64,000 nt of DNA, taken from positions 1,002 to 65,001 of the forward strand of contig CAWFGH010000011.1 in assembly GCA_963815255.1 (NCBI GenBank), read 5' to 3'. This document shows, piece after piece, positions 1 through 64,000 of the stretch. The notes beneath the pieces were generated by a model, which had not been told where the DNA came from, searched no databases, and was given only the letters and a program-made list of their open reading frames with translations. The position numbers and the translations under genes are program-made. Origin of the DNA: an uncultured delta proteobacterium. Its GTDB lineage: Bacteria > Desulfobacterota > Binatia > Binatales > Binataceae. The first letter of the stretch is position 1. Every line of letters begins with the position of its first letter.

Positions 1-842
1 CGCAGGTCGATCACCGGCGACTTCTCCCGGAGTTCCCAAATGACCAGCGCCACAAACGAGATGAGCGCGATCACCGATAGCGTGACGATGAAGTGAGAAG
101 CAAACCAGTCGTCCTCCTGACCTTTGTCGAGCACCACCTGCAGACAGCCGATGCCGAGCGCGATCAGACCGATTCCGATGTAGTCGATGTAAGGCCGATG
201 ATGTGAGCGGCGCTGTTGCTCCAATTGCTCTGTAAGATACTCCGGATCCTTGACGAAATGGTTGGTAAGGAACAGGGACATGATTCCGATCGGCACGTTG
301 ATGTAGAAGATCCAGCGCCAACTGTAGTTATCGGTTATCCAGCCGCCGAGCGTGGGTCCGATCGAGGGCGCCAATACCACAGCCATCCCGTAGATGGCGA
401 AGGCCATTCCCAGCCTTGCGGGTGGAAAGGTGTCGGCGAGGATCGCCTGTTCGCTGGGCTGCAGGCCGCCGCCGCCCGCGCCCTGCAAGACGCGGAATAA
501 GATCAGCGTTCCGAGGCTCGGCGCCAACCCGCACAGAAATGAGCTCACCGTGAAGAGCGCCACGCAGGTCATATAGAAGCGCTTGCGCCCCATAACTTCG
601 GACGCCCACGCGCCAAGGGGAATGATGATGCCGTTGGAGACCAGATAGGAGGTCAGTATCCAGGTGGCTTCATCGGCGGTAGCCGACAAGTTGCCGGCAA
701 TATGCGGCAGCGCGACATTGGCGATGCTGCTGTCGAGCGCCTCCATGAAGGTGGCGATCGTTACGGTAAATGCGATCGGCCAGGGATTGAGCGCATACTT
801 GCGGGCCGGCACGGGCTGGCCCTCGGCTGGAGCCGCGCTCAC
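1..842 (-). CDS. DHA2-family (EmrB/QacA-type) MFS efflux permease, N-terminal part; the gene continues past the left window edge
   Basis: Own translation of the minus strand from GTG(842): VSAAPAEGQPVPARKYALNPWPIAFTVTIATFMEALDSSIANVALPHIAGNLSATADEATWILTSYLVSNG...FRVLQGAGGGGLQPSEQAIL...GWITDNYSWRWIFYINVPIG. This is a typical DHA2 N-terminus. The start overlaps the stop of the HlyD gene (GTGA). It is absent from the ORF track only because it has no stop inside the window. Confidence 0.88.
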   Translation of the reverse strand, partial: MSAAPAEGQPVPARKYALNPWPIAFTVTIATFMEALDSSIANVALPHIAGNLSATADEATWILTSYLVSNGIIIPLGAWASEVMGRKRFYMTCVALFTVSSFLCGLAPSLGTLILFRVLQGAGGGGLQPSEQAILADTFPPARLGMAFAIYGMAVVLAPSIGPTLGGWITDNYSWRWIFYINVPIGIMSLFLTNHFVKDPEYLTEQLEQQRRSHHRPYIDYIGIGLIALGIGCLQVVLDKGQEDDWFASHFIVTLSVIALISFVALVIWELREKSPVIDL

Positions 843-1984
843 TTGAGCCACACCGTGGGCTCGACCGACATGCCCGGTACCAGACGATGGTTGATATTCT
901 GGCCTGGTGCGAGATCGATGCGAACTGGAATCCGCTGCACCACTTTGACGTAATTGCCGGTCGCGTTTTCGGGCGGGAGCAGGCTGAAGCGTTCGCCCGA
1001 AGCTGAGCCCAAGCCATCCACATGCCCTTTGAAAGTGCGGCCCAGAGCATCGACGTGGATGTCTACCGGTTGGCCTGGCCGCATCCGGCGCAGCTGGTTT
1101 TCCTTGAAATTGGCGGTGACCCAGACATCGTCGAGCGGCACCACTGCCAGGAGTGATTCGCCGGGCTGCACGCGCTGCCCCGGCTCGACGCTTTTCTTGC
1201 CGATCACCCCACTCATCGGTGCGGTGATCTTGGTGTAACCGTAATTGAGCAAGGCCTGATCGAGCTCGGCCTGAGCCATCGCAACTGCCGCTTCGCGGGA
1301 ACCAATGTTCTTCAGCGCCGCGTTGGCGCCGGCTCGATCGGCATCGACCGTCGCCCGCGCCACCTTCGCGATACGCAAGCTCTCCTGGTAGTCCTCTCGC
1401 CGGGCGGCGCCTTGGGCCGCAAGGATAGCCAGTCGAGGCACATCATATTCAGCCTTTGCTCTGGTCGCTTCGTCCTGACTGACTTTGTTGAGCGCTGTTT
1501 GGTAGTCCGCGTTAGCCGATTCCACCTGCGCTTTGGTCTGAGCCAGCCTGGCGCGAGCACCTTCGACCGCGACTACGTAGTCGTCTGGGTCGATTTCAGC
1601 AAGAAGCTGTCCTGCGTGGACCGGCTGAGTATCGATAACATAGACGTGTGCGATGGTACCGTTGATTCGGGAGCTGACCGCGATGATATGTCCGTCGACC
1701 TGCGCATCGTCGGTGTCTTCATAAGAGGACAGATAGCTCCACCCTGGAACCGCGGCCGCCGCCCCGACGAAGAGGAGCAAGATCACTAAAATGAGATTTC
1801 GGCGGCGACGAGATCGTGACGATGAGGATGTTTCTATTTCTGGCGCTGCTGGACGATCAGTGCTATCGCGATCCGCAATGCCAGGCTGGCGGTCGTCTCC
1901 GTTGTGGAGCGGTTCGACGGGGCCGTCACGATCCTGGTTCCGATTCGGCGTCTCACCAGGCGCTGAAGGAGATTCGCTGCTCAA
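839..1984 (-). CDS. HlyD-family membrane-fusion (periplasmic adaptor) protein, EmrA-like
   Basis: ORF 839..2146. Single N-terminal TM (LILVILLLFVGAAAAV), YEDTDDAQVDGHIIAVSSRINGTI lipoyl-like motif, long coiled coil, C-terminal beta-barrel region. Start set to TTG 1984 because GGAGG lies 8 nt upstream and this avoids a 130-nt overlap with the OMF gene. TTG 2146 is the longest alternative. Confidence 0.85.
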   Translation of the reverse strand: MSSESPSAPGETPNRNQDRDGPVEPLHNGDDRQPGIADRDSTDRPAAPEIETSSSSRSRRRRNLILVILLLFVGAAAAVPGWSYLSSYEDTDDAQVDGHIIAVSSRINGTIAHVYVIDTQPVHAGQLLAEIDPDDYVVAVEGARARLAQTKAQVESANADYQTALNKVSQDEATRAKAEYDVPRLAILAAQGAARREDYQESLRIAKVARATVDADRAGANAALKNIGSREAAVAMAQAELDQALLNYGYTKITAPMSGVIGKKSVEPGQRVQPGESLLAVVPLDDVWVTANFKENQLRRMRPGQPVDIHVDALGRTFKGHVDGLGSASGERFSLLPPENATGNYVKVVQRIPVRIDLAPGQNINHRLVPGMSVEPTVWLK

Positions 1985-2016
1985 GTTACATACCTCCGGC
2001 GTGACACTTTTGCCGG

Positions 2017-3819
2017 TCAGACTTTTGGCTGATTGGGTCGACTGAGTCGGCCGTTCAAGCCGCTCGATGATGTGCTCGGCGACGCCTGCCCGCGCGCCGT
2101 TGGAACCGGCTCCAAAGCCGGGCGGAGTTGCGCGTCGATGTCCCAACCGCCGCCGAGCGCTTTGTAGATAGCGATCAAATAATCGATCAGTTGCTGATCG
2201 CTCTGCGCCAGTGCGTCCTGCGCCGCGTAGAGCGAGCGCTGCGCCTCAAGGACGTCTAGATAATTGGCATAGCCCTCCTCGTAGCGTTCGCGCGCGAGCA
2301 TTTCGGAGCGCTTGAAGTCCTGCGCGGAATCCGCCAGCGCCCTGTGCCTCGTTCGCTCCTTGGCATAGCCGACAAGCGCGTCTTCGACCTCGGCGAGCGC
2401 GTTCAGGACGGTCTTTTGATAAATGAGCAGCGCCTGTTCCTCCTGGGCGTTACGCGCCTCGATATAGGCCCGAATCCGGCCGCCCTCGAAGATTGGCCAG
2501 CGCATCGTTGGACCGACCGTCCACATCCGGCTTGCTCCGGCAAAAAAATCGCTGGTGCTGATCGATTCGAGCCCGGCCGCGCCAGTGATGTAAAACTTGG
2601 GATACAGGTCTGCCGTCGCTACGCCGACGCGCGCCGTGGCCGCCGCAACCTCGCGCTCGGCGCCGCGAATATCGGGACGGCGCCGGAGAAGATCCGAAGG
2701 CAGGCCGGCGGGAATCCGCACGGCGATCGCGCCGGGATCCGCGATACCCGGAATCGGCGCCATATCTGAGAGCCGCGCGTTGAGTGCGTCGGGCTCGCGA
2801 CCAAGCAACACGCTGATGCGATGGTCGGTTTGCGCAAGCTCGCTCTCGAGTTCCGGCACCTGCGCCTGCGTAGTCTCCAACAGAGATCTCGCCTGTATGA
2901 CGTCGAGTTCCGGCGCAAAGCCCATCCGGAATCGCGCTTGGGTCAGTCCCAGCGAATCGTTTTCATCGCGCACGTTTTCTCTGGTGATCAGGAGCCGGCG
3001 TTGGAGCGTCCGGACGGCAACGTAGTCGCGTGCGGCCTCGGCCAGCAGCGTTACCCGTACGTCGCGGGCGTTCTCGATCGACGCGGCAAGCTCGGCCTGC
3101 GAGGCTTCCACTCCACGCCGGAGGCCGCCGAAGACGTCCAGTTCCCAACTCGCGTCGAAGCCGGCTTCATACATGTCCTCTTCTCTTGGAATGGCCTGGG
3201 GAAACTCCCCGAAGGGTGTGTTGGCGCTGTACCGCTGACGAGTGTACGAACCATCCAAACCGATACTCGGGAGGAGCGCGCCGCGGCTCGATGCGAGGTA
3301 AGCGCGCTCTTCGCGAATCCGGGCAATTGCTATTTTTTCGTCGAGGTTGGAGGCGAGCGCCTGCTCGACTATCTCGTTGAGAGCGGAATCGTCGAAGGAT
3401 TGCCACCATTGCGCGAGATCGCTTTTGGCACCTTGGCCGGCTCCCACTTCGGACTTCTCATCGACGCCGCTCCACAGCGCCGGCAGCTTCATGAATGGAC
3501 GCTCGTAGTTGGGGCCGACCAGGCATCCCGTCGCCGTCACGCTCATGATTGCGGTCAGCGCGAGAATCAAGCCGCGTCGTGTACCTCTTGCCTTGCGAGA
3601 ACGTGCAGACCGGATGCCAGAATCGAAACAAAAGCCGGCGGCAATCCCGCCGTGCTGACCACATGTGACTCCGCGGGGGAAGGGAGTCGGCCGTCGGGCT
3701 CCTCGGGGGAAAGGAGTTGGCCTATGGGTCGACGACGGGATTGTGCCGGCAAATTTGGTTGCGTCATATCTCTGTCTCCGCACAGCGGGCCGCGCGGCGG
3801 ATGCAGCTCGTCCAGGCAT
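2017..3819 (-). CDS. Efflux transporter outer-membrane factor lipoprotein, NodT family
   Basis: ORF 2017..3996. Lipoprotein signal RRGLILALTAIMSVTATG|C followed by VGPNYERP, the two OEP repeats and ...AIYKALGGGW. Start is uncertain. ATG 3819 has an AAGGAA RBS but puts about 98 aa before the lipobox. TTG 3570 gives a short signal peptide without a charged n-region. Confidence 0.85.
   Translation of the reverse strand: MPGRAASAARPAVRRQRYDATKFAGTIPSSTHRPTPFPRGARRPTPFPRGVTCGQHGGIAAGFCFDSGIRSARSRKARGTRRGLILALTAIMSVTATGCLVGPNYERPFMKLPALWSGVDEKSEVGAGQGAKSDLAQWWQSFDDSALNEIVEQALASNLDEKIAIARIREERAYLASSRGALLPSIGLDGSYTRQRYSANTPFGEFPQAIPREEDMYEAGFDASWELDVFGGLRRGVEASQAELAASIENARDVRVTLLAEAARDYVAVRTLQRRLLITRENVRDENDSLGLTQARFRMGFAPELDVIQARSLLETTQAQVPELESELAQTDHRISVLLGREPDALNARLSDMAPIPGIADPGAIAVRIPAGLPSDLLRRRPDIRGAEREVAAATARVGVATADLYPKFYITGAAGLESISTSDFFAGASRMWTVGPTMRWPIFEGGRIRAYIEARNAQEEQALLIYQKTVLNALAEVEDALVGYAKERTRHRALADSAQDFKRSEMLARERYEEGYANYLDVLEAQRSLYAAQDALAQSDQQLIDYLIAIYKALGGGWDIDAQLRPALEPVPTARGQASPSTSSSGLNGRLSRPNQPKV
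3667..3730 (-). repeat. Tandem 30-nt direct repeat (3671-3700 / 3701-3730) forming twin stem-loops in the leader or 5' region of the OMF gene
   Basis: Units CCGCGGGGGAAGGGAGTCGGCCGTCGGGCT and CCTCGGGGGAAAGGAGTTGGCCTATGGGTC. Stems GACTCC/GGAGTC (3667-3672/3683-3688) and CTCCT/AGGAG (3699-3703/3712-3716). On the operon sense strand the loops carry a C5 run. Confidence 0.6.
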
Positions 3820-4007
3820 TTTCTCTTTCCTTATCGGCGGCATGCTGACCTGCGCCGATTTTCTGTCCGCCTCGCTGATCCAGGCTCCACGCAACCCGCG
3901 AGAAGACTTCTTCCGCAACGGTTCTCCGGATTTGGCTTGAAGATGGAAATCGCATGCTGCGGCTTTGGCGCGGTTGATGACAAAGTATATAGTCAAACAA
4001 AACCAGT

Positions 4008-4049
4008 ACCAGAGGCATTCTTTATACTGGTATAAAAAGTACCAACTTG
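4008..4049 (-). promoter_or_regulatory. Shared promoter/operator element, copy 1, in the divergent intergenic region between the efflux operon and the MmyB-like regulator
   Basis: The reverse strand reads CAAGTTGGTACTTTTTATACCAGTATAAAGAATGCCTCTGGT. The 26-nt core matches copy 2 at 23/26 positions. It contains the near-palindrome TTTATACTGGTATAAA, giving a TATAAA hexamer on both strands. It ends 11 nt before the regulator ATG. Confidence 0.6.
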
Positions 4050-4059
4050 AGGTTCAGCG

Positions 4060-4995
4060 ATGACCCACGACGAGATCAGACGGCACGAGTTGAGCGATTT
4101 TCTGCGCACCCGGCGGGCGCGCATCGCGCCCGCCGGCATCGGCTTTCCGGCGGCACATCGGCGGCGAACCCCCGGTTTGCGGCGCGAGGAAGTAGCTCAG
4201 TTGGCCGGGATGAGCGCGACCTGGTACACGTGGCTCGAGCAGCGACGTCCGATCAGCGTGTCTCGCGGAATGTTGGACAACCTGGCTCGTGTGTTACAGC
4301 TTAATCCCGTCGAGCGGATACAGTTGTTTCGGCTCGCGCGTCGCGAGCCTGCTATCGATTCCACGCCGCAGCGCGAAACGGTCAGCCCGCGGTTCCAGCG
4401 AATGCTCGATCAGTCGGACATCATGCCCTCATTTGTTATGGGGCGCCGATGGGACGTGCTCGGATGGAATCGCGCAGCTCGTGCCTTCTTCCTGGATTTC
4501 GAGCAAGTACCACCGGACGAACGGAATTTGGTTTGGCTCCTCTTCACCCACCCGGCGCTCCGCTCTTTGGTCGTCGAATGGTCGACACGAGCCCAGGACA
4601 CGCTCGCCAGGTTCCGTGCCGATTACGGCCGTTGTGCCGGCGACTCGCATTTTGTCCAGCTTGTGGACCGGCTGAACGCCGTCAGTCCGGAATTCGCCCA
4701 ATGGTGGCCGCGCCATGACGTACTGCCGATGAGCGAGGGCTGCGCGCAATACAATCATCCGCTGGTGGGACGCATGGTCGTCGATCACATGACGTTCTCG
4801 GTGGTCGATAATCCGGGATTAAGAGTCATTGCCTTGCTGCCCGAGGCAAGTTCGATAAAAAAGATGCGGAAAATTATCGCGGCTTTCCGCGGTGGCGCAG
4901 GAGCTCGTGGTGCATTGGCGGCGGCGAGCAGGGCGAAGCCCGCTCCGATGAGAACGAGAACCACCTCCTCCCTGCTGCCGACGACGAGCGGGTAA
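4060..4995 (+). CDS. MmyB-like transcriptional regulator (XRE-type HTH plus MmyB-like ligand-binding domain)
   Basis: N-terminus ELSDFLRTRRARIAPAGIGFPAAHRRRTPGLRREEVAQLAGMSATWYTWLEQRRPISVSRGMLDNLARVLQLNPVERIQLFRLAR is the hallmark MmyB-family HTH. GAGG lies 7 nt upstream of the ATG. The last ~40 aa are Arg/Ala/Thr-rich and overlap repeat copy A. Confidence 0.85.
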   Translation: MTHDEIRRHELSDFLRTRRARIAPAGIGFPAAHRRRTPGLRREEVAQLAGMSATWYTWLEQRRPISVSRGMLDNLARVLQLNPVERIQLFRLARREPAIDSTPQRETVSPRFQRMLDQSDIMPSFVMGRRWDVLGWNRAARAFFLDFEQVPPDERNLVWLLFTHPALRSLVVEWSTRAQDTLARFRADYGRCAGDSHFVQLVDRLNAVSPEFAQWWPRHDVLPMSEGCAQYNHPLVGRMVVDHMTFSVVDNPGLRVIALLPEASSIKKMRKIIAAFRGGAGARGALAAASRAKPAPMRTRTTSSLLPTTSG

Positions 4996-5423
4996 ACCTC
5001 AGAGCGACCTTACGTCGCAAGCCAGGGGCAAATCCAGTTCCCCTGTGATAGACATTCGGCATCTCGACACCACCAGAGTGGGTTTTTTCTATACGTTGTC
5101 GCGCGGCCGGTTGAGGCCGAAAACGGCGCTTCCAGATCGAGGGGCTTTAGGAGGCGTGCCGTGAAACCTCGCAAAACACTCATCGATTGTATCGGACCGG
5201 GTGGACGGGAGCCGGCGAAAAGCCAAACTCCACCGTCGAGGAGTTCAAGCCTGCCCGTGGACCGCTGGGCGTGATCGTCTCAGGTCGCCGGAGAATCCTA
5301 ACGGTCGTAAACTCAGTGCAAGTAGCTTCCATACTAGTATAAACAATGCCTCTAGTGTCGCGTTCGCTTCTGTATATATTCATGTTCATCGGTTGCCCCG
5401 ACATGCATTGGCCTGATGGGCAT
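4940..5423 (+). repeat. Segmental direct repeat, copy A (5' block 4940-5068, A-specific spacer 5069-5299, 3' block 5300-5423)
   Basis: By-eye alignment with 7212-7523. For example, GATGAGAACGAGAACCACCTCCTCCCTGCTGCCGACGACGAGCGGGTAAACCTCAGAGCGACCTTACGTCGC matches GATGAGAATGAGGACCACCTCCTCCCTGGTGCCGACGAGGAACGGTAAATCTCAGAGCGTCCTTACGTCGC. The 124-nt 3' blocks are colinear and end in ...GACATGCA(T/C)TGGCCTGA(T)GGGCAT. Confidence 0.8.
5318..5356 (+). promoter_or_regulatory. Shared promoter/operator element, copy 2, upstream of the DUF1329-like gene
   Basis: GCAAGTAGCTTCCATACTAGTATAAACAATGCCTCTAGT. Same orientation relative to its downstream gene as copies 1 and 3. It ends 118 nt upstream of ATG 5474. 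Confidence 0.6.
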
Positions 5424-5473
5424 TTGCGGATGAGCATGCGGGGACGCCGCATTCGCAAAGGAGGACCGAAGCC

Positions 5474-6857
5474 ATGCGTGTCATGAAATATTCCGACGGA
5501 TGGACCCGACGCCACTTCATGGAGCAAGCCGCAAGAGGCGTTCTAGCCGCGGGCGTGATTGCTCCCCTGTGGGAACGTGATCGGGCGAAATGGCTCGCTC
5601 GAGGCCGCCTACCCGCCCGAACTTCTCTCTATCGAGGCCTACACCAAAGGCAAGCTCAAGCCGGGGGACGTGCTAAGCGCCGAGAACGTCGACATCGTCA
5701 AAGACCTGCTCGACCCGGCCGCATATTGGCAAATCAAGCATGACGGACGTTTAGTGGACCTCGCGCCGACCGAGACCGACGTTACCAAGCTCACGCCGGT
5801 GCCCTATCTCCAAGCGACGCTGCGCAACCGCGGCAAGCACAAGATCTTCCCCGACGGCAATTGCTACACGCTCGATGGCAAGGATTGGATCGGCGGCAAC
5901 CCCTTCCCTGAGCCCAAGACGGCACAGGAAGTTCTGATGGGCAATACCTTGAGCTGGGGCAAGCACGATACGCAGGCTCACCCCATACTCGACTGGGACA
6001 CCGATGCCGATGGCAACGTCGACTATCAGTACGCCTCTTACTTGGTTGAATGGCAGACAGTCGGCCGCCTGGTCTTCGATCCCCATCCGTATATGCCGGG
6101 ACGCGAGAACCAGCTTCGCATTTTTGGCGGCATCGTGGTGGCCCCCGGAGACGTCAACGGCACCGGCACCCTGCAGGTCTGGAGTTATGACCAGCACCAG
6201 CTTCCCGGCTATTATGTCTACCAGCCGACCACCAAACGCGTACGCACCTATCCTGTCGATCAGCGTTTCGAGCCTCAATTCCCAGGCAACACGTTTTTCG
6301 CTACCGAGTACTGGATGGCGGGGGATCCTCTTTTGACGTGGAGCAATTTCAAACTGGTCGGCAAGGGCCCCGTGCTAACTTGCGCACACCACTGTGCCGA
6401 CCTCGACCAGCCGAACTGGATCCACAAGACCTGCGGCGGCAAGAGCGGTGTGAAGTACTGGCGCACGCGCATGGAGCTGGTGCCTGAGGCTTACGTGGTC
6501 GAGATGGAACCGACCATGTATCCTCGCGCGCCGATCGGCAAGAAAAGGATCTGGTACCACGCATCAACGCTATGCCCGCTCACCATGATCAGCTATGACC
6601 GTCAGGGCAAGATGTGGAAGCAGTGGGAAGGCGGCTTTGACTACTACGAGCGCAAGCCCGGGATGAAGTGGATAGAGGGAACGCCGGACCATTTCTGGAG
6701 CTGGACTCACGTGCACGCGCACGATCTGCAGAGCAACCGTATGTCGCGCTTCTACTATGCGCAGACGGTCCCAGGCGGTTACCACGCTACTGTCGACGAC
6801 GCTAGACTGTTTGGGGACCTCTGCTCGATGGAAGCGCTGGAACGCTTGGGCCGGTAG
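5474..6857 (+). CDS. DUF1329-like (LolA-like fold) envelope protein with a Tat-type signal peptide; interrupted by a +1 frameshift near 5571
   Basis: Frame 1 (5474-) encodes MRVMKYSDGWTRRHFMEQAARGVLAAGVIAPLW, with a twin-arginine motif and an h-region. The 432-aa body is ORF 5559..6857 (...SLEAAYPPELLSIEAYTKGKLKPGDVL...GGNPFPEPKTAQEV...). The body frame is closed by TGA at 5556-5558. Deleting one G of the GGG run 5571-5573 joins the two parts. The family call is from memory of DUF1329 features and the adjacent DUF1302-like gene. Confidence 0.6.
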
Positions 6858-6883
6858 TTCCCCGGCAGCGCAATTGTAACGCC

Positions 6884-6926
6884 ACCGCCGGCTCTGCTCA
6901 CGCAGCGCCGGCGGTTTTCCTTTTCC
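6884..6926 (+). terminator. Rho-independent terminator downstream of the DUF1329-like gene
   Basis: 9-bp GC stem ACCGCCGGC (6884-6892) / GCCGGCGGT (6907-6915), 14-nt loop, followed by TTTTCCTTTTCC. Confidence 0.7.
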
Positions 6927-6977
6927 AGCCCCTCCTTTGAGCGACACAGAAAGGTCGCGCACAGTACCCGATCCCGA

Positions 6978-7229
6978 TTCGGGAGCTCTCTTGCTGAGAT
7001 CGCTGCACGCGAGGGGCTCGCCGTGCGCTATTTGGGTCGCTTGTTCCGCTTGGCTTTCCTGGCGCCGGATATCGTTGAGGCCATTGTGGAGGGCCGGCAG
7101 CCGATCAGTCTTACTGCAGAAGCAGTTACGGCCGGCGCAGATACTCAGCTTCATGCGTGGGCTGCCGCGGTGCACGGTGGGGATGGAGGCCAGCGGCGGA
7201 GCGCAGTTGTGGCTCCTCCGCTCGGATGA
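6978..7229 (+). pseudogene. C-terminal fragment of a recombinase-family (serine recombinase/resolvase-type) protein; no catalytic domain present
   Basis: The frame of ORF 7023..7229, extended upstream, reads FGSSLAEIAAREGLAVRYLGRLFRLAFLAPDIVEAIVEGRQPISLTAEAVTAGADTQLHAW. The LRLAFLAPDIVEAI.EGRQP..LTAE..L motif is the conserved C-terminal HTH tail I recall from recombinase-family proteins. There is nothing recombinase-like upstream of it. Confidence 0.5.
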
Positions 7230-7523
7230 GAATGAGGACCACCTCCTCCCTGGTGCCGACGAGGAACGGTAAATCTCAGAGCGTCCTTACGTCGCGGGAA
7301 TAGATCCGACTCCCATCTGCTGAACATTCGGCACTTCGAGCGCCGTCGAGCAAATCACGCCACATTCGTACTGCCGGCCGTGGTGGTTTCGGTTCGTTCT
7401 CACGGTCGAAAGCTCTGTGCCAGTTAGTTTTAATACTAGGATAAAAAATCCTCTAGCGCCGCCTTCGCTTCTTTTGTATTCACGTTCATCGGTTGAGCCC
7501 GACATGCACTGGCCTGAGGGCAT
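7212..7523 (+). repeat. Segmental direct repeat, copy B (5' block 7212-7340, short spacer, 3' block 7400-7523)
   Basis: See copy A. Copy B lies directly after the recombinase fragment and runs into the start codon region of the DUF1302-like gene. Confidence 0.8.
7419..7457 (+). promoter_or_regulatory. Shared promoter/operator element, copy 3, upstream of the DUF1302-like gene
   Basis: GCCAGTTAGTTTTAATACTAGGATAAAAAATCCTCTAGC. The core matches copy 2 at 22/26 positions with one gap. It ends 73 nt upstream of ATG 7530. Confidence 0.55.
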
Positions 7524-7529
7524 CTACTG

Positions 7530-9665
7530 ATGAAACGCAAATTTCTGGAGAGCAGCAGCAACATGAACGCAGATTCGAAACGCAGAAAGCGCCTGTGGCT
7601 ATTTGGAGCGGTAGCGACAATGGGACTGATGCTAAGCGGTCAGACGCGAGCATACGCCCAGCAGGGAATTGCGCAAAACCTGGAGGATAGTTTTGAACTC
7701 CACGGCTATCTGGAGAATCAAGAAATCATCCGCAGCGAAAATTATGCAAGCGATTATCACGTGGCGTCGATCCGCAATCGCATCGACTTGCAGCCTTCGG
7801 GGCAGATAATCAAGGACGTCACCTTGCCCACCGTGATGGGTGTGCCTCTGGGAACTGGTCTGTCGGTCAGCTACTTCGCCGAAATCCGGCCCGGCTACGA
7901 AGGCGTATATGATCTCGTGACCGACCGCTTCGGAAATCATACCACCGGATTTTCGGGCATCGGAGTCTCGGAATTTCAGGGAACCGGGCAGACCGCCGGT
8001 TTGGCATTGCTCAGGGCCTTCGGCTACGATCCGCGACGCTTCAAGGGTGTAGTGGCCCGTACCCTCCTGTTCCCGGAGCCGGTTTCCCAGAACATCAAGT
8101 TCATCAACAACATCAACGGTGTTCCGACCGAATGCTGGAATTGCATAAACGTCGAGCAAACGGTTAGCAACCTGCGTTTCGAACGCGATGACAGTAACCT
8201 GATCTACTACCCTCTGCGCGAAGCATACCTTGATTTCCGCTGGGACTTCTTCGGGTCCAACCTGCTTCGTCTGGGCAAACAGCAGGTGGTATGGGGCAAG
8301 GCCGATTTTTTTCGCCTGCAGGACATCATCAATCCGGTGGATTTCGCGCAGCACTTCTTTATCGAGCCGTTCGAAGATACCCGAATCCCACAACTGGCGG
8401 CGTGGTTGCAGCACCGTTTCGGCGACGTTCTGGGCTTTCAGGAGGTTGCGGGCAACGTGGTATGGAATTTTGACGAGTTCAATCCAGTCGGATTGGGTGT
8501 GGGCGGTCAGCCTTGGGCGGTCAACTTCGGCGATCAAAAGCGCGCGTTCGCCTTCTCCAACGGTCTGTTTGACGCCGGAGAATGCGGCGGGAGCAAAACT
8601 CCTGGCGTCTGCAACCCCAACCATGTCAATTTCGGCCTGTATCGTGAGCGCGTGCCGGACTGGCGGCTGCGCAACAGCGGCGTCGGCATGAAGTGGGACT
8701 TCGAGCTTCCGCATCCGGCGATCCGCTTCGCGCTGACCGATTGGTGGGGTATCGCACAAACGCCCATCTTCGTAGAGAGTCAGCTTCAGGTGCTGGGCGA
8801 TCCGGCTCATCCGGGAGCGATTTCCACCGGCAGCAACTTTGCGGCTTCTGGCGTAAATTGCTCCAAGCTTGCCACCATCAGTTCGGGCTTTCCCGGTTTT
8901 TATGGACCCGGCGGCGGCGGTGCGGCAATCATCGCCACCAACGCGCGCAGCGTACATCTGGCCAAAGGCGTTAACCCGCACACCTTCCTTAACGATTGCA
9001 CCTTCGGCGCCGGCACTGAGATTCGCTATCACAAAGACAATACTCTGGGACTGTCAGCGGACTATTTCGAGCCCTTCACCGGAGTGATTATACGCGTCGA
9101 GTCGTCGTGGACGCACAACGCGCTGCTCAACGACACCGATTCGCTCGACTGGACTACCAACAACGACATCCTGCAATACGTAGTTGGCATCGACCGTCCG
9201 CACTTCATCAGATTCCTCAACCCGGACGACAGCTTCTTCACCAGCTTTCAGGTATTCGAGACTTATTATCCGGGTGCGCATAGCTCCAATGGCGGCAAGG
9301 ACGGACTGGTCACCGGCGTAAACGATTTTACTTTTACTGCGTTCACCCAGACCCACTACTATCGTGACCAGATCATCCCGCTCATCTTTGCGACCTTCGG
9401 CACCGAGGGCACCGACTCGACCATCGGCGGCAACACGGAGTGGCTGATCACCAACCATTGGTCGGCGAGTATCGGCTTCGATGCGTTCCTGGGCAAGTCA
9501 CATCAGCACAACGTCGGGTCGAACGCAGTCTTCCAGGCCGGCCACACAACGCCTCAGGACGCGCCATACAGCGAAACCATCTTCGGTCCTGCGCACATGC
9601 AGGCCGGCGGCGCTCAGCGCAACAAGGATGACGAGTTCTGGACCAGGATTCGCTACCGCTTCTAG
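7530..9665 (+). CDS. DUF1302-like outer-membrane beta-barrel protein
   Basis: 711 aa. Sec signal ...LWLFGAVATMGLMLSGQTRAYAQQ, FELHGYLENQEIIRSENY start typical of DUF1302, alternating beta-strand pattern throughout, and a C-terminal ...WTRIRYRF with terminal Phe (OMP signature). GAGGG RBS lies 9 nt upstream. Confidence 0.65.
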   Translation: MKRKFLESSSNMNADSKRRKRLWLFGAVATMGLMLSGQTRAYAQQGIAQNLEDSFELHGYLENQEIIRSENYASDYHVASIRNRIDLQPSGQIIKDVTLPTVMGVPLGTGLSVSYFAEIRPGYEGVYDLVTDRFGNHTTGFSGIGVSEFQGTGQTAGLALLRAFGYDPRRFKGVVARTLLFPEPVSQNIKFINNINGVPTECWNCINVEQTVSNLRFERDDSNLIYYPLREAYLDFRWDFFGSNLLRLGKQQVVWGKADFFRLQDIINPVDFAQHFFIEPFEDTRIPQLAAWLQHRFGDVLGFQEVAGNVVWNFDEFNPVGLGVGGQPWAVNFGDQKRAFAFSNGLFDAGECGGSKTPGVCNPNHVNFGLYRERVPDWRLRNSGVGMKWDFELPHPAIRFALTDWWGIAQTPIFVESQLQVLGDPAHPGAISTGSNFAASGVNCSKLATISSGFPGFYGPGGGGAAIIATNARSVHLAKGVNPHTFLNDCTFGAGTEIRYHKDNTLGLSADYFEPFTGVIIRVESSWTHNALLNDTDSLDWTTNNDILQYVVGIDRPHFIRFLNPDDSFFTSFQVFETYYPGAHSSNGGKDGLVTGVNDFTFTAFTQTHYYRDQIIPLIFATFGTEGTDSTIGGNTEWLITNHWSASIGFDAFLGKSHQHNVGSNAVFQAGHTTPQDAPYSETIFGPAHMQAGGAQRNKDDEFWTRIRYRF

Positions 9666-9708
9666 GCAACCGGCAGAAGCGCCCACCCCGCTCAGTCGCG
9701 GACGCAGG

Positions 9709-10047
9709 TTAACGTCCGGCGGTGGTTACGTTTGGAATGCCGTCAAGCTCCTGATCGGCCTGATTGAGATGGTTCATTGCCTCCCGGTAGTCGCCGCGCG
9801 CGATTTCACGCTGGGCCTCGATGTAATCTTCCTGTGGCAGAGGACTTGAGTACGATGCGAGCTTCGCCACGCGCAGACGACGTCCGACCTCATTCAATCT
9901 CTGACGGAGGTCGGACGTGCTGGGTGTTCCTTTATCTGAACTCGCGGTCTCGGGTTCCGCGGATATCGTTTGGCTCAGTGACGTGGCCGGCGTTGCTCCA
10001 ATCGCCGCAATGAGCGCCACGGTGCTCACAATTCTCGAAACTTTCAT
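9709..10047 (-). CDS. Hypothetical secreted protein
   Basis: ORF 9709..10125. Internal ATG 10047 gives MKVSRIVSTVALIAAIGATPATSLSQ, a Sec signal. The rest is a small helical Glu/Arg-rich domain. No family recognised. Confidence 0.5.
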   Translation of the reverse strand: MKVSRIVSTVALIAAIGATPATSLSQTISAEPETASSDKGTPSTSDLRQRLNEVGRRLRVAKLASYSSPLPQEDYIEAQREIARGDYREAMNHLNQADQELDGIPNVTTAGR

Positions 10048-10416
10048 TCGCACACTCCTGTAATCAAATCGCTCGTCAATTGTCACAGACGAACGTGACC
10101 GAGGAGTGAGCGAGAGGCGTGCCAATGCTCGGATCTAAGGCCCGCTGATAATAAAGTTAAGTAATTGCATCGAGCGCGTTGCTGAAAAGGTAGTCCGTCA
10201 TTGGAGCTTTCCGCATCGCGGTCGATCTCGATCGTGGAAAAACTGATCGGATGATCTGTTGCGCATGTTGCGCATTCGCAGAATTCTTCTGAAATCGCGA
10301 ACTCATCGATCGCAGAGCGATCTAAGACCGATCGCCGCGATGCAAGCGAAATCCCGCCAAGACCAACATTTTCCGCTGATGACGATAACTCCGATCGGGA
10401 ATCATGATCCGCGCGA

Positions 10417-10884
10417 TCAGTCCGTCACGTAGCGTCGCTTCGCCCATCCCTGGTCGAATGCGGTCCAGAACCACGAACCCAGCTTCAGCCGCTTGAACTT
10501 CCACTGGCCGCCGACCTTGACGTACTCTTCGTCGTAGCGCGCGGCGCCCCAGGCCGCCTGTTCTCCCTTGGCGAAGGTGCAAGGCTCGAGCAGGTACCAG
10601 ATGCCCGTCGCGCGATTGCCGTCCACCTCGATTATCGGATTCATCACGTAGTGGATGGCAAAGTGCAGCATCTCAGGGATATGTCTGAACAGGCCGCGAA
10701 TCGCTTCGCGCCCCTCGAAGCGGCCGAACTTGTCGGAGTCCCAGACCGCGTCTTCGGTGAAAAGCGCTACCCAGCTCTCTTCGTTGGCGTGATCGACGTG
10801 CAGGCAGTAGTTGGCCTTGAGCTTTTTGATCGCCTCGATATCTTCGAGTTGCGCGATTCGTTGTTCCAGACCACTGGCGCTCAT
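10417..10884 (-). CDS. NTF2-like / SnoaL_4-type protein
   Basis: RIAQLEDIEAIKKLKANYCLHVDHANEESWVALFTEDAVWD...GREAIRGLF...NPIIEVDGNRATGIWYLLE is the typical SnoaL-like polyketide-cyclase fold pattern. Confidence 0.8.
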   Translation of the reverse strand: MSASGLEQRIAQLEDIEAIKKLKANYCLHVDHANEESWVALFTEDAVWDSDKFGRFEGREAIRGLFRHIPEMLHFAIHYVMNPIIEVDGNRATGIWYLLEPCTFAKGEQAAWGAARYDEEYVKVGGQWKFKRLKLGSWFWTAFDQGWAKRRYVTD

Positions 10885-10938
10885 GTTTCGCCTCCTTGGT
10901 TATGCAGCAAACAAATAGACCGCGGGATTTCCGATCTT

Positions 10939-12363
10939 TCAAATCTGGGGCCGCCTTCCGCGCCAGGGGCGGGCCTTCTCATAAGCTGCCGCCGCGCGAA
11001 ACACGCTCAGGTCGTCGAATGTTTTTCCGACGATTTGCATTCCCGTAGGAATGCCTGAAGCGGCAAAACCGGTCGGTACCGCGATCACCGGACACTGACT
11101 AACGAGATTGAAGGGCATCGTCATGTACCAACCGATCGATGCGGGCACCTTGGCGCCATCGATTGTGAAATTCGCGTCGTTCGCGTCGTGATCGTGCTTC
11201 ACCGCGGGCAGCGCCGTGGTCGGACAGATCAAGACTTGGTAATCCTCGAGAATTGGACCGAGCGTTTTGTACATCTCGCCGCGCACCGCGTTAATCCGGT
11301 AGAAACGATCGGCGCTCAACGCCGCGCCGCTCTCGATCATCCGAACCAGGCCTTCAGTCATTTCGTAGCGCCAGCGTGGGAGTTTGTCGCCCAGGAGCCC
11401 GGCGAACAACACGGTCCAGTAAGTCATCCACGCGTTGTTGACGCCCCAGTTCCACCCCAGATTAACTTCCTCGACCGTGCAGCCGAGACTTTTGAACGCC
11501 TCGAGAGCCGAAAGCGTATTTCGGCGGACCTCCGGATCGACGCTGTAGAACCCGAGGTCCATCGAGTACGCGACCTTCCAGCCTCTGATGTCCTCTGGAG
11601 CCTCGGGGAGGAAGACCTTTTCGCGAAGGCTGCAGATGTCATCAAGGTGCGGGCCGGTCATGATGTTCTGCATGAGTGCGGCGTCGGAGACGCTCCGTGT
11701 CATCGGCCCATAATGCAGTATCGTCTCCAACGGATGATCGAGGTCGAGCGGATTGCGCCCGAATGGAGGCTTGTATCCGACAGCACCTGCCAGGGAGGCC
11801 GGGATTCGTATTGAACCGCCGCCGTCGGTGCCATCGGCGAGCGTGGTCATCCCTCCTGCCAGCGCAGCGCCCGCACCTCCCGAAGAGCCGCCCGGGGTGT
11901 ACTCCAGATTCCACGGATTGCGCGTGATGCCCCAGAGCGGACTTGCCGTCATGCCGGCATGCGCGAATTCCGGCGTAGTTGTGCGGCAATGCATGATCGC
12001 GCCCGCATCCAGTAACCGCTGAACGGTCGGCGCCGTGTGATCGGGCCGATAGTCTCGATAGATCTTCGATCCGAAAGTGGTGATCTCGCCCTTGACCGGA
12101 TGAAAATCCTTGATCGCAACGGGCACGCCTTCGAGCGGGCGCGGCTCGCCGCCGCGCCGGGCGTACTGCGACTCGGCGGCCTTGGCCTGTTCCAGCGCTC
12201 GATCAAAATAGGTGTAGGTGAGTGCGTTGACCTTCGGCTCGAGCTGCTCGCATCGTGCGATGATAGCTTTGAGAAGCTCGACCGGAGAAAGGGCGCGCGT
12301 CTTGAACGCGGCAATTGCCTCGGTTGCCGTCATGTAACAGAGATCGAGATTGAGATCGCTCAT
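10939..12363 (-). CDS. Amidase (amidase-signature family)
   Basis: GGSSGG...TDGGGSIRIPASLAGAVGYKP signature with Lys (VAIKD) and the Ser-cisSer catalytic context. Start ATG 12363 follows GGGAGGAACCG. Confidence 0.9.
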   Translation of the reverse strand: MSDLNLDLCYMTATEAIAAFKTRALSPVELLKAIIARCEQLEPKVNALTYTYFDRALEQAKAAESQYARRGGEPRPLEGVPVAIKDFHPVKGEITTFGSKIYRDYRPDHTAPTVQRLLDAGAIMHCRTTTPEFAHAGMTASPLWGITRNPWNLEYTPGGSSGGAGAALAGGMTTLADGTDGGGSIRIPASLAGAVGYKPPFGRNPLDLDHPLETILHYGPMTRSVSDAALMQNIMTGPHLDDICSLREKVFLPEAPEDIRGWKVAYSMDLGFYSVDPEVRRNTLSALEAFKSLGCTVEEVNLGWNWGVNNAWMTYWTVLFAGLLGDKLPRWRYEMTEGLVRMIESGAALSADRFYRINAVRGEMYKTLGPILEDYQVLICPTTALPAVKHDHDANDANFTIDGAKVPASIGWYMTMPFNLVSQCPVIAVPTGFAASGIPTGMQIVGKTFDDLSVFRAAAAYEKARPWRGRRPQI

Positions 12364-12655
12364 CGGTTCCTCCCACTTGTCCACTTGTACGCGTGTCCGG
12401 TGGCGAAGCGCGTTGCGCTACAGGCTCGGATGTTGTCTTGCCAGGGCGTGGCAGCCATCGCAACTCTCCTCGTCGTTTCGAACTTTCCTACCACCGACAG
12501 CATCAGTTCGCCAAACTCTTCCACCATCTCCGCCCAGAACGCGTCTCGAACTGATCAACGGAATGTAGCGTCGGGTTCTTGACATAGACGCACGTTAGCG
12601 ATGCTCTCGGATTGCCAGCGCCCTGCGCCCGAAGACACGCGAGGAGGATCTGTCG

Positions 12656-13778
12656 ATGCTCGCAATCGATGCTGACAGCCATTTCGTCGAACCACTCGAT
12701 CTCTATGAAAAATACATCGATCCGCAATTTCGCGATCGCGCTTTCAAGGTGCAAACAAATCCGGCCACCGGCCTGCGCCAAATGGTGGTCGACAACAAAG
12801 CGCTGCAGCTCCTCGACGTTGAGGAGTTGCTGAGCGCGATCTCCGGCTACGGACAGAAGGAGAGCGGCCACGACCTCAGCAACTTCGATCGCGAACTGCC
12901 CTACAGCGCCGAGTGGGAAGACATGAATAAGCGGATCAAATTCCTGGACCAGGAGGGATTCGCCGCGCAGGTCATCTACCCCACGGCGGGCTTGTTATGG
13001 GAGGACAGCGTCAGCGATCCCGTGCTGGCCGACGCGCTCTGCCGCGCCTACAACACGTGGGCGCTCGAGCTTTGCGCCTCGCACAAGGACCGGCTGTTTC
13101 CGGCGGCCCATCTGTCGCTGCGCGATCCGGAGCTAGGGGTGCGCGAACTGCAGCGCGTGGCCAAACTGGGATGCCATTCGGTTTTCGTCGGCGCGGCACC
13201 CCATAATGGGAAAAGCTTCGGCGACCCAATTTATGACCCGCTATGGGCGGCGGCGCAGGATCTCGATCTGGCGGTCGGATTGCACCTGGTGGGTCATGCT
13301 CATTACCCCGGGAGCGAGTACTTCCGCGGCCGCGATCCAGGATTTATGTGGGTTACGATGAATGTCATTCAGGATCCTCGAATTGCGCTTGCAACGATGG
13401 TCTACGATGGCGTCTTCGATCGATTTCCGCGGCTGCGGGTAGCCACGATCGAAGCGATGGCGGGATGGGTCGGCGAGTGGCTCGAGCGGTTCGAATATCG
13501 ATACAAGTACATGAAGCACACTTCGCGGATGAAACGGTCGCCGACTGAGTATTTCGCGGCAGAACATCTGGGTCAGCGGCGATCCCGAGGAACGGATGTT
13601 CCCGATCATGGTGCAGTTCGCGGGCGACGACAAATTCTTCATCGGGTCAGACTATCCACACGCGGAAGGCTTCGTTGACCCGGTGCGCAAAACGCGCGAG
13701 CGGCTGTCCTCGCTCGCGCCGGAGTCGGTGGAGAAGATCCTCGGCACCAACGCCCGGAAATTCTTCCGCATATCGTAA
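12656..13778 (+). CDS. Amidohydrolase-2 family (metal-dependent hydrolase/decarboxylase type); +1 frameshift near 13554-13562
   Basis: MLAIDADSHFVEP...; ORF 12656..13678 loses sense after ...SPTEYFA. The +1 frame continues (R)QNIWVSGDPEERMFPIMVQFAGDDKFFIGSDYPHAEGF...LGTNARKFFRIS (ORF 13596..13778), which is the conserved C-terminal DYPH metal-ligand region. Confidence 0.8.
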
Positions 13779-13793
13779 ATGAGCTACCCCCTA

Positions 13794-13939
13794 CTGTCAT
13801 CCTGAGCGGAGCGAGTCTGCGAGCGCAGTCGAAGGACTCCGAAGAAGAAGCTTCACCGAAAAAGCAGACTCGCTTCGCTCACTGATCGAAGAGGCGGACT
13901 CGCTTCGCTCAAAAAATTCACAAACTCTCAGGATGACAG
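13794..13939. repeat. MITE/REP-like palindromic intergenic element
   Basis: 13-nt terminal inverted repeats CTGTCATCCTGAG (13794-13806) / CTCAGGATGACAG (13927-13939). Internal arm GAGCGGAGCGAGTCTGC pairs with GCAGACTCGCTTCGCTC, which is itself present twice in direct orientation. The GTCATCCTGAGCG... family is a dispersed repeat I recognise from many soil-bacterial genomes. Confidence 0.7.
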
Positions 13940-13978
13940 TTCTTGTGCGCAACTTATTAATGACACTCGCCACACAGG

Positions 13979-14608
13979 CTATTGTTGTCCGCCGCCGATG
14001 CTCGGAGCGGGCTTGCCGGGCTGCGAAGCGAATCCTTCAGGCAGATCGCGCACCGGCCTGATTGTTATCGGGACAATCTGGCCCCTGTCGAACATCTCCT
14101 GGGTCGGCGTGTGCATCCCCAGCCGCGCCATCAGGTATCGCTTCGGATAGTCTGCGACTATTTCGCGCGCGACTGCCGGATCATTGGTTATTTCCGCCTT
14201 GCCAATGAACGCCGGGCCTTTCGTCTTGCCTATCCAGACGATCACGGGACTGCCACGGCGGATGCGCTTGGCCTTCCATGTCGTGGGTGAAGTTTGAATA
14301 AGCACCAGGTGATCTGGTGCTACCGTGAACCAGACCGGAGCTGGCGTGCTCTGATTGCCATCTTTGCGGACCGTCGCGATATAGAGAACGCTGGCGGTTG
14401 AAAGCGCGTCGATATCGCGTTGGGAAACCTGTGCAACCGTATTTGCCCCGCCTGGATTCGTTTCCGCAAAGGCATTCGACAGCGCCACGGCGGACGCCAT
14501 CGCCAAACCGCCGAGCGCGATCGCTCCCAACGCGATCATTTGCCGCCGTGTCACAGTAGGCGCGATAACCTCTGTGCCGCGGCTGCTTCCAATCGACGTC
14601 CGATTCAC
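13979..14608 (-). CDS. Tat-signal-bearing pyridoxamine-5'-phosphate-oxidase-like (split beta-barrel) protein
   Basis: N-terminus ...TVTRRQMIALGAIALGGLAMASAVALSNAFA is a twin-arginine signal. Body: VLYIATVRKDGNQSTPAPVWFTVAPDHLVLIQTSPTTWKAKRIRRGSPVIVWIG...GKAEI, the PNPOx-like pattern. Confidence 0.6.
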   Translation of the reverse strand: MNRTSIGSSRGTEVIAPTVTRRQMIALGAIALGGLAMASAVALSNAFAETNPGGANTVAQVSQRDIDALSTASVLYIATVRKDGNQSTPAPVWFTVAPDHLVLIQTSPTTWKAKRIRRGSPVIVWIGKTKGPAFIGKAEITNDPAVAREIVADYPKRYLMARLGMHTPTQEMFDRGQIVPITIRPVRDLPEGFASQPGKPAPSIGGGQQ

Positions 14609-14636
14609 TGGCTCTCCTTCCGTCTTCGGCGAGGCT

Positions 14637-14900
14637 CTAATTTCGCTGGAGGCGCGGATCGTCCATCGGGACGCACTGCGCGTTCTTTACGGCTTCAATG
14701 TCGCTTGGTCTGTTTTCCTTAACCGCGCGGGAACTCAAAAGCGCCTGCGTCTCATTGCATTGTTCCCGCGTGGCGGCCCCTCCCTCGATTTTCCATTTGG
14801 ACAGGGCGGCCGACGGGTCGTAATGACCATTGGCCAGCGGCGGCGGCGTGATCAGAAACCAGCCTGACAACACTACCGCTGCGGCATGTCGAAGCTTCAT
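14637..14900 (-). CDS. Hypothetical small exported protein
   Basis: ATG 14900 gives MKLRHAAAVVLSGWFLITPPPLA (signal-like), with two Cys in the mature part. No family recognised. Confidence 0.45.
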   Translation of the reverse strand: MKLRHAAAVVLSGWFLITPPPLANGHYDPSAALSKWKIEGGAATREQCNETQALLSSRAVKENRPSDIEAVKNAQCVPMDDPRLQRN

Positions 14901-14995
14901 GCTCGGCTTATCGATCAGTGGCAAGCCGCTGTCAAGGGCGCGATTGGCCGTTGTGCACGCTGGTCGCTTGGACTGACGCGTTCAGGCGAACCTTT

Positions 14996-15340
14996 CTAGT
15001 GGTGTATCCCAAAGAAAAGGTTTACGCCCTCCGAGGGCGGTGGCGGCGGACTGTAGCTGTAGGCTGGTGGATAGTAATCCGGCTCCGGCGCGTAATAGTA
15101 GTTCGGTGGAGGCGCATAGTAGTAGCTGGGTGCCGGCGCGACATAAACATCCCGGCCGCGATCCGAGTGTCTATCGTGATCCCCGTGGCGCTCCTCGTGA
15201 TGTCTCTCCTCGCCATGGCCGCCGGCGAACGCAGGTCCCATCGCAGTACTGCAGAACACGACGCCGAAGCCAACTGCAATCGCTATCTTGTTGATCTTAC
15301 GAATCTTGCTGACCTTGCCGATCTTGGTTTGCGTGGTCAT
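14996..15340 (-). CDS. Hypothetical secreted His-, Pro- and Tyr-rich low-complexity protein
   Basis: Signal KIAIAVGFGVVFCSTAMGPAFAGG, then HGEERHHEERHGDHDRHSDRGRD and VYVAPAPSYYYAPPPNYYYAPEPDYYPPAYSYSPPPPP. Confidence 0.55.
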   Translation of the reverse strand: MTTQTKIGKVSKIRKINKIAIAVGFGVVFCSTAMGPAFAGGHGEERHHEERHGDHDRHSDRGRDVYVAPAPSYYYAPPPNYYYAPEPDYYPPAYSYSPPPPPSEGVNLFFGIHH

Positions 15341-15415
15341 GGTGCCTTTTCATCTCTCCTGCAACGACTTCCAGCAAGCCGAGGGGTTCCCGTATTGACG
15401 CATGCGAACTTTCGA

Positions 15416-15952
15416 TCACTTCTCTTTTGACGCCGCGACACGCACTTTGCTGCGGAACATGGCATCGGCGGTCTTCTTCTGGGCTGGTGACATGCTGTCG
15501 TACAGATCCTGAAAGGCGGGGACGAACTTAGCCATTCCAGTCTCATGCGCCTCGATGACCGCCTGATAGGATTTGACCGCGTCGACGGCGGTCATCGCCT
15601 TGGCGTCCTGTTTTCTCTGCGCTTGCAGATCGTCCATCGCTTTCGCATTGTCACGCATCACCTGGACGAGCTTGTCCCACTGGCTCTGCTGAGCGGCAGT
15701 GATGTGAAGCCTGCTGTGTAACTCCTTGATACGCGCCTCGACGGGATCCGACTTCTCGCCGGCCGGTGCCGACTCCGTCGTTGCGGGAGCTGTAGAAGCC
15801 TGCGCCAGGGTTTCCCGAGTGGAGCCGAGTTGGATTGCCGCTGGGACGCCGGCGTGGTCCGCGGCGATGGCTAAAGGGCCAGCGAGAGCGAGCGAGCCGA
15901 CCAGAGTTGTCGCCGCCAGTGCGCGGGCGATTTTTTGCGCGAACGAGGACAT
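15416..15952 (-). CDS. Spy/CpxP-like periplasmic protein (LTXXQ-type motif)
   Basis: ATG 15952 is preceded by GGGAGG. Signal MSSFAQKIARALAATTLVGSLALAGPLAIAA. LHITAAQQSQWDKL and SMSPAQKKTADAMF resemble LTXXQ repeats. Confidence 0.6.
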   Translation of the reverse strand: MSSFAQKIARALAATTLVGSLALAGPLAIAADHAGVPAAIQLGSTRETLAQASTAPATTESAPAGEKSDPVEARIKELHSRLHITAAQQSQWDKLVQVMRDNAKAMDDLQAQRKQDAKAMTAVDAVKSYQAVIEAHETGMAKFVPAFQDLYDSMSPAQKKTADAMFRSKVRVAASKEK

Positions 15953-16054
15953 GTTTACCTCCCAAATTGGTTGGATGGGACAGCCACTCCGGGACACAAG
16001 AGGACGTTCCGTTGGTTCTTGCGATGAAATGTTCCGACAATAAGCAAAGCGCCC

Positions 16055-16441
16055 TCAAACAGTCTTCGTTTCGGTGACTGCCGGCGGACGATTGATAACT
16101 GAATAGGCTATGAACCCGCACGCGATAGCGACCACACCGCCGATGGCAAAAGCCTGCCACCATTTCATCCATTCATGAAGCAAAAGAATGAGCGCCGCCA
16201 GCAAACACGAGCCTCCGATAACGCCGGCGAACAGGATCACCAAAGCGGCGATCGCCCGATCGGCCATCCCCGTCAGAGAGGGAACAAGCCTGGCCTCCAG
16301 CAACTGGAGTTCGAGGCGTATGATGCGCGAGAGATCTTCGAGCATCCGGCCCAGCAACGTCGACCATTCCGTTGCCGTGCCGGAGTCCTCGACGCTTTGC
16401 GCGTTACGCTGATGTGGTCGTGGCGCGACTGCAGGATCCAT
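16055..16441 (-). CDS. Phage-holin-family / YqjE-like small membrane protein
   Basis: LLGRMLEDLSRIIRLELQLLEARL followed by two TM helices (AIAALVILFAGVIGGSCLLAALILLL, AFAIGGVVAIACGFIAYSVI). The start could be ATG 16441 or GTG 16456. Confidence 0.55.
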   Translation of the reverse strand: MDPAVAPRPHQRNAQSVEDSGTATEWSTLLGRMLEDLSRIIRLELQLLEARLVPSLTGMADRAIAALVILFAGVIGGSCLLAALILLLHEWMKWWQAFAIGGVVAIACGFIAYSVINRPPAVTETKTV

Positions 16442-16703
16442 CGTTCCAAGCCTCACTCAGCGCTGCTCCGAGCAGTCCGCCAAGGACCAGAATTGCCACC
16501 GGCGTATTGTCGCGGTAACCCGATGCGAAGCCGAGCGCGCCGGCGATGCATGCCGACAACAGCGGGTTACGCCCCACCAGATGTGAGGGCTGAAGCTGCG
16601 TGCTGACCGTTTCAACCTTTCGATTGACCTCGGTCACGGTCTGATGCAGACTTTGCCGCGCCTCTTCCAGCTCCTCTTTGATGCGCTCGATGTTGTCTTC
16701 CAT
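16404..16703 (-). CDS. Hypothetical coiled-coil protein with C-terminal TM segments
   Basis: MEDNIERIKEELEEARQSLHQTVTEVNRKVETVSTQLQ then NPLLSACIAGALGFASGY...VAILVLGGLLGAAL. Sits within the stress-protein cluster. Confidence 0.5.
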   Translation of the reverse strand: MEDNIERIKEELEEARQSLHQTVTEVNRKVETVSTQLQPSHLVGRNPLLSACIAGALGFASGYRDNTPVAILVLGGLLGAALSEAWNDGSCSRATTTSA

Positions 16704-16923
16704 TGTTTTCTGATAGAGCCTCGATCGCGTTGATCAGCGCCGTACCGGCGAAACTCCGCCCGATAAACATCCCCAGCGCGAGGCCTGCACGGCTGCGTAG
16801 TCCGCCGCCGAACAGGAAGCCGGCCCCGGCGGACAATGTCAGTGCGCGCAAGGGCTGCTGGCGGACTCTCGATGCCAACCGGTCGAGCTCAGTCGATGGC
16901 CGCGATTCACCTGCCGTATGCAT
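16612..16923 (-). CDS. Hypothetical small membrane protein
   Basis: RALTLSAGAGFLFGGGL...GLALGMFIGRSFAGTALINAI. The last ~30 aa (RQHRAHQRGAGRGAAKSASDRDRG) are the out-of-frame read of the next gene. The true end is therefore uncertain, and a fusion with that gene by frameshift is possible. Confidence 0.4.
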   Translation of the reverse strand: MHTAGESRPSTELDRLASRVRQQPLRALTLSAGAGFLFGGGLRSRAGLALGMFIGRSFAGTALINAIEALSENNGRQHRAHQRGAGRGAAKSASDRDRGQSKG

Positions 16924-16941
16924 CTTTGTAGCCCGCCGGGC

Positions 16942-17208
16942 TTATAACGAGACTTGCCTCAGCGCTTTCGCGGCGACGTAACCGACTATGAACGCTCCCG
17001 CGAGTGCAAGCCAAGGCTGACGTTGGACGAAATCCGTCAGGCTGTCAGAAACCTCGCCCGCGTAGTCCGCACCCTTGGAAACATAATCGCGCGCGGTGTC
17101 ATATCCTTTATCGATCGCTTCGCGTCCCTTGTCCATCGCATCGCGCCCCATATCCCGGGCCGTGTCCAGCGCCTCGTTGGCTGTGTTGCTAAGATTGTTC
17201 TTGTCCAT
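16942..17208 (-). CDS. DUF883 (ElaB/YqjD/YgaM-like) membrane-anchored stress protein
   Basis: ATG 17208 after GAGGAAGG. Repeated polar helices (ALDTARDMGRDAMDKGREAIDKGYDTARDYV) and the C-terminal anchor QPWLALAGAFIVGYVAAKALR. Confidence 0.7.
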   Translation of the reverse strand: MDKNNLSNTANEALDTARDMGRDAMDKGREAIDKGYDTARDYVSKGADYAGEVSDSLTDFVQRQPWLALAGAFIVGYVAAKALRQVSL

Positions 17209-17314
17209 TTTCGCACCCTTCCTCAAAATTGCAGAATTGAATTCGAGTCTTTGTGCAGAGCTCTTTTCATTGCCCTGTATGTTGACACGTCACGCGTAAG
17301 CGCGGTCAAAAGTG

Positions 17315-17473
17315 TCAAACAGGCCTTCGCATAACCAGACTGACGATAAAGAGAATCAGAAATACTACGAAGAGGATTCTCGCCATATCCGTCGCGGTTC
17401 CGGCGATGCCACCGAATCCCAGTACGCCAGCAACGATCGCCACGATGAGACAAACAACTGCCCAATATAGCAT
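17315..17473 (-). CDS. DUF1328 (YtjA-like) small membrane protein
   Basis: [47 protein letters not shown] is the family consensus. GGAGGA RBS upstream of ATG 17473. Confidence 0.85.
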
Positions 17474-17590
17474 TTGCCTTTCCTCCGAATGGTGTGGCCC
17501 AAAAAAATGAGGCCATCCCCGTGGCGAGTGAATCTGCACTCGCTCGACCGGCCAGTTATCCAGCCTGATTACGGGGACGCCATATCAGGG

Positions 17591-17606
17591 AGCAAGGCAT
17601 GTGCCG
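17591..17606 (-). promoter_or_regulatory. Candidate sigma-54 (-24/-12) promoter facing the DUF1328 gene
   Basis: The minus strand reads cGGCACatgccTTGCt, against the consensus TGGCACG-N4-TTGC(A/T). GG and GC have the exact spacing. It lies about 105 nt upstream of ATG 17473. No enhancer-binding protein gene is in the window. Confidence 0.35.
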
Positions 17607-17936
17607 GTTTCTCCGGGTGCGGAAGCATCTCGCCAGCAACACATCGGAAACTGCACGGACACAAGTGTTTTCCCGAAGCCAACGTGGACGAGGTATCGGC
17701 GCGTCGGAAGCCTTAGTTGGAGCTTTTTTGCTCTTGCGGTGAACAAATTTCAATCAAACTTTGCAAACAATATCCGAACTTCCAGCACTTTTTCGAATGG
17801 CCCTAGTCTTGCTGATCACTACAATTGCCCGTCGCGGCTCCCCCGCGAATTGCTTTCTGGTTGTGGAGGGACGGCAACACCACGCGAGACAAGGTCAACA
17901 CGACGCGAGCCATGTTCGACTCGCCAGGAGGTCATA

Positions 17937-18360
17937 ATGAAGAGCGCTTTTGGATTGAAAATCGTTGTGCCAGCTCTGGTGCTGGGGATGGCCGTGTCGG
18001 CGCCACTGTTTGCACAGGACGACAACAACGTGCCGGCGAGTGAATCGATGCATCGGGCAGGAAACTCGGCTGAGAACGCGGCCTCGGACACGGGCCAGGC
18101 TGTTAAGCATGCATATCACGGCACTGTGACAGCGATTTCGGATACCGCACTCACAGCGAAGGTCAAGACTGCATTGCACGAGAACAAGGTCACGAAGGAC
18201 GCCGACATCCACGTCAACACCGTAGCGGGCGTCGTCACGCTCAAAGGGCACGGTGCCTTCCGCCCACACCGCGGCAACCGCTCAACGGGTCGCGGAACAG
18301 ACCAATGGCGTGAAAGAGGTGAGGAATGAATTGACGATGGGTCCTACCGCGTCGCAGTAA
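17937..18360 (+). CDS. BON-domain (OsmY-like) periplasmic protein; +1 frameshift at the GGG run 18246-18248
   Basis: AGGAGG RBS. Signal MKSAFGLKIVVPALVLGMAVSAPLFAQ. ...DTALTAKVKTALHENKVTKDADIHVNTVAGVVTLKG. The +1 frame then gives VPSAHTAATAQRVAEQTNGVKEVRNELTMGPTASQ*, the canonical BON ending. The in-frame read (to 18329) is Arg/Gly junk. Confidence 0.8.
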
Positions 18361-18862
18361 CGGAACCGGCTCCGGTCACGCGCGAGGCGTGACTCTCCAT
18401 CAAGTGGCGGGTGCGCGCAGCTTTTGGTCGGCCGTACCCGCCACTACACTCAGGAATGAGTATCCAGTATTCCGACTGTTTCATTGCCCGGCGTTGACAA
18501 CCAATGACGACAGCCGGGTCCTGAATTGGCCAGCTTCGTCGATAGCGTCCACTTAACATTCAGAAGAATCTTCGATGATGTCTCGTCGTTCCAGACGAGC
18601 ACATATATCCATTCAAATGTCTGCGCGCGGCAAGCTGTTGGTCATGGCCGCACCGACAACGTCATCACTTCTCTGATCGCGTCCATAAACAACGCGGCGA
18701 GAAATTGTTACTGCAAAAGTGAGTAACTTTGACCGGACATTTCCGCGTCAGGGCAGAAAACATGCACGATTCCGTATCAAAACAGCGGCATGAGCCTTGC
18801 CTTGTAAACGACGAACCGCCGCGAATTGTATGCAAAGAAGCACCATGAAGGAATCAACGCCT

Positions 18863-19669
18863 ATGTGCCGCAACTCCGACGAAGCGCGAGACTACAGAGG
18901 AAGCAATAACGGATTGCGCCCGAGGTTGATGTTGTCGATGGGAGCGCTCGGCGTCACGCTGTGCGCGCTCATCCTCTATGGATGCTCAGCCTCAGCCTCG
19001 CGCGGTGAAACTCAGGCGGCGCCCCAGGCCGCGACCGTGTCACCGGAGCAGTGCCTCAACGGGGGCGTGATTCAAACGGCGAACGATCAGCAGAACTATC
19101 ACATACAGCCCGGCGACCAATTGTCGATCAACTTCTATCTCAATCCCGAATTCAACGACGAAGTCCCGGTGAGTCCTGATGGCAAGATAACCCTGCGTCT
19201 AGTCGGCGCGATAGCGGCCGCCGGAATGACACCGTCGGAACTCGCCGCCCAAATCGACAAGACCTACCTGAGCGAGCTGCGTTCGCCCGACGCATCGGTG
19301 ATCGTGAAAAACATGCCGGGCCGGCAGATCTACGTCCAGGGACAGGTCAACCATCCGGGCGCGTTTCCGCTCGAACCCGGGATGACGGCGCTGCAGGCGC
19401 TGGCGGACGCCGGCGGAATCACGCCGGACGCGGCAGACGACAACGTGGTGCTGATTCGGCGCGATGCGTGCGGCCGTCCGACAGGCGAGAAGCTCGACCT
19501 GGCTAGTGCGGCTGACAGTCCGGGCAAGGGCGAGGACGCGGCGCTGATGCCTTACGACGTGCTGGTGGTGCCGCGCAGCCGGATCGCGAATATGGATTTG
19601 TTTGTCAAGCAATACATTCGTGACCTGCTGCCTGTCCAGCCTTATCTGTCGATGACCCCAGGGCTGTAA
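18863..19669 (+). CDS. Polysaccharide export outer-membrane lipoprotein (Wza/EpsE-like; Poly_export plus SLBB)
   Basis: Lipobox LCALILYG|C. YHIQPGDQLSINFYLNPEFNDEVPVSPDGKITLRLVGAIAAAGMTPSELAAQI...IYVQGQVNHPGAFPLEPGMTALQALADAGG. The start could be ATG 18863 (AAGGAA RBS), 18845 or 18929. Confidence 0.85.
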   Translation: MCRNSDEARDYRGSNNGLRPRLMLSMGALGVTLCALILYGCSASASRGETQAAPQAATVSPEQCLNGGVIQTANDQQNYHIQPGDQLSINFYLNPEFNDEVPVSPDGKITLRLVGAIAAAGMTPSELAAQIDKTYLSELRSPDASVIVKNMPGRQIYVQGQVNHPGAFPLEPGMTALQALADAGGITPDAADDNVVLIRRDACGRPTGEKLDLASAADSPGKGEDAALMPYDVLVVPRSRIANMDLFVKQYIRDLLPVQPYLSMTPGL

Positions 19670-19698
19670 CCCCCGGAACGCGGAGGATTCGGACGATA

Positions 19699-21213
19699 AT
19701 GATACTGCGTGATTTGAACTACTGGACCGAACTGCTGTTCCGGCGCAAAAACGCCTTCCTTGAGACCGCGGGGATCATCTTCGGCCTGGTGGTGATCGGG
19801 ACACTGCTCTGGCCGCCGGTCTACCAATCGACCGCGAAGATTTTCGTGCAAAACAATCGCGCGCAGTTGCTGGTCTCGCCAGACCTTCAAAACGAGTCCT
19901 CGCAAAATCCCGGGATCGTCGCGAACCCGGTTAGCGAGCAGGATCTCAACTCGGAAGTCGAACTGCTGACCAGTCTCCACCTGGTCAAGCAGGCCATCGC
20001 GGGCCTCCCGCTGCCCGACAACGCCACAGGTCCGGGTCTGCTGCAGGACACGCTAGGTCTCGCGCTGCAGATTCCGAGCAATGGCTACCGGCTATTGCAC
20101 AGTTCACCAGCGGCCGACCCCCGCGACCAATGGGCGCAAAGGCTGGCGCAGCATGTCGGCGTGTCAGTGATTAAGCGCTCCAATATAATTGAAGTCGATT
20201 TTCGTGCGCACGATTCGCGCTGGGCGCACGACTTCCTGTCGCTGCTAATTACCCAGTACCAGGAATATCATGCGGGACTCTCCAACGACCCCGAGGCGGA
20301 ACAGTTCTTCAACCAGCAGGCCAAGCAGCTCGATCAGCGGCTCAATGAATCTGAAGAGAAGCTGCGTCAATTCCAGGTTCAGACCGGAATAACCAGTCTC
20401 ACCGATCAGAAGCAGGCGCTGGTGACACGCCTGTCCGATCTGCAAATCGAGGACGCGAAAAATTCGACCGACCTGGCTTCGGCCCAACAGCAGGTCGCCT
20501 CACTCACGCAGGAACTGCAGGCGACGCCGCAGCAGATAAGCAAGGAGACGCGGTCGGTACAGAACCTCGCGCTGCAGCAAATCAAACCGCAAGTGATGCA
20601 GCTTGAGGCCGAGCGCGCCGATCTTCTCAGCCGCTACCAGCCGACCAGCAAGAGGATCACCGAGATCGATGCGAAACTCGCGGCGGCGCATCGGATCCTG
20701 AATCGTGAGAATCACCTCGAGGTGCAGGAGGCCAGCACCGACCTCAATCCGATCTGGGTCACGCTCGAACAAAGTCTCAAGCAGGCGCAAGCCAACGCCG
20801 CCTCGCTGCAAGCCAGTCACGAGGTACTCGATAAGCAGATCGACGCGATGCGCCAGCAGCTTACCGATATGGTCAACAACGGGCTGTCGATTGAGCGGCT
20901 GTCGCGCCAGGTCGCAAACGATAAGGACGCTTACACCGCATATGTGCGTAAGGGTGAAGAGGCGCGCGCGGCGCAAGGGCTCAATCTGAACAAGATTTTG
21001 AACGTCAGTCTGGCGCAGGCGCCGACCGCGCCGATGATGCCGGTGTTTCCCATTATCTGGCTGAATTTCCTGGCGGGTGCAGCACTGGCCATGTGCGCAG
21101 GCATCGCGGCCGCGTATTGGGAAGAACAACGCGACCCCAGAATCTATTCAGCCGCCGCGGTCGAAGAGGCGAGCGGAGTTAGCACCATCGCGATCCTTCG
21201 CAACGAGGCGTAA
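19699..21213 (+). CDS. Polysaccharide chain-length determinant (Wzz/GumC-type, PEP-CTERM-locus-like)
   Basis: N-terminal TM plus PPVYQSTAKIFV Wzz motif, a long coiled coil and a C-terminal TM (PIIWLNFLAGAALAMCAGIAAAY). Confidence 0.85.
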   Translation: MILRDLNYWTELLFRRKNAFLETAGIIFGLVVIGTLLWPPVYQSTAKIFVQNNRAQLLVSPDLQNESSQNPGIVANPVSEQDLNSEVELLTSLHLVKQAIAGLPLPDNATGPGLLQDTLGLALQIPSNGYRLLHSSPAADPRDQWAQRLAQHVGVSVIKRSNIIEVDFRAHDSRWAHDFLSLLITQYQEYHAGLSNDPEAEQFFNQQAKQLDQRLNESEEKLRQFQVQTGITSLTDQKQALVTRLSDLQIEDAKNSTDLASAQQQVASLTQELQATPQQISKETRSVQNLALQQIKPQVMQLEAERADLLSRYQPTSKRITEIDAKLAAAHRILNRENHLEVQEASTDLNPIWVTLEQSLKQAQANAASLQASHEVLDKQIDAMRQQLTDMVNNGLSIERLSRQVANDKDAYTAYVRKGEEARAAQGLNLNKILNVSLAQAPTAPMMPVFPIIWLNFLAGAALAMCAGIAAAYWEEQRDPRIYSAAAVEEASGVSTIAILRNEA

Positions 21214-21224
21214 GCGCGACCGCC

Positions 21225-22325
21225 ATGTACCACCAGCACTTCGGACTCAGCGGCGCACCGTTTCAGTTCACGCCCACGCCCAGCGCGCTCTACCTGAGCC
21301 AAACTCATCGCGAAGGCCTGGCCGCGCTGGAATGGAGCCTGTTGCATGAGCCCTCGGGTTTCACCCTGCTGGTGGGCGAAAGCGGGATCGGCAAGACCAC
21401 GCTCGTCTGTTCGATTCTGGCGCGATCCTACGCGAGCGTGCGCAGCGCCTACATCACCAGCCCGAAGCTGAGCTTCGATCAGATGATGCAAGCCATCATG
21501 TCGCAATTACTTCGGGCCACGAACGGCCAGAACAAGCTCCAACTGATCGAGAGCTTCACGCGCCTGCTCGACGATCTCAGGCCGGGCGAGCGCCTCGTCA
21601 TCATCATCGACGAAGCGCAGGAGCTGGCCGACGAGACGCTGGAGGAATTCAGGCTGCTTTCAAACCTCGACACGGCCGAGGAACGGCGATTGCAAATCAT
21701 ATTGGTGGGGCAGCCGGAACTGATCGATCGTCTGGCGCGCCCTGAGATGAACAGTCTCAATCAGCGAATCGGCGCGCGCGTATTGCTCAGTCCGCTGCAG
21801 ACCGCAGAGGTGCGCGAATATATCGACACCCGGCTGCGGTCCAAGGGCGGAGCGGCGAACAAGGTATTCGCCCCGGCCGCTCTCGATCACCTGGTGCAGC
21901 ACAGCCGCGGAATCCCACGGCGGACAAATGTGCTCTGTCACAACTCGATGCTGCTCGGGTTTGCGATCGGCCGCGCCAGGGTCAACCTGCCGACGGCCAG
22001 AGCGGCCGTCAACGAGTTTGAAAATCTGCTCGACGGGAAACCGGCATCGCGCGATCAGTCTGCGCGCGGGCCGCTACTGAAACAGCTCGCACGGGCGGCG
22101 CTAGCAGTGGCCGCGCTCGTACTGGTCGCGCTGGGCGTCCTTTACGTGTGGTCATCTCAGTCCTGGTTCACCTTCAATCCGATGCATGCGACCTTGGGCA
22201 GAGAAACTCTCCGCCCCGCCTTGGTTCCTGCTATTCCGGGGCCTGAGATTTCGTCATGGCCAATGTTGCCGGCGCTGGTGTCTGCCGCCAGCAGCCGCTA
22301 CCCGCTCGCCGGTGCGCAATCATGA
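21225..22325 (+). CDS. ExeA/GspA-like AAA ATPase (PEP-CTERM-locus secretion-ATPase type) with a C-terminal TM
   Basis: FGLSGAPFQFTPTPSALYLSQTHREGLAAL...LVGESGIGKTTL (Walker A)...LVIIIDEAQEL (Walker B)...GIPRRTNVLC. TM at AALAVAALVLVALGVLYV. Confidence 0.85.
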   Translation: MYHQHFGLSGAPFQFTPTPSALYLSQTHREGLAALEWSLLHEPSGFTLLVGESGIGKTTLVCSILARSYASVRSAYITSPKLSFDQMMQAIMSQLLRATNGQNKLQLIESFTRLLDDLRPGERLVIIIDEAQELADETLEEFRLLSNLDTAEERRLQIILVGQPELIDRLARPEMNSLNQRIGARVLLSPLQTAEVREYIDTRLRSKGGAANKVFAPAALDHLVQHSRGIPRRTNVLCHNSMLLGFAIGRARVNLPTARAAVNEFENLLDGKPASRDQSARGPLLKQLARAALAVAALVLVALGVLYVWSSQSWFTFNPMHATLGRETLRPALVPAIPGPEISSWPMLPALVSAASSRYPLAGAQS

Positions 22326-23086
22326 GCAAGTACTACGAAGCAATAACTCGTCCCAATCAGGCACAGCCGCCTCCGCAGGTCGATGATCTGCGGCGCACGG
22401 ACACTTCGGTGTTCAACGGGATCAGCGCGGCGTCGCACTCGCTAGTCCCGCTGCCGACGCTCGAACACGTGCCGGCCGCGGTGGCGCGCGCGAGCGCGAT
22501 TCGCAATCTCACCGAGCGGCTCGCGCCCGTGGCGGTGATCGAAAGGTCTTCGCGGCTGCTGGTGACCGGATGCCGCCCCGGGGACGGGGCGTCGACGGTC
22601 GCGACGGCGATCGCGATCGACATGAGCCAGCGCCTGGGCCTGCGCACGATGCTGGTCGATGCACACCTGCGGCATCCGTCGTTGCATCGCCTGTTCCAGC
22701 ATCCCGGCCGCCGCACTCCCGAGTTGGTGCTCGACGGCGCATTGCAGATTCGCTCTACCGAATGGCCGCGGCTGGAACTGGTGACCTGTTGCCTGTCGAG
22801 CCCCGATTCGCAACGGCAATTGTTCGACGAATTCGAAGCGCTGCTGGGCGCGTATCCGGCCGTGATCGTCGATCTCGGGGTGACGCGGCTCGACGCGCGA
22901 ATGCTGCCGCTGGCGCGGTCTAACGATCCGATCCTGATGGTAGTGCGCCAGGGGCATACGGAGCGGCGCGAGGTGGCGACGACCGCCAGCGCGTTGCGCG
23001 CGGCGCGCCGTTCGGTGGCCGGCGTAATCCTCAACGATGCAACCGACCCGGTTGCGAAACCACTACGGAGACTGTTGGGAAAATGA
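22322..23086 (+). CDS. CpsD/CapB (BY-kinase)-like P-loop protein with a degenerate Walker A; probable pseudokinase
   Basis: ATGA overlap with the upstream gene. LLVTGCRPGDGASTVATAIAIDMSQ...TMLVDAHLRHPSLHRLF...AVIVDLG... This has MinD/BY-kinase topology, but GDGAST replaces GxGK(S/T) and there is no C-terminal Tyr cluster. Confidence 0.65.
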   Translation: MSKYYEAITRPNQAQPPPQVDDLRRTDTSVFNGISAASHSLVPLPTLEHVPAAVARASAIRNLTERLAPVAVIERSSRLLVTGCRPGDGASTVATAIAIDMSQRLGLRTMLVDAHLRHPSLHRLFQHPGRRTPELVLDGALQIRSTEWPRLELVTCCLSSPDSQRQLFDEFEALLGAYPAVIVDLGVTRLDARMLPLARSNDPILMVVRQGHTERREVATTASALRAARRSVAGVILNDATDPVAKPLRRLLGK

Positions 23087-24192
23087 ATGAATTGGCAAGT
23101 GGAGCGGCGGTTGTACAACCGGATCTGAACGGCCGCAATGGCGCCGCCGAAACCCACAAGGCGCGGCGTTTGCGCGGCGTCGCAGTGGTCGGGCTCGGTT
23201 ACTGGGGTCCGAATTGGGTGCGTAACTTTTATCAGCTGCGATGCGCAGAACGGATCATCGCGTGCGATCTCGATGAGGGCCGCTGCGACCGCATTCGCAG
23301 CCTTTATCCGGCCGCCGAAACCGACCTGCGCTTCGAGGACGTTCTCGAGGACCCCGACATCGAGGGCGTGATCATCGCAACCCCGGTCAGCAGCCACTAT
23401 CCGATGGCGCGCCGGGTGCTGGAAGCGGGCAAGTCGGTGCTGGTCGAGAAGCCGTTGGCGATGTCACCGGCCGAGGCGGCCGACCTGATGCGGTTCGCGC
23501 GCAGGCGCGGGGGCGTGCTGATGGCCGGGCATACGTTCGAGTACAGCGCTCCGGTGCTCAAAATTCACGAGGTCATATCCGCGGGCGAGTTGGGCGAGGT
23601 TTTCTACGTGAGCTCGATCCGCGCCAACCTTGGACTTTTCCAGCACGACGTCAACGTGGTCTGGGACCTCGCCACGCACGACATTTCGATCATCCTCATG
23701 ATCATGGGGCGGATGCCGGAAGCCGTGAGTTGCCAGGGGCAGAGCCACTACCGCAACGGCGTGGAGGACGTGGCGCTGCTGTCGATGCACTTCCCGGACA
23801 ACGTGATTGCCTTCGTGCACGTGAGCTGGCTCGACCCCAACAAGATTCGCCGCACCACCATCGTGGGCTCGCGCAAAATGCTGGTCTACGACGACACTTC
23901 CCTGCAGGAGAAGATTCGCATCTACGATAAAGGCGTCGACGTCCAGCGCTATTACGACACCTTCGGCGATTTCCAATTCTCGTACCGCTACGGCGACATC
24001 CAGATCCCGCGCATCGAGGAGGCGGAACCGCTCAAGGCCGAGTGCGAACACTTCGCGGACTGCATCCGCAACGGGACCACGCCGCGCACCGACGGACTTT
24101 CGGGTGCGCGCGTAGTGAGCGTGTTGCACGCAGCCAACCTTTCGCTGAAAAACGGCGGGAACAAAATCCCGATCGAAATCCCCCTGGCGTGA
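23083..24192 (+). CDS. Gfo/Idh/MocA-family sugar-nucleotide oxidoreductase (WbpB/WlbA-like)
   Basis: VAVVGLGYWGPNWVRNF Rossmann motif, VIIATPVSSHYPMARRVLEAGKSVLVEKPLA, and context with an LbH acetyltransferase and a DegT aminotransferase. Confidence 0.85.
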   Translation: MNELASGAAVVQPDLNGRNGAAETHKARRLRGVAVVGLGYWGPNWVRNFYQLRCAERIIACDLDEGRCDRIRSLYPAAETDLRFEDVLEDPDIEGVIIATPVSSHYPMARRVLEAGKSVLVEKPLAMSPAEAADLMRFARRRGGVLMAGHTFEYSAPVLKIHEVISAGELGEVFYVSSIRANLGLFQHDVNVVWDLATHDISIILMIMGRMPEAVSCQGQSHYRNGVEDVALLSMHFPDNVIAFVHVSWLDPNKIRRTTIVGSRKMLVYDDTSLQEKIRIYDKGVDVQRYYDTFGDFQFSYRYGDIQIPRIEEAEPLKAECEHFADCIRNGTTPRTDGLSGARVVSVLHAANLSLKNGGNKIPIEIPLA

Positions 24193-24197
24193 AGCGC

Positions 24198-24737
24198 ATG
24201 AGCGGCGATATCCAGATGCCCCGGTTTGCCTGCGTAGCCGACGATGTCCGGCTGGGCCCGCGCGTCCGCTTGAGCCCGTTCGTCAACCTGTACGGATGCG
24301 AGATCGGCGAGGACACCCGCCTGGGGGCCTTCGTCGAAGTCCAGCGCGGCGCGACGATCGGCCAGCGCTGCAAGATCTCGAGCCACACCTTCATCTGCTC
24401 GGGAGTGACGATCGAGGACGAGGTGTTCGTCGGTCACGGCGTGGTTTTCATCAACGACCGCGCGCCCCGCGCGACTACCGCGGACGGCGCGCCGCAAACC
24501 GAGAGTGACTGGCGGATGGAGGGCACGGTGGTGCGGCACGGTGCCTCGATCGGAAGCGGCGCGGTCATCCTGTGCGGCATCGAAATCGGCGCGCGCGCGA
24601 TGGTCGGCGCCGGCGCCGTGGTAACGCGCGACGTGCCGCCGGGCGCGGTGGTGGCCGGCAATCCGGCCCGCGTGCTTCGCTCGACCAGACCCGAGAACCA
24701 GCTAAACCCCAGCCATGGAGACTCCAATGCAGATTAA
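24198..24737 (+). CDS. Left-handed beta-helix (hexapeptide) N-acetyltransferase (WbpD-like)
   Basis: Hexapeptide repeats ...IGEDTRLGAFVEVQRGATIGQRCKISSHTFICSGVTIEDEVFVGHGVVFIND...GASIGSGAVILCGIEIGARAMVGAGAVVTRDVPPGAVVAGNPAR. Confidence 0.85.
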   Translation: MSGDIQMPRFACVADDVRLGPRVRLSPFVNLYGCEIGEDTRLGAFVEVQRGATIGQRCKISSHTFICSGVTIEDEVFVGHGVVFINDRAPRATTADGAPQTESDWRMEGTVVRHGASIGSGAVILCGIEIGARAMVGAGAVVTRDVPPGAVVAGNPARVLRSTRPENQLNPSHGDSNAD

Positions 24738-25935
24738 GTTCGTCGATCTCGTTTCGCAGACCGCGGAGATCCGCGAGCGCGTGGAACGCGAACTGGTCAG
24801 GATTCATCTCGACGCCGGCTATATCGGCGGCCCGCAGGTCAAGGCCTTCGAAGAGGAGTTCGCGGCTTATCTCGGCGTTCGCCACGTCGTTTCCGTCGGC
24901 AACGGCACTGATGCGATCCGTCTCGCGCTGCTCGCGGTCGGAGTGGGACCTGGCAGCGAAGTGATCACGACGCCGATGACTTTCATCGCGACCGCCGCGG
25001 CGATCCGTCAAACCGGCGCCCGGCCGACCCTGGTCGATATCGATCCTGAGACCTGCAACATCGACCCGCATGCGCTGCGCCGCTACCTGGTGGAGCGCCG
25101 CCGCCGCTCGCCGCACGGCCTGCGCGCGATCGTTCCGGTACATCTGTATGGCTTGCCGGCGGCGATGCGCGAAATCCAGGAGATCGCGGAGGAGTTCGGC
25201 CTGCGCATCGTTGAGGACGCCTGCCAGGCACATGGCGCCTCATTCCACGACGGAAAGCGCTGGCGTTACGCCGGAACGCTCGGCGCGGCCGGATGCTTCA
25301 GCTTCTACCCGGGCAAAAATCTCGGGGCCTGGGGCGATGGCGGCGCGGCCGTAACCGACGATGACGAACTGGCGGATCGAATCAGAATGCTGCGCGACCA
25401 CGGGCGCATCTCGCACTACGCGCACCAGGACTACGGTTATAACTCGCGCCTCGACGCGATCCAGGCGGCGGTGCTGCGGGCCAAGCTCGAGCGGCTGCCC
25501 GACTGGAACCGGCGCCGGCGCGAGATCGCGGAGACCTACCGCGAACTGCTCGAGGGCGCGGACCTCGTGCTGCCGACCGAGCCGGAGGGGTTGGCTTCGG
25601 CCTATCACCTCTATGCGATTCGCAGCCGTCAGCGCGACGCGATCCGTCAAGCGTTGCTCAGCAAGGATATCCAGTGCGGCATTCACTATCCCGTGCCGCT
25701 GCATCTGCAGCCGGCGTGCCGCGACCTCGGCTACCGACCCAAGGATTTTCCGGTGAGTGAGCGGCTTGCCGACACCGAGCTTTCGCTGCCGATGCATCCG
25801 CATCTGACCGACGCCGAGGTGCGGCAGGTGGCCGAGGCTGTGCTCGCGGCCGTGCGCAAGCGCCCGACCATATTCGCCGGCGGGCATCGCCGAAGCCCAG
25901 CCGTCTCTGCTCTCCCCCCGGAGCGTGGCGAGTGA
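24727..25935 (+). CDS. DegT/DnrJ/EryC1/StrS-family PLP aminotransferase (WbpE-like)
   Basis: FVDLVSQ...GYIGGPQVKAFEEEFAAYLGVRHVVSVGNGTDAIRLAL...FSFYPGKNLGAWGDGGAV...HYPVPLHLQPA. GGAG lies 6 nt before ATG 24727 (alternative ATG 24715). Confidence 0.9.
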   Translation: MQIKFVDLVSQTAEIRERVERELVRIHLDAGYIGGPQVKAFEEEFAAYLGVRHVVSVGNGTDAIRLALLAVGVGPGSEVITTPMTFIATAAAIRQTGARPTLVDIDPETCNIDPHALRRYLVERRRRSPHGLRAIVPVHLYGLPAAMREIQEIAEEFGLRIVEDACQAHGASFHDGKRWRYAGTLGAAGCFSFYPGKNLGAWGDGGAAVTDDDELADRIRMLRDHGRISHYAHQDYGYNSRLDAIQAAVLRAKLERLPDWNRRRREIAETYRELLEGADLVLPTEPEGLASAYHLYAIRSRQRDAIRQALLSKDIQCGIHYPVPLHLQPACRDLGYRPKDFPVSERLADTELSLPMHPHLTDAEVRQVAEAVLAAVRKRPTIFAGGHRRSPAVSALPPERGE

Positions 25936-25938
25936 GGC

Positions 25939-27375
25939 ATGTTCGCCGGCGAACTACAAAGACAGAAGGCACTGTTCGCGGCGTGTGACGGGCTCGCGTT
26001 GCTCGTCACATTCGCGGCGGCGCTGATGCTGCACGATCCCTCGCACGCGATGGAGGGGCGCCTGTTGCAGAACAACCCGGCGCTTCTATGCCTCATCGTG
26101 TTTGCCGTCGTTCTACTTTGGATCATCGTGTTCCGCGCCTGCGATCTCTACCGGATGCGTAACGGCGGCTGGCAGGAATCCGCCAGCATCGTGCGCGGAT
26201 GCTCGTATGCTGCGCTGCTCACGGTGCTGGTCGGATTCCTGGTGCATGCCGAGGTTTCGCGGCTCACCGTGATGCTAGGCTACCTGTTCAGCGTCCCGGC
26301 CGTCGCGCTCGAACGGATGGCGACGCGGCGGGCCATCCGGCGCTTTTACGCCAATCCCAAGAATGCGATCCCGCTGCTGCTGATTGGATGCAACCGGTTC
26401 GCGCGCTACCTGTGCGACCGAGTTCTCGACGAGATGACGCCGTACGAGATGGTCGGCTTCGTCGACGACGATTGTGACATGCGCCAATATCGCGGGTGCC
26501 CGGTGTTCGGTTCTACGGAGCGCATCGCCGAAATCGCCGCGCTCTACCCCTCGCTCGAGGCCGCTATCGTAATGCCCGACGCCCCGCGCGAGCAGCACGA
26601 ACGGATGATCGGGCTGTGCGAGCAACAGCGCTTGCGCTGGTGGCTGATGCCGTGGGTATCTGAGTGGCCCAACGGCGGTCTGCGGGTCGAGATGTTCGGC
26701 GTGGTGCCGCTCATCAGTCCACGCGGCTCGAACATCGAGGGTCTGAACTTCGCGCTGAAGCGCGCGTTCGACGTGACGGTGGGGATGTTGCTCCTGATCG
26801 CCGCCGCCCCCGTTCTCGCGGCGAGCGCGTTCGCGATCCGGCTCTTCGACGGCGGCCCGATCCTGTTCCGCCAAACGCGTATCGGGATGCGCGGCCGGCC
26901 ATTCAGCATGCTCAAGCTGCGCACGATGCGATCGGCCGCCGACGATTCGTCGCATCGCGACTACGTCCGCGAGTGGATTGGCCAGGGCGAGTCCGCGGCC
27001 CAAAACGGCTCCGGCGGCGAGCGCGTGTTCAAGCTCGCCAACGACCAGCGCGTGACTCAGGCCGGTCACTGGCTCCGCCGCTTCAGCATCGATGAACTGC
27101 CGCAGCTCATCAATGTGATTCGCGGCGAAATGAGCCTCATCGGCCCGCGCCCCGCCCTGCCCTACGAGCTCGAGCTTTACCAGCCGTGGCATCTGCGCCG
27201 CCTGCAAGCGGCGCCGGGAATAACCGGCCTGTGGCAGGTGAGCGGCCGCAACCATCTCTCGTTCGACGAGATGGTCCGGCTCGATGTGCAGTATCTCCAG
27301 AGCTGGTCGTTCTCCGGCGACCTGCGGATCCTGGCCAGAACGGTCCCTGCGATGCTTCGAGGAGGAGGGGTATAG
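25939..27375 (+). CDS. Exopolysaccharide priming polyprenyl glycosylphosphotransferase (bacterial sugar transferase, WbaP/EpsB-type)
   Basis: Multiple N-terminal TMs and a central CoA-binding-like domain. LKRAFDVTVGMLLLIAAAPVL...GPILFRQTRIG..GRPFSMLKLRTM...DELPQLINVIRGEMSLIGPRP...PGITGLWQVSGR. Confidence 0.9.
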   Translation: MFAGELQRQKALFAACDGLALLVTFAAALMLHDPSHAMEGRLLQNNPALLCLIVFAVVLLWIIVFRACDLYRMRNGGWQESASIVRGCSYAALLTVLVGFLVHAEVSRLTVMLGYLFSVPAVALERMATRRAIRRFYANPKNAIPLLLIGCNRFARYLCDRVLDEMTPYEMVGFVDDDCDMRQYRGCPVFGSTERIAEIAALYPSLEAAIVMPDAPREQHERMIGLCEQQRLRWWLMPWVSEWPNGGLRVEMFGVVPLISPRGSNIEGLNFALKRAFDVTVGMLLLIAAAPVLAASAFAIRLFDGGPILFRQTRIGMRGRPFSMLKLRTMRSAADDSSHRDYVREWIGQGESAAQNGSGGERVFKLANDQRVTQAGHWLRRFSIDELPQLINVIRGEMSLIGPRPALPYELELYQPWHLRRLQAAPGITGLWQVSGRNHLSFDEMVRLDVQYLQSWSFSGDLRILARTVPAMLRGGGV

Positions 27376-27380
27376 GCGGG

Positions 27381-28895
27381 GTGGCAGTTTCGCAAACCAT
27401 TGAGCCGAAAGGCTCCGGGACGCGCCACTCGATGTGGCAGGCGGTCGCACGCAGCGTGCGCGACAACGTGATTGCCGAGTTCGTCGTTCAGGGCGTGCGC
27501 CTGGGCGGCTTCGTGCTGCTGGCGCGCGCGCTCGGCCCGGATCAATTCGGAATCTTCAGAGTGCTGCTCGTGGTCAGCGTCTTCGCGACTCTGACCAATG
27601 ATGCGGGCATTCCGGACGCGCTGGTCCAGCGCAAGGAAATAACTGCCGCCCATGAAGCCACCGCGTGGTGGCTGAGCATGCTCGCGGCGCTCGGCGCCAC
27701 GGTCGTTTTGTACGTAACGGCGCCCTCGATCGCAAGGGCGATGGACATGCCCGGGCTGGCTGCCGGCGCGCGGCTCCTCTGCCTGCCGATTCTGCTCGAC
27801 GCCACGACCGTGGTCCCGAGCGCGCGTTTGCGCCGCAGGCTCAACTTCACCGCGCTTGCGGCAGCGGATGTCCTGGCGGAGATGGCCTTTGTCGTGGTCG
27901 CGCTGGCGCTGGTGCTCTGGCGCGGGATGCCGGCGCTGAGCCTGCCGGGAGGTCTTGCGGCGCGCTATACCGTACATGCGATTGCGATCTGGGCTGCCGA
28001 TCCGCACTTGCCGAGCGGACGGCCGACCAGGCAAGCCGCGCGTGACTTTTCCCGTTTTTCGGCCGCCGCCTGGGGCAGCCGGATTATCTACGTGCTTTCC
28101 TCGAACACCGACTACCTGCTGGTGGGACGGCTACTCGGCAGTTCGGCGCTGGGCTTCTATGGGATGGCGTGGGACCTGCTGCGCTTCGTGCCCGACCGCC
28201 TGCATCGCGTCGCCGGGCGCGTGACGTTTCCGGCGTTCTGCCAACTGCAGGATGACCGCGAAGCGCTCGCCCGTGCCTACCTCGACTTCTTCGACTACAT
28301 CGCGCGTGTCGTGCTGCCGATAGCGGCCTGCGCGGCGATTGCGGCGCCGGAAATCCTGAGCACCATCTATGGCCCGCAGTGGATACCCTCCGCGCTGCCG
28401 ATGAGGCTGCTCGCGCCGGGCCTCGCGCTCTGCGGCTTGCGGCTCGGAATCGGCTCGATGTACTACAGCAATAATCGTCCGGCGCTCGATATGTATCTCC
28501 ATGGGATACGCCTCACGTTGCTGGTGATCGCGGTGCTGAGTTTCTCGCGATGGGGACTGTTCGGCGTCAGCCTGGGAATGAGCGCGGTCGAGGCCGTCGT
28601 CAGCGTATTAGGTCAGGCGCTCGCGTGCGCGCTGATCGGGCTCAGCCTGCGCGACCTGGTCAGATCCGGAATCCCGGCATTGCGTCTGGCCGCGCTCTGC
28701 GCGCTCGCGACCGTGGCCGGAAAAACGGCCGCGATTCTCGCTGGGGAGAGTGGCGCGATCGTTTTGGTTGCCGCGGCCGCGCCGCCGGCTCTGATCTATC
28801 TGTGGATGGAGCGCTCGAACGCGATGGACCTCATCGGCAGGGCGTTTGTGCCTGCCCCGGAGCCGCAGACCAAGGCCTCGGAAGCCCAGGCGTAA
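27381..28895 (+). CDS. Wzx-type oligosaccharide flippase (MOP superfamily polysaccharide biosynthesis protein)
   Basis: About 12-14 TM profile. ...VQGVRLGGFVLLARALGPDQFGIFRVLLVVSVFATLTNDAGIPDALVQRKE... Start is GTG 27381 after GGAGGAGGGG (alternative ATG 27432). The N-terminal extension of ORF 27186.. overlaps the previous gene and was rejected. Confidence 0.8.
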   Translation: MAVSQTIEPKGSGTRHSMWQAVARSVRDNVIAEFVVQGVRLGGFVLLARALGPDQFGIFRVLLVVSVFATLTNDAGIPDALVQRKEITAAHEATAWWLSMLAALGATVVLYVTAPSIARAMDMPGLAAGARLLCLPILLDATTVVPSARLRRRLNFTALAAADVLAEMAFVVVALALVLWRGMPALSLPGGLAARYTVHAIAIWAADPHLPSGRPTRQAARDFSRFSAAAWGSRIIYVLSSNTDYLLVGRLLGSSALGFYGMAWDLLRFVPDRLHRVAGRVTFPAFCQLQDDREALARAYLDFFDYIARVVLPIAACAAIAAPEILSTIYGPQWIPSALPMRLLAPGLALCGLRLGIGSMYYSNNRPALDMYLHGIRLTLLVIAVLSFSRWGLFGVSLGMSAVEAVVSVLGQALACALIGLSLRDLVRSGIPALRLAALCALATVAGKTAAILAGESGAIVLVAAAAPPALIYLWMERSNAMDLIGRAFVPAPEPQTKASEAQA

Positions 28896-28921
28896 CTTTC
28901 GGATTCCGACGGTTACTACGC

Positions 28922-29779
28922 ATGAAACACTATATCGCCATAACGCCAGCGCGCGACGAGGAGCGGCTTCTCCCGCGGCTGCTGGTGGCGATGGTCGCGC
29001 AGACGCGCCGGCCCGGCCGCTGGATCGTGATCGATGACGGCTCGACCGATCGCACCGGCGAGATTCTCGATCGCGCCGCGCAGTACCATCCCTGGATCCA
29101 GCCGCAGCATCTGCCGCGCAACGGCACACGCGCGCCGGGTGGCGAATCGGTGATCATGCGCTTTCTGCCACGAGACACGTGGGAGGGCTACGACGCTGTC
29201 CTGCGCCTCGACGCCGATCTGACTTTCAAGCCGCAGTTCGCGGAGTTGCTGCTGGCCGAATTGGAAAAGGACCCGCGCCTCGGGATCGCCGGCCCCACGC
29301 TTTACGAGCCGGGTGGCACGCGCTGGCACGAAGTGCCGGCACCGTCGTTCCACACCCGCGGCGCCGCCAAGTTGTACTCCAGCGCGTGCTTCGCCGCGAT
29401 CGGCGGGCTCGAGGCCGGCCTCGGCTGGGACACGATCGACGAAGTGCGGGCGATGATGCTTGGCTTCGGCACTCGCAACTTCCGGCACATCCGCGCCTAT
29501 CATCATCGCCCGCAGGGCGCCGCCGGCGGCCTGTGGCGAGGCCGCAAAGCTGCCGGCCGAGCCGCCTACAATGTTGGCTATTCGCCCGTGTTCCTGATGG
29601 CGCGCGCGCTGCGGCTCGGGCTCAAGTGGCCGCCGGTGGTGGGCGGCCTCGGGCTTGCGGCCGGCTACCTCGAAGCCGCGGTGCGGCGCTCTCCGCGGCC
29701 GGTCTCGCCCGCGCTGGTCAGATTCGTTCGCCGTCAACAGCTACGCAGACTTCTTTTGATGGAGTCGGTATGGCGCTGA
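28922..29779 (+). CDS. Family-2 glycosyltransferase
   Basis: MKHYIAITPARDEERLLPRLLVAMVAQTRRPGRWIVIDDGSTDRTGEIL...LRLDADL is the GT-A fold with DxD-type motifs. Confidence 0.8.
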   Translation: MKHYIAITPARDEERLLPRLLVAMVAQTRRPGRWIVIDDGSTDRTGEILDRAAQYHPWIQPQHLPRNGTRAPGGESVIMRFLPRDTWEGYDAVLRLDADLTFKPQFAELLLAELEKDPRLGIAGPTLYEPGGTRWHEVPAPSFHTRGAAKLYSSACFAAIGGLEAGLGWDTIDEVRAMMLGFGTRNFRHIRAYHHRPQGAAGGLWRGRKAAGRAAYNVGYSPVFLMARALRLGLKWPPVVGGLGLAAGYLEAAVRRSPRPVSPALVRFVRRQQLRRLLLMESVWR

Positions 29780-30990
29780 GTCTCAAAGTTGCGATCGATC
29801 ACGCGGCGCTCCAGCACGGTGATCGTCGGGTCGAAGCACCCGGGCGCAACGACGCGTTCAGTTTCTGGAAGCTGCCCGAGCAGTGGGCCGCGGCGCTGGA
29901 GTCGACGATAGGGCCGTCGGAGGCCGCCGCGGAACGGCTGCTGCTGGAGCAATACCTGCCCGAGATCGATCGTCATCCGCCCTCCGCGATGCGCGCGTAC
30001 TACTACGTCAAACGGCTGATTCCGCAAGGCCTGCGCCATCGCCTCAATTCGGTGGCAATCCGCGCGCGCACGCCGCTGGAGTTTCCACGCTGGCCTTGCG
30101 AGAGCGCGCTGGTTGAATTCCGGCGTGCCTGGCTGAAGCACGGTCTGGAAATACACGGCGCTTCTGATGCCTGGCACATCGGCTTTTGGCCGGAGGACGC
30201 GAGGTGCTGCATCGTGCTCACCCATGACGTGGAAAGCCCGAAGGGCTTCGATCGGATGGAGGTGATCGCCGACCTCGAAGAGCAACACGGCTTTCGCTCG
30301 GCCTGGAACCTGCCGTTGGCCCAATATCCGATCGATTGGCAGCGCGTGGAGCGGCTGCGCGCGCGCGGCTTCGAATTCGGCGCCCATGGGCTGTGTCACG
30401 ACGGCCGCCTGTTCCGCAGCCATCGCGACTTCGCCGAGCTCGCGCCGCTGCTGGAGCGGCTCGCCGGCGAACACGATCTCCGCGGCTTCCGATCCCCGTC
30501 GACGCTGCGCGATCCGCGTGCGATCGCCACCATGTCTTTCGATTTCGATTCCAGTTTCGCCGACACGGATCCCTACGAACCGCAGCCCGGCGGAACCTGC
30601 AGCCTGTTTCCGTTTCATCTCTCGCGTCTGATCGAATTGCCCTACACGCTGCCGCAGGACCATACCCTGATTCATCTGCTCCGCCGGAGCCCGCTGCCGG
30701 TATGGACGATGAAGGCAAAATGGATTGCCTCGATTGGTGGAATGATCCTCACGCTCACGCATCCCGACTATTGTGGCGAGGGCGTCTATCTCCAGGCATA
30801 CGCGGAACTGCTCAAACAGCTCGCCGAGATCAACTCGGCCTGGCGCGCGCTACCGTTCGAGGTGGCCGGATGGTGGCGGCAGCGGGCGCAGCTGCGGCTG
30901 CACGTCGAAAACGGCCGGCCGATCATATCCGGTCCCGGAGCCGCGCGTGCGAGCGCGCTGCGGCTTAGCGAACAACCTTTGGCGAATTAG
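29770..30990 (+). CDS. Polysaccharide deacetylase-family protein (NodB-homology, PEP-CTERM-locus type)
   Basis: ...CCIVLTHDVESPKGF...FGAHGLCHDGRLF...RGFRSPS...LTLTHPDY. GGAG RBS before ATG 29770. Confidence 0.7.
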   Translation: MALSLKVAIDHAALQHGDRRVEAPGRNDAFSFWKLPEQWAAALESTIGPSEAAAERLLLEQYLPEIDRHPPSAMRAYYYVKRLIPQGLRHRLNSVAIRARTPLEFPRWPCESALVEFRRAWLKHGLEIHGASDAWHIGFWPEDARCCIVLTHDVESPKGFDRMEVIADLEEQHGFRSAWNLPLAQYPIDWQRVERLRARGFEFGAHGLCHDGRLFRSHRDFAELAPLLERLAGEHDLRGFRSPSTLRDPRAIATMSFDFDSSFADTDPYEPQPGGTCSLFPFHLSRLIELPYTLPQDHTLIHLLRRSPLPVWTMKAKWIASIGGMILTLTHPDYCGEGVYLQAYAELLKQLAEINSAWRALPFEVAGWWRQRAQLRLHVENGRPIISGPGAARASALRLSEQPLAN

Positions 30991-30999
30991 GAGCTCGTC

Positions 31000-32202
31000 G
31001 TGGCCCGTATTCTGCTCATAGCTTATACCACCTACGTCCACGACGGGCGCGTCAAGCGCCATGCCGAGGCGCTGGCCGAACGCGGCGATCATATCGACGT
31101 GATTTGTCTCGACAGCGGCCACAACGGCCTGATCGACGGCGTCAACGTCATCGGACTCAAGATGCCGCGCTATCGCGGGGCCAGCCGCTCGAGTTACGTC
31201 CGCAGCTATCTGAAATTTTTCGCCCGGGCCTCGTGGGCCGCTCTGCGACGCAGTCTGGTGGAGCGCTACGACGTCGTGATCGTTTGCACGATGCCCGACG
31301 CGGCAGTGTTGTGCGCGCTTCCGGCCAAGCTGCTCGGCAGCCGGGTCGTACTCGATATCCATGATACGATGCCAGAGCTGTACCAGGACAAGTTCGGCGG
31401 CCGGCGCGGCGCGATCGGCGCGAGGCTCCTGATGCTGGAGGAGCGCTCCAGCGCAAGCTGCGCCGACCGAGTGCTCGCGGTACACGCGCTTCATCGCGCG
31501 CGCTTGATCCAGGCGGGGGTTCCGGAGCACAAGATTAGTACGGTGATGAACGCTCCAGACCCGTCGGTCTTTAGTGCGATGCCGGAGGGGCGAGATCGCC
31601 CCGACGGCGTTTTCACCCTGGCTTGTCACGGCACCCTGACGCGCCGGCTCGGACTGGATGTCGCGATTGAAGCGGTGGCCCTGGTCCGCCCGCGAATACC
31701 CGGCCTGCGGCTGATGGTGATCGGGACCGGCGACTATATCAATGAGGCCAGGCAGCTCGTTGTACGCAAACAGCTTGAAGAATGCGTAAACTTTATCGAT
31801 CAGGTACCTATCGAAGAATTGCCTCGGTTGCTGGCCGAAGCCGATGTCGGCCTAGTACCAAACCGGGCGAGCAACGCGACCCATCTTATGCTTCCGGTCA
31901 AGCTGCTCGACTACATGGCGCTGGGCATCCCGACCATCGCGTCGCGCCTGCGCACGATCGAGCACTACTTCGGCGACCGCGCCGTGAGATTTGTCGAACC
32001 AGGTAATGTCCTCGAGATGGCGGCGGCGATCGAAGAGCTCTATCGCGACCCCGCCCGCCGCGCCGAGTTGGCGCGCAATGCTCGACGCGCGGCGGAGCGA
32101 ATCGGCTGGCCGGCTCAACGGGCGGAGTACTACCGCACGATTGATTCGCTCCTGAAAAAGCCGTCGTCGGAGGCGCGCTACGACCCGGAGCGGGCAGCGT
32201 GA
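31000..32202 (+). CDS. Family-4 (GT-B fold) glycosyltransferase
   Basis: RILLIAYTTYVHDGRVKRHAEALAERGDHIDVICL...GTLTRRLGLDVAIEAV...LMVIGTGDY...FIDQVPIEELPRLLAEADVGLVPN...PVKLLDYMALGIPTIAS (E-x7-E-like region). Confidence 0.85.
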   Translation: MARILLIAYTTYVHDGRVKRHAEALAERGDHIDVICLDSGHNGLIDGVNVIGLKMPRYRGASRSSYVRSYLKFFARASWAALRRSLVERYDVVIVCTMPDAAVLCALPAKLLGSRVVLDIHDTMPELYQDKFGGRRGAIGARLLMLEERSSASCADRVLAVHALHRARLIQAGVPEHKISTVMNAPDPSVFSAMPEGRDRPDGVFTLACHGTLTRRLGLDVAIEAVALVRPRIPGLRLMVIGTGDYINEARQLVVRKQLEECVNFIDQVPIEELPRLLAEADVGLVPNRASNATHLMLPVKLLDYMALGIPTIASRLRTIEHYFGDRAVRFVEPGNVLEMAAAIEELYRDPARRAELARNARRAAERIGWPAQRAEYYRTIDSLLKKPSSEARYDPERAA

Positions 32203-32234
32203 GGCAAAGCGAACACAATAAGGGAGAAAACCGA

Positions 32235-33038
32235 GTGGAGCACGGGGAGACGCTGATTGTTGGCCTGGGCGAAGTGGGCGCGGCGCTGGCGGAGGTGATC
32301 GAGCGCCGACAGCCTGTGCTGCGTCACGATATTGAACCGCGCGAGTTCGACGCGCCGATCGGCGTGATGCACATCTGTATTCCGTTTCAATCAAGCGCGC
32401 CGTTCGAGGACGCCGTGTGCGGCTATATCGAACGCTTCGATCCGGCGCTGACGATCGTCAACAGCACGGTGATGCCCGGAACGACGAGCGCGATCGCGCG
32501 GCGCACGGGCAAACCCGTCGCGTACAGTCCCGTGCGCGGCAAGCATGTGCGAATGGCGCAGGACCTGCTGCATTATGTCAAGTACGTGGCGGCGGCGGAG
32601 CCCGAGACCGCCGCGCTCGCGGAGGCTCATTTCGAGCGGGCTGGAATGAAAACCCGGCGGATGGACAAGCCCGAGACGCTGGAGCTGGCCAAGCTTGCGG
32701 AGACGACCTATTTCGGCGTGCAGATCGCTTTTGCCCAGGATCTCGATCGCTACGCCCGCCGCGTGGGCGCCGACTACGAACAGGCGATCAACTTTTTCGA
32801 GGAGGTCGATTTCCTGCCGCGGCCTCGCTATTTCCCGGGAGTCATCGGCGGCCACTGTGTTCTCCCGAACATCCAATTGCTGCGTAAGCTCGCCGGCTCG
32901 CCACTGCTCGACGCGATCCTCGAGTCAAATTCGCGGCGCGCTCGCGAACTGGAGCCGCCCAAGAGCGAGCCGCGCAAGCGCAAATCAGTCAGGCGCGAAA
33001 CTAACAAGCGTGACGGCGATTTGCTTTCTCATCGATAG
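32235..33038 (+). CDS. UDP-glucose/GDP-mannose-dehydrogenase-family-like protein lacking the C-terminal UDP-binding domain
   Basis: LIVGLGEVGAALAEVI (Rossmann), IVNSTVMPGTT, LAKLAETTYFGVQIAFAQDLDRYARRVGADYEQAINFF (central helical domain) and GVIGGHCVLPN (catalytic Cys motif). It ends about 35 aa later. Start is GTG 32235 (GGGAG RBS) or GTG 32199. Confidence 0.6.
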   Translation: MEHGETLIVGLGEVGAALAEVIERRQPVLRHDIEPREFDAPIGVMHICIPFQSSAPFEDAVCGYIERFDPALTIVNSTVMPGTTSAIARRTGKPVAYSPVRGKHVRMAQDLLHYVKYVAAAEPETAALAEAHFERAGMKTRRMDKPETLELAKLAETTYFGVQIAFAQDLDRYARRVGADYEQAINFFEEVDFLPRPRYFPGVIGGHCVLPNIQLLRKLAGSPLLDAILESNSRRARELEPPKSEPRKRKSVRRETNKRDGDLLSHR

Positions 33039-33159
33039 CGTTGCGCCGAGCGCGGGTCCCGCAGTCTATTGTTGAAAGTCGAGACGGAAGAAACAGATTC
33101 CCGCCGCGACTAGCGAGGGGTACATGGGCGGCAGATGCCCTGGCGCTCAACCAGCTTGA

Positions 33160-34008
33160 TCAGGATTGCGCGGCCCGGGACTCGACACTTTCGAGATCTC
33201 TGTTGCTGGAACCGACGCGCGGACTCCGTCGGCGGTAGCGCTTGACAACGTTCTCTAACAGCGCCTGCGCCGTTCGTCCAACCCACGGGATGCCCGCGCA
33301 GAGGTAGGTATGTTCTTTAACGACGTCTCCTCCGAATGACATTTTGAATTGGGTTATCCCGTCGGCCTTGTCTTCCTTGATCCCGCCAAGATCATAAGCG
33401 CTAAATCTTTCTTCCCGGTAGGCACATATCTCGTGCCAGTGGAGAAAGCGATTCAGCGTGCCGCTCAAGCGCGCGGTTTCGCGATCGTCGAAGCGGCGGC
33501 TGGCGGAGTATAATAACCGCGCCCGGCCGATCTCGACGTCACGAAGCAACACGTGGCCGCATACCGGATTTCCGTCCAGATATGCCATGAAGATATCGGC
33601 GTGAGCTTCATAGCGGCGGAGCATGCTGTGATTGATGGCCGCCACCTCCGGCTTCGAGCGGACGAAATCGTTGAAGAGCGCGAGAAATTTATCGGTCAGC
33701 TCGGGACCATTGCGCTCGATGCGGATCCGATCGCCAAGTTTCTCGGCCTGCCGAATCTCATAGCGAGTGTTCTTGGCAACCCCCTTCGAGAGCGTCTCAA
33801 GCGTGCCGCTCAGATCTATACATACAGTGGCGGTTTTCTCGTGCCGCACCACGCGGTTCGCATTCCGCAGCTCGGTCGCCGTCCAAAACAGTCTCGCCAT
33901 CTGAGTCGGCTTCGTCCGCTCAGTCAGTTCGGTAAGCGTCTCGTCCGTGGGAAAGAACACCGCCCTGTACGGCACGATTCCTCCCAGGTTACGATCGATA
34001 ATTACCAT
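33160..34008 (-). CDS. FemAB-like / GNAT-fold (Acetyltransf_6) acyl/aminoacyl-transferase of the PEP-CTERM-locus type
   Basis: ...GVAKNTRYEIRQAEKLGDRIRIER...FLALFNDFVRSK...IFMAYLDGNPVCGHVLLRD..GRARLLYSAS...RFLHWHEICAYREERFSAYDLGGI. Confidence 0.6.
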   Translation of the reverse strand: MVIIDRNLGGIVPYRAVFFPTDETLTELTERTKPTQMARLFWTATELRNANRVVRHEKTATVCIDLSGTLETLSKGVAKNTRYEIRQAEKLGDRIRIERNGPELTDKFLALFNDFVRSKPEVAAINHSMLRRYEAHADIFMAYLDGNPVCGHVLLRDVEIGRARLLYSASRRFDDRETARLSGTLNRFLHWHEICAYREERFSAYDLGGIKEDKADGITQFKMSFGGDVVKEHTYLCAGIPWVGRTAQALLENVVKRYRRRSPRVGSSNRDLESVESRAAQS

Positions 34009-34263
34009 TGAATTGACTCACCAAGCCCTCGAATCGATTTGCGCAGTAGAGGATTTCAGACTGTAAGTGGTTATCAGCAACACAGCAGGACGCGGCTCCG
34101 CCCACGTCGTTCGTACTAGGAAGCAAACCTGATGCCAAAAGAAGCTTTGTTAGACCCGAGAGACTAGCGTGGCGTCTCAACGGCTTTGGCAATTCCCAGT
34201 GCCAACTTTTCGGTAAATCGTTCCGGGCTCGGAAACAGTTGCCGCAACCGCGGCAATTGTTGC

Positions 34264-35022
34264 TCAGTCCGGCTCGCCTCGCGGCCCGGGTTTGGCGCCT
34301 GAGAGCACCGCGAAGATCAGGTTACGATAGGTACAGGCGACCTCGACGAATCCGGCCTCGCGCATCCAGGCGAGCTGCTGACCCACCGTCGCCGGCAGGT
34401 CCTGTTTCATCCGCTCGAGCGCCGCATTGAGGTCGCGCTCGCCTGCTTTCAGCTCGCGTGCGCGCTTGATCCACAGGTCGTGCGAGCGCCGATCGATAGC
34501 CGCGGTCTCGCCCGCAACCTGATCGGCATTGATAAAGACGCCGCCGGGAGTCAGATACTTGAAGATGTCGGAGAACAAGTGACGTTTGCCGCTGTCGGGC
34601 AGATGATGGATCGCCAGCGCCGAGACCACGGCGTCGTAAGACTTCGCGGATGCGGCCGCGGCGGCGAAATCTGCGGTCACGAAGCGCACGCGTCTGCCCG
34701 CCGGCTTCAGGCGCTGGCGCGCGATCGCCAGCATCTCCGGGGTGAGATCGAACAAGGTGAGCTGCGCCTTGGGAAACATCTCCGCGATCATCGCGGACAG
34801 CAGGCCGGTGCCGGCGCCCAGATCAAGCACCTCGAAGCGGGCATCGAGCGCAAACGGCAACAACTCGAGCGCCATGCGATAGAAGTCATCGAAGCATGGA
34901 ACCAGCTTGCGCCGCGCACGGTCATACGTGTCGGCGCCGGCTGCGAACGCCTTGCGAACGGCCTGGGCCATCCCGTGAGCGTACCGATTGATCTCGCCTT
35001 GAGCGAGCCTTGAAGCTATCAT
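34264..35022 (-). CDS. Class I SAM-dependent methyltransferase
   Basis: VLDLGAGTGLLSAMIAEMFP (motif I), VRFVTADF, YDAVVSALAIHHL, LTPGGVFINAD. Confidence 0.9.
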   Translation of the reverse strand: MIASRLAQGEINRYAHGMAQAVRKAFAAGADTYDRARRKLVPCFDDFYRMALELLPFALDARFEVLDLGAGTGLLSAMIAEMFPKAQLTLFDLTPEMLAIARQRLKPAGRRVRFVTADFAAAAASAKSYDAVVSALAIHHLPDSGKRHLFSDIFKYLTPGGVFINADQVAGETAAIDRRSHDLWIKRARELKAGERDLNAALERMKQDLPATVGQQLAWMREAGFVEVACTYRNLIFAVLSGAKPGPRGEPD

Positions 35023-35109
35023 TTGAGACTGTGTGAGATCGTCGCGCGCCGGCTATGAAAGGATGCTTGCTCTATTCGGTAGGACGTCTCGATCCATCGA
35101 GGTTTTAAG

Positions 35110-35334
35110 TTGAACGAACCGTGGCAAGAAGCAGAGGCTAACCGGTTGTTGCGCGCCGCGCTCGCCGAAATCGACGCGCTGGGGGAAGAGCTCTCGCCCG
35201 CGCGCGCGGAGGCGCTCCTCGATGAATTCGAGCAGGCCGTTGGACGCGCCTTCCTGCGCCACGATCTCTCCGCCGTAAGAGTTACCTGCGAAGAATACGA
35301 GCGGCGGTTTCGCGCGCTTTCCGAAGATGAGTAA
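35110..35334 (+). CDS. Hypothetical small helical protein
   Basis: 74-aa ORF with a TTG start and coding-like composition. No recognisable family. Confidence 0.3.
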   Translation: MNEPWQEAEANRLLRAALAEIDALGEELSPARAEALLDEFEQAVGRAFLRHDLSAVRVTCEEYERRFRALSEDE

Positions 35335-35385
35335 GGTGAAGATGAGTGACTATCTCTCCGACCACCCGGCAAAAGCGGAGGCAGC

Positions 35386-35778
35386 ATGGCGACCGTAAAG
35401 CTCGTCGAATATCGCGAAGCGAGCCCGGAGGTCCGGGCCGTTTACGACGACATCATGGCTACCCGCAAAACTGATTGGATTAACAATTTCTGGAAAGCGC
35501 TGGCCAATCATCCGCCGACACTCAGGCGAACCTGGGAGAGCGTGAAGGAAGTGATGGCGCCGGGCGCTCTCGATCCGCTGGTCAAGGAGATGATCTACAT
35601 CGCGGTCAGCGCGACCAACGGATGCGAATACTGCATCCGCTCCCATACCGCGGGCGCGCGCAAGGCCGGCATGACCGATGCCATGCTCGGCGAAGTGATG
35701 GCCGTGGTTGGGATGGCGAACGAAACGAATCGCCTTGCCAATGGCTACCAGGTCGATATCGATCGGCAGTTCGCCTAG
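35386..35778 (+). CDS. Carboxymuconolactone decarboxylase (AhpD-like) family protein
   Basis: ...VYDDIMATRKTDWINNFWKALANHP...IYIAVSATNGCEYCIRSHTAGARKAG (CxxC). Confidence 0.85.
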   Translation: MATVKLVEYREASPEVRAVYDDIMATRKTDWINNFWKALANHPPTLRRTWESVKEVMAPGALDPLVKEMIYIAVSATNGCEYCIRSHTAGARKAGMTDAMLGEVMAVVGMANETNRLANGYQVDIDRQFA

Positions 35779-35828
35779 TGGTGTTTTCCGCCACGCGCAT
35801 CAGATCTAGCTAGAGGGTCGATGTTGAT

Positions 35829-36254
35829 ATGGAGACGATGACGGGCGGGTGTTTGTGCGGAGATGTGCGGTACGAGGCTCAGGGAAAGCCTCTGTATGCG
35901 GTTCACTGCCACTGCCGCGATTGTCAGCGCTCATCCGGAACCGGGCATGTGCCGGTTATGGGTATGCCGAAGGCGTTTTTCAAAGTCACCGGCAAGCCCA
36001 AGAGCTACACGGTACAGGGAACGAGCGGACTGAGGACGACTCGGAACTTTTGCCCGACTTGTGGCAGCCTCCTCTTTGGCACGCCCGACATGGCTCCCGA
36101 GACCGTCACCGTTTATGTCGGTACCCTGGACGACCCGTCGGTATTTCAGCCGGAGGCCATCCTATTTGCGCGCAATCGTCTGGCGTGGGATGAGCTCAAG
36201 GGAAGCCTCCCTGAATTCGATACGATGCCTCCGTCGCCCGCGGATACTAAGTGA
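35829..36254 (+). CDS. GFA (glutathione-dependent formaldehyde-activating / CENP-V) family zinc protein
   Basis: GGCLCGDVRY...HCHCRDCQRSSG...NFCPTCGSLLF. Confidence 0.9.
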   Translation: METMTGGCLCGDVRYEAQGKPLYAVHCHCRDCQRSSGTGHVPVMGMPKAFFKVTGKPKSYTVQGTSGLRTTRNFCPTCGSLLFGTPDMAPETVTVYVGTLDDPSVFQPEAILFARNRLAWDELKGSLPEFDTMPPSPADTK

Positions 36255-36284
36255 TCGGGCCGGCGTAAATGGCTGCGCTGGCAG

Positions 36285-37220
36285 TCAGGCCGGCGGTATC
36301 GCTCCACGGCGTTCGGTGATTAGCTTGTAGGCTTCCGGCACGCGATTCAAAGCGAAATTGAATAGTCCTTCCTTGTTGGCCCGCGAGAGATCGAGGTCGC
36401 AGCGCGCGACCGCCAGTTCGTCGGCCTTGGTTACGGTCTGAGCGACAATCTCTCCAGAGGGCGCGACAATGCAACTGCCGCCCGCCAATTCGCATCCCTC
36501 CTCCACCCCCGCCTTCGCCACGCCGACCACGAACGTGCTGTTCTGGTAAGCGCCCGATTGCAATACCAAGTGATTATGAAAGCCCGTGAGATGATCGTAC
36601 ACCGGCATCCATGGCACGTGGGTCGGCGTGTTGTAACCCAGCATCACCATCTCGACCCCCTGCAAGCCCATCACCCGATAGGTCTCAGGCCATCGGCGAT
36701 CGTTGCAGATGCACATCCCGACGATTCCGTCGAATGCGCGCCACGCACCAAACCCCAGGTTGCCAACGTCGAAGTAGCGCTTCTCGAGATGCTGGAATGG
36801 ATAGTTCGGCCGATGGTCGGCGTGGCCGGGCAGATGGATCTTGCGATACTTGCCAACGATGCGGGCTTCCCGATCGACGATGATCGAGGTGTTGTAGTGA
36901 TGCGTCTGGTGGTCCTCGACCACCAGTTCCGCGTAGCCGAGGTAAAATCCCATCTTCAGGCGCTCCGCTTCGTCGAAGAGCGCGCGGGTGTCGGGTCCCG
37001 GCATTTCATGTTCGAAGAAGCTGTCGATCTCTTCGCGATCTTCCATCCACCAGCGCGGGAAAAACGAGGTCAGCGCGAGCTCTGGATAGACTATCAACTC
37101 GCATTTCATCTCGTGCGCCTGGCGCATCAGATCGATCAGCCGGCGGACGACGGCTTTGCGGCTGTCGTTGCGCGCGATTGGACCAAGTTGTCCCGCTGCG
37201 ACGGTCAATAGCCTGCTCAT
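36285..37220 (-). CDS. N-carbamoyl-D-amino-acid hydrolase (D-carbamoylase), nitrilase superfamily
   Basis: Near-colinear with the Agrobacterium D-carbamoylase as I recall it: ...GQLGPIAR...IVYPELALTSFFPRWW...GYAELV...YNTSIIVD...IVGKYRKIHLPGH...PFQHLEKRYF...GMCICNDRRWPETYRVMGLQG...GYNTPTH...GGSCIVAPSGEIVA. Confidence 0.9.
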   Translation of the reverse strand: MSRLLTVAAGQLGPIARNDSRKAVVRRLIDLMRQAHEMKCELIVYPELALTSFFPRWWMEDREEIDSFFEHEMPGPDTRALFDEAERLKMGFYLGYAELVVEDHQTHHYNTSIIVDREARIVGKYRKIHLPGHADHRPNYPFQHLEKRYFDVGNLGFGAWRAFDGIVGMCICNDRRWPETYRVMGLQGVEMVMLGYNTPTHVPWMPVYDHLTGFHNHLVLQSGAYQNSTFVVGVAKAGVEEGCELAGGSCIVAPSGEIVAQTVTKADELAVARCDLDLSRANKEGLFNFALNRVPEAYKLITERRGAIPPA

Positions 37221-37471
37221 CTTGAACCTCCCTGATGATTGATGGTCGCGGCGTTGCTATGCCGCGTCCGCAATCCGTTGTCCGTCGTCAGCTACTTTAC
37301 CAACGATGATTACCGGTTCGTCAACGCCGATGATCGTAATGATGATGCAGGCCGCAGACCCAGGTTCAGGCTGAAATCTGATATAAGCGGTTATCGCCGA
37401 AATTCAAAAAAGCCGGCGACGCATGACTGCCGCAAAAAACATGACCGCGGCAAAAAAAGTGGGAGATAGCG

Positions 37472-38479
37472 ATGAGCGATTACGAAGTCCTCGAGGTGCC
37501 TAACGTCCAGTTGCAACGGGGAGGGCTGCTCCCGATGGCCCGGCTGGCTTACAAGACCCTCGGGACGCTGAGTCCGGCTCGTGATAACGCGGTGCTGGTG
37601 CCGACCTGGTACACGGGAACGCACAACGATATCGAGACCTTCATGGTCGGCGAAGGCCGCGCGCTTGACCCGCGCAAGTACTTCATCGTGATGACCAACC
37701 TGCTGGGCAATGGACTGTCCTCGTCGCCCAGCAACTCTCCGCCACCGAACGAGCGTGGCCGTTTTCCCAAGGTCACAATCCACGACAATGTCCGTCTCCA
37801 GCAGATCTTGCTTACTCAGAAGCTGGGCCTCGCGCGTATCCGTCTCGTGACCGGTTGGTCGATGGGCGCGTGCCAGACCTTCGAGTGGGCCGCGCAATTC
37901 CCGGATATGGTGCGCGCCGCGTGCCCAATCGCAGGCTCGGCCAGAACGGCGTCATTCAACAAAGTCTTCCTGCTCGCGTTGCAGCGCGCACTCGAATTGG
38001 ATCCGGTCTTCGCGGGTGGTTTCTATGAGCGGCCACCCGTCGATGGGCTGAAGGCCTTCGCCGCGATCTACGCGGGCTGGGGAACGTCGGAGCCTTTCTA
38101 CCGGACCGAGGTCTATCGCGCTTTCGGCGCACGCGACTACCTCGAGCACGTCGCGTATTTCTGGGAGCCGTTCTTCGTGCGCTGCGACGCGAACAACCTG
38201 CTCGCGCAGCTGTGGACCTGGCTTCACTGCGATATCAGCAACAATCCGGCTTACAGCGGCAATTTCGAGGCCGCGCTTGGCGCGATCAAGGCACGCACCA
38301 TCGTCGCGCCGGTGGATAACGATCGCTATTTTCCGCCGGCGGACAGCGAGTACGAAGCGCAACACATCCCAGGCGCCAAGTGCCGCGTCATATCCTCGAT
38401 CTGGGGACATATGGCACCGATGAATCCGCGCGACATCCCGGCGATAGACGGTATCCTCCATGAACTGCTGGCGGACTGA
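37472..38479 (+). CDS. Alpha/beta-hydrolase, homoserine O-acetyltransferase (MetX)-like family
   Basis: ...LAYKTLGTLSPARDNAVLVPTWYTGTH...VTGWSMGACQTFEWAAQFPDMV (GxSxG nucleophile elbow)...SIWGHMA. Confidence 0.75.
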   Translation: MSDYEVLEVPNVQLQRGGLLPMARLAYKTLGTLSPARDNAVLVPTWYTGTHNDIETFMVGEGRALDPRKYFIVMTNLLGNGLSSSPSNSPPPNERGRFPKVTIHDNVRLQQILLTQKLGLARIRLVTGWSMGACQTFEWAAQFPDMVRAACPIAGSARTASFNKVFLLALQRALELDPVFAGGFYERPPVDGLKAFAAIYAGWGTSEPFYRTEVYRAFGARDYLEHVAYFWEPFFVRCDANNLLAQLWTWLHCDISNNPAYSGNFEAALGAIKARTIVAPVDNDRYFPPADSEYEAQHIPGAKCRVISSIWGHMAPMNPRDIPAIDGILHELLAD

Positions 38480-38492
38480 GTTTTTCGCCGAC

Positions 38493-39713
38493 ATGAAAAG
38501 TTCTTCGCTTCGGCTCTTCGTGCTCACCTTGGTTGGCGCCGCGTTGGCGGCGTGCTGTGTTGCGTGGAATGGCGTGGCGCGGGCGGCGGCGGCGCCGGAA
38601 TACAAGCTGACTTCGACGATGAAACTTGGCGGCGAAGGCGGCTGGGATTACGTGACGCTGGATGCGGCCGGCAAATTTCTATACGTGACGCGCACCACGC
38701 ATACGATGGTCGTGGATGTCGCGACGGGCAAGGCGGTGCACGATATTGCGGGGCAGGTGCGATCTCATGGCGTGGCGCTGGTTCCCGCGGCCGGGCGCGG
38801 ATTTATCAGCGATGGCAAACTGGGCGCGGTGATCGTCTTTGACCTGAACAGTGGAGCGGCGCTGGGCAAAATCGCTGCGGCGTATGACGCGGACTCGATC
38901 ATCTACGACCCAGCAAGCAATCGGGTGCTGGTGTTTTGCGGCGACGCTCATCGAATGGTGGCGATCGCGCCGGACGTGGACCCCAAAGGCGGCGTGGCGT
39001 CGGCGACGATTGACTTGGGCGGGTCGCCTGAGTTCGCGGTGGCGGACGGGCTCGGCAAGGTGTTCGTGAACATCGCGGACAAGGACGAAGTAGCGGTCGT
39101 CGATACAAAGCAGATGAAGGTGATCGCGCGATGGCCGACCGGGCCGGGCCAGCGCCCGACCGGAATGGCGATGGATCGCGCGTCGCGGCGGCTCTTCGTC
39201 GGGTGTCGCAACAAGAAGCTGGTGGTGATGAACGCGGACGACGGAAAAATCGTGGCGGCTTTTCCGATCGGCGCGGGCGTCGACGCGACAGCGTTTGACG
39301 ACGGGATGGTTTTCGCGAGCTGCGCGGACGGGACGCTGACGATCGTGCGGGAAGTGTCCGCGGACAAGTTCGAGCTGGCGGAGACGGCGAAGACTGAGAT
39401 GGGCGCGCGCACGATGGCCGTCGATGGGCATAGCGGGACCGTTTATCTGCCGACGGCGGATCTGACGTTTCCACCAGCGGGCGCCGGCAGTGCGCATCCG
39501 CGGCCGATACCGGTGGCGGGGACGTTCAGGATTCTGGTGGTGACGCGGAAGCTCGACCGGCGAGAAGTGAGAGCTGATGCGGAAGAAATCTGGCGATTTT
39601 ATGTTTTGGGATCCGTAGCGCTACTGCATCCGCCATCCGGCCCGCGCAGTATAGTCGGTCACGGTCTTGACGATCTGATCCGAGGTTTTCTTGGCCAGGC
39701 TGCTGGTGGATGA
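38493..39713 (+). CDS. Secreted YncE-like (YVTN-type) beta-propeller protein
   Basis: Signal MKSSSLRLFVLTLVGAALAACCVA. Repeated ...GGWDYVTLDAAGKFLYVT..., HGVALVPAAGRGFISD, ...IYDPASNRVLV..., PTGMAMDRASRRLFVG blades. The last ~55 aa overlap the convergent gene by 93 nt and look non-native, so the end is uncertain. Confidence 0.7.
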   Translation: MKSSSLRLFVLTLVGAALAACCVAWNGVARAAAAPEYKLTSTMKLGGEGGWDYVTLDAAGKFLYVTRTTHTMVVDVATGKAVHDIAGQVRSHGVALVPAAGRGFISDGKLGAVIVFDLNSGAALGKIAAAYDADSIIYDPASNRVLVFCGDAHRMVAIAPDVDPKGGVASATIDLGGSPEFAVADGLGKVFVNIADKDEVAVVDTKQMKVIARWPTGPGQRPTGMAMDRASRRLFVGCRNKKLVVMNADDGKIVAAFPIGAGVDATAFDDGMVFASCADGTLTIVREVSADKFELAETAKTEMGARTMAVDGHSGTVYLPTADLTFPPAGAGSAHPRPIPVAGTFRILVVTRKLDRREVRADAEEIWRFYVLGSVALLHPPSGPRSIVGHGLDDLIRGFLGQAAGG

Positions 39714-40343
39714 ACTGTAGGTCTTGGCCCCGCCGACGGCCGCATTCGTGGCTACGATTGCCGCCGCACCCCCGCCCGCAGCCACGCCGACCGGAGCCAT
39801 CACCGCCGCTCCCGGCATCTTGCCGCTATCGGCGTGCGTGCTGAACGTGAGCACCTGATTCAAATTGCCGCCGACGCGCTGGTACATCGCCACGTTACTG
39901 TCCAGGGTCGAAGACCCCGCGCCGAAACCGACTACCAGCCGGCGCAACCGATTGCCTTCGCTGATGTTAGTCAGCGCACCATCAACGATAAGGATGTTGC
40001 CGCCAGCTACGAAGGTTCCGCGTTGAGCACACGCGGCATTGTAGCCATTCGCCGTCAGGTCGGAGACAACTTGCTGACAAATCGCCTGCGCGGTGTCATG
40101 CGCGATCTGAAGCTGAGCCGCATTCTCGTTGTCACCCGTCGCGCCGCGGTAGGCTTTCTGGATGATGCTCTGGTTGAGCGTAACTTCGGACGGATCGGCG
40201 GCAAAGGGATAGACGACGATTTGGGTGGGACGATCATAGTCGGCCGGCCCGCGCTGAGCCTGCTGCGTCACGGCCGCATTCGAGCATCCGGCCAGTACAA
40301 GCGCACAAAGGACATAAAGTCGGACAAACTGACTCCATCTCAT
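39621..40343 (-). CDS. Lipoprotein, DUF4410-like
   Basis: Lipobox LVLAG|C. ...IVVYPFAADPSEV...GNILIVDGALTNISEGNRLRRLVVGFGAGSSTLDSNV.... Family assignment is from memory of the DUF4410 pattern. Confidence 0.55.
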   Translation of the reverse strand: MRWSQFVRLYVLCALVLAGCSNAAVTQQAQRGPADYDRPTQIVVYPFAADPSEVTLNQSIIQKAYRGATGDNENAAQLQIAHDTAQAICQQVVSDLTANGYNAACAQRGTFVAGGNILIVDGALTNISEGNRLRRLVVGFGAGSSTLDSNVAMYQRVGGNLNQVLTFSTHADSGKMPGAAVMAPVGVAAGGGAAAIVATNAAVGGAKTYSSSTSSLAKKTSDQIVKTVTDYTARAGWRMQ

Positions 40344-40544
40344 CTCGTTCCATCCCCCCTAATTGTCGCGCGTTCCCTGTGCTTCCCGCGCAGCTACCGA
40401 ATTCATTCATACATAAATCAGCGTATAAAGCTGTACCTTGGGTGACATATTTTTAGGCGACATGGTTTTGGTGGAACTTCAGGCGAGCATGGCCCTGCCA
40501 ACCTGCGTTCGTCGCTCTTTGAGCGCCTGCAGGATAGCAGATGA

Positions 40545-40588
40545 GACGAAACAGGCTGCATCGCGCCTGAGGGCAACGATGCAGCCTG
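40545..40588 (-). terminator. Rho-independent terminator downstream of the glycine-zipper lipoprotein gene
   Basis: Perfect 12-bp stem CAGGCTGCATCG (40552-40563) / CGATGCAGCCTG (40577-40588) with a 13-nt loop. On the minus strand it is followed by TTTCGTCTC. Confidence 0.5.
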
Positions 40589-40663
40589 ACAATTTTCGCG
40601 AGCGCGTTTTAGAGGCCGGCGCTTCTGACGCCGGCGCGACGAACTTAGTACCCGCCGTACCTG

Positions 40664-41041
40664 TTAGTAACCGCCGTACCTGCCGTAGCCGTAACGGCCG
40701 TAGTTGCCGTACCCACCATACCCGCCGTATCCGTACTCCTGATGCTGCATCTCATTGCCGATCAGGTAGCCAAGGCCGGCACCGCCGAGGCCGCCAATCG
40801 CGGCGCCAGCGAGAGGTGAACCGACCGCCGATCCTACCAGCGCGCCGCCGCCGACACCGGCTGCTCCGCCGATCAGCGTGCCTTCCGCGCGTGTGCTGAG
40901 CGGCGGGCCGTAACATCCGGCCAGCGAAAGCGTCGCGATCAGCGCAACGGTCCCAGCGCAATATCGCCAGATCTTTCGCCCCCTGGATTGAGTCAAGCCC
41001 TGGTTCCCGGACGCAATTGCCGCGACTTTTGCTGCATCCAT
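40664..41041 (-). CDS. Glycine-zipper lipoprotein with a Gly/Tyr-rich C-terminal tail
   Basis: Lipobox LSLAG|C. GGAAGVGGGALVGSAVGSPLAGAAIGGLGGAGLGYLIG, then EYGYGGYGGYGNYGRYGYGRYGGY. Confidence 0.7.
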   Translation of the reverse strand: MDAAKVAAIASGNQGLTQSRGRKIWRYCAGTVALIATLSLAGCYGPPLSTRAEGTLIGGAAGVGGGALVGSAVGSPLAGAAIGGLGGAGLGYLIGNEMQHQEYGYGGYGGYGNYGRYGYGRYGGY

Positions 41042-41238
41042 ACACAGTCCCTCCGTTTACCTGATACGAAGGGTCTGCCGTTCGGTTACAGGCCGGAATC
41101 GCGCGCGTTCGCACGCTATAATTGCCCGGTAATTCTTGCGGATTTACGGCTACAAATGGCGTCCGAACAGTCGGGCGCACTGGTAGTGAAAGGCTCTGTG
41201 ACTCAGGCGAGTTCGCGGATAACGCACGCCGGGTCCGA

Positions 41239-41994
41239 CTAAGCTGGACGGCGCTTCGCTTGCTCGAACTCGCTCGCCACCTGCGCGAGACGCTGGTAGA
41301 AAGCTTCGCCGAAGCCGGCCTCGATCGCCATCCGGCATTCGATGAACATCGGGTCGCCCTGCTCGGCTCGCAGACACGGAAGCTCGGAATCCTTCTCCCG
41401 TCCGAACAAGGACGAGGTCTCGCGCGAGGTCGCGGTCAGCAAGGTTTCGCCATTTTCGAAGCGGTAGATGACGATTGGAAAAAGTACGCAGGCGAGCGGT
41501 TTGATCGAAGGAACGGGGACGCCCTTTTCCAGCGCCAATGAATGAAGTCCGCAGCGCAACTGACCGCCGCCGTCGCGGTAGGAAAAAGCGCAGCGCCCCT
41601 TTTCCTTGGCGAGCGAGATCGTATGCGACTCCAGGAAGAGTTCAGCGATCGTGCGGCCGGGCGTGACGCGTTCGCCGTCGTACCGGCTCAGCAGTTCGAT
41701 CACCGCGTCGCCGTGCTCGACGATTCGCGCGTGCTCCTCGGGCGTGATCTCGACGTCATAGTCGGTGCAGCAGGATTCGATACCGGGACCCCGATCGATT
41801 CCCGCGCAGGTCTTGGTGTCGCAGCGAAAATGCGTCTTGAACAGCGTCCCGGCGTCGACCATTATCCCGTCGACATTGGCCAGCAGTTCGCGCTCCCTGA
41901 GCGCGCTTATATATCTGCGCCAGGGCGCCTCGTTGAAATCGCGCAGCCATCGTTCGGCCAGCGGTGTGAGGTCGGCAGATTTATTCGCTTCCAT
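41239..41994 (-). CDS. Cysteine-cluster protein, DUF3109/YkgJ-like (putative Zn or Fe-S binding)
   Basis: FRCDTKTCAGIDRGPGIESCCTDYDVEITPEE...GRCAFSY...LRCGLHSLALEKG...KPLACVLFPI. The Cys pattern resembles DUF3109 and CxxCxGxCC families. The family call is weak. Confidence 0.4.
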   Translation of the reverse strand: MEANKSADLTPLAERWLRDFNEAPWRRYISALRERELLANVDGIMVDAGTLFKTHFRCDTKTCAGIDRGPGIESCCTDYDVEITPEEHARIVEHGDAVIELLSRYDGERVTPGRTIAELFLESHTISLAKEKGRCAFSYRDGGGQLRCGLHSLALEKGVPVPSIKPLACVLFPIVIYRFENGETLLTATSRETSSLFGREKDSELPCLRAEQGDPMFIECRMAIEAGFGEAFYQRLAQVASEFEQAKRRPA

Positions 41995-42171
41995 TCGCCC
42001 CTCTCGCGGGCCTCGAGTTCCGTCGCGTGCAGATTCGATCGTCTCGGTGAGATTTCCAAATCAAAGGGCGATGCGCAATACGAGTTGGCCGCGAGTGCGC
42101 ACAGTTAAGGCGCGTCGCGGCTTTTGTGGCGGTTGCTTGCGGTCACGATCTTCTGCCAGATAGAGGGGTTC

Positions 42172-43368
42172 GTGAGTACCGCGCCCAAAATACCGGCCGA
42201 CGCGCAGCAGACCGAGGCGGCCGATTACAAATCGATAGCTCTGCTTTCCGCCTGCCACTTCTCCGACGACCTCAACCAGGGCGTCGTGCCGGCGATGCTG
42301 CCGTTTTTCATCACGGCATATCATCTGAGCTATGCCGCTGCGGCCGGGCTGGTTCTCGCGCAGACTCTTTTTTCGTCGGTGGCGCAGCCATTATTCGGTT
42401 TGCTTGCGGATCGGCGGCCGTCGCCCTGGCTCATTCCGATCGGGCTCAGTTTCGCCGGCCTCGGAGTCGCGCTCACGGGCCTGACGCACACCTATGGCCT
42501 GATTTTCGCCGCAATCGCCGCGAGCGGCATGGGCATCTCCGCCTTTCATCCCGAAGCCGCGCGCCGGGTCAGATACCTCGGCGGCGCGCGGGCGGCCACC
42601 TCGATGAGTCTTTTCACGGTGGGCGGGATGGCGGGGTTCGCGGCCGGCCCGCTTCTGATCACGCCGACGCTGATCGCGTTCGGTACTCGCGGCGCTGTGC
42701 TCCTCGCGCTGCCGGTTGTGATCATGTCGCTCGCGGTGACCTTGCAACTGCCGCGCATCGCGGCCCAACGAACACCGCCGCATCACCAGGCCACCCGCTC
42801 CTCTCTCGTCACCGGCCGCGAGCAATGGAGCGCCTTCTCGCGCCTCACGATCGTCGTGATGCTTCGTTCGATCGTGTTTTTCGGACTCAACACTTTCATC
42901 CCGCTCTACTGGTCCCACGTACTTCAGGGCTCGAAGGCCGGGGGCGGCTACGCGCTGGCCACGATGTTGAGCGCGGTGGTCACCGGCACGCTCATCGGCG
43001 GGCGGATGGCCGACCGCTACGGTCGCAAGATTGTGGTGGTGGTCTCGCTGGCCGCGCTCGCGCCATTGCTGTTCGTGTTCCTGAGCGCGCACGGCCTGAC
43101 GGCGGCGGGCTTGCTCCTTATTCCGGTCGGGCTCGCGCTGGCGGCCTCCACCAGCGTGATGGTCGTGATGGCGCAGGAGTACCTGCCGGATCGAATCGGG
43201 TTGGCCGCGGGCGTGACGCTGGGGCTCTCGATGACGGTTGGCGGTGTGCTGATGCCGGCGTTCGGTGCGATAGCCGATCACTATGGGCTGCGGATGGCGA
43301 TGACCGTGCTCGCGGTGGTGCCTGCGCTGGGTTTCGCGATGAGCCTGACTTTGCACGAGCCTTCATAA
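42172..43368 (+). CDS. MFS transporter (Fsr-like)
   Basis: 12-TM profile. ...HFSDDLNQGVVPAMLPFFI...LFGLLADRRPSPWLI...GGRMADRYGRK. Start is GTG 42172 after GAGGGG (the ORF opens at 42124). Confidence 0.85.
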   Translation: MSTAPKIPADAQQTEAADYKSIALLSACHFSDDLNQGVVPAMLPFFITAYHLSYAAAAGLVLAQTLFSSVAQPLFGLLADRRPSPWLIPIGLSFAGLGVALTGLTHTYGLIFAAIAASGMGISAFHPEAARRVRYLGGARAATSMSLFTVGGMAGFAAGPLLITPTLIAFGTRGAVLLALPVVIMSLAVTLQLPRIAAQRTPPHHQATRSSLVTGREQWSAFSRLTIVVMLRSIVFFGLNTFIPLYWSHVLQGSKAGGGYALATMLSAVVTGTLIGGRMADRYGRKIVVVVSLAALAPLLFVFLSAHGLTAAGLLLIPVGLALAASTSVMVVMAQEYLPDRIGLAAGVTLGLSMTVGGVLMPAFGAIADHYGLRMAMTVLAVVPALGFAMSLTLHEPS

Positions 43369-43392
43369 CCCGCACCTGATCACGAGGACCTC

Positions 43393-43857
43393 GTGGCTCT
43401 TTCTCGCGATGGCGTAGATATTCTTCTGCCCTTGGCCGTCGGTATCGCGACGACTATTAGCACCATCTTCATCCACGCCCTGGCTCTGGTAGCCATTGTC
43501 CGCTTCGTCCGTTATGAGCGAAGGATCGGCCACGCCGGCGTTCGCTTTCTTATCGATGTGTCGATCGTGGTGAGAGCCACGTTGCTAGCGCTCGCCGCCC
43601 ACCTGATTGAGATAGCGGCATGGGCGCTGGTGTTCGTGTGGTGCGGCGAATACCGGGACTTCGCCGCGGCCTTTTATAGCTCCGCGGAAAACTACACCAC
43701 GTTGGGCTACGGCGACGTAGTCATGTCGGCGCGATGGCGGCTGCTGGGACCGCTCGAAGCGGCCGATGGAATGCTGATGTTCGGGGTGACAACCGCGATG
43801 ATCTTCAGCGTCATCCAGCGGTTGGTTTGGACGAGACTCGGCGAGCCGCGCGGCTGA
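43393..43857 (+). CDS. Small potassium-channel-family protein (Ion_trans_2, TTLGYGD selectivity filter)
   Basis: TM helices flanking ...FYSSAENYTTLGYGDVV... Confidence 0.8.
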   Translation: MALSRDGVDILLPLAVGIATTISTIFIHALALVAIVRFVRYERRIGHAGVRFLIDVSIVVRATLLALAAHLIEIAAWALVFVWCGEYRDFAAAFYSSAENYTTLGYGDVVMSARWRLLGPLEAADGMLMFGVTTAMIFSVIQRLVWTRLGEPRG

Positions 43858-43961
43858 TCCGGATTCAAACCGGCCGTGCCGCGATACGCTCGTAGCACGC
43901 GCGCCGCGCGGCGTTCTCGGGATGAAACTGTCTCGCCCTGAGAACGCCGCGGCGGTATCGA

Positions 43962-45164
43962 TTAGCGAATCTTGTCGGTAAACCGCGGCAGCACTTTGGT
44001 GGTCAAAAGCTCCAGGGTGCGCATCGCCGCCTTTTGTGGCACCAGCTCATTGTAGATATAGGCCCAGAAATATTCGGCCGGGAGATCCTTGAACAACCGC
44101 TCCAGCTTGCGCGAAACCGTGTCCGGGCTGCCGCAGATAGTCAGACCGCGGTCGACCATCGACTCGAACGTGTTGGGCACGTCCTTATGGTTCTCGCCGG
44201 GCCGCGCGATCGCTGCGTTGAAGCCAAACGGTTCGAAAAACTTGGTCCAGATGAAGCAGCCGGCCTCGCGCGCGATTGCGATCGCCTCCTCGTCGGTATC
44301 GGCGACTACCATTTCGCGGGTGATGCCGATTCCCTGACCGAAGCTGAACTTCTTGCCCATTTGCGCGGCGCCGTCCTGGCAGGCCTTGAACTGCCCGGTG
44401 CATATTTCCTTGTCGCACACGATCGTGATCGGCACGACGTTGTGCTGCGCCGCCCATCGTACGGACGACTCCGAAAAACTGAACGGCTGGAACAGCGGCG
44501 GATGCGGTTTCTGGTAGGTTTCCGGTACCGTCCCGATCTCGAGCAAGATGCCCTTGTCGTCGACGCCGCGGCCGTACTTGCGAGTGACATTGTGCGCGGG
44601 CCAAAAAATGCCGGGCGGCGGTATCTGCCAGTGCTTGCCGTGATGGCTGAAGGTCGGATTGGTCCACGCCTTCATGATAATATCGAAGTGCTCTTCGTAG
44701 AGTTCCTTCTTGAGCTTCTCGTAGCCCTCGGGATCGGTCTGATTGTCCGCGAGTCCCTGGTAGTGCTGGCCCAGCGTGTTGACCCAGCGCGGCTGGTAGC
44801 CTCGCGCGAATCCCGCAAACGCCCTGCCCTTGGTCACCTGGTCGAGAATCGCGACATCCTCGGCAATGCGAAGCGGATTGTGGCAGGGCAGCACCAGTCC
44901 CAGTTGCCCGACCCGCAGACGCTTGGTCTGCATCCCGAGGAACATGTCGAGCAGAACCGGGTTGGTGGAAACCTCTTCGCCCTCGATATGGAAATGATGC
45001 TCGGTAAACGCGACACCGTAATAGCCATGCTCGTCGAGGTAACGGGCCTGTTCGCTCAAGTTGCCCAGCATCCGCTGATAAAGATCGGTGCGTCGGCCCG
45101 CCATTCCCGCGCTTATCTCAGCCTTGTTGCCGATGCTCGGCAGGTAGAACACTCCAACTTCCAT
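43962..45164 (-). CDS. LLM-class (luciferase-like) flavin-dependent oxidoreductase, paralogue 1
   Basis: ...YGVAFTEHHFH...GQLGLVLPCHNPLRIAEDVAILDQVTKGRAFAGFARGYQPRW...YQKPHPPLFQPF... Confidence 0.85.
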   Translation of the reverse strand: MEVGVFYLPSIGNKAEISAGMAGRRTDLYQRMLGNLSEQARYLDEHGYYGVAFTEHHFHIEGEEVSTNPVLLDMFLGMQTKRLRVGQLGLVLPCHNPLRIAEDVAILDQVTKGRAFAGFARGYQPRWVNTLGQHYQGLADNQTDPEGYEKLKKELYEEHFDIIMKAWTNPTFSHHGKHWQIPPPGIFWPAHNVTRKYGRGVDDKGILLEIGTVPETYQKPHPPLFQPFSFSESSVRWAAQHNVVPITIVCDKEICTGQFKACQDGAAQMGKKFSFGQGIGITREMVVADTDEEAIAIAREAGCFIWTKFFEPFGFNAAIARPGENHKDVPNTFESMVDRGLTICGSPDTVSRKLERLFKDLPAEYFWAYIYNELVPQKAAMRTLELLTTKVLPRFTDKIR

Positions 45165-45331
45165 TTCGTCACCTCGTGAGGGATAGGTCCCGTATGTCTA
45201 TCGTCAGACTGTAGCCTAAATCGCCTGACGCCGGAAATGTAGCGCTGGCTTGATGCGCACGACGGTTGTATCTTCTTCGCAATTACTCATGCGGCAGCCG
45301 GATTTGCGGCGCCGCCGTGAGGGAGGCTCAC

Positions 45332-46106
45332 ATGTCCATACGGCTTCGTCAGATCTGCCTGGTGGCGAAAGAGCTCGCGCCGGTGATCGATGACTTCAAG
45401 GCTATCTTCGCCGTCGATGTCTGCTTCGTGGACCCAGCGGTAGCGGTGTTCGGCCTGGAGAATTCGCTGATGCCGATCGGCGGCAACTTTCTCGAGGTCG
45501 TCGCACCGATCAAAGAGGACACTGCCGCCGGACGCTACCTCAAACGCCGCGATGGCGACGGCGGCTACATGGTCATCTGCCAGTGCGACACGCATGAGAC
45601 GCAACTCGCGCGCAAAGCCCGCGCCGCCGCGCTCAACGTGCGGATCGCGTGGGAGCACGAGGGCAAGTCCTTTCACGGCATGCAACTGCATCCGGCCGAC
45701 ACCGGTGGCGCGTTTTTCGAGATCGACTGGGACGCGATGGGTGAGCCCGAAGGCCACTGGACGCCCGCCGGTGGCAGCGAATGGGTCAGCCGGATGCATA
45801 CCGACGTCGTCAAATATTTCAGCGCGGTCGAGATGCAATCGGCCGACCCGCGCGGGCCTGGCCGAGCGCTGGAGCGGCATCGCCGAACTTCCGCTGCGCA
45901 AGGATTCCCGAGGGCGTCTTGAGATGCCGCTCGAAAACGCAAGCGTGCGCTTTGTCGAGGCGACTGACGGCCGCGGGGAGGGTCTCGGCGGCGTCGACAT
46001 TGTCGTGCCCGATCGCGCTCGCGTGTTGACGGCCGCGGCCGCGCGCGGACGCAAAATCAGCGACGACCAGGTGACGATCTGCGGCGTACGCTTCAACCTG
46101 TGTTAG
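45332..46106 (+). CDS. VOC (glyoxalase/dioxygenase-like) family protein; +1 frameshift about 45845-45858
   Basis: GGGAGG RBS. MSIRLRQICLVAKELAPVIDDFKAIFAV...GGNFLEVVAPI...YMVICQCD...MQLHPADTGGAFFEIDW.... After ...VEMQSADP the sense continues in the +1 frame: AGLAERWSGIAELPL...VRFVEATDGRGEGLGGVDIVV...ICGVRFNL (ORF 45552..46106). Confidence 0.7.
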
Positions 46107-46181
46107 GCCCGGCTCGATTGGCGGCTATGCGAGGCGAGGGCCGGATAGGAAATCGATCAACGTGAGTGAGGGTTTACTACG

Positions 46182-46946
46182 ATGAGCGCGGTGAAGTTTG
46201 AGACCGAAGATTCGTTGGCAATCGTCACCCTCAATCGCCCGGACGTCCGCAACGCGATCGACCGCCCTACGGCCGAAGCGCTGGCCGAGGCCTTTCGCCG
46301 TTTCGAGCGCGAGGACGCGCTCGCCGTAGCAATCCTGACCGGCGCCGGAAATTGTTTCTGCGCGGGCGCCGACCTGAAAGCGGTCTCCACGAGCGCGGGA
46401 AACCGGCTCGCCGCGGACGGCGACGGTCCGCTCGGCTGCACTCGAATGCTGCTTCGAAAACCCGTCATCGCGGCGGTGGAAGGATACGCGGTTGCGGGCG
46501 GCCTCGAACTGGCACTGTGGTGCGACCTGCGGGTGGCGGCGCGCGATGCCGTATTCGGCGTGTTCTGCCGGCGCTGGGGCGTGCCACTGATCGACGGCGG
46601 CACTATCCGGCTTCCGCGGCTCATCGGGATGAGCCACGCGATGGATATGATTCTTACCGGACGCGGCGTCAGCGGCGATGAGGCATTTCGTATGGGACTT
46701 GCGAATCGGGTCGTTGAACGTGGCACGACGCTCGCCGCCGCAAAGGAACTAGCCGCCCAACTCGCGGCCTTTCCGCAGCGCTGCCTGAGAAGCGATCGCT
46801 TGTCCGCATACGAAGGGTGGACGCTGCCGCTTGATACGGCGTTGCACAACGAGTTCGGTCACGGAATAGCGACAGTCCAGTCGGGCGAGACGCGCGCGGG
46901 CGCCGCGCGCTTCGCCACCGGCGAAGGCCGCCACGGGAAGTTCTAG
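46182..46946 (+). CDS. Enoyl-CoA hydratase/isomerase (crotonase) family protein
   Basis: LAIVTLNRPDVRNAID...AILTGAGNCFCAGADLK...PVIAAVEGYAVAGGLELALWCDLRVAA..AVFG. Confidence 0.9.
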   Translation: MSAVKFETEDSLAIVTLNRPDVRNAIDRPTAEALAEAFRRFEREDALAVAILTGAGNCFCAGADLKAVSTSAGNRLAADGDGPLGCTRMLLRKPVIAAVEGYAVAGGLELALWCDLRVAARDAVFGVFCRRWGVPLIDGGTIRLPRLIGMSHAMDMILTGRGVSGDEAFRMGLANRVVERGTTLAAAKELAAQLAAFPQRCLRSDRLSAYEGWTLPLDTALHNEFGHGIATVQSGETRAGAARFATGEGRHGKF

Positions 46947-46953
46947 GCGGCAC

Positions 46954-47310
46954 CTATCGGCCAGGCCATTTCGGATTGTTTATCGCCAGCGCGTCGGCCA
47001 GCGACTGGCGCAAATGCGCTCGCAACTCCGCGTCGTTCAAATCAATCGCGCCGCGGCGAATCAATTCCGACAGTTCCCCGCTTAAGGTTTCAGTGTCGCC
47101 GTCGTGCCCCACCAGCGCGCGAAGACGCTCACGCTCCGCCGCCGATTGCGGCTCGCGCAATTCGAGTTCCCGCCGAACAATATTCAGCACGTTCGCCGTG
47201 ACCCGGGTTTGAAAGCGATGATATCCGGTCAAAGTGGGAAGCAACTCTTCTTCGAGATACTTCACCGCCGCGGCGAGAAGAATAGGCGCGCTCGGCATAC
47301 TCTGTGGCAT
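46954..47310 (-). CDS. DUF6285-like small protein (partner of the adjacent phosphotransferase)
   Basis: ...PSAPILLAAAVKYLEEELLPTL.GYHRFQTRVTANVLNIVRRELEL... plus the conserved ACAD-kinase-small-protein gene order. Confidence 0.6.
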   Translation of the reverse strand: MPQSMPSAPILLAAAVKYLEEELLPTLTGYHRFQTRVTANVLNIVRRELELREPQSAAERERLRALVGHDGDTETLSGELSELIRRGAIDLNDAELRAHLRQSLADALAINNPKWPGR

Positions 47311-47339
47311 TGCATTTCCTCTTTAGCTGTACTCACTGA

Positions 47340-48341
47340 CTATTCGCGCCCTTCAATCAAGTTGAAGAAGTCCCATAGCGGCTCTTCGATACGCCTTCCG
47401 ATCGCGGAGCGCTCGATACCGACCTCGCCGACGCCGCGCGTCCCCAAAAGCAGGCAATCGACCGCCCACTTGACGTTGCCGAATGCCTCCCAGAACCTGA
47501 CGTGCCCGGGATCGACCGGATGACCGCTCGCCCTCTCGTAAGAGGCAAAAAGATCTTCACGCGATCCAAACCCGCCGACCGGCCTGGCACCGCCGAAACG
47601 CCACGTCCTGATGCACAGCCATCCGAGGTCCTGCATCGGGTCGCCAGTCTGCGCGAGTTCCCAATCGAGAACGCAGCGGATGCCTTCCTCGCCCACGATC
47701 ATGTTGCCCGTGCGAAAATCGCCGTGCAGGACGGTATGGCGCTGATTGCGCGGCACGTTCTCGGCCGCCCATCGCAATGCGAGGTCGAGCGCGGGCAGCC
47801 TGAAGTTGTAGTTGTCGACGATCCTGCGATGCGCGGCGACGTGTTCGGCGGCGTCCTGGCGCATCAGGAATGGCGCCTCGGCAAAGTCGATCCGATGAAT
47901 CGCGGCGAGAATCTCGCCGCATTGCCGCGCCATCACGCTCCGCGCCGCCGCGTAACGCTCGTCGCGCACGATCCGCGTGCCGAGCGTCTCTCCGGCGACG
48001 CGTTCCGTGATGTAGCCTTCACCTAGGCCGTCTGCGGACTCCAGAATCGCGACCACGCGCGGCGCCGGAGCGCCCGCGCGCGCGGCCGCGATCATCAGGC
48101 GCGCCTGCTCTGCGGGCGTTGTTTGCGGTGCGATTCCCGCGACGGGATCGAAAGTCTCGCTGCCGAGCTGAATGATGAATTGCCGACGCGGTCCAACTGC
48201 GTCGGCGTCGCTCGCACTAAACGACATCGTCGTCCGATTCGCGCCGCCGGTCAGACGCTGCAAGTCATGCACTTTTGCGGGCTTGCCCGTATGGCGTGCG
48301 AGCGCCGTCTCGAGCCGGGTCAAAAACGCGTCATCGCTCAT
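47340..48341 (-). CDS. Phosphotransferase (APH/ChoK-like kinase) family protein of the acyl-CoA-dehydrogenase-associated type
   Basis: ...LQRLTGGANRTTMSF...VLHGDFRTGNMIV (catalytic loop)...CVLDWELAQTGDPMQDLGW. Confidence 0.85.
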   Translation of the reverse strand: MSDDAFLTRLETALARHTGKPAKVHDLQRLTGGANRTTMSFSASDADAVGPRRQFIIQLGSETFDPVAGIAPQTTPAEQARLMIAAARAGAPAPRVVAILESADGLGEGYITERVAGETLGTRIVRDERYAAARSVMARQCGEILAAIHRIDFAEAPFLMRQDAAEHVAAHRRIVDNYNFRLPALDLALRWAAENVPRNQRHTVLHGDFRTGNMIVGEEGIRCVLDWELAQTGDPMQDLGWLCIRTWRFGGARPVGGFGSREDLFASYERASGHPVDPGHVRFWEAFGNVKWAVDCLLLGTRGVGEVGIERSAIGRRIEEPLWDFFNLIEGRE

Positions 48342-48369
48342 GCATTACGTCCGCAGGCGTGGCGCCTGT

Positions 48370-49665
48370 CTACTCACTCGATCTGTCTCTCGCCCTATCG
48401 CTCGCCCTGTCCCGGCTGCCGAAACCGAACATCACCTGCGCGACGCGCCGCATCTGTATCTCCTCCGCGCCTTCGGTAATTCGATAGCGGCGATGATGCC
48501 GGTAGATGTGCTCGAACGGTTTGTGGCGCGAATAGCCCAGCCCGCCATGGACCTGCATCGCGCGATCGGCAGCCTCGCAAACCAGCCGGTTCGCGCGATA
48601 GTTGCACATCGCCACCTTGTCCGACAGTTTCTCCGCCACCTCGGGCTTGGACATCTGGTCCATCTCCCACGCCGTCTTATGAATCAGCGCGCGGAGCATC
48701 GCAGCCTCGGTCTGATGCTCGACCAGCGGCCACTGAATGGCCTGGTTGGTGGCGAGCGGCTTGCCGAAGGGCTTGCGCTCCTTGGCATACTTGACGCTTT
48801 CGTTGATGCAATACTGCGCGGCGCCGAGCGAGGAGGCCGCCTGGCGGATGCGATTCTCGTGTACGAAGTGCTGCGCGACTTCCAGCCCGTTTTCCGGATC
48901 GCCAAGCGTCGCGTCGCCCGGAACGTACACGTCGGTAAGCGAGATTCGCGGATGGTCGGTCGGCATGTTGAAGGTCCAGAGATATTCCTCGATTTTGAAA
49001 CCCTCGCTCTTCACGGGAACGATGAAGCAGGTGATGCCCTTGGCGCCGCCGTCACGTCCGCTGGTCCGCGCGAACACGAAATCATGCGTCGCGACGTGCA
49101 GTCCCGTGTTCCAGATTTTTGCGCCGTTGATACGCCAGCCGTCGCCTTCGCGCACGGCGCGCGTCTCCATCCAGGTGGCGTCGGAACCGTGATTCGGTTC
49201 GGTAAGGCCGAACGCGACGCTAATCGAGCCGTCCAGGATTCGCGGGATGAACGCTTCCTTCTGCTCGCTGGTGCCAAAATCGCGGAACATCAGGACCGTC
49301 GGCAGGTTGCCGACGATCGAGCTCTCGTTCTGAAGATCGTTGTGCAGGCCGAGCCCCTTGGCCGCGAGGTGCTCGCGTATGATCGCCATCGCGAGGTTGG
49401 AGCCGTCCTTGCCGCCATACTCCCTGGGTAGCGCGAAGCGATAGTGCCCGGCGCGGTCGGCGCGCCGGCGCATCTCGGCCAGCAGATCCTCCCATTCATG
49501 GCGCGGCAGTCCGCCGCGTTCGAAGTCGGTGCGCGCCCATTCGCGGCGATGGTCGAAGAAGCGGATGTTGTCGTTTTCGCGTTCGAGCGGCTTGATTTCG
49601 CGCTCGATGAACTGGTCCAGTTCGGCAAGGTACGCGGCAATTTCCGAGGGAATTTTGAAATCCAC
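48370..49665 (-). CDS. Acyl-CoA dehydrogenase family protein
   Basis: ...AFGLTEPNHGSDA...RINGAKIWNTG...ASSLGAAQYCINESVKYAKERKPFGKPLATNQAIQ...YRITEGAEEIQ. Start is GTG 49665 after AGGAG. Confidence 0.9.
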   Translation of the reverse strand: MDFKIPSEIAAYLAELDQFIEREIKPLERENDNIRFFDHRREWARTDFERGGLPRHEWEDLLAEMRRRADRAGHYRFALPREYGGKDGSNLAMAIIREHLAAKGLGLHNDLQNESSIVGNLPTVLMFRDFGTSEQKEAFIPRILDGSISVAFGLTEPNHGSDATWMETRAVREGDGWRINGAKIWNTGLHVATHDFVFARTSGRDGGAKGITCFIVPVKSEGFKIEEYLWTFNMPTDHPRISLTDVYVPGDATLGDPENGLEVAQHFVHENRIRQAASSLGAAQYCINESVKYAKERKPFGKPLATNQAIQWPLVEHQTEAAMLRALIHKTAWEMDQMSKPEVAEKLSDKVAMCNYRANRLVCEAADRAMQVHGGLGYSRHKPFEHIYRHHRRYRITEGAEEIQMRRVAQVMFGFGSRDRASDRARDRSSE

Positions 49666-49917
49666 GGCGGCGCTCCTGGGGCAATATTCCCGAAGCGTCC
49701 TGCACACTCATCGAACAGAACGGCGGGACGCCCGGGCCTCGCCCAGAGTACGCAAACCGGACGCCGTCAAACAAACCCTGCGCCAATGGTGCCTGCTCGT
49801 GCCGCTTCGGGGTGGCGATTCGAGGCCTTTTTTCCGGTGGCATTTTGGAATCAAGTGGACGTATTATCCGACCAACTATGGCCAAATATGGCAGCTCCCG
49901 TTGGAGGTAGACCGGCG

Positions 49918-51145
49918 ATGAAGTTCATGTACTTTTTTCTTCCCTCGATCCCCGCAACTCTCGAAGAGCGGCGCGCGCTACGCCCGATCGCGAACCGTAC
50001 CGACCGCTGGCAGCGCATGATCGAAGAGGTGGTGGAGATCGCCCAATTGGCGGAGGAAGTGGGCTTCGACGCGGTCTGTTTCCCCGAGCATCACTTGCAC
50101 AGCGAAGGCCTGGAGATGGGCAGCCTGCCGGTGCTGACACAGCATGTAATCCACAACACCAAGCGCATCAAGGTCGGCCCGATCGGCTACGTTTTGCCGG
50201 GATGGAACCCGCTGCGCCTCGCGCTCGAAATCGCATGGTTGGACCAGTTGACCAAGGGCCGGACCTTCGTCGGCTTCGCGCGCGGTTACCAGCCTCGATG
50301 GCTCAACCAAATGGCGCAGAAGATTCATGTGACCGCAACCGCCAGTGACAAAAGCGAAACCGACCGCATCAATCGCGAGGCGTTCGAGGAGGTATTCCGC
50401 TTTCTCAAGCTCGCCTGGGGCGACGAGCCTTTCCGCTTCAAGGGCAAGTACTACGAATATCCCACGCCGCAGGAGGGCATCCAGTGGCCGCCGCACAAAT
50501 GGACGCGCGAGTACGGCTTCCCGGGCGAGGTCGACGAACAGGGACGCATCCAGAAGATCAACGTCGTGCCGAAGCCCTATCAGAAGCCGCATCCTCCACT
50601 GTTCCAGGCTTTTTCGATCAGCGAGGAAACGGTGCGCTGGTGCGCGCGCGAGGGCATCACGCCGACCATCCTGATCTCGCAGCCGCCGCTGCTGCGCAAG
50701 CTGGTCGAGGCGTACCAGGAAGAGGGAAAAAAGGCCGGCCGTCAGCTAAAGCTGGGCGAGAGCGTCGGCGTGCTCCGCGCCGTGTATCTGGCGGACAATC
50801 ACGCGAAGGCGGAGAAACTGGCCGAGGAAGGAGTAATCGGAACTGCCTTCCGCGAATTCTTCTATCATTTCGGTTTCTTCGAAGCCTGGCGCGAGGCTGA
50901 AGACGACGCTTAAGTACGGCAAAAAGATGCTGCCGGCCGAGGAAGCGACGATCGCGCGCATGGAGCGGGCGGACTTCGCCTACCTGGGCACCGTCGACGA
51001 CGTGCGGCGCAGGATGGACGCGCTGGTCGAGAACGCGCATCCGGAATGGTTTGTCTGGCAGGGCGACCAGGGACTGCTGCCGAAAGCCGAGGCCAGGAGG
51101 CAGGTCGAGGTTTTCGGCAAGGAGTTGCTCCCGCGGTATAAGTAA
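49918..51145 (+). CDS. LLM-class flavin-dependent oxidoreductase, paralogue 2; +1 frameshift about 50908-50912
   Basis: GGAGG RBS. MKFMYFFLPS...FDAVCFPEHHLH...PIGYVLPGWNPLRLALEIAWLDQLTKGRTFVGFARGYQPRW...YQKPHPPLFQAF.... The in-frame TAA at 50911 cuts off a C-terminus that continues in the +1 frame: LKYGKKMLPAEEATIARM...LGTVDDVRRRMDALVE...FGKELLPRYK (ORF 50927..51145). This is colinear with paralogue 1. Confidence 0.8.
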
Positions 51146-51313
51146 GCCGCCAACGCGCTCCTCTTTTTATGCCCTCGCCTCGTAAAGGGAGAGGGTCGAG
51201 GTTAGGGGGCAAGAATCAGAACAAGGAAGCGCCGAGAGGAAAGACCTCCGGCGCTTCCTCGCTCGACCCGCTGATTTTGCGGGATACGATTGCCTTCATC
51301 GACCAGTCGCCTG

Positions 51314-52324
51314 TTAGTTCGAATCCCCTTTCATCCCTTGGTAGGTCCGCCACACATTCCAGCGATGCACGCCGGCGCGGAACGCTACGAATTTAGCTGC
51401 CCAAGGCGAGTCGGAGCCTGCGGTGTCTTGCGTGTATTGCTGCCCGAGCGGAGTGGCGGCTATCGCTTCCTCCAAGTTCTGGCCAGCCCGGACAGCTTTT
51501 CGTACAGATTCAATCAACTCACTCAGATAGGGCAGGTAACGGCCAAAGATCGCCCCCGAACTCAACAACCCATGGCCAGGAATGATTGTCGTCACCTCGA
51601 GCGTGTGCGTGAACTTTGCCATTGTCTCCAGGTATTCGCCGGCCCCACCCTCGATCAGAAACGGAATGCTCCCTTCGCCCACGATCAGATTGCCCGTCCA
51701 GGCGGCGCGCGCCTCGGGCACGAAAACGACTGTGTCGCCGGGAGTATTGCCGTGACCGAAGTGGTAGAGCTCCACCACCCGGCCGCCCAAATCCAACTCC
51801 AGGTACTCATCGAGGACCAAATCCGGGAGGCGCAGTTGTACATCGCCGAACACCGTGGGGTCGTTGTCCACGGCCGCCAGCAAAAACTTTTTCTCTCGCT
51901 CAAAATCCCGCATTATCTCGGCGGTTTTCTGCTGGGCTACGATCAACGTCTCCTGGGGGAAGGCATAGTTCCCGAACGTGTGGTCGCCATGGTAGTTGGT
52001 GTTGACCACGTAGAGGATGGGTTTGTCGGTTACCTGCCGCACGGCGGTCTGGATCAGCCCGGCCATCGTTCCATTGATGTGCGCGTCGATCACGAGGACG
52101 CCATGCTCGCCCACTACAAAGCCACTGTTGTCCACTGGCGGCTTGCTGGAAAGCAGGCCGTAGATGCCAGGTGCTAGCTCCTTCGTCTCGAGCCGTGCCC
52201 CGGTGGGCTTGATCGGCGGCGGGATAAAACCCAGTGCGGCCTGGGTCAGCACCTCTGGCGGTGCCAACACCGCCGGGATCAAAGGACCTAACCCCGCGTG
52301 AGCTGTCTTACTAATGCCCTTCAT
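51314..52324 (-). CDS. MBL-fold metallo-hydrolase with an N-terminal signal-like region
   Basis: ...GVLVIDAHIN...ILYVVNTNYHGDHTFGN (HxHxDH-type motif variant)...YHFGHGNTPGDTVV...IIPGHG. Confidence 0.8.
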   Translation of the reverse strand: MKGISKTAHAGLGPLIPAVLAPPEVLTQAALGFIPPPIKPTGARLETKELAPGIYGLLSSKPPVDNSGFVVGEHGVLVIDAHINGTMAGLIQTAVRQVTDKPILYVVNTNYHGDHTFGNYAFPQETLIVAQQKTAEIMRDFEREKKFLLAAVDNDPTVFGDVQLRLPDLVLDEYLELDLGGRVVELYHFGHGNTPGDTVVFVPEARAAWTGNLIVGEGSIPFLIEGGAGEYLETMAKFTHTLEVTTIIPGHGLLSSGAIFGRYLPYLSELIESVRKAVRAGQNLEEAIAATPLGQQYTQDTAGSDSPWAAKFVAFRAGVHRWNVWRTYQGMKGDSN

Positions 52325-52370
52325 AATTGACTCCTGTGTTTTAGTGTCATCGGATTCTTACAAACGGTTC

Positions 52371-52748
52371 TCAACAAATTGCATTCAGGCTCGGTGAAAT
52401 GGCGTCTGTGTTTGCCGTGTCACTCTCAGAGATTCTCTGGAATGGATCTGGTATCACTCTGCTTCGTGATTCGAAGCGGGGCAGATGAGGCTTGCGCAAG
52501 TATCCAGGCAATCGCTCGTCGGCATCGATTTGCGCGGGCAGGAACTGGGACCCGCGCCATTGCCGCTCGCGTTCCCAGTTTTCTGAAGCGGAAAACTCTT
52601 CTCGCGCCACATCTGGGCACTGTTCGATAACGTTCACCGCCTCGAGCTGAGTCTGCGGTCCCGTAGCGTCCGAGTTGAATCGCAAATCGCGACTGATTTG
52701 GCCGTTCGCGAATTGGCCTTTGTTGTCATTATGAATGATGTCGTTCAT
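52371..52748 (-). CDS. Hypothetical protein (orphan, in a visibly AT-richer segment)
   Basis: ORF 52371..52805. ATG 52748 gives MNDIIHNDNKGQFANGQISRDL.... No family recognised. A perfect 14-bp palindrome lies just upstream. Confidence 0.35.
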   Translation of the reverse strand: MNDIIHNDNKGQFANGQISRDLRFNSDATGPQTQLEAVNVIEQCPDVAREEFSASENWERERQWRGSQFLPAQIDADERLPGYLRKPHLPRFESRSRVIPDPFQRISESDTANTDAISPSLNAIC

Positions 52749-52958
52749 TATTCTTCCGGTAATGCTTGTATATACAAGATGCGTACCAAAATGATTCGCG
52801 CGCAAAAGAGACGGCTCGATTCGTCGAACCAGACCCGCCCGCCGGTCAGGCGCCCGGATTAAAGATGCGCGTGAACAAGAGCCGAGAGCTGCTAGTGAGC
52901 GGCTACGTGGCGAATGGCAGAAACTTCGATGGGAGGTAAAGAAGCAGGCGATCGCGGA

Positions 52959-53987
52959 TCATCGCAGATGCGGCAGGACCTCCTCGCCGAAAAGCTGGAG
53001 GCATTGCATCGTCTCGGCGCGGCGCGGACCAAGCGGTACGCGGCTTCGGATGATTAAGTAGTCGGCGCCCAGCGCGTCGCACCAGTACTTCGCGCGTTCG
53101 ATGCAGGTCGGCGGATCGCCAAGCACCAAAAACTTGCGCATCTTGGCCACCGTGAAATCCGATTCGCTCTGGAACTCCGGATTCGGCGTCAACAGGCCGT
53201 AGCGATAGTAGTAGAGCATGTCCTGAACCCACAGCTCGCCAAAAGTGCGCTCCGCCTCCTCCTGCGTCCGCGCGACCCATCCGTCGCGCATCAGCACGAC
53301 CATCGGCCGCCGTCCATGCTTCGCCGCTTCCTCGCGATAAATATCAGCTTGGGATCGCAGGGTCTCGAACGAATCCCAAAACGGCAGGATCGCCCACGCG
53401 TCGCCCAGGCGTCCAGCCCGCTTGATAGCCTCCGGGTAGGCCGCACCAATCCAGAGTGGCGGACCGCCGCTCTGATACGGCTTCGGCGAGAGCAGCACGT
53501 CGTCGAAATGATAGCGCTTGCCATGGAATGAGTATTTGCCGGGGCTCGACCAAGCTCCGCGAAGAATCTCGATCGACTCCTCGAAACGCGAGAAGCGCTG
53601 CTTGTGCGGCTCGCCGAATAAATTGAAATAGTCTGGATGATAGCCCATCCCCACTCCGAGCCGGACCCGTCCGCGCGACAGGTTATCGACCATCGCCACG
53701 TCTTCTGCGAGATGCATCGGATTGTACAACGGCGGCTGCAACACCATCGTGCCGAGATCGACCAGCCTGGTGCGCGCGGCCAGCGCCGCCATGATGATCA
53801 GCGGCGGTGGAAATAAGCACTCGGTGCGGGCGTGACGTTCCGGGAAGAAAACCCCGTCGAAGCCGCTGCGCTCGGCCTGCTCTCCCTCCTCGAGCAGTTG
53901 CTCGGCGAAGTCGGCGACCGTCTCGCGCGAGGGCAGCGGCTGATCGTACTCTCCGCTGTGCGTATCGGGCATGTATCCGATCTTCAT
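52959..53987 (-). CDS. LLM-class flavin-dependent oxidoreductase (third, shorter type)
   Basis: MKIGYMPDTH...FDGVFFPERH...LGTMVLQPPLYNPMHLAEDVAMVDNLSRGRVRLGVGMGY... Confidence 0.85.
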   Translation of the reverse strand: MKIGYMPDTHSGEYDQPLPSRETVADFAEQLLEEGEQAERSGFDGVFFPERHARTECLFPPPLIIMAALAARTRLVDLGTMVLQPPLYNPMHLAEDVAMVDNLSRGRVRLGVGMGYHPDYFNLFGEPHKQRFSRFEESIEILRGAWSSPGKYSFHGKRYHFDDVLLSPKPYQSGGPPLWIGAAYPEAIKRAGRLGDAWAILPFWDSFETLRSQADIYREEAAKHGRRPMVVLMRDGWVARTQEEAERTFGELWVQDMLYYYRYGLLTPNPEFQSESDFTVAKMRKFLVLGDPPTCIERAKYWCDALGADYLIIRSRVPLGPRRAETMQCLQLFGEEVLPHLR

Positions 53988-54014
53988 GACTACCTCCTGC
54001 GAAAGGATCTGGTC

Positions 54015-54719
54015 CTACCAGATTCCGGGCACCCACCGGTAACGCACCGCGTCTGCGTACGCCGAATATCCTTTGAGGTTGTTTTTAAGAAAGCGATCTT
54101 CGGCGACGGTGCGGCGGAGGAGCAAGGGGATGCACGCCACGGCAGGCAGCATCGCGAGCCACGACCCCAGCGCGATTCCGCTCGAGAGGCAGAACCCCAA
54201 TCCTGCGATGTAGCCGGGATGCCTGACCCATCGATAGGGCCCGCCGGTTACCAACTCGTGCCCGCGATCCTCCTGCAAGCGGATTACCGAAGAGAAAAAG
54301 CGATTGGTTCGCATCGCCCAGATGATCAACGCGAGCGCTGAAGCGAAGATCGCGAGACCGGCAATCTGAAGGGCTGGCGGAACGGAATCGGACCAGTGGA
54401 ATCGACCGACATCAAGTCCCGCGATGCACCAGTGCACCATCGGCGGCAGCAGCAACCCGTAGTATCGGAACTTAAGTGGCTGTCCGCCGGGCCGTGCGCG
54501 CTCCCGGAAAAGCTCCGGTTCGATAACCAGCGTGGCCACGGTGAAAGACACTACGCAGACGATTAGGTACGCCCAAAAGAACGGGATATCTAATCTGCCG
54601 GCGCATCCGAAAAGCAGCAGCCCGATAAGCGCGCAAAAGCCGAGCGACTGCGAAATCCAGACAAGTCTGGACGAAGAAAACGAACTCCTCGCGGGCATTC
54701 CGCGCGACGTCCTGCGCAA
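54015..54719 (-). CDS. Isoprenylcysteine carboxyl methyltransferase (ICMT/PEMT-like) family membrane methyltransferase
   Basis: Multi-TM. ...LVTGGPYRWVRHPGYIAGLGFCL...LLLRRTVAEDRFLKNNLKGYSAYADAVRYRWVPGIW. Confidence 0.8.
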   Translation of the reverse strand: MRRTSRGMPARSSFSSSRLVWISQSLGFCALIGLLLFGCAGRLDIPFFWAYLIVCVVSFTVATLVIEPELFRERARPGGQPLKFRYYGLLLPPMVHWCIAGLDVGRFHWSDSVPPALQIAGLAIFASALALIIWAMRTNRFFSSVIRLQEDRGHELVTGGPYRWVRHPGYIAGLGFCLSSGIALGSWLAMLPAVACIPLLLRRTVAEDRFLKNNLKGYSAYADAVRYRWVPGIW

Positions 54720-54735
54720 ATCGACGGCGCCGCAG

Positions 54736-56553
54736 TTAGCGGCCAGCCGCCGCCAGTCCCTCGGCTTTACTGTTGGTGTGTTTGTGACCGGCGCGCGTGC
54801 GCTTCGTCGCCTCGCCGTCGATAGTCTTCGATTGGGAATCGATGACTACTCCGTAGTTGTCGCGCGCCTTGGCCGGTGTCACGTAGCCGTCGAGAAAATC
54901 TTCCAGCACCCGCGCCGGTTCGCGCAGCATCGGATCGCCCCAGCCGCCGCCGCCCGTGGTCAGGACTTCGAATCGATCGCCCGCCTCCAGGCGCTTGCCG
55001 CGCAGCGGATTGTGCCATACGCCGTCGGGTGAGATGCCGCCGAAAACGTCGAGCTTGCCCTCCGCGGTCACACGCGAGACCCGCTGCGCCACGCTATCGC
55101 CGCCGCCCGCAACTCCGGGGGTGCCGGTCCGTGTACGCGAGGTCTCGATCGAGACCTCCGAGGAACCAAGCATCGTGATCACCATGCGCGAACCAAGCCC
55201 GCCGCGATTGCGGCCGGCGCCGGCCGAGTCGGCGCGCAGGTCAAAGGCCTCGTAGCGGATCGGGAAGAGCAATTCCGCGACCTCGGCGGACAGGTTTGCG
55301 CAGTTTCCCAGCGGATCCTGGGTCACGTTCATGCCGTCGTGGCGCGGCGTGCCGCCCCATCCGCCCGCCGGCAGATCCGAGAAGACGAAATTCTCGCCGC
55401 TTGTCGGATCCTTCACCGAGCATACGAACCAGTTGCACTCGGCGAAGGTCGGCGCGACCGCGCGATCGGGAATCGCGTCGGAAAGCGCCTTCCAGATTGC
55501 CGCCGTGATCTTGGAGGAGGTGAGAGTGGTGCAACCGATCGTCGGCGAAGGCCATTTCGCGTTGAGCCAGCTTCGCTCCGGCAGCCGAATCTCGATCGGG
55601 CGGAAGCTGCCTGCGTTGGCCGGCGCGTCGGGCGAGAGAAAAAACTTCAGCGAGTAGTAGACCGCCGAATAGGTATTGGCCATCGGCGAGTTGATTCCAC
55701 CGGCTACCGGCGCATCGCTGCCCTCGAAGTCCACCACGATGCGGTCGTCCTCGACCTGGAGCGTGACCTCGACGCGCACCGGATCGTCGGTGATGCCGTC
55801 GGTGTCCGCGTAGTCGACCGCATGGTAGGTCCCGTTGGGGATTTCGCGAATCGCGTTGCGGGTCAGGCGCTCAGTGTAGTCGAGCACCTCGCGCATTCCC
55901 TGGCGCACGGTCTCGATACCGTAACGGCCCGCGATACGCCGCAGTTCCGCCTCGGCCACCTGCAGCGCCGCAAGATGCGCCTGCAGGTCGCCCTTGATGT
56001 ATTGCGGGGTGCGCGTGTTGGCGACGATGATCCGCAGCAAGTCGTCATTGATGCGATAGTTCTCGTACATCCGAAGCGGCGGCAGCCGCAATCCTTCGCC
56101 GGCGATATGCGTGCCGAAGGCCTGTCCGCCGGCCGCGCCACCGCCGACGTCGGTCCAATGGCCGCGCGAAACGGCGAAGCCCAGGATGTCGCCGTCGAAA
56201 AAGACCGGCATCGTAAACGTCATGTCGTTCAGATGCGTGCCGCCGTCGTAAGGATCGTTGAGCACGAAGATGTCGCCCGGGCGCAGGCTCTCAAAGCCGA
56301 AATGCTTCACCGAGGCTTGCGCCGAAAAATGCATCGCCGCGATATGAACCGGACAATTGGCGGTCTGACCGAGCAGCTCGAGCTTTTCGTTGTAGATCGC
56401 GTTGGAGAAATCGACCATGTCGTAAATGATTGGCGAGAAGGCAGCCTTCTGTAGCACCGTGCTCATCCTGCCGCAGACGTATTCGAACGAACTGCGCAGC
56501 ACTTCGAAGGTTACCGGGTCAAGCCGCTTGCCATTTTCATTCGAGCTGTTCAT
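54736..56553 (-). CDS. hyuB: Hydantoinase B / oxoprolinase family protein
   Basis: DPVTFEVLRSSFEYVCGRMSTVLQKAAFSPIIYDMVDFSNAIY...VLNDPYDGGTHLNDM...GGGGWGDP. Confidence 0.9.
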   Translation of the reverse strand: MNSSNENGKRLDPVTFEVLRSSFEYVCGRMSTVLQKAAFSPIIYDMVDFSNAIYNEKLELLGQTANCPVHIAAMHFSAQASVKHFGFESLRPGDIFVLNDPYDGGTHLNDMTFTMPVFFDGDILGFAVSRGHWTDVGGGAAGGQAFGTHIAGEGLRLPPLRMYENYRINDDLLRIIVANTRTPQYIKGDLQAHLAALQVAEAELRRIAGRYGIETVRQGMREVLDYTERLTRNAIREIPNGTYHAVDYADTDGITDDPVRVEVTLQVEDDRIVVDFEGSDAPVAGGINSPMANTYSAVYYSLKFFLSPDAPANAGSFRPIEIRLPERSWLNAKWPSPTIGCTTLTSSKITAAIWKALSDAIPDRAVAPTFAECNWFVCSVKDPTSGENFVFSDLPAGGWGGTPRHDGMNVTQDPLGNCANLSAEVAELLFPIRYEAFDLRADSAGAGRNRGGLGSRMVITMLGSSEVSIETSRTRTGTPGVAGGGDSVAQRVSRVTAEGKLDVFGGISPDGVWHNPLRGKRLEAGDRFEVLTTGGGGWGDPMLREPARVLEDFLDGYVTPAKARDNYGVVIDSQSKTIDGEATKRTRAGHKHTNSKAEGLAAAGR

Positions 56554-56562
56554 CGGATTCCC

Positions 56563-58602
56563 TCACACCGTTATGGACAGATTGCCCTCAACGTCGACCA
56601 TGGCCGAACTTGCAGGCGCAAGCGCGGTACACGAATGCTCGTGTTCGATTATCGCAGGTCCCTCGATCTTGTGCCCCGGGCAGAGCGCGGCGGCATCGTA
56701 GAGCGCGGTCCGGATGGCTTTGCCGTCGAAGATCACCTCGCGCTCGCCCTTGATCACGTTTCCAGTATCGCCTTTCCGGGCGCCGCCGGGAACAGCCGCC
56801 GTATCACCGGTTCCGTGCCCGGCAACCACGCCCAACGCGGTCACGCCCAGGCTGACGAAGGCCGGCTCGAACTCCTCCGACGCGACCCCGTATTCGCGCT
56901 GATGCGCCTTGTGAAAATTCGCCCTGACTTCATCGAGCGTCGATCCGATCCGGTCGGGGATTGGGGTCAGGACTTCGTAGCTCTGACCGACGTAGCGCAT
57001 CTGCGCGGTACGCTTGAGCCTTACCGCGGTGAGCGCGATTCCCTCGCGTGACAAAAGCGCGCGGCCCTCTTCCTCGAGCGCGCGATACCGCTGCTCGAGT
57101 TGATCTGGATCGGTATCCGCGAGCGGCGAGTAGAAAAAGCGCTCCAGGTCGTGGCGCAAATCCATCCGCGTCGCGCCATAGGCAGACGCGACACCGGCGT
57201 AAGCAGGGACGATCACGATGGGAATTCCGAGCGAGCGAGCGATCCAGCAAGCGTGCATCGCGCCTGCGCCGCCCGAGCTGGCGAGCGCGAAATCGCGCGG
57301 GTCGCGTCCGCGCTCGGCCAGGGCGAGACGAATCGCCTGCGCCATGTTTTCCGTGCAGATCGAGACAATACCTTCGGCTGCCGCGATCGGATCGAGTCCC
57401 ACGCGCTTGCCGATCTCGGCGACCGCGCGATGGGCGGCATCACGATCGAGAATCATCTTGCCGCCTAGCGTCGGCTCCAGCCGGCCGAGCAGCAGATTGG
57501 CGTCGGTGACGGTTGCGTGCTTCGCGCCCTTGCCATAGCAGGCCGGGCCGGGATCGGATCCGGCGCTTCGCGGTCCGACCCGCAACGATCCGCCGTCGTC
57601 GATCCACGCGATCGAGCCGCCTCCGGCGCCGATACTCCTGATGTCGAGCATCGGAGTGATGATCGGCATCTCCCAGCGCAGTTCGTAAGAGTTGGTGATC
57701 AGGCCCTCGCCGTCCTCGACTACGGCGACGTCGAACGAGGTGCCGCCCATGTCGGTGTGGATGACTTTCGCGGCCTCGCGCATCGAGTGCGAGAGCGCGC
57801 TGGCGTACGCCACGCCGCCCGCCGGTCCGGATTCGATCAGCTCCTCGGGCCGCTCGATCGCGGAAGCAACTCCCATCACGCCGCCGTTGGACTTGATGAT
57901 GAGCAGCGAGCCCTTGAAACCCCATTTAGTGAGTTCGTGCTCGAGGTCCTGGAGGTAACCGGCCATCACCGGCAGGAGGACGGCGCGCACGACCGTCGTC
58001 ATAAAGCGGCCCAGCTCGCGAAACTGCGGGCGGGTCTCGCTGGAAATTGCGACGCGGATTTTCGGCGCGGCCTCGTGTATCAGCTCGCGCACGCGGCGTT
58101 CGTGGCGGCCGTCGACGTAGGCGTTGATGAAGCAGACGGCGATTGTCTCGGCGCCCTGTGCGAGCGCCTCCGCGATCAGCGCCCGCGCCGCTTCTTCGTC
58201 CAGCGGCCGCACGATCTCGCCCTGAGCCGACATCCGCTCGTTGAGCACGAGGCGCAGGCGGCGCGGGATGAGCGGCCGTTCCTTCACCTGGTACGGATCG
58301 TAAAGGCGTTCGCGGCGCTGGCGCCCAATCTCGATCGTGTCGCGAAATCCCTCGGTGGTGATCATCGCCGCCGTGGGAAAGCTGCGCTCGATAAGCGCGT
58401 TGGTGGCGGTCGTGCTGCCGTGGACTATTTCCGCGACTTCGCCAGCCTTGATGCCCGTCTGCTTGAGCGCGCCGAGGACGCTTTCGACCAACCGATGCTT
58501 GGTACTGAGAACCTTAGCCGTGCGGGTTTCGCCGTTGTTTTCATTGACCGCGAAAAGATCGGTGAAGGTTCCGCCAACGTCTATTCCGATTCGCCAGGAC
58601 AT
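56563..58602 (-). CDS. hyuA: Hydantoinase/oxoprolinase A family protein
   Basis: WRIGIDVGGTFTDLF...VHGSTTATNALIER...IHTDMGGTSFDV.... Immediately upstream of and co-oriented with hyuB. Confidence 0.9.
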   Translation of the reverse strand: MSWRIGIDVGGTFTDLFAVNENNGETRTAKVLSTKHRLVESVLGALKQTGIKAGEVAEIVHGSTTATNALIERSFPTAAMITTEGFRDTIEIGRQRRERLYDPYQVKERPLIPRRLRLVLNERMSAQGEIVRPLDEEAARALIAEALAQGAETIAVCFINAYVDGRHERRVRELIHEAAPKIRVAISSETRPQFRELGRFMTTVVRAVLLPVMAGYLQDLEHELTKWGFKGSLLIIKSNGGVMGVASAIERPEELIESGPAGGVAYASALSHSMREAAKVIHTDMGGTSFDVAVVEDGEGLITNSYELRWEMPIITPMLDIRSIGAGGGSIAWIDDGGSLRVGPRSAGSDPGPACYGKGAKHATVTDANLLLGRLEPTLGGKMILDRDAAHRAVAEIGKRVGLDPIAAAEGIVSICTENMAQAIRLALAERGRDPRDFALASSGGAGAMHACWIARSLGIPIVIVPAYAGVASAYGATRMDLRHDLERFFYSPLADTDPDQLEQRYRALEEEGRALLSREGIALTAVRLKRTAQMRYVGQSYEVLTPIPDRIGSTLDEVRANFHKAHQREYGVASEEFEPAFVSLGVTALGVVAGHGTGDTAAVPGGARKGDTGNVIKGEREVIFDGKAIRTALYDAAALCPGHKIEGPAIIEHEHSCTALAPASSAMVDVEGNLSITV

Positions 58603-58768
58603 CGCCGCCGATGCTAGCCGTCCAGGCTAAACAGGTCAAAGGAAACGGCGCTCAGGTCCGCCTTACCGGTCGCCGGATCCACCGAAAAGGAAACGTGCGA
58701 GTCGATAATCTTCCACCCTCCGAGTTCTTCGAGCCAAACGTTGCCAAGCCTCGGCCGGACTATTGTCG

Positions 58769-59266
58769 TCACTTGCCGGTAACCAATTGCTTGGTCAGAA
58801 AGTAGTGGTGATGCCCTGCTGGATGATTCTCGAGCGTTCCGAAAACGCGATACCCCAACTTTTCGTAGAACGGCCGCGCTTGAAAACTGAACGTGCCGAG
58901 GTATGCGTCGGTGCAGTGACGCTCGACCGCATAAAGCTCCGCTTGCTTCATTAGCTCCCTGCCAAAGCCACGCCCGCGCATGGGAGCTGCCACGCCCAGC
59001 GTTCCGATGTAGAGCCACGCGGCCCAGATATCTCCAAGCAAGCCGCCCAACACTTCGCCTCTTTCGTCCTTCAAAAAGAAGGCAACCGGATACCATTCGG
59101 CGCGGCCGGTGAGAGCAATATTGTGATTATCTACAATGGTCTGCACGACGTTGCGCAGATCGGCAGCCGCGTACGGATCGAATACTATCGTAGGGTTGCT
59201 CATAACGGTATTCAGATTGGATGAGTTGATCGTCACCCTTGCGCGTATCGCGTTCGGATTCGTCAC
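58769..59266 (-). CDS. GNAT-family N-acetyltransferase
   Basis: ...WLYIGTLGVAAPMRGRGFGRELMKQAELYAVERHC...YEKLGY. Confidence 0.85.
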   Translation of the reverse strand: MTNPNAIRARVTINSSNLNTVMSNPTIVFDPYAAADLRNVVQTIVDNHNIALTGRAEWYPVAFFLKDERGEVLGGLLGDIWAAWLYIGTLGVAAPMRGRGFGRELMKQAELYAVERHCTDAYLGTFSFQARPFYEKLGYRVFGTLENHPAGHHHYFLTKQLVTGK

Positions 59267-59311
59267 CTCACGAGTTCTTTACTAGGGTGTTCTCATTCGA
59301 GTCTTGGGCGC

Positions 59312-61348
59312 TCATGCCGAAGCCATCGGGCCCACGGTAACCTCCACGCTGTGCACGGCGGTGCTTTCCCCCATGTCCGACTTGCGCCCGGGGTTCAGCA
59401 CGTTCACGTTTCGTTGTCCGGCTTCCTGCTTGGGCCAGCGGCCCTTGTGCGAGAGCGCGACTCCGCGCGGCAAGGTTTCGGTCAAGGTGACGCGCATCAC
59501 CAGGCGGCCCGTTTCGTTCGCTACCAGCGCCTGGTCGCCTTCTGCGAGACCGCGGCCGGCGGCGTCCGCCGGATGCATCGCGATCGCGGCCGGGCCCACG
59601 TGGGCCGCTATTTTGGCCACGTTCGAGAAGCTGTCGTTCAGGCTCCACGCCGAGGATGGCGACAGCAATCGCAGCCGCCCCGACGCCGGCCTGGGATCAG
59701 CGAGCGGCTGCGGAACTCGCGGATGGCCGTCGGCCGCGGCGCTCTCGGAAGCGATTTCGATACGTCCACTGGGCGTGGGGAAGGTCAGATCGCGAAACTG
59801 GATCATCGGCTCGGCGGGAATGTGCACGGGCGCGCGTGCGGCAAACGCGCGAAAATCTCCGTCGAGGTTTGCGCGCTTGAGTAGCGTGGCAATGATTTCG
59901 GAATCGCTCTCGTGCAACTCGGGCTCAGCAAACTCCATCGCGCTGGCCAGCCGGCGAAAAATTTCGGAGTTGGGCAGCGCCTCGCCCATCGGCTCCGCCG
60001 CCTTGACCTGCGCCGAAAGCGTCAGGTGAAAGTAGCTCGCCACGAGATCGTCGAACTCCAGGAAGCTCGCCGCCGGTAACACAAAATCGGCAAAATCGGT
60101 GGTATCAGTCGGAAACAGATCGAGCACGACAGTCATCAGGTCCTCGCGCATCAGCGCCTTGCGCAAGCGCTCCTGCTGCGGGTTGGACGCGGCAATATTG
60201 ATGTTCCAGCACATCAGGGCCTGCGCGCGCGCGGGGGCCTCCAGGCAAGCGGCGAGGTCCATTTGACTGATTGACGGCGGAGCGCTCTTGCTCAGATGCG
60301 GCGCGGTCAGATACTCGCCGTCGATCCCGCGTTGCGCCATGTCGAAGTTCAGATAGACGAAACCAGTGCCGGCCTTGCCGATATTTCCGGTTACCGCCGG
60401 AAGAATCGAGCACGCGCGCATCACGTTGCCGCCGGTCGGCTGGCGCTGGAGCGCCTGGCCCATCCACAGCAGCGACGGCCCCCGGCCATAGAGCCGCGCC
60501 GTCTCCTCGATCAGGCGGGCGGGCACGCCGGTCTGAGCTTCGCCCCATGCGGGAGTGCATTGCGCGAGCATCGGTTCGAGCTCATCCCATCCCACGGTGT
60601 GCTGGGCCACGAAGTCGCGATCGACCAGTCCCTCCCGCTGGATAACGTGAAGCATCGAGAAGGCCAGCGCCGCATCGCTCCCCGGAAACGGCTGAAGATG
60701 GATATCCGCGGCCTCGGCCGACGCCGTGCGCACCGGATCGATTACCACGACCTTGCCCGGCAGGTTTTCGATCCAATGTTCCTGCACGTGCGGACCAGAA
60801 GCCGAGGGATTTGCGCCCCACACGAGGATGCACGCGGCGGCGGCGCCGGTTCGCGGATCGAAGCCGCTCACCGAAGTTCCATATACGTAGTGCAAGGCCA
60901 CGTGGCCGGCCATGTTGCAAATCGTGTCGGGGCTGACCTCGGTCGCGCCGAGCCGGTTGAAGAAACGCGTCGGAAAGAGATACGCGATGAGCGAGATCGT
61001 GCCACTGTAGTGCGTATTGAGGATGGCCTGTGGTCCGGCGCTCGCGGCGATCCGCTTGAGCCGATCGGCGATCGCGGCAATCGCGACGTCCCAAGACACC
61101 GGCTCGAAGCGGCCCTCGCCCTTGCGCCCGACACGTCGCAGCGGCCGGGTCAGGCGCGAGCGCGGGTCCAGCCATTCGTTGTTGTAGCCAATCGAGCATT
61201 TGACGCAAAGCTGGCCCTGGCTCACGAAATGCGCGGGGTCGCCGCGTACCGACTCGATCGCGCCGTTGCGCTTGTGAACGGTAACTCCGCAGGTATCGTA
61301 ACAGTCGCGCGGGCACGCAGTGCGGACGATTTCCTCAAGCTCACTCAT
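59312..61348 (-). CDS. Molybdopterin (bis-MGD) oxidoreductase with an N-terminal 4Fe-4S motif, cytoplasmic type
   Basis: CPRDCYDTCG...GQLCVKC cluster motif, ...RFEPVSWDVAIAAIADRL..., a C-terminal molydopterin_dinucleotide-binding beta-barrel (...IAMHPADA..RGLAEGD.ALVANETG). No Tat signal. Confidence 0.85.
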   Translation of the reverse strand: MSELEEIVRTACPRDCYDTCGVTVHKRNGAIESVRGDPAHFVSQGQLCVKCSIGYNNEWLDPRSRLTRPLRRVGRKGEGRFEPVSWDVAIAAIADRLKRIAASAGPQAILNTHYSGTISLIAYLFPTRFFNRLGATEVSPDTICNMAGHVALHYVYGTSVSGFDPRTGAAAACILVWGANPSASGPHVQEHWIENLPGKVVVIDPVRTASAEAADIHLQPFPGSDAALAFSMLHVIQREGLVDRDFVAQHTVGWDELEPMLAQCTPAWGEAQTGVPARLIEETARLYGRGPSLLWMGQALQRQPTGGNVMRACSILPAVTGNIGKAGTGFVYLNFDMAQRGIDGEYLTAPHLSKSAPPSISQMDLAACLEAPARAQALMCWNINIAASNPQQERLRKALMREDLMTVVLDLFPTDTTDFADFVLPAASFLEFDDLVASYFHLTLSAQVKAAEPMGEALPNSEIFRRLASAMEFAEPELHESDSEIIATLLKRANLDGDFRAFAARAPVHIPAEPMIQFRDLTFPTPSGRIEIASESAAADGHPRVPQPLADPRPASGRLRLLSPSSAWSLNDSFSNVAKIAAHVGPAAIAMHPADAAGRGLAEGDQALVANETGRLVMRVTLTETLPRGVALSHKGRWPKQEAGQRNVNVLNPGRKSDMGESTAVHSVEVTVGPMASA

Positions 61349-61362
61349 TTGAATGGCTCCTC

Positions 61363-62790
61363 TTAATTAGACGCATCGCTCTCGGCTGGCCCCGCTCCCG
61401 GCACAGGCTGATTCACGCCGGCGAATTCAGAAAGGCCTTTGCGCCGCGAGCGGATCCACACCAAGCCGACTATCATGTACACAAGGAACAGGTATGGGAA
61501 AACGCCATACGGCCAGGGCGGGACTGGATATACGCTCCCGACTGCGGGAAACAGCAGCAGCAGCGCCGCCGCGCCCGCGAGCGCATAGTCGCGGCCGCGA
61601 ACGATACCCTCGTGCTTCAGATATGCCGGCGCCGCGATCGAAACCAGGAAATACGAGCCGATAAATCCGAACGCGGTCAGCGTGCCTGCGTAACCGACGA
61701 TGTCGAACGGCTGCGTGCCCGGCACCAGCAGCATCGCGGCCGGCACGACGAAGAGCAGCGCGCCCATTATGGTGACCGCGACATGCGGCGTTTCGTGGGT
61801 GTCGTGCGCGGCACCGACGGATGAAGGGAGGAGCCCGTGACGGCTCAGCGAGTAGAGGATCCGCGCGCCTGAGTTGAGACACGCGAGGCCGCCCGCGAAG
61901 CAGCTTATGATTACCGCCAATGACATCGGCACCACCAGCGCGGGCATCCCCATCACCTGCGCCAGAACGTTCAGCGGCGTATCGACCTTATCCAACGGAG
62001 TCTTGTAACCGATGAAGCCGAATATCTCGGTGTAGGAAATCAGCACGAAAAATAGCCCGGTCAGAATCAGGTTTACGATCAGCACGCGAGGAATCGTGAC
62101 GAGCGGCTCCTTCGCCTCTTCTCCGAAGGCGGTGGCGTTCTCGAAGCCGACCAGGCTGAACACCGCGATATTCACGCCCATCGCGATTCCGGACAGCGAC
62201 GATCCTTTCAGCGTGAGCTGCGCGGTGTCCAGCGCGAACTTGTGTTTGGACAGCACCACCGCACAGAGGATCAGAATCATCGTAATCGAGAGGGCCTCGA
62301 ACACCAGCATCACGATGCTCGAAATCTGCACGTCCTCGTAGGCGAGAAACCAGATTATGAAACATAGGATCGCGAACATCAGCGCGTTCGGGACCTGGAA
62401 TCCGAGCATCCCGAACAACGCGTTGCCAAAGATCGCGAAGCCCGCCACCCCGGCGATTCCATCGAAGAGATAAGCCCAGACCAGGCACCATCCCGAAATG
62501 CCGCCGGTCGTCGCCCCGAGTCCCATCACGGTGTATGTGTGCATGGAGCCGGTCGCCGCCGAACGGCGCGCGAACTGGTTGAGGTTGAAAGTCACGAACA
62601 GCAGCATGATCGTGCCGAAGAAATAAGCGAGCCAGCTTGCGTTGCCGGCGCTCGCGTACATCAGTGGAACGACCAGCGCCGCGACGAGCGTAGGCCCGAT
62701 ATTCGCAACCGAGATCGCCGAGAGCTCGGTGAAGTTGAGGCATCCGGCGCGCAAAGCTCCCGCCGCGGACTTTTTCGAGGAGGTTTCCAT
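61363..62790 (-). CDS. APC-family amino-acid/polyamine permease
   Basis: 12-TM profile. ...FTELSAISVANIGPT.... Start is ATG 62790 (METSSKK...) or TTG 62892. The longer form would leave only 2 nt to the divergent gene. Confidence 0.8.
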   Translation of the reverse strand: METSSKKSAAGALRAGCLNFTELSAISVANIGPTLVAALVVPLMYASAGNASWLAYFFGTIMLLFVTFNLNQFARRSAATGSMHTYTVMGLGATTGGISGWCLVWAYLFDGIAGVAGFAIFGNALFGMLGFQVPNALMFAILCFIIWFLAYEDVQISSIVMLVFEALSITMILILCAVVLSKHKFALDTAQLTLKGSSLSGIAMGVNIAVFSLVGFENATAFGEEAKEPLVTIPRVLIVNLILTGLFFVLISYTEIFGFIGYKTPLDKVDTPLNVLAQVMGMPALVVPMSLAVIISCFAGGLACLNSGARILYSLSRHGLLPSSVGAAHDTHETPHVAVTIMGALLFVVPAAMLLVPGTQPFDIVGYAGTLTAFGFIGSYFLVSIAAPAYLKHEGIVRGRDYALAGAAALLLLFPAVGSVYPVPPWPYGVFPYLFLVYMIVGLVWIRSRRKGLSEFAGVNQPVPGAGPAESDASN

Positions 62791-62894
62791 AGGGTCGTAC
62801 AAATCTAGTTTCGCGGGATGGCCCGTGCAAAGAGCCCCGTTCGAGAGGACTCGACCGTCCGGCGAGGACTTACTAGACTCGTCTCTCTTCAACG

Positions 62895-63875
62895 ATGAAC
62901 CAGGCGATCAAAGAAACGCCGGCAGATGCTTCGGCGATGCTCGGCAAGTACATGCGCTACCCATTCGCCGAGGGCAACTACAGTCTTGCGCTGGGCCTGG
63001 TGCCGATGGCCGAGGAAACCTGGCTCGACATCGACGAGCACTACGCCGCCGAGATGAGCGAAAAGGCGCGCCGCCTGCGCGATGAGTACGCGATGGTGTT
63101 CTGCGCGATGCCCGGCAGCGAACGCGGCCAGGCCGAAGTGCTCGAGATGCTGCTGGAGCATCTGGCGATCTACTATCCGAATTTCTTCCGCATCTCGCGC
63201 GGCGCGGCACCGCGAAACGCCGATGAAGGGATCGAGGCGGACGCCCGTATCGAAAATCTTATCAATGACGAAACCTGGCGCGTGGGCGATTTCAGCGCCG
63301 CGCCGCTCGACCTCGCCGCCCGCCTGATCCAGGAAGACCTCTGCCTGATGAGCCCCGACGGCAAGGGCACCTACGTGCTGAGCGCCGGCTCGGTTTGCTT
63401 TCCGTTGCGCTGGGAGCTGACGGAAAAATTCGCGCTGCCGATGGCCGGTATTCATCATGCGGTTCCCGGCTACGACGAAAAGCTCGCGGCGCCCTCGGAC
63501 CGTTACATGGTGGGGCTCAAGGCGCACAAGCCTTCGTGGCGATCCAACTGGAGCATCGTCGATGCCCCGGACCTCTATCTGAAACAGCGCCGTTTCAAGC
63601 AGGGCCAGAACAGCGAAATCACCGCCGACAATGCCGGCCGCAAGTTGTGGATCAGATCGGAACGGCAGAGCCTGCGAAGATTGCCGCGCTCGGGCGACGT
63701 GCTCTTTACGATTCGGACTTACATCCGGCCGCTGTCGGTGCTGGAGAGCTTGCCGTCGGTGGCGCGAGGGCTGGCCCAGGCGCTCGACAAGGTGCCGCCT
63801 GATATGCGCGGCTACAAAAATCAGCTTCCTATACGCGAGGCCCTACTCGCCTACCTGAGCCGCATCTCCGGCTAA
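62895..63875 (+). CDS. DUF3445 protein (heme-dependent oxidative N-demethylase alpha-subunit-like family)
   Basis: ...LDLAARLIQEDLCLMSPDGKGTYVLSAGSVCFPLRWELTEKFALPMAGIHHAVPGY...SWRSNWSI.. matches the DUF3445 core as I recall it. Confidence 0.75.
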   Translation: MNQAIKETPADASAMLGKYMRYPFAEGNYSLALGLVPMAEETWLDIDEHYAAEMSEKARRLRDEYAMVFCAMPGSERGQAEVLEMLLEHLAIYYPNFFRISRGAAPRNADEGIEADARIENLINDETWRVGDFSAAPLDLAARLIQEDLCLMSPDGKGTYVLSAGSVCFPLRWELTEKFALPMAGIHHAVPGYDEKLAAPSDRYMVGLKAHKPSWRSNWSIVDAPDLYLKQRRFKQGQNSEITADNAGRKLWIRSERQSLRRLPRSGDVLFTIRTYIRPLSVLESLPSVARGLAQALDKVPPDMRGYKNQLPIREALLAYLSRISG

Positions 63876-63899
63876 GCCGCAGCCGCTCGATTCGTTCCT

Positions 63900-64000
63900 T
63901 CAGTTCGGCGGATTGGGCGGCACGGCGGCCTGAGGCGTCGCATTGGGACTGTCTTGCGCGCGCGCCGGCCGCTCTCCCATCACACCGGCGAGATACAGGA
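63900..64000 (-). CDS. 3' end of an unidentified gene entering from the right edge
   Basis: Own translation of the minus strand: ...LYLAGVMGERPARAQDSPNATPQAAVPPNPPN*. Only 33 codons, so no family can be called. Confidence 0.25.
   Translation of the reverse strand, partial: LYLAGVMGERPARAQDSPNATPQAAVPPNPPN

Follow-up and report, generated by a model that had tools for sequence, protein, structure and literature searches.

Do a DUF1302 outer-membrane beta-barrel, a DUF1329 protein and a tripartite efflux pump, whose genes lie together around one regulator, form a single envelope-spanning system? The genes in question occupy the beginning of a 64-kb stretch of DNA, hereafter the window. From their families, folds and histories, the conservation of candidate operator sites, and a reading frame found intact in other populations, we propose, with a probability of about 0.6, that the region is a small MmyB-type ligand-sensing regulon made of separate units, and not one machine.

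The family assignments of the original prediction all held in Pfam and NCBIfam HMM searches, which confirmed six families around the regulator (EmrB-type MFS, EmrA/HlyD adaptor, NodT outer-membrane factor, MmyB regulator, DUF1329 and DUF1302) and placed 5559-6857 in DUF1329 and 7530-9665 in DUF1302. The three pump genes, all on the minus strand, overlap or adjoin one another, as one operon with the membership of a tripartite DHA2-MFS system. The EmrB-type DHA2 MFS permease, of which the window start leaves only the 5' part of the gene (3..851), matches MFS_1 and the EmrB/DHA2 profile TIGR00711 (313 bits versus a cut-off of 230). The EmrA/HlyD-type periplasmic adaptor (839..2146) matches Biotin_lipoyl_2 and, above the Pfam cut-offs, HlyD_D23 and HlyD_3; its best NCBIfam match, EmrA/EmrK TIGR00998, scores 250 bits, below the cut-off of 391. 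A low-complexity stretch extends the adaptor ORF at its N-terminus, and the family matches begin around residue 108-116. The NodT-family outer-membrane efflux lipoprotein (2017..3576; TIGR01845, 402 bits versus 210; OEP in two stretches) lies in a mechanical ORF of 2017-3996(-), in which the match begins at residue 150, around a lipobox-like ...TATGC site. EmrAB-type tripartite MFS pumps are self-contained efflux systems, and the present NodT/EmrA/EmrB pump is self-sufficient, with its own inner-membrane, adaptor and outer-membrane parts.

The DUF1302 gene (7530..9665, plus strand; alternative second Met at 7563, as in the ORF of the related locus L017) encodes a protein with the marks of an outer-membrane barrel: it carries a signal peptide (...TRAYA/QQ) and ends in an aromatic residue (...IRYRF). 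Its PF06980 match (57.5 bits versus 23.2 in the Pfam HMM search) spans profile positions 145-524 of 541 only, and PF06980 is present in all full-length homologues among the matches listed. The AF2 model (pLDDT 76.5) is made mostly of strands and contains no TolC-type long periplasmic helical domain; Foldseek relates it to porins, OccAB2 and AlgE with a probability of 1.0 but a TMq of at most 0.34. The MmyB-linked DUF1302 barrels form one clade (91/90 support) nested among copies from MMPL clusters, and the closest canonical-cluster relatives of the window's barrel (73-86%) sit in BNR-MMPL-DUF1302-HEAT-DUF1329 clusters of Binataceae-type MAGs. Since the L017 barrel and the canonical L019 barrel are encoded on one contig, these two are paralogues. 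The window's DUF1302 is a paralogue of the canonical-cluster barrel of Binataceae-type MAGs. Searching the 64-kb window by tblastn with the L007 proteins revealed no homologue of BNR, MMPL, HEAT or the canonical 485-aa DUF1329.

The DUF1329 (LolA-like) gene spans 5474..6857 on the plus strand, i.e., 1384 nt, one base too many. Its true start is the ATG at 5474, with a twin-arginine signal (TRRHF) and a hydrophobic stretch; an extra base near 5574-5577 shifts the frame, and in the assembly the Tat signal is out of frame with the 432-aa body ORF (5559-6857(+)). The frame is intact in contigs of four independent soil metagenomes, with one base fewer there, and in all homologues, which are 460-aa proteins with an RRxF motif. 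The PF07044 match is strong (Pfam HMM search, 162.4 bits versus 23.1; profile positions 2-351 of 368), and the AF2 model of the body (pLDDT 94.6) predicts a LolA-type open beta-barrel fold, the Foldseek matches being LolA3 (9tp6, TMt 0.79), 3bk5 and the DUF1329 structure 4z48 (TMt 0.75). Just past the stop codon lies a terminator-like GC hairpin followed by UUUUCCUUUU (6884..6925, plus strand; -31.4 kcal/mol, z = -4.4). The pump, DUF1329 and DUF1302 are three separate units, with 670 nt between the last two.

The DUF1329 and DUF1302 genes had been read as a pair, and their histories do not support a cognate one. The window's DUF1329 belongs to a Tat-exported subfamily and is 24% identical to the canonical Sec-type partner. 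Relatives sharing 71-85% identity with it occur as solo genes, and their surroundings are unrelated; more distant Tat-type genes (46-52%) directly follow DUF1302 genes, the products of which have only a patch of about 50 residues in common with the window's barrel. We rejected a native or co-inherited pair, because the relatives of the barrel adjoin Sec-type DUF1329 genes while those of the window's DUF1329 are solo or accompany an unrelated DUF1302 subfamily.

DUF1329 is in fact an insertion specific to this lineage, with scars of mobile elements on its flanks, and the orthologous loci in L017 and in the P0122 contig lack it. Two diverged copies of an upstream segment surround it: copy A (4925..5433, plus strand; 94% identical in L095), which has an extra stretch at about 5068-5298 missing in copy B, and copy B (7200..7534, plus strand), the core of which has 79% identity both to copy A and to the single spacer of L017. 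Behind DUF1329 lie two remnants. One (6936..7125, plus strand) represents the C-terminal end of a large serine recombinase and is 50% identical across 68 aa (E 1e-12) to the corresponding end of the L095 Resolvase+Recombinase ORF; the other (7100..7272, plus strand) represents the N-terminus of an IS110-family transposase. The latter extends further in contig L011, which is 98% identical, and by tblastn it matches 2445 plasmid records, where annotated as IS110 family transposase. In another frame, about 17 codons at the end of the regulator gene (4940-4991) also correspond to part of an IS110 transposase. A misassembly of the stretch downstream of the regulator is unlikely, because every checked junction 3' of the regulator is covered by contigs from independent soil metagenomes. 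Such contigs show the DUF1329-containing arrangement in several soils, and contigs lying on DUF1329 and DUF1302 come from libraries with a soil-RNA record, which for two of the four is a guess.

The regulator (4060..4995, plus strand) is regarded as MmyB-like because it combines HTH_31 (42 bits versus 27) and MLTR_LBD (171 bits versus 26). The ligand domain of such proteins is PAS-like and is thought to bind fatty-acid-like ligands. Orthologues occur in L017 (90%), L024 (83%), L012 (81%) and L095 (91-96%). A perfect 16-bp palindrome, TTTATACTGGTATAAA (4021..4036), lies 24 nt upstream of the regulator start. Related sites stand in front of DUF1329 (ATACTAGTATAAA, 5331..5343, plus strand, 131 nt before the start) and DUF1302 (ATACTAGGATAAA, 7433..7445, plus strand, one mismatch). 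These are the only such sites in the 64 kb, where none would be expected by chance. The predicted shared upstream element was thereby borne out: the palindrome recurs before MmyB orthologues at 59-96% identity, including those of L017, L032, L033, L034 and L095, and the exact site precedes DUF1302 in L012, L017 and L024. Four lineages keep the site and the approximately 100 nt after it before DUF1302, as do both upstream copies of the window, despite a divergence of about 21% elsewhere. The palindrome, conserved before orthologues and targets, is a candidate MmyB operator that the regulator would bind. Pump control is the weakest link of the proposed regulon, because the palindrome lies more than 400 nt from the NodT coding start.

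In L017, the closest relative genome, the order is EmrB (95%), EmrA (87%), NodT (77%), then MmyB (90%) and DUF1302 (92%), and in the P0122 contig (92%) MmyB is directly 5' of DUF1302. The adjacency of the pump is lost in L024, where the MmyB-DUF1302 unit adjoins a different efflux pump (TetR-MFP-RND), and in L095, where a recombinase element takes the place of the pump. Because efflux pumps are numerous in such genomes (in L017, another two ACR_tran genes lie within 10 kb), some of the pump adjacency could be due to chance. As to whether the gene grouping is unique to this genome and explained by rearrangement, which would refute the original prediction, the adjacency of DUF1329 is indeed confined to one lineage and so explained, a partial refutation; the MmyB-DUF1302 and pump links are conserved beyond this genome.

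We propose that these five genes probably share one ligand-sensing regulator. DUF1302 is a duplicate of the canonical-cluster barrel that came to lie behind the regulator in an ancestor of the Binataceae-type group; the Tat-exported LolA-fold DUF1329, found only in the window's lineage, lies between the two upstream copies and arrived later than the barrel. The regulator would bind the palindrome before its own gene to control itself, probably also the divergent nodT-emrA-emrB operon and, through the related sites, the single-gene DUF1302 and DUF1329 units. A hydrophobic or amphiphilic ligand may then switch on efflux along with a route for such compounds across the outer membrane and a carrier for them in the periplasm. 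A further-reaching version, in which a hydrophobic-ligand sensor of MmyB type controls at once the pump, an orphan DUF1302 and a Tat-type DUF1329, the latter two being of different lineages and joined by mobile-element recombination, is rather improbable.

Three other explanations were weighed. The envelope-spanning system of the original prediction, coupled physically or functionally, in which DUF1329, DUF1302 and NodT/EmrA/EmrB would for instance join uptake or surface handling to efflux, accounts for the grouping around one regulator with an upstream site in common, for the pump-MmyB-DUF1302 layout kept in L017, for the other pump beside the L024 unit, and for the MmyB homologue (67%) of L031, which adjoins another DUF1329-family gene. 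We nevertheless consider it very unlikely, as the pump already has all three canonical parts with its own outer-membrane factor, orthologous loci do without DUF1329 (and L024 and L095 without the pump), the DUF1302 model lacks a TolC-type helical domain, and each of the three units is transcribed separately, DUF1329 being followed by a terminator-like hairpin. Conversely, DUF1329, and earlier DUF1302, might be accidental neighbours brought in by mobile-element traffic, with no shared function and with DUF1329 decaying here as a pseudogene, in keeping with the recombinase and IS110 remnants at the junction, the replacement of the pump in L095, the frameshift in the window's DUF1329 and the many contexts of its near relatives. 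This is unlikely in view of the operator-like site that four lineages keep before DUF1302 and that both copies here retain, the intact DUF1329 frame in four metagenomes, the confident fold of its body ORF, and the contigs from soil-RNA-recorded libraries (half of them guessed) on both genes.

A working contact between DUF1329 and DUF1302 is conceivable, because both copies kept the site and distant Tat-type DUF1329 genes pair with DUF1302. A Tat-type DUF1329 might have been recruited for its ability to work with the orphan barrel, so that carrier and barrel would again be paired, now under MmyB control; consistent with this, the inserted gene carries its own copy of the operator region, the arrangement is present in several soils, and a published multimer model of a Pseudomonas DUF1302-DUF1329 pair has an ipTM of 0.84 (PMC13499233). 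Against this, the barrels of Tat-type partners share so little with the window's barrel, the relatives of which pair with Sec-type proteins, and the gene order is reversed with separate transcripts, which makes such a new pair improbable. We favour the patchwork regulon over a new envelope-spanning machine, because DUF1329 and DUF1302 are no native pair and nothing physically links them to the pump; the locus does not establish a new machine type.

DUF1302 and DUF1329 proteins are widespread envelope proteins with fitness phenotypes and a biochemistry still to be assigned. In this locus a barrel copy has parted from MMPL and BNR and stands under a ligand-sensing regulator for which there is a clear operator candidate; a DUF1329 that is not its cognate partner joined it afterwards. 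The ligand, if found, would indicate the substrate class of both families. The mixed pair is, in addition, a natural experiment on the need for barrel and carrier to have co-evolved; if it works, the parts would be interchangeable modules, with a ligand-inducible handle on their function.

Compared with known systems, the pump resembles the EmrAB-TolC type in combining, in one operon, an EmrB subfamily member above cut-off, an EmrA-like adaptor and a NodT outer-membrane factor, but the latter is encoded within the operon and the adaptor falls short of the EmrA subfamily cut-off. In the E. coli emrRAB locus the regulator, EmrR, is of the MarR type, whereas here it is MmyB-like. With MmyB-like regulators the window's regulator has in common the HTH_31 and MLTR_LBD architecture, the position divergent from a target operon, and the palindromic site before its own gene. 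In the literature searched, no link between an MmyB-like regulator and DUF1302 or DUF1329 came up, and the accessible parts of the literature on MmyB-like regulators and efflux hold nothing evidently about such a link; an MmyB-DUF1302 link beside an EmrAB-NodT pump does, as predicted, differ from the arrangement described. Canonical DUF1302/DUF1329/BNR (COG4447)/RND-MMPL (COG1033) clusters (Shewanella Sama_1588-1591; P. putida PP_0765/0766 and PP_2018/2019; Castellaniella AmeABCD), with proposed roles in the export of envelope components, ester or fatty-acid use and growth on monoterpenes, share with the window both Pfam families, the one a barrel that carries a signal peptide, the other a periplasmic protein of LolA fold. 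They differ in their reported LuxR- or AraC-type regulators, where the window has an MmyB type and no BNR or MMPL within 64 kb, and in that the DUF1329 here is of the Tat type and not the ancestral partner of the barrel, in reversed order and on a separate transcript.

The first 9.7 kb of the window hold six genes, and the families assigned to them in the original prediction were all borne out. On the minus strand lie genes for an EmrB-type DHA2 permease (3-851, truncated by the window edge; TIGR00711, 313 bits versus 230), an EmrA/HlyD adaptor (839-2146; HlyD_D23 and HlyD_3, the EmrA/EmrK model scoring 250 bits, below its cut-off of 391) and a NodT-family outer-membrane factor, OMF (2017-3996; TIGR01845, 402 bits versus 210, matching from ORF residue 150); these three, overlapping or directly adjoining one another, constitute a nodT-emrA-emrB operon. 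The plus strand carries genes for an MmyB-like regulator (4060-4995; HTH_31 and MLTR_LBD), a DUF1329 protein (5559-6857; 162 bits versus 23) and a DUF1302 protein (7530-9665; 57.5 bits versus 23, profile positions 145-524 of 541) that has a signal peptide and the C-terminal end IRYRF. We propose, with a probability of about 0.6, that they make up a regulon of three separate units, which would be a tripartite efflux pump complete in itself, an orphan barrel paralogous to the DUF1302 barrel of a canonical Binataceae cluster, and a later-inserted, non-cognate LolA-like protein exported by the Tat route.

The palindrome TTTATACTGGTATAAA occurs 24 nt 5′ of the regulator start, with related sites before DUF1329 (ATACTAGTATAAA) and DUF1302 (ATACTAGGATAAA); the pattern, with one mismatch allowed, had no further match in the 64 kb, none being expected by chance. 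The form ATACTGGTAT lies 17-27 nt 5′ of the regulator ORF start at four other loci (L017, L032, L033 and L034; 59-90% identity), and 13-29 nt before it, depending on start choice, at L095 (regulator 91-96%). The site also precedes DUF1302 at L012, L017 and L024 and falls within copy A (the repeated upstream segment) of L095, and about 100 nt 3′ of it are conserved too. The shared upstream element of the original prediction is therefore present before all three genes and recurs at orthologous loci. This is good comparative evidence for a candidate autoregulated MmyB operator with DUF1302 and, in the window, DUF1329 as putative targets, and MmyB-type control shared by the units is likely. A scan for sigma-70 and terminator consensus was uninformative around the three units. 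The ATAC..GTAT palindrome was not found at another locus (L031, 91-2645), where the gene of a 67% identical regulator homologue points away from that of a different DUF1329-family member (476 aa, 132 bits). Next comes a secreted protein of 551 aa without family, which is not a hidden DUF1302 (hhalign probability 0.1).

The arrangement is real in nature, in several soils, as contigs of four soil metagenomes cover, at about 97-99% identity, all junctions checked from the regulator 3′ end to DUF1302, namely regulator/copy A, copy A/DUF1329, DUF1329/recombinase remnant, remnant/copy B and copy B/DUF1302. A misassembly downstream of the regulator is unlikely, since these short contigs bridge the junctions. 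Low-depth contigs of four libraries match the pump genes, DUF1329 and DUF1302; two of these libraries are listed as soil metatranscriptomes, and for the other two an RNA origin is only a guess. This suggests that the genes are transcribed and has no bearing on their co-expression.

With the DUF1302 protein as query, species genomes yielded 13 loci, 12 of them from uncultured delta proteobacterium or Candidatus Binataceae entries and one (L012) from a Bryobacteraceae entry. Ten carry the canonical cluster, in which aminotransferase / CT subunit genes are followed by BNR-MMPL-DUF1302-HEAT-repeat protein-DUF1329 (485 aa)-129-aa protein-alpha/beta hydrolase. This cluster is highly conserved among Binataceae-type MAGs (L006-L010, L013-L023; e.g. 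L007, 6292-16498); at most canonical loci with intact genes MMPL and DUF1329 are 93-97% conserved versus only 76-86% for the barrel, which hints that the surface-exposed barrel evolves faster. The 138-aa ORF 3′ of the window DUF1302 is unrelated to the 138-aa gene closing the canonical cluster. At three loci the barrel gene lies directly 3′ of an MmyB regulator gene. L017 has the window layout without DUF1329 (minus-strand EmrB 95%, EmrA 87% and NodT 77%, then MmyB 90% and DUF1302 92%), and L024 and L012 have MmyB (81-83%) followed by DUF1302 (82%); a 4-kb contig encoding a 92% identical barrel (P0122) likewise has MmyB immediately 5′ of it. Since L017 shares a contig with the canonical locus L019, and L024 a MAG with the canonical L020, the MmyB-linked and canonical barrels are paralogues. 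In a maximum-likelihood tree, the five MmyB-linked barrels group together (91/90 support) among the copies from canonical clusters, which fits best with a single origin. AF2 models the window DUF1302 protein as a large barrel (pLDDT 76.5) whose likeness to porins, OccAB2 and AlgE is only generic, in agreement with a 2026 paper that reports the same structural neighbours and no solved structure; a PDB sequence search found no relative of the DUF1302 or the DUF1329 protein.

The DUF1329 gene starts at ATG 5474, which encodes the twin-arginine signal MRVMKYSDGWTRRHFMEQAARGVLAAGVIAPLW, and its body carries on in the next frame. The interval 5474-6857 measures 1384 nt, i.e. 460 codons, a stop and one surplus base, and nearly all of the 120 best homologues are about 460 aa long. 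Logan contigs of the four soil metagenomes, from different studies, have one base fewer (X2, X3 and X4 at 5577, X1 at 5574), and the reading without it, ...APLWELIGRNGSLEAAY..., matches the family, so that the frameshift reflects either an error in the consensus or a private mutation and is no property of the gene itself. The plain open frame of the homologues and the four metagenomes rules out programmed frameshifting. The surplus base at 5577 adjoins a GATC (5579-5582), with no homopolymer there, and a methylation-linked consensus error is plausible if the source assembly was made from nanopore reads. Split genes occur at several related long-contig MAG loci (L013, L021, L023 and L024).

The twin-arginine signal (GWTRRHFL..., window 5474-5570) is conserved across the whole ~460-aa subfamily (P0001-P0120), with RR and F nearly invariant in the alignment; the eleven homologues inspected all have it, one in truncated form. 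From this conservation we predict that the LolA-fold protein is exported folded to the periplasm, whereas the canonical 485-aa Binataceae DUF1329 has an N-terminus without the motif that looks Sec-type. The model of the body ORF has a LolA-like fold (pLDDT 94.6), its best Foldseek matches being LolA3 9tp6, 3bk5 and the DUF1329 structure 4z48 (TMt 0.75-0.79).

The closest DUF1329 relatives (71-85%) occur as solo genes in a range of unrelated neighbourhoods: 3′ of a GAF/sigma-54 activator gene amid guanylate-cyclase/STAND genes (L001-L003), amid fragments of guanylate-cyclase genes (L004), next to an amidase gene (L005), or 3′ of a DoxX gene (L109), where the likeness to the window ends at the coding region. 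L001-L004 are flanked by genes, or pieces of genes, of the guanylate-cyclase / AAA_16 type that occur repeatedly, and in L001-L003 by ones of the TPR type too. Because close relatives follow a sigma-54 activator, such a promoter was sought by eye before the window gene, and no convincing GG-N10-GC spacing was seen. Tat-type relatives farther off (46-52%) sit directly 3′ of a DUF1302 gene (L025 and L027), whose barrels have only a ~50-residue patch in common with the window barrel. Given these settings, this small patch and the mere 24% identity between the window and canonical DUF1329 proteins, DUF1302 and DUF1329 of the window come from different DUF1302/DUF1329 system lineages, which argues against the cognate pair originally predicted. 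A newly formed, working DUF1329-DUF1302 pair, a reading that overlaps with that of the regulon, is unlikely.

Copy A (4925-5433) and copy B (7200-7534) are direct repeats, copy A having a surplus stretch at ~5068-5298. Directly 3′ of the DUF1329 stop lies a terminator-like hairpin (6884-6925; -31.4 kcal/mol, z = -4.4), then a C-terminal remnant of a large serine recombinase (50% over 68 aa to a Resolvase+Recombinase ORF of L095, E 1e-12), then an N-terminal remnant of an IS110 transposase (2445 matching plasmid records, IS110 family transposase where annotated); Pfam gave nothing useful on these two short remnants, both identified by tblastn against plasmids and L095. In the metagenome contig L011, which matches 7096-9680 at 98% identity, the IS110 remnant extends further. 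Near-identical populations diverge just left of copy B (window 7127 leftwards versus L011 1-65 and X4 contig 30): at ~7125 the recombinase remnant of the window abuts a short remnant of IS110, where L011, and apparently X4, have more of the IS110 gene. Core identity is 79% between copies A and B, 79% between B and the single L017 spacer, and 73% between A and that spacer; the repeat is thus not recent. That the repeat arose simply by tandem duplication not long ago is unlikely, copy B also having a larger share of the IS110 gene than copy A, and recombination between two diverged locus copies, we infer, fits better. The DNA (within 4925-4995) that specifies the lineage-specific C-terminal tail of the regulator, ...APMRTRTTSSLLPTTSG (~17 codons, 4940-4991), can be read in another frame as a piece of the N-terminal region of an IS110 transposase, RSDENENHLLPAADDER; similarity to more remote regulator homologues ends near residue 282-285. 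With such scars at hand, mobile elements might have brought the genes together by chance; we consider this unlikely, in view of the sites shared by the regulator, DUF1329 and DUF1302.

The pump adjoins the regulator in the window, in L017 and probably in L036 (where part of NodT precedes a regulator of 87% identity), and farther regulator homologues in L032 (regulator 66%, EmrB 49%) and L039 have a DHA2 MFS gene in divergent orientation. The genomes compared are rich in pumps, which counts against the link. Having its own OMF, the pump needs no further outer-membrane part; it is replaced in L095 by a serine-recombinase/DUF2924 element and absent from L024, which keeps spacer pieces and has a TetR-MFP-RND operon 3′ of DUF1302. 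One coupled machine, the single envelope-spanning system of the original prediction, is accordingly improbable, even more so than a new pair. In L024, MmyB-DUF1302-TetR-MFP-AcrB-type RND genes lie on one strand (8522-17523) with no OMF gene nearby, and ~300 nt homologous to the window nodT-mmyB spacer survive before the regulator. In L095 (3250-5541 and 9137-11447), a large serine recombinase and a DUF2924 gene lie beside a copy-A type spacer and a regulator that frame changes have split, and the locus has the appearance of a hotspot for this element.

Together, these data favor the regulon of three separate units, retaining from the original prediction the likely MmyB-type control and not the cognate pair or the single system. 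The arrangement also differs, as had been anticipated, from the literature: in the papers searched, DUF1302/DUF1329 systems are described with neighbouring LuxR or AraC genes and with partners of the RND/BNR kind, whereas the window has an MmyB-type regulator.

Follow-up and report, generated by a model that had tools for sequence, protein, structure and literature searches.

Results

The window, i.e., the whole 64-kb stretch of DNA that was analysed (61.6% G+C), carries a control element of ~45 bp in three copies, all around one gene for an MmyB-like regulator (Table 1). The recognition helix of this regulator, TWYTWLEQ, is common to homologues across phyla. Divergent from the regulator gene is an OMF-HlyD-MFS efflux operon, which also occurs at loci L001, L003, and L007 and whose OMF gene is assigned ATG 3819 as start based on the ribosome-binding site AGGAAAGAG. 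On the other side, the reading frame of the DUF1329 gene is broken by a 1-nt frameshift near 5560-5580, with a twin-arginine-like N-terminal signal in frame 5474 and the body at 5559-6857, and the DUF1302 gene has two candidate starts, 7530 and the in-frame ATG 7563, of which the latter agrees with the gene call in L001. Family matches returned the gene identities given in the initial annotation.

Table 1. Genes, element copies, and putative promoter hexamers around the MmyB-like regulator gene (window coordinates)
Feature	Position	Strand	Remarks
EmrB-like MFS gene		 	efflux operon; continues past the left end of the window
HlyD-type adaptor gene	839-2146	-	within efflux operon
OMF gene	2017-3819	-	OEP, 7e-55; first gene of efflux operon
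Putative -10 of efflux operon, TATACT	3984-3989	-	17 nt after CTGGTA
Copy 1, box 2 and linker	4006-4015	+	GTACCAGAGG
Copy 1, box 1	4021-4036	+	near-palindrome TTTATACTGGTATAAA; holds family core TTATACTGGTA
Copy 1, box 3	4037-4046	+	AAGTACCAAC; reads TTGGTAC towards pump
MmyB-like regulator gene	4060-4995	+	311 aa; XRE-type HTH_31 and MLTR_LBD, 2.7e-50; proposed binding protein
Copy 2	5318-5357	+	arm GCAAGTAGC, box 1 ATACTAGTAT, AAACAATGCCT; family core on minus strand
Putative -10 of DUF1329 promoter, TATATT	5375-5380	+	17 nt after CTAGTG
DUF1329 gene	5474-6857	+	2.4e-47
Remnant of second MmyB-like gene (3' end)	7136-7272	+	last 15-45 codons and stop; left edge of copy 3's duplicated module
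Copy 3	7419-7458	+	arm GCCAGTTAG, box 1, AAAAAAT-CCT; family core TTATCCTAGTA on minus strand
Degenerate -10-position hexamer of DUF1302 promoter, TGTATT	7475-7480	+	16 nt after CTAGCG; no A at position 2
DUF1302 gene	7530-9665	+	1.7e-15

The element described in the initial annotation is confirmed as real. Counted by hand, copies 1 (reverse of 4008-4049) and 2 (5318-5356) are identical at 23 of 26 core positions and copies 2 and 3 (7419-7457) at 22 of 26, with a 1-nt gap, exactly as had been claimed; likewise, the near-palindrome was found in copy 1, and the regulator's ATG at 4060 lies 11 nt past the end of this copy. The consensus ATACYAGKATAAAnAAT(G)CCTCTRG is directional (4009-4033 on the minus strand, 5331-5355 and 7432-7456 on the plus strand). 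A degenerate 25-mer with up to three mismatches matched only copies 1 and 2, and 100 dinucleotide shuffles yielded 0.00 matches; an indel-tolerant search returned the three copies and none besides. In the 64 kb of this genome covered by the count, an 11-nt core, TTAT[AC]CT[AG]GTA, occurs exactly three times (4022-4032 (+), 5332-5342 (-), and 7434-7444 (-)), each time oriented away from the downstream target gene. Across 596 Gb of genomes, the strict pattern matched 17 stretches, approximately the chance level, with L012, L017, and L019 as the only true relatives, and the element is thus not a generic dispersed repeat. The element might instead be a dispersed repeat or a miniature mobile element, or act at the RNA level, as leader, riboswitch, or antisense RNA; such an interpretation could draw on the directionality, on a GCCC...GGGC hairpin that the conserved region downstream of copies 2 and 3 can fold, and on the strand bias of the core, which would also suit a 5' UTR element of the regulator. 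It is nevertheless extremely unlikely: the 64 kb hold just three copies, the search of 596 Gb turned up relatives only, Rfam gave no match at a cutoff as loose as E<=1, alifold support for the hairpin is weak (-7.8 kcal/mol), and the core of copies 2 and 3 is on the strand opposite to that of the sole downstream genes nearby.

In the direction of the target gene, the element runs from an arm (box 3, YRGTAS) through box 1 and an A-rich linker (AAAnAAT) to box 2 (CCTCTRGTR), which is degenerate in copies 2 and 3. Box 1 is a pseudo-palindrome, TATAC-YR-GTATA, with the family core, TTATMCTRGTA, on its other strand. The copies differ by a symmetry-keeping change, with CCAG...CTGG in copy 1 and CTAG...CTAG in copies 2 and 3. 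Box 3 of copy 1 is the upstream arm of the initial annotation and has AAACTGCCA or CTGCTAT as equivalents in relatives; the core of box 1 is kept upstream of orthologues and distant homologues, and box 2 is kept in distant homologues as GGTACMAGAG.

The CTRGTR hexamer of box 2 is followed, at a distance of 16-17 nt, by a TATAYT box that resembles a -10. A -10-like hexamer is present at this spacer in 16 of 21 copies, as compared to 5 matches in 273 positions at other spacers; no good -10 was scored for copy 3 of the window or of L001. The -10 of the target promoters is more likely this TATAYT box than the originally proposed TATAAA, which lacks a T at position 6, while TATAAA (4031-4036) or TATACT (4023-4028), both candidate -10 hexamers overlapped by box 1 of copy 1, may serve the promoter of the regulator. 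With the target -10 at this distance, the 3' end of the core would fall at the -35 position. The hexamers at that position, CTGGTA in copy 1 (minus strand, 4012 to 4007), CTAGTG in copy 2 (5352-5357), and CTAGCG in copy 3 (7453-7458), share only 1-3 of the 6 positions of TTGACA, and the target promoters have no extended -10.

Copies 2 and 3 are enclosed in a segmental duplication of ~320-500 nt (~4940-5435 vs 7218-7535), which the initial annotation had missed. It comprises two blocks (4940-5067 vs 7218-7339 and ~5231-5435 vs 7340-7535), with 163 nt unique to the first unit. The regulator remnant next to copy 3 is recognizable by 52 nt at 88% identity to 4940-4991 and by tblastn (49% identity, E 0.003). 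The duplicated segment would have included the 3' end of the regulator gene, the intergenic region, and the promoter, giving rise to copies 2 and 3; two paralogous units (regulator-DUF1329 and regulator-DUF1302) may have been fused, with most of the second regulator gene lost. Copies 2 and 3 are alike far past 40 nt, a likeness that, as judged from the sequence, is partly by descent. All three copies are real, but copies 2 and 3, as paralogous modules, therefore amount to approximately one independent observation.

The element adjoins the start codon in every regulator orthologue (59-98% identity) and stays with the regulator whatever the divergent gene, be it the efflux operon, a DUF1329-DUF7453 operon, an MFS gene, or an unknown gene for 182 aa. 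Its interpretation in the initial annotation as a common promoter/operator is supported, as neither computationally testable ground for refutation, generic dispersal or absence from related genomes, refuted it. Orthologues of copy 2 are present at L002, L003, and L095 and those of copy 3 at L001, L017, and L012. Because the closest relatives keep whole intergenic regions, the footprint of the element stands out only at <=70% protein identity. Between copy 3 of the window and L017, identity has dropped to 44% in the upstream flank but is 77% in arm and core and 81% in the next 28 nt, with the promoter, a pattern that suggests selection. The same pattern argues against the view that the copies are mere leftovers of duplicated intergenic DNA without a common regulatory function. 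The duplication with its regulator remnant, and the homology of copy 2- and copy 3-type modules over ~150 nt, would agree with descent only. However, copies 1 and 2 resemble each other over just ~57 nt, centred on the element, and the core box recurs at homologues of 40-49% identity in other phyla, for which common DNA descent is not credible; this already disfavoured explanation is very unlikely.

Of 75 more distant MmyB-like genes, ~60 also have the core TTAT(A/C)CTRGTA upstream, in every case on the strand of the regulator; this sample was partly retrieved via the peptide TWYTWLEQ and is thus biased to one recognition helix. CTGGTA, nearly always within TTAT(C/A)CTGGTA, precedes 53 of these 75 loci (39-96% identity; 0.05 expected), and most of the others have the close variants CTAGTA or CCGGTA. 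The pattern TAT[AC]C[CT][AG]GTA has 60 matches within 200 nt upstream vs 7 in 786,648 nt elsewhere, and TAT[AC]CTGGTA has a strand bias of 43:0 relative to the regulator. On plasmids, the box separates the regulator gene from fabF (Priestia megaterium pBM700) or from an MFS gene (Deinococcus gobiensis). Among six loci sampled from plasmids without such bias, only two had the exact box, with TTAT-led variants in Klebsiella, P. putida, and Gloeocapsopsis and an unclear site in Streptomyces. The protein-DNA link is one that we infer here, and the element could instead serve a different transcription factor or, as a promoter, an alternative sigma factor, and be near MmyB-like genes by coincidence; the poor -35 with a conserved CCTCTRG could suit the latter. 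Yet the MmyB-like regulator is the only constant neighbour of the element as contexts change, the 43:0 bias is relative to this gene, the element sequence reads no sigma-54 type GG-N10-GC, and the -10 looks sigma-70 type, all of which makes such a coincidence unlikely.

Discussion

The module has an observed sequence, geometry, specificity, and conservation. The three copies probably represent a composite operator-promoter module of the adjacent MmyB-like regulator, which would govern a ligand-controlled regulon of the pump, the DUF1329 and DUF1302 genes, and the regulator itself; binding by the protein, the start sites, the ligand, and the sign of control we infer as follows. The regulator, with its XRE-type helix-turn-helix and PAS-like ligand domain, would recognize all three copies. 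In each target promoter, the centre of box 1 would be at about -51.5, and box 2 would overlap the poor -35. The core of copy 1, 28-38 nt before the regulator's ATG, would overlap or directly follow any possible regulator promoter, so that negative autoregulation by the bound protein is to be expected. At the targets, transcription of the OMF-HlyD-MFS pump, DUF1329, and DUF1302 would be controlled by the bound regulator according to a ligand of hydrophobic or amphipathic nature, which may be a fatty acid. Here we lean towards ligand-dependent activation, with slightly better than an even chance, because the -35 hexamers are poor, an extended -10 is lacking, and MmyB is an activator; the chance of ligand-relieved repression is just short of even.

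Efflux pumps are usually repressed by their local regulators. A pure ligand-released repressor operator, as for TetR, EmrR, or MsrR, that occludes the -35/spacer of the three targets and the regulator's own promoter makes the same operator claim, and only the sign of control at the targets sets it apart; we consider this a possible but rather less probable reading. It would suit box 2 on the -35 position, box 1 on the regulator's own promoter region, and one homologue subgroup whose boxes are flanked by a -35-like TTTATC hexamer and a TATAAT/TATGAT -10 of the regulator gene. XRE-family regulators are mostly autoregulated repressors (PMC12565409), and MsrR acts as a repressor on its own gene and on a divergent MFS gene (PMC7532634). 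In contrast, MmyB, the namesake of the family, activates (PMC3406030). Furthermore, promoters with such very poor -35 hexamers and no extended -10 would be weak even if derepressed, and the element is strictly directional to its target, a property not required of a simple symmetric operator.

LysR-type divergent activators have a distal recognition site and a site over the -35. The proposed module would be analogous in its strong distal site, weaker site on a poor -35, negative autoregulation exerted from that same site, and ligand-dependent divergent activation, although the LysR type is another protein family and fold, of which the regulator is not a member, and the analogy is functional only. 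Local control of the same outer-membrane families is known from the LuxR-type PP_0767 of Pseudomonas putida, whose DUF1302/DUF1329 unit (PP_0765/0766) has fatty-ester and Tween 20 phenotypes. PP_0767 belongs to another regulator family, however, and the unit has no efflux pump and no common motif described for it (bioRxiv 10.1101/2020.07.04.188060). Both families have been linked to fatty-ester/Tween phenotypes and hydrophobic substrates (bioRxiv 10.1101/2020.07.04.188060, 10.1101/072470). MsrR of Corynebacterium glutamicum, an autoregulated XRE-family repressor, binds at a single site between its own gene and a divergent one for MFS efflux; it senses oxidation through cysteine, an MmyB-type ligand domain is not shown for it, and extra site copies at further promoters are not described (PMC7532634).

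The solved structure of the family is MltR (Caur_2278, PDB 3pxp) of Chloroflexus aurantiacus, which the window protein matches weakly (E 2.6e-4). MltR is a dimer made for a two-fold DNA target, with recognition helices ~34 Å apart that suit a (pseudo)palindrome, and binds the fatty acid myristate (PMC3406030), which fits a hydrophobic-ligand regulon. MltR itself has no known DNA site or regulon, and its structure predicts a symmetric site, whereas the family core is asymmetric and strand-specific. MmyB from the methylenomycin cluster of Streptomyces coelicolor has the same architecture of XRE helix-turn-helix and MmyB-type PAS-like ligand domain, ligand-dependent control as proposed for the window regulator, and pseudo-palindromic 'B-boxes', likened here by description and not by sequence, which have been proposed for several promoters within a single local set of genes; the upstream region of MmyB-family genes is usually common with a divergent target (PMC3406030). 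MmyB is only distantly related to the window regulator, however, and targets antibiotic biosynthesis genes instead of transport/envelope genes; one Streptomyces plasmid MmyB-like homologue, not MmyB itself, has the helix EYYTRLEQ instead of TWYTWLEQ.

Sequence comparison shows the element to be the local version of a core box that MmyB-like regulators have in common across phyla. Since this core also precedes related regulator genes in several phyla, it is predicted to be, and very probably is, the DNA site bound by the little-studied MmyB-like regulator family.

Genes of the locus

The gene identities proposed in the initial annotation were borne out by open reading frames and Pfam matches. 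By sequence, the regulator possesses the defining features of the MmyB-like family (Pfam MLTR_LBD, PF17765), namely an N-terminal XRE-type helix-turn-helix (HTH_31, E 9.5e-11, residues 11-86) and a C-terminal MmyB-type PAS-like ligand-binding domain (MLTR_LBD, E 2.7e-50, residues 108-265); its direct match to MltR (3pxp) is weak (E 2.6e-4). Homologues number in the thousands in soil bacteria and on plasmids. MmyB-family genes usually share their upstream region with a divergent target (PMC3406030), and the regulator is divergent from the OMF-HlyD-MFS operon in the window and from other targets in relatives.

A 1-nt frameshift near homopolymer runs at ~5560-5580 interrupts the DUF1329 gene (5474-5743 versus 5559-6857) and leaves the twin-arginine-like signal MKYSDGWTRRHFM and the DUF1329 body in different frames. 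Either a genuine pseudogene or an error in the assembly may be the cause. The DUF1329 copy of the related locus L002 is likewise broken, for which long-read homopolymer error in the relatives' assemblies is our guess.

Genes and sequence elements of the locus
Feature	Position	Strand	Sequence or remark
EmrB-like MFS gene			open at the window's left end
HlyD-type adaptor	839-2146	-	ORF and Pfam
Outer-membrane factor (OMF)	2017-3996	-	real start probably ATG 3819
MmyB-like regulator	4060-4995	+	HTH_31 and MLTR_LBD
DUF1329	5559-6857	+	N-terminal signal in another frame, from 5474
DUF1302	7530-9665	+	ORF and Pfam
Copy 1, facing the pump operon	4009-4033	-
Copy 1, -35 position	4012->4007	-	CTGGTA
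Copy 1, -10 position	3989->3984	-	TATACT
Copy 2, facing DUF1329	5331-5355	+
Copy 2, -35 position	5352-5357	+	CTAGTG
Copy 2, -10 position	5375-5380	+	TATATT
Copy 3, facing DUF1302	7432-7456	+
Copy 3, -35 position	7453-7458	+	CTAGCG
Copy 3, -10 position	7475-7480	+	TGTATT, degenerate
Box 1			TTATACTGGTA
Box 2			GTAC/CTCTRG
Regulator side, within box 1	4023-4028		TATACT
Regulator side, within box 1	4031-4036		TATAAA
Regulator side	4049-4052		GAGG
Consensus-scan promoter	3965-3993	+	TTGGCG-17-TATAGT, towards regulator gene
Duplicated segment, first part	4940-5067 and 7218-7339
Duplicated segment, second part	~5231-5435 and 7340-7535
Insert exclusive to first segment copy	5068-5230		163 nt
3' remnant of second MmyB-like gene	7136-7272		tblastn, 49% amino-acid identity, E 0.003
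Orphan coding fragment	6976-7110	+	SLAEIAAREGLAVRYLGRLFRLAFLAPDIVEAIVEGRQPISLTAEA
Leaders of copies 2 and 3	5381-5435 and 7481-7530		TTCAYGTTCATCGGTTG(N)CCCGACATGCAYTGGCCTGA(N)GGGCAT

A directional element in three copies

The sequence of the region is exactly as first transcribed, and the element described there upstream of three transcription units was recovered in three copies by pattern and indel-tolerant searches. The degenerate core ATACYAGKATAAAnAATnCCTCTRG matches copies 1 and 2 only (0.00 expected from shuffles), and the indel-tolerant search adds copy 3 and nothing more in the window (61.6% G+C). The strict family core likewise occurs exactly three times in 64 kb, at these copies; each time it is directed away from the target gene, and at copy 1 it faces the regulator. 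The regulator ATG (4060) comes 11 nt after the end of copy 1, and the DUF1329 and DUF1302 genes start ~120-130 nt downstream of copies 2 and 3.

Neither the window nor 596 Gb of genome sequence holds the many copies expected of a generic dispersed repeat or miniature mobile element (MITE), and this reading was rejected. The strict pattern ATACYRGNATAAANAATN{2,3}TCTRG, scanned over one genome per species (185,579 species), yielded 17 stretches versus a back-of-envelope chance estimate of ~17. Of these, 14 come from genomes that are unrelated and mostly rich in A+T, and they have no flanking arms. The three true relatives are L019, the contig of L001, with two sites ('uncultured delta proteobacterium' MFD10064.bin.1.75), L017 (MFD04434.bin.1.44) and L012, which is identical in sequence to L017. 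The 3.5-kb L012 contig (JBEKLB010000587.1) belongs to a MAG labelled Bryobacteraceae, and its promoter module, of the type found at copy 3 (c3-type), equals, over the 94 nt compared, that of the L017 contig CAVWLM010000001.1, whose MAG is labelled 'uncultured delta proteobacterium'; the explanation is either misbinning of a contig or recent sharing of the DNA. Rfam 15 covariance models gave no match on either strand of 3500-8000, even at E<=1. A sigma-54 promoter was rejected because GG-N10-GC is absent from every copy.

Geometry of the putative promoters

Among 21 copies from the window and relatives, 16 carry a -10-like hexamer (4/6 or more matches to TATAAT, A2 and T6 among them; TATACT, TATATT, TACAAT and similar) 16-17 nt after the CTRGTR with which the core terminates on its 3' side, as compared to 5 matches in 273 positions at other spacers from 10 to 24. 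The spacer to a good -10 is 17 nt at copies 1 and 2. This spacing would place the conserved 3' end of the element at the -35 position and centre box 1, a pseudo-palindrome with the 11-nt family core, near -51.5. The -35-position hexamers have only 1-3/6 matches to TTGACA, and a consensus promoter scan flagged none of the copies' -35/-10 pairs.

The initial annotation had offered TATAAA as a candidate -10. That hexamer lacks T6 and is not preceded at 17 nt by a consistent -35; the comparative signal is at TATAYT. A less likely reading takes AAnAAT as the -10 and the upstream arm (box 3) as the -35. It fits the conserved A2 and T6, but distant homologues also retain the arm as a box, and its agreement with a -35 varies.

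On the regulator's own side, box 1 contains two -10-like hexamers 24-37 nt before the ATG, followed by GAGG, and the consensus scan found a further promoter directed towards the regulator gene. Transcription from this latter promoter would put the entire operator within the first ~45 nt of the regulator transcript. Its TATATA box is palindromic and doubles as the candidate -10 of the efflux operon on the other strand. Whichever promoter serves the regulator, the bound site would overlap or immediately follow it, which predicts negative autoregulation.

Conservation beside the regulator

In loci with regulators 59-98% identical, the element is in all cases located immediately 5' of the regulator gene and oriented to the divergent one, so that its association with the regulator is conserved in related genomes while the divergent genes vary. 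The latter are the OMF-HlyD-MFS operon in L001 and L003, a 182-aa gene without known identity in L002, and an MFS gene in L010 and L011. In L006-L009 (regulators ~70% identical) the divergent operon is DUF1329-DUF7453-OMF-HlyD-MFS; counting the order in the window, the clade of this regulator is thus linked with DUF1329 and the MFS pump through two different gene arrangements. Further copies precede other genes in L002 and L031 (second L031 copy at 30-56); the one at 6502-6528 (+) in L002 is a perfect extra copy with TATACT 17 nt after CTGGTA, before a 156-aa gene that has no Pfam match.

Copy 3 and its counterpart in L017, the most distant of the c3-type copies, are 77% identical over arm and core, 81% over the 28 nt that follow, 66% over the leader and 44% over the upstream flank. 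Identities of 77-81% versus 44% in the flank indicate that core and promoter are under constraint.

Duplication behind copies 2 and 3

Copies 2 and 3 are embedded in a segmental duplication that starts within the last codons of the regulator and continues through the intergenic region and the promoter module. Upstream of DUF1302 there remains the 3' end of a second MmyB-like gene. Modules of the copy 2 type (c2-type, with DUF1329) and the c3-type (with DUF1302) are homologous over ~150 nt, shared leader included, which makes copies 2 and 3 paralogues that do not count separately; the resemblance of copy 1 to them is confined to ~57 nt. In L001, L003 and L017 a c3-type module and DUF1302 directly follow the regulator, and in L002 and L095 a c2-type module and DUF1329 do so. 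The window thus looks like a fusion of a regulator-DUF1329 and a regulator-DUF1302 unit, with loss of most of the second regulator gene. The idea that relics of lost divergent regulator genes lie at copies 2 and 3 was rejected, as tblastn detected no N-terminal remnants and only the 3' remnant (7136-7270).

Between DUF1329 and the duplicated segment lies an orphan coding fragment, which may be a trace of rearrangement. A recombinase C-terminus was considered, but the fragment has no Pfam or NCBIfam match, and tblastn returned only small hypothetical ORFs (40-75% identity) on sphingomonad (Sphingobium/Sphingomonas) plasmids, near mobile or defence genes.

The leader 3' of copies 2 and 3 is kept in L001, L002 and L017 and can form a GCCC...GGGC hairpin. 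A leader RNA hairpin as explanation was discarded given weak alifold support (-7.8 kcal/mol), and so was an upstream ORF in the copy 2 leader, whose ATG is ACG in copy 3 and hence not conserved.

A family-wide core

CTGGTA is present ~20-140 nt upstream of the regulator start in 53 of 75 MmyB-like loci (39-96% identity; expectation 0.05 per locus), the metagenome loci among them having been retrieved by peptide patterns including TWYTWLEQ, which biases the sample to that helix. It lies nearly always within TTAT(C/A)CTGGTA, and most other loci have close variants, e.g., TTATCCTAGTA or TTATCCCGGTA. All 43 occurrences of TAT[AC]CTGGTA are on the strand of the regulator. A slightly looser box gave 60 matches in the 200-nt upstream windows versus 7 in 786,648 nt elsewhere, at least two of which are genuine extra sites. 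Many loci carry a second, similar box (T)ATCCAGGTAC ~23 nt upstream, in which GGTAC is followed by MAGAG (GGTACMAGAG), and many a third box, CTGCYA or GTACC, 9-12 nt downstream.

The core extends to distant hosts. On Priestia megaterium pBM700 the arrangement TTATCCTATTACAAGGGATTGTTTATACTGGTATAAC separates fabF from the regulator, and on a plasmid of Deinococcus gobiensis GGTTATCCTGGTAC separates the regulator from an MFS gene. The Priestia locus (L111; strain QM B1551, 2377-2498), in which regulator BMQ_RS27415 is divergent from the plasmid-borne fabF, keeps the three-box arrangement, and a plausible TTGTAA-16-TAAAAT fabF promoter overlaps box 2. TTAT-led variants occur in Klebsiella pneumoniae (TTATCGGGGTA) and P. 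putida S12 (TTATGCTATTAC) and at most a looser TTATCACGGTC in Gloeocapsopsis; the box pattern run on the plasmid loci flagged none of these three. The regulators of all five hosts have the recognition helix TWYTWLEQ in common. A Streptomyces homologue with the helix EYYTRLEQ showed no clear box.

The dyad symmetry expected for a dimeric helix-turn-helix protein is ambiguous. In the window lineage TATAC-YR-GTATA is a 10-12 bp palindrome in which CCAG/CTGG gives way in step to CTAG/CTAG, whereas the family-wide core is asymmetric and strand-specific (43:0) and forms direct repeats 23 nt apart in some groups. Because the site is strand-specific and partly a direct repeat, the family may bind DNA otherwise than by the palindrome suggested by the MltR structure.

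Discussion

The module is specific, conserved, directional, of fixed geometry and tied to one regulator family. It is probably the operator-promoter module of the regulator, to which we predict that the MmyB-like protein binds. The initial proposal of a common promoter/operator is thereby supported in its essence; it did not foresee that copies 2 and 3 arose by duplication, the target -10 is more likely TATAYT, and the core is shared across the family. As judged from sequence comparison, the element would behave like the classical operator of a local autoregulated regulator, with only its symmetry ambiguous. In the proposed mechanism the MmyB-like protein would bind the module, repress its own gene and, depending on a hydrophobic ligand, control the promoters of the three targets.

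The sign of control at the targets can be argued in both directions. We lean to activation, given the poor -35 hexamers, the lack of an extended -10, the role of MmyB as an activator (PMC3406030) and a promoter layout that resembles that of LysR-type regulators. Repression is nearly as likely, as XRE regulators are mostly repressors (PMC12565409, PMC7532634) and box 2, at the CCTCTRGTR end of the element, overlaps the -35. For the ligand, our guess by analogy is a small hydrophobic or amphipathic molecule: MltR binds myristate (PMC3406030), the pump is EmrAB-like, and DUF1302/DUF1329 proteins have been linked to fatty esters, Tween and hydrophobic substrates (bioRxiv 10.1101/2020.07.04.188060, 10.1101/072470).

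It is an even call whether a joint reading holds, in which the 11-nt core TTAT(C/A)CTRGTA and the GGTAC box ~23 nt away are the target of the TWYTWLEQ branch, binding is unlike that to a simple palindrome, and the module was copied into one lipid-responsive regulon. This branch is large, uncharacterised and mostly non-actinobacterial. Under the joint reading the target would span Bacillota, Deinococcota, Pseudomonadota and uncultured soil lineages, and the module would have been copied together with its promoter, bringing DUF1329, DUF1302 and the tripartite MFS pump together.

In the literature searched, no DNA-binding consensus is defined for MmyB-like regulators. Xu et al. 2012 (PMC3406030) mention only 'B-boxes' for MmyB, a search with the box sequence returned only unrelated primer matches and no relevant paper, and the sequence is absent from a 2025 survey of XRE palindromes. 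The system itself is of a known type, a local ligand-sensing regulator with its operator at the divergent and additional promoters; what it adds is an operator that may hold for the whole family, and a regulation that would connect DUF1329/DUF1302 with an efflux pump. A concrete operator with a small regulon would provide a direct experimental handle on a large regulator family, and the core is also present in the cultivable hosts Priestia megaterium, where pBM700, with fabF as neighbour, offers an accessible system for tests and a connection to fatty acids, and Deinococcus gobiensis, beside an MFS gene. The module would place the DUF1329/DUF1302 outer-membrane proteins, which are poorly understood, and an EmrAB-like efflux pump under the same sensor of hydrophobic compounds, which supports a role of these proteins in handling lipids or other hydrophobic molecules.
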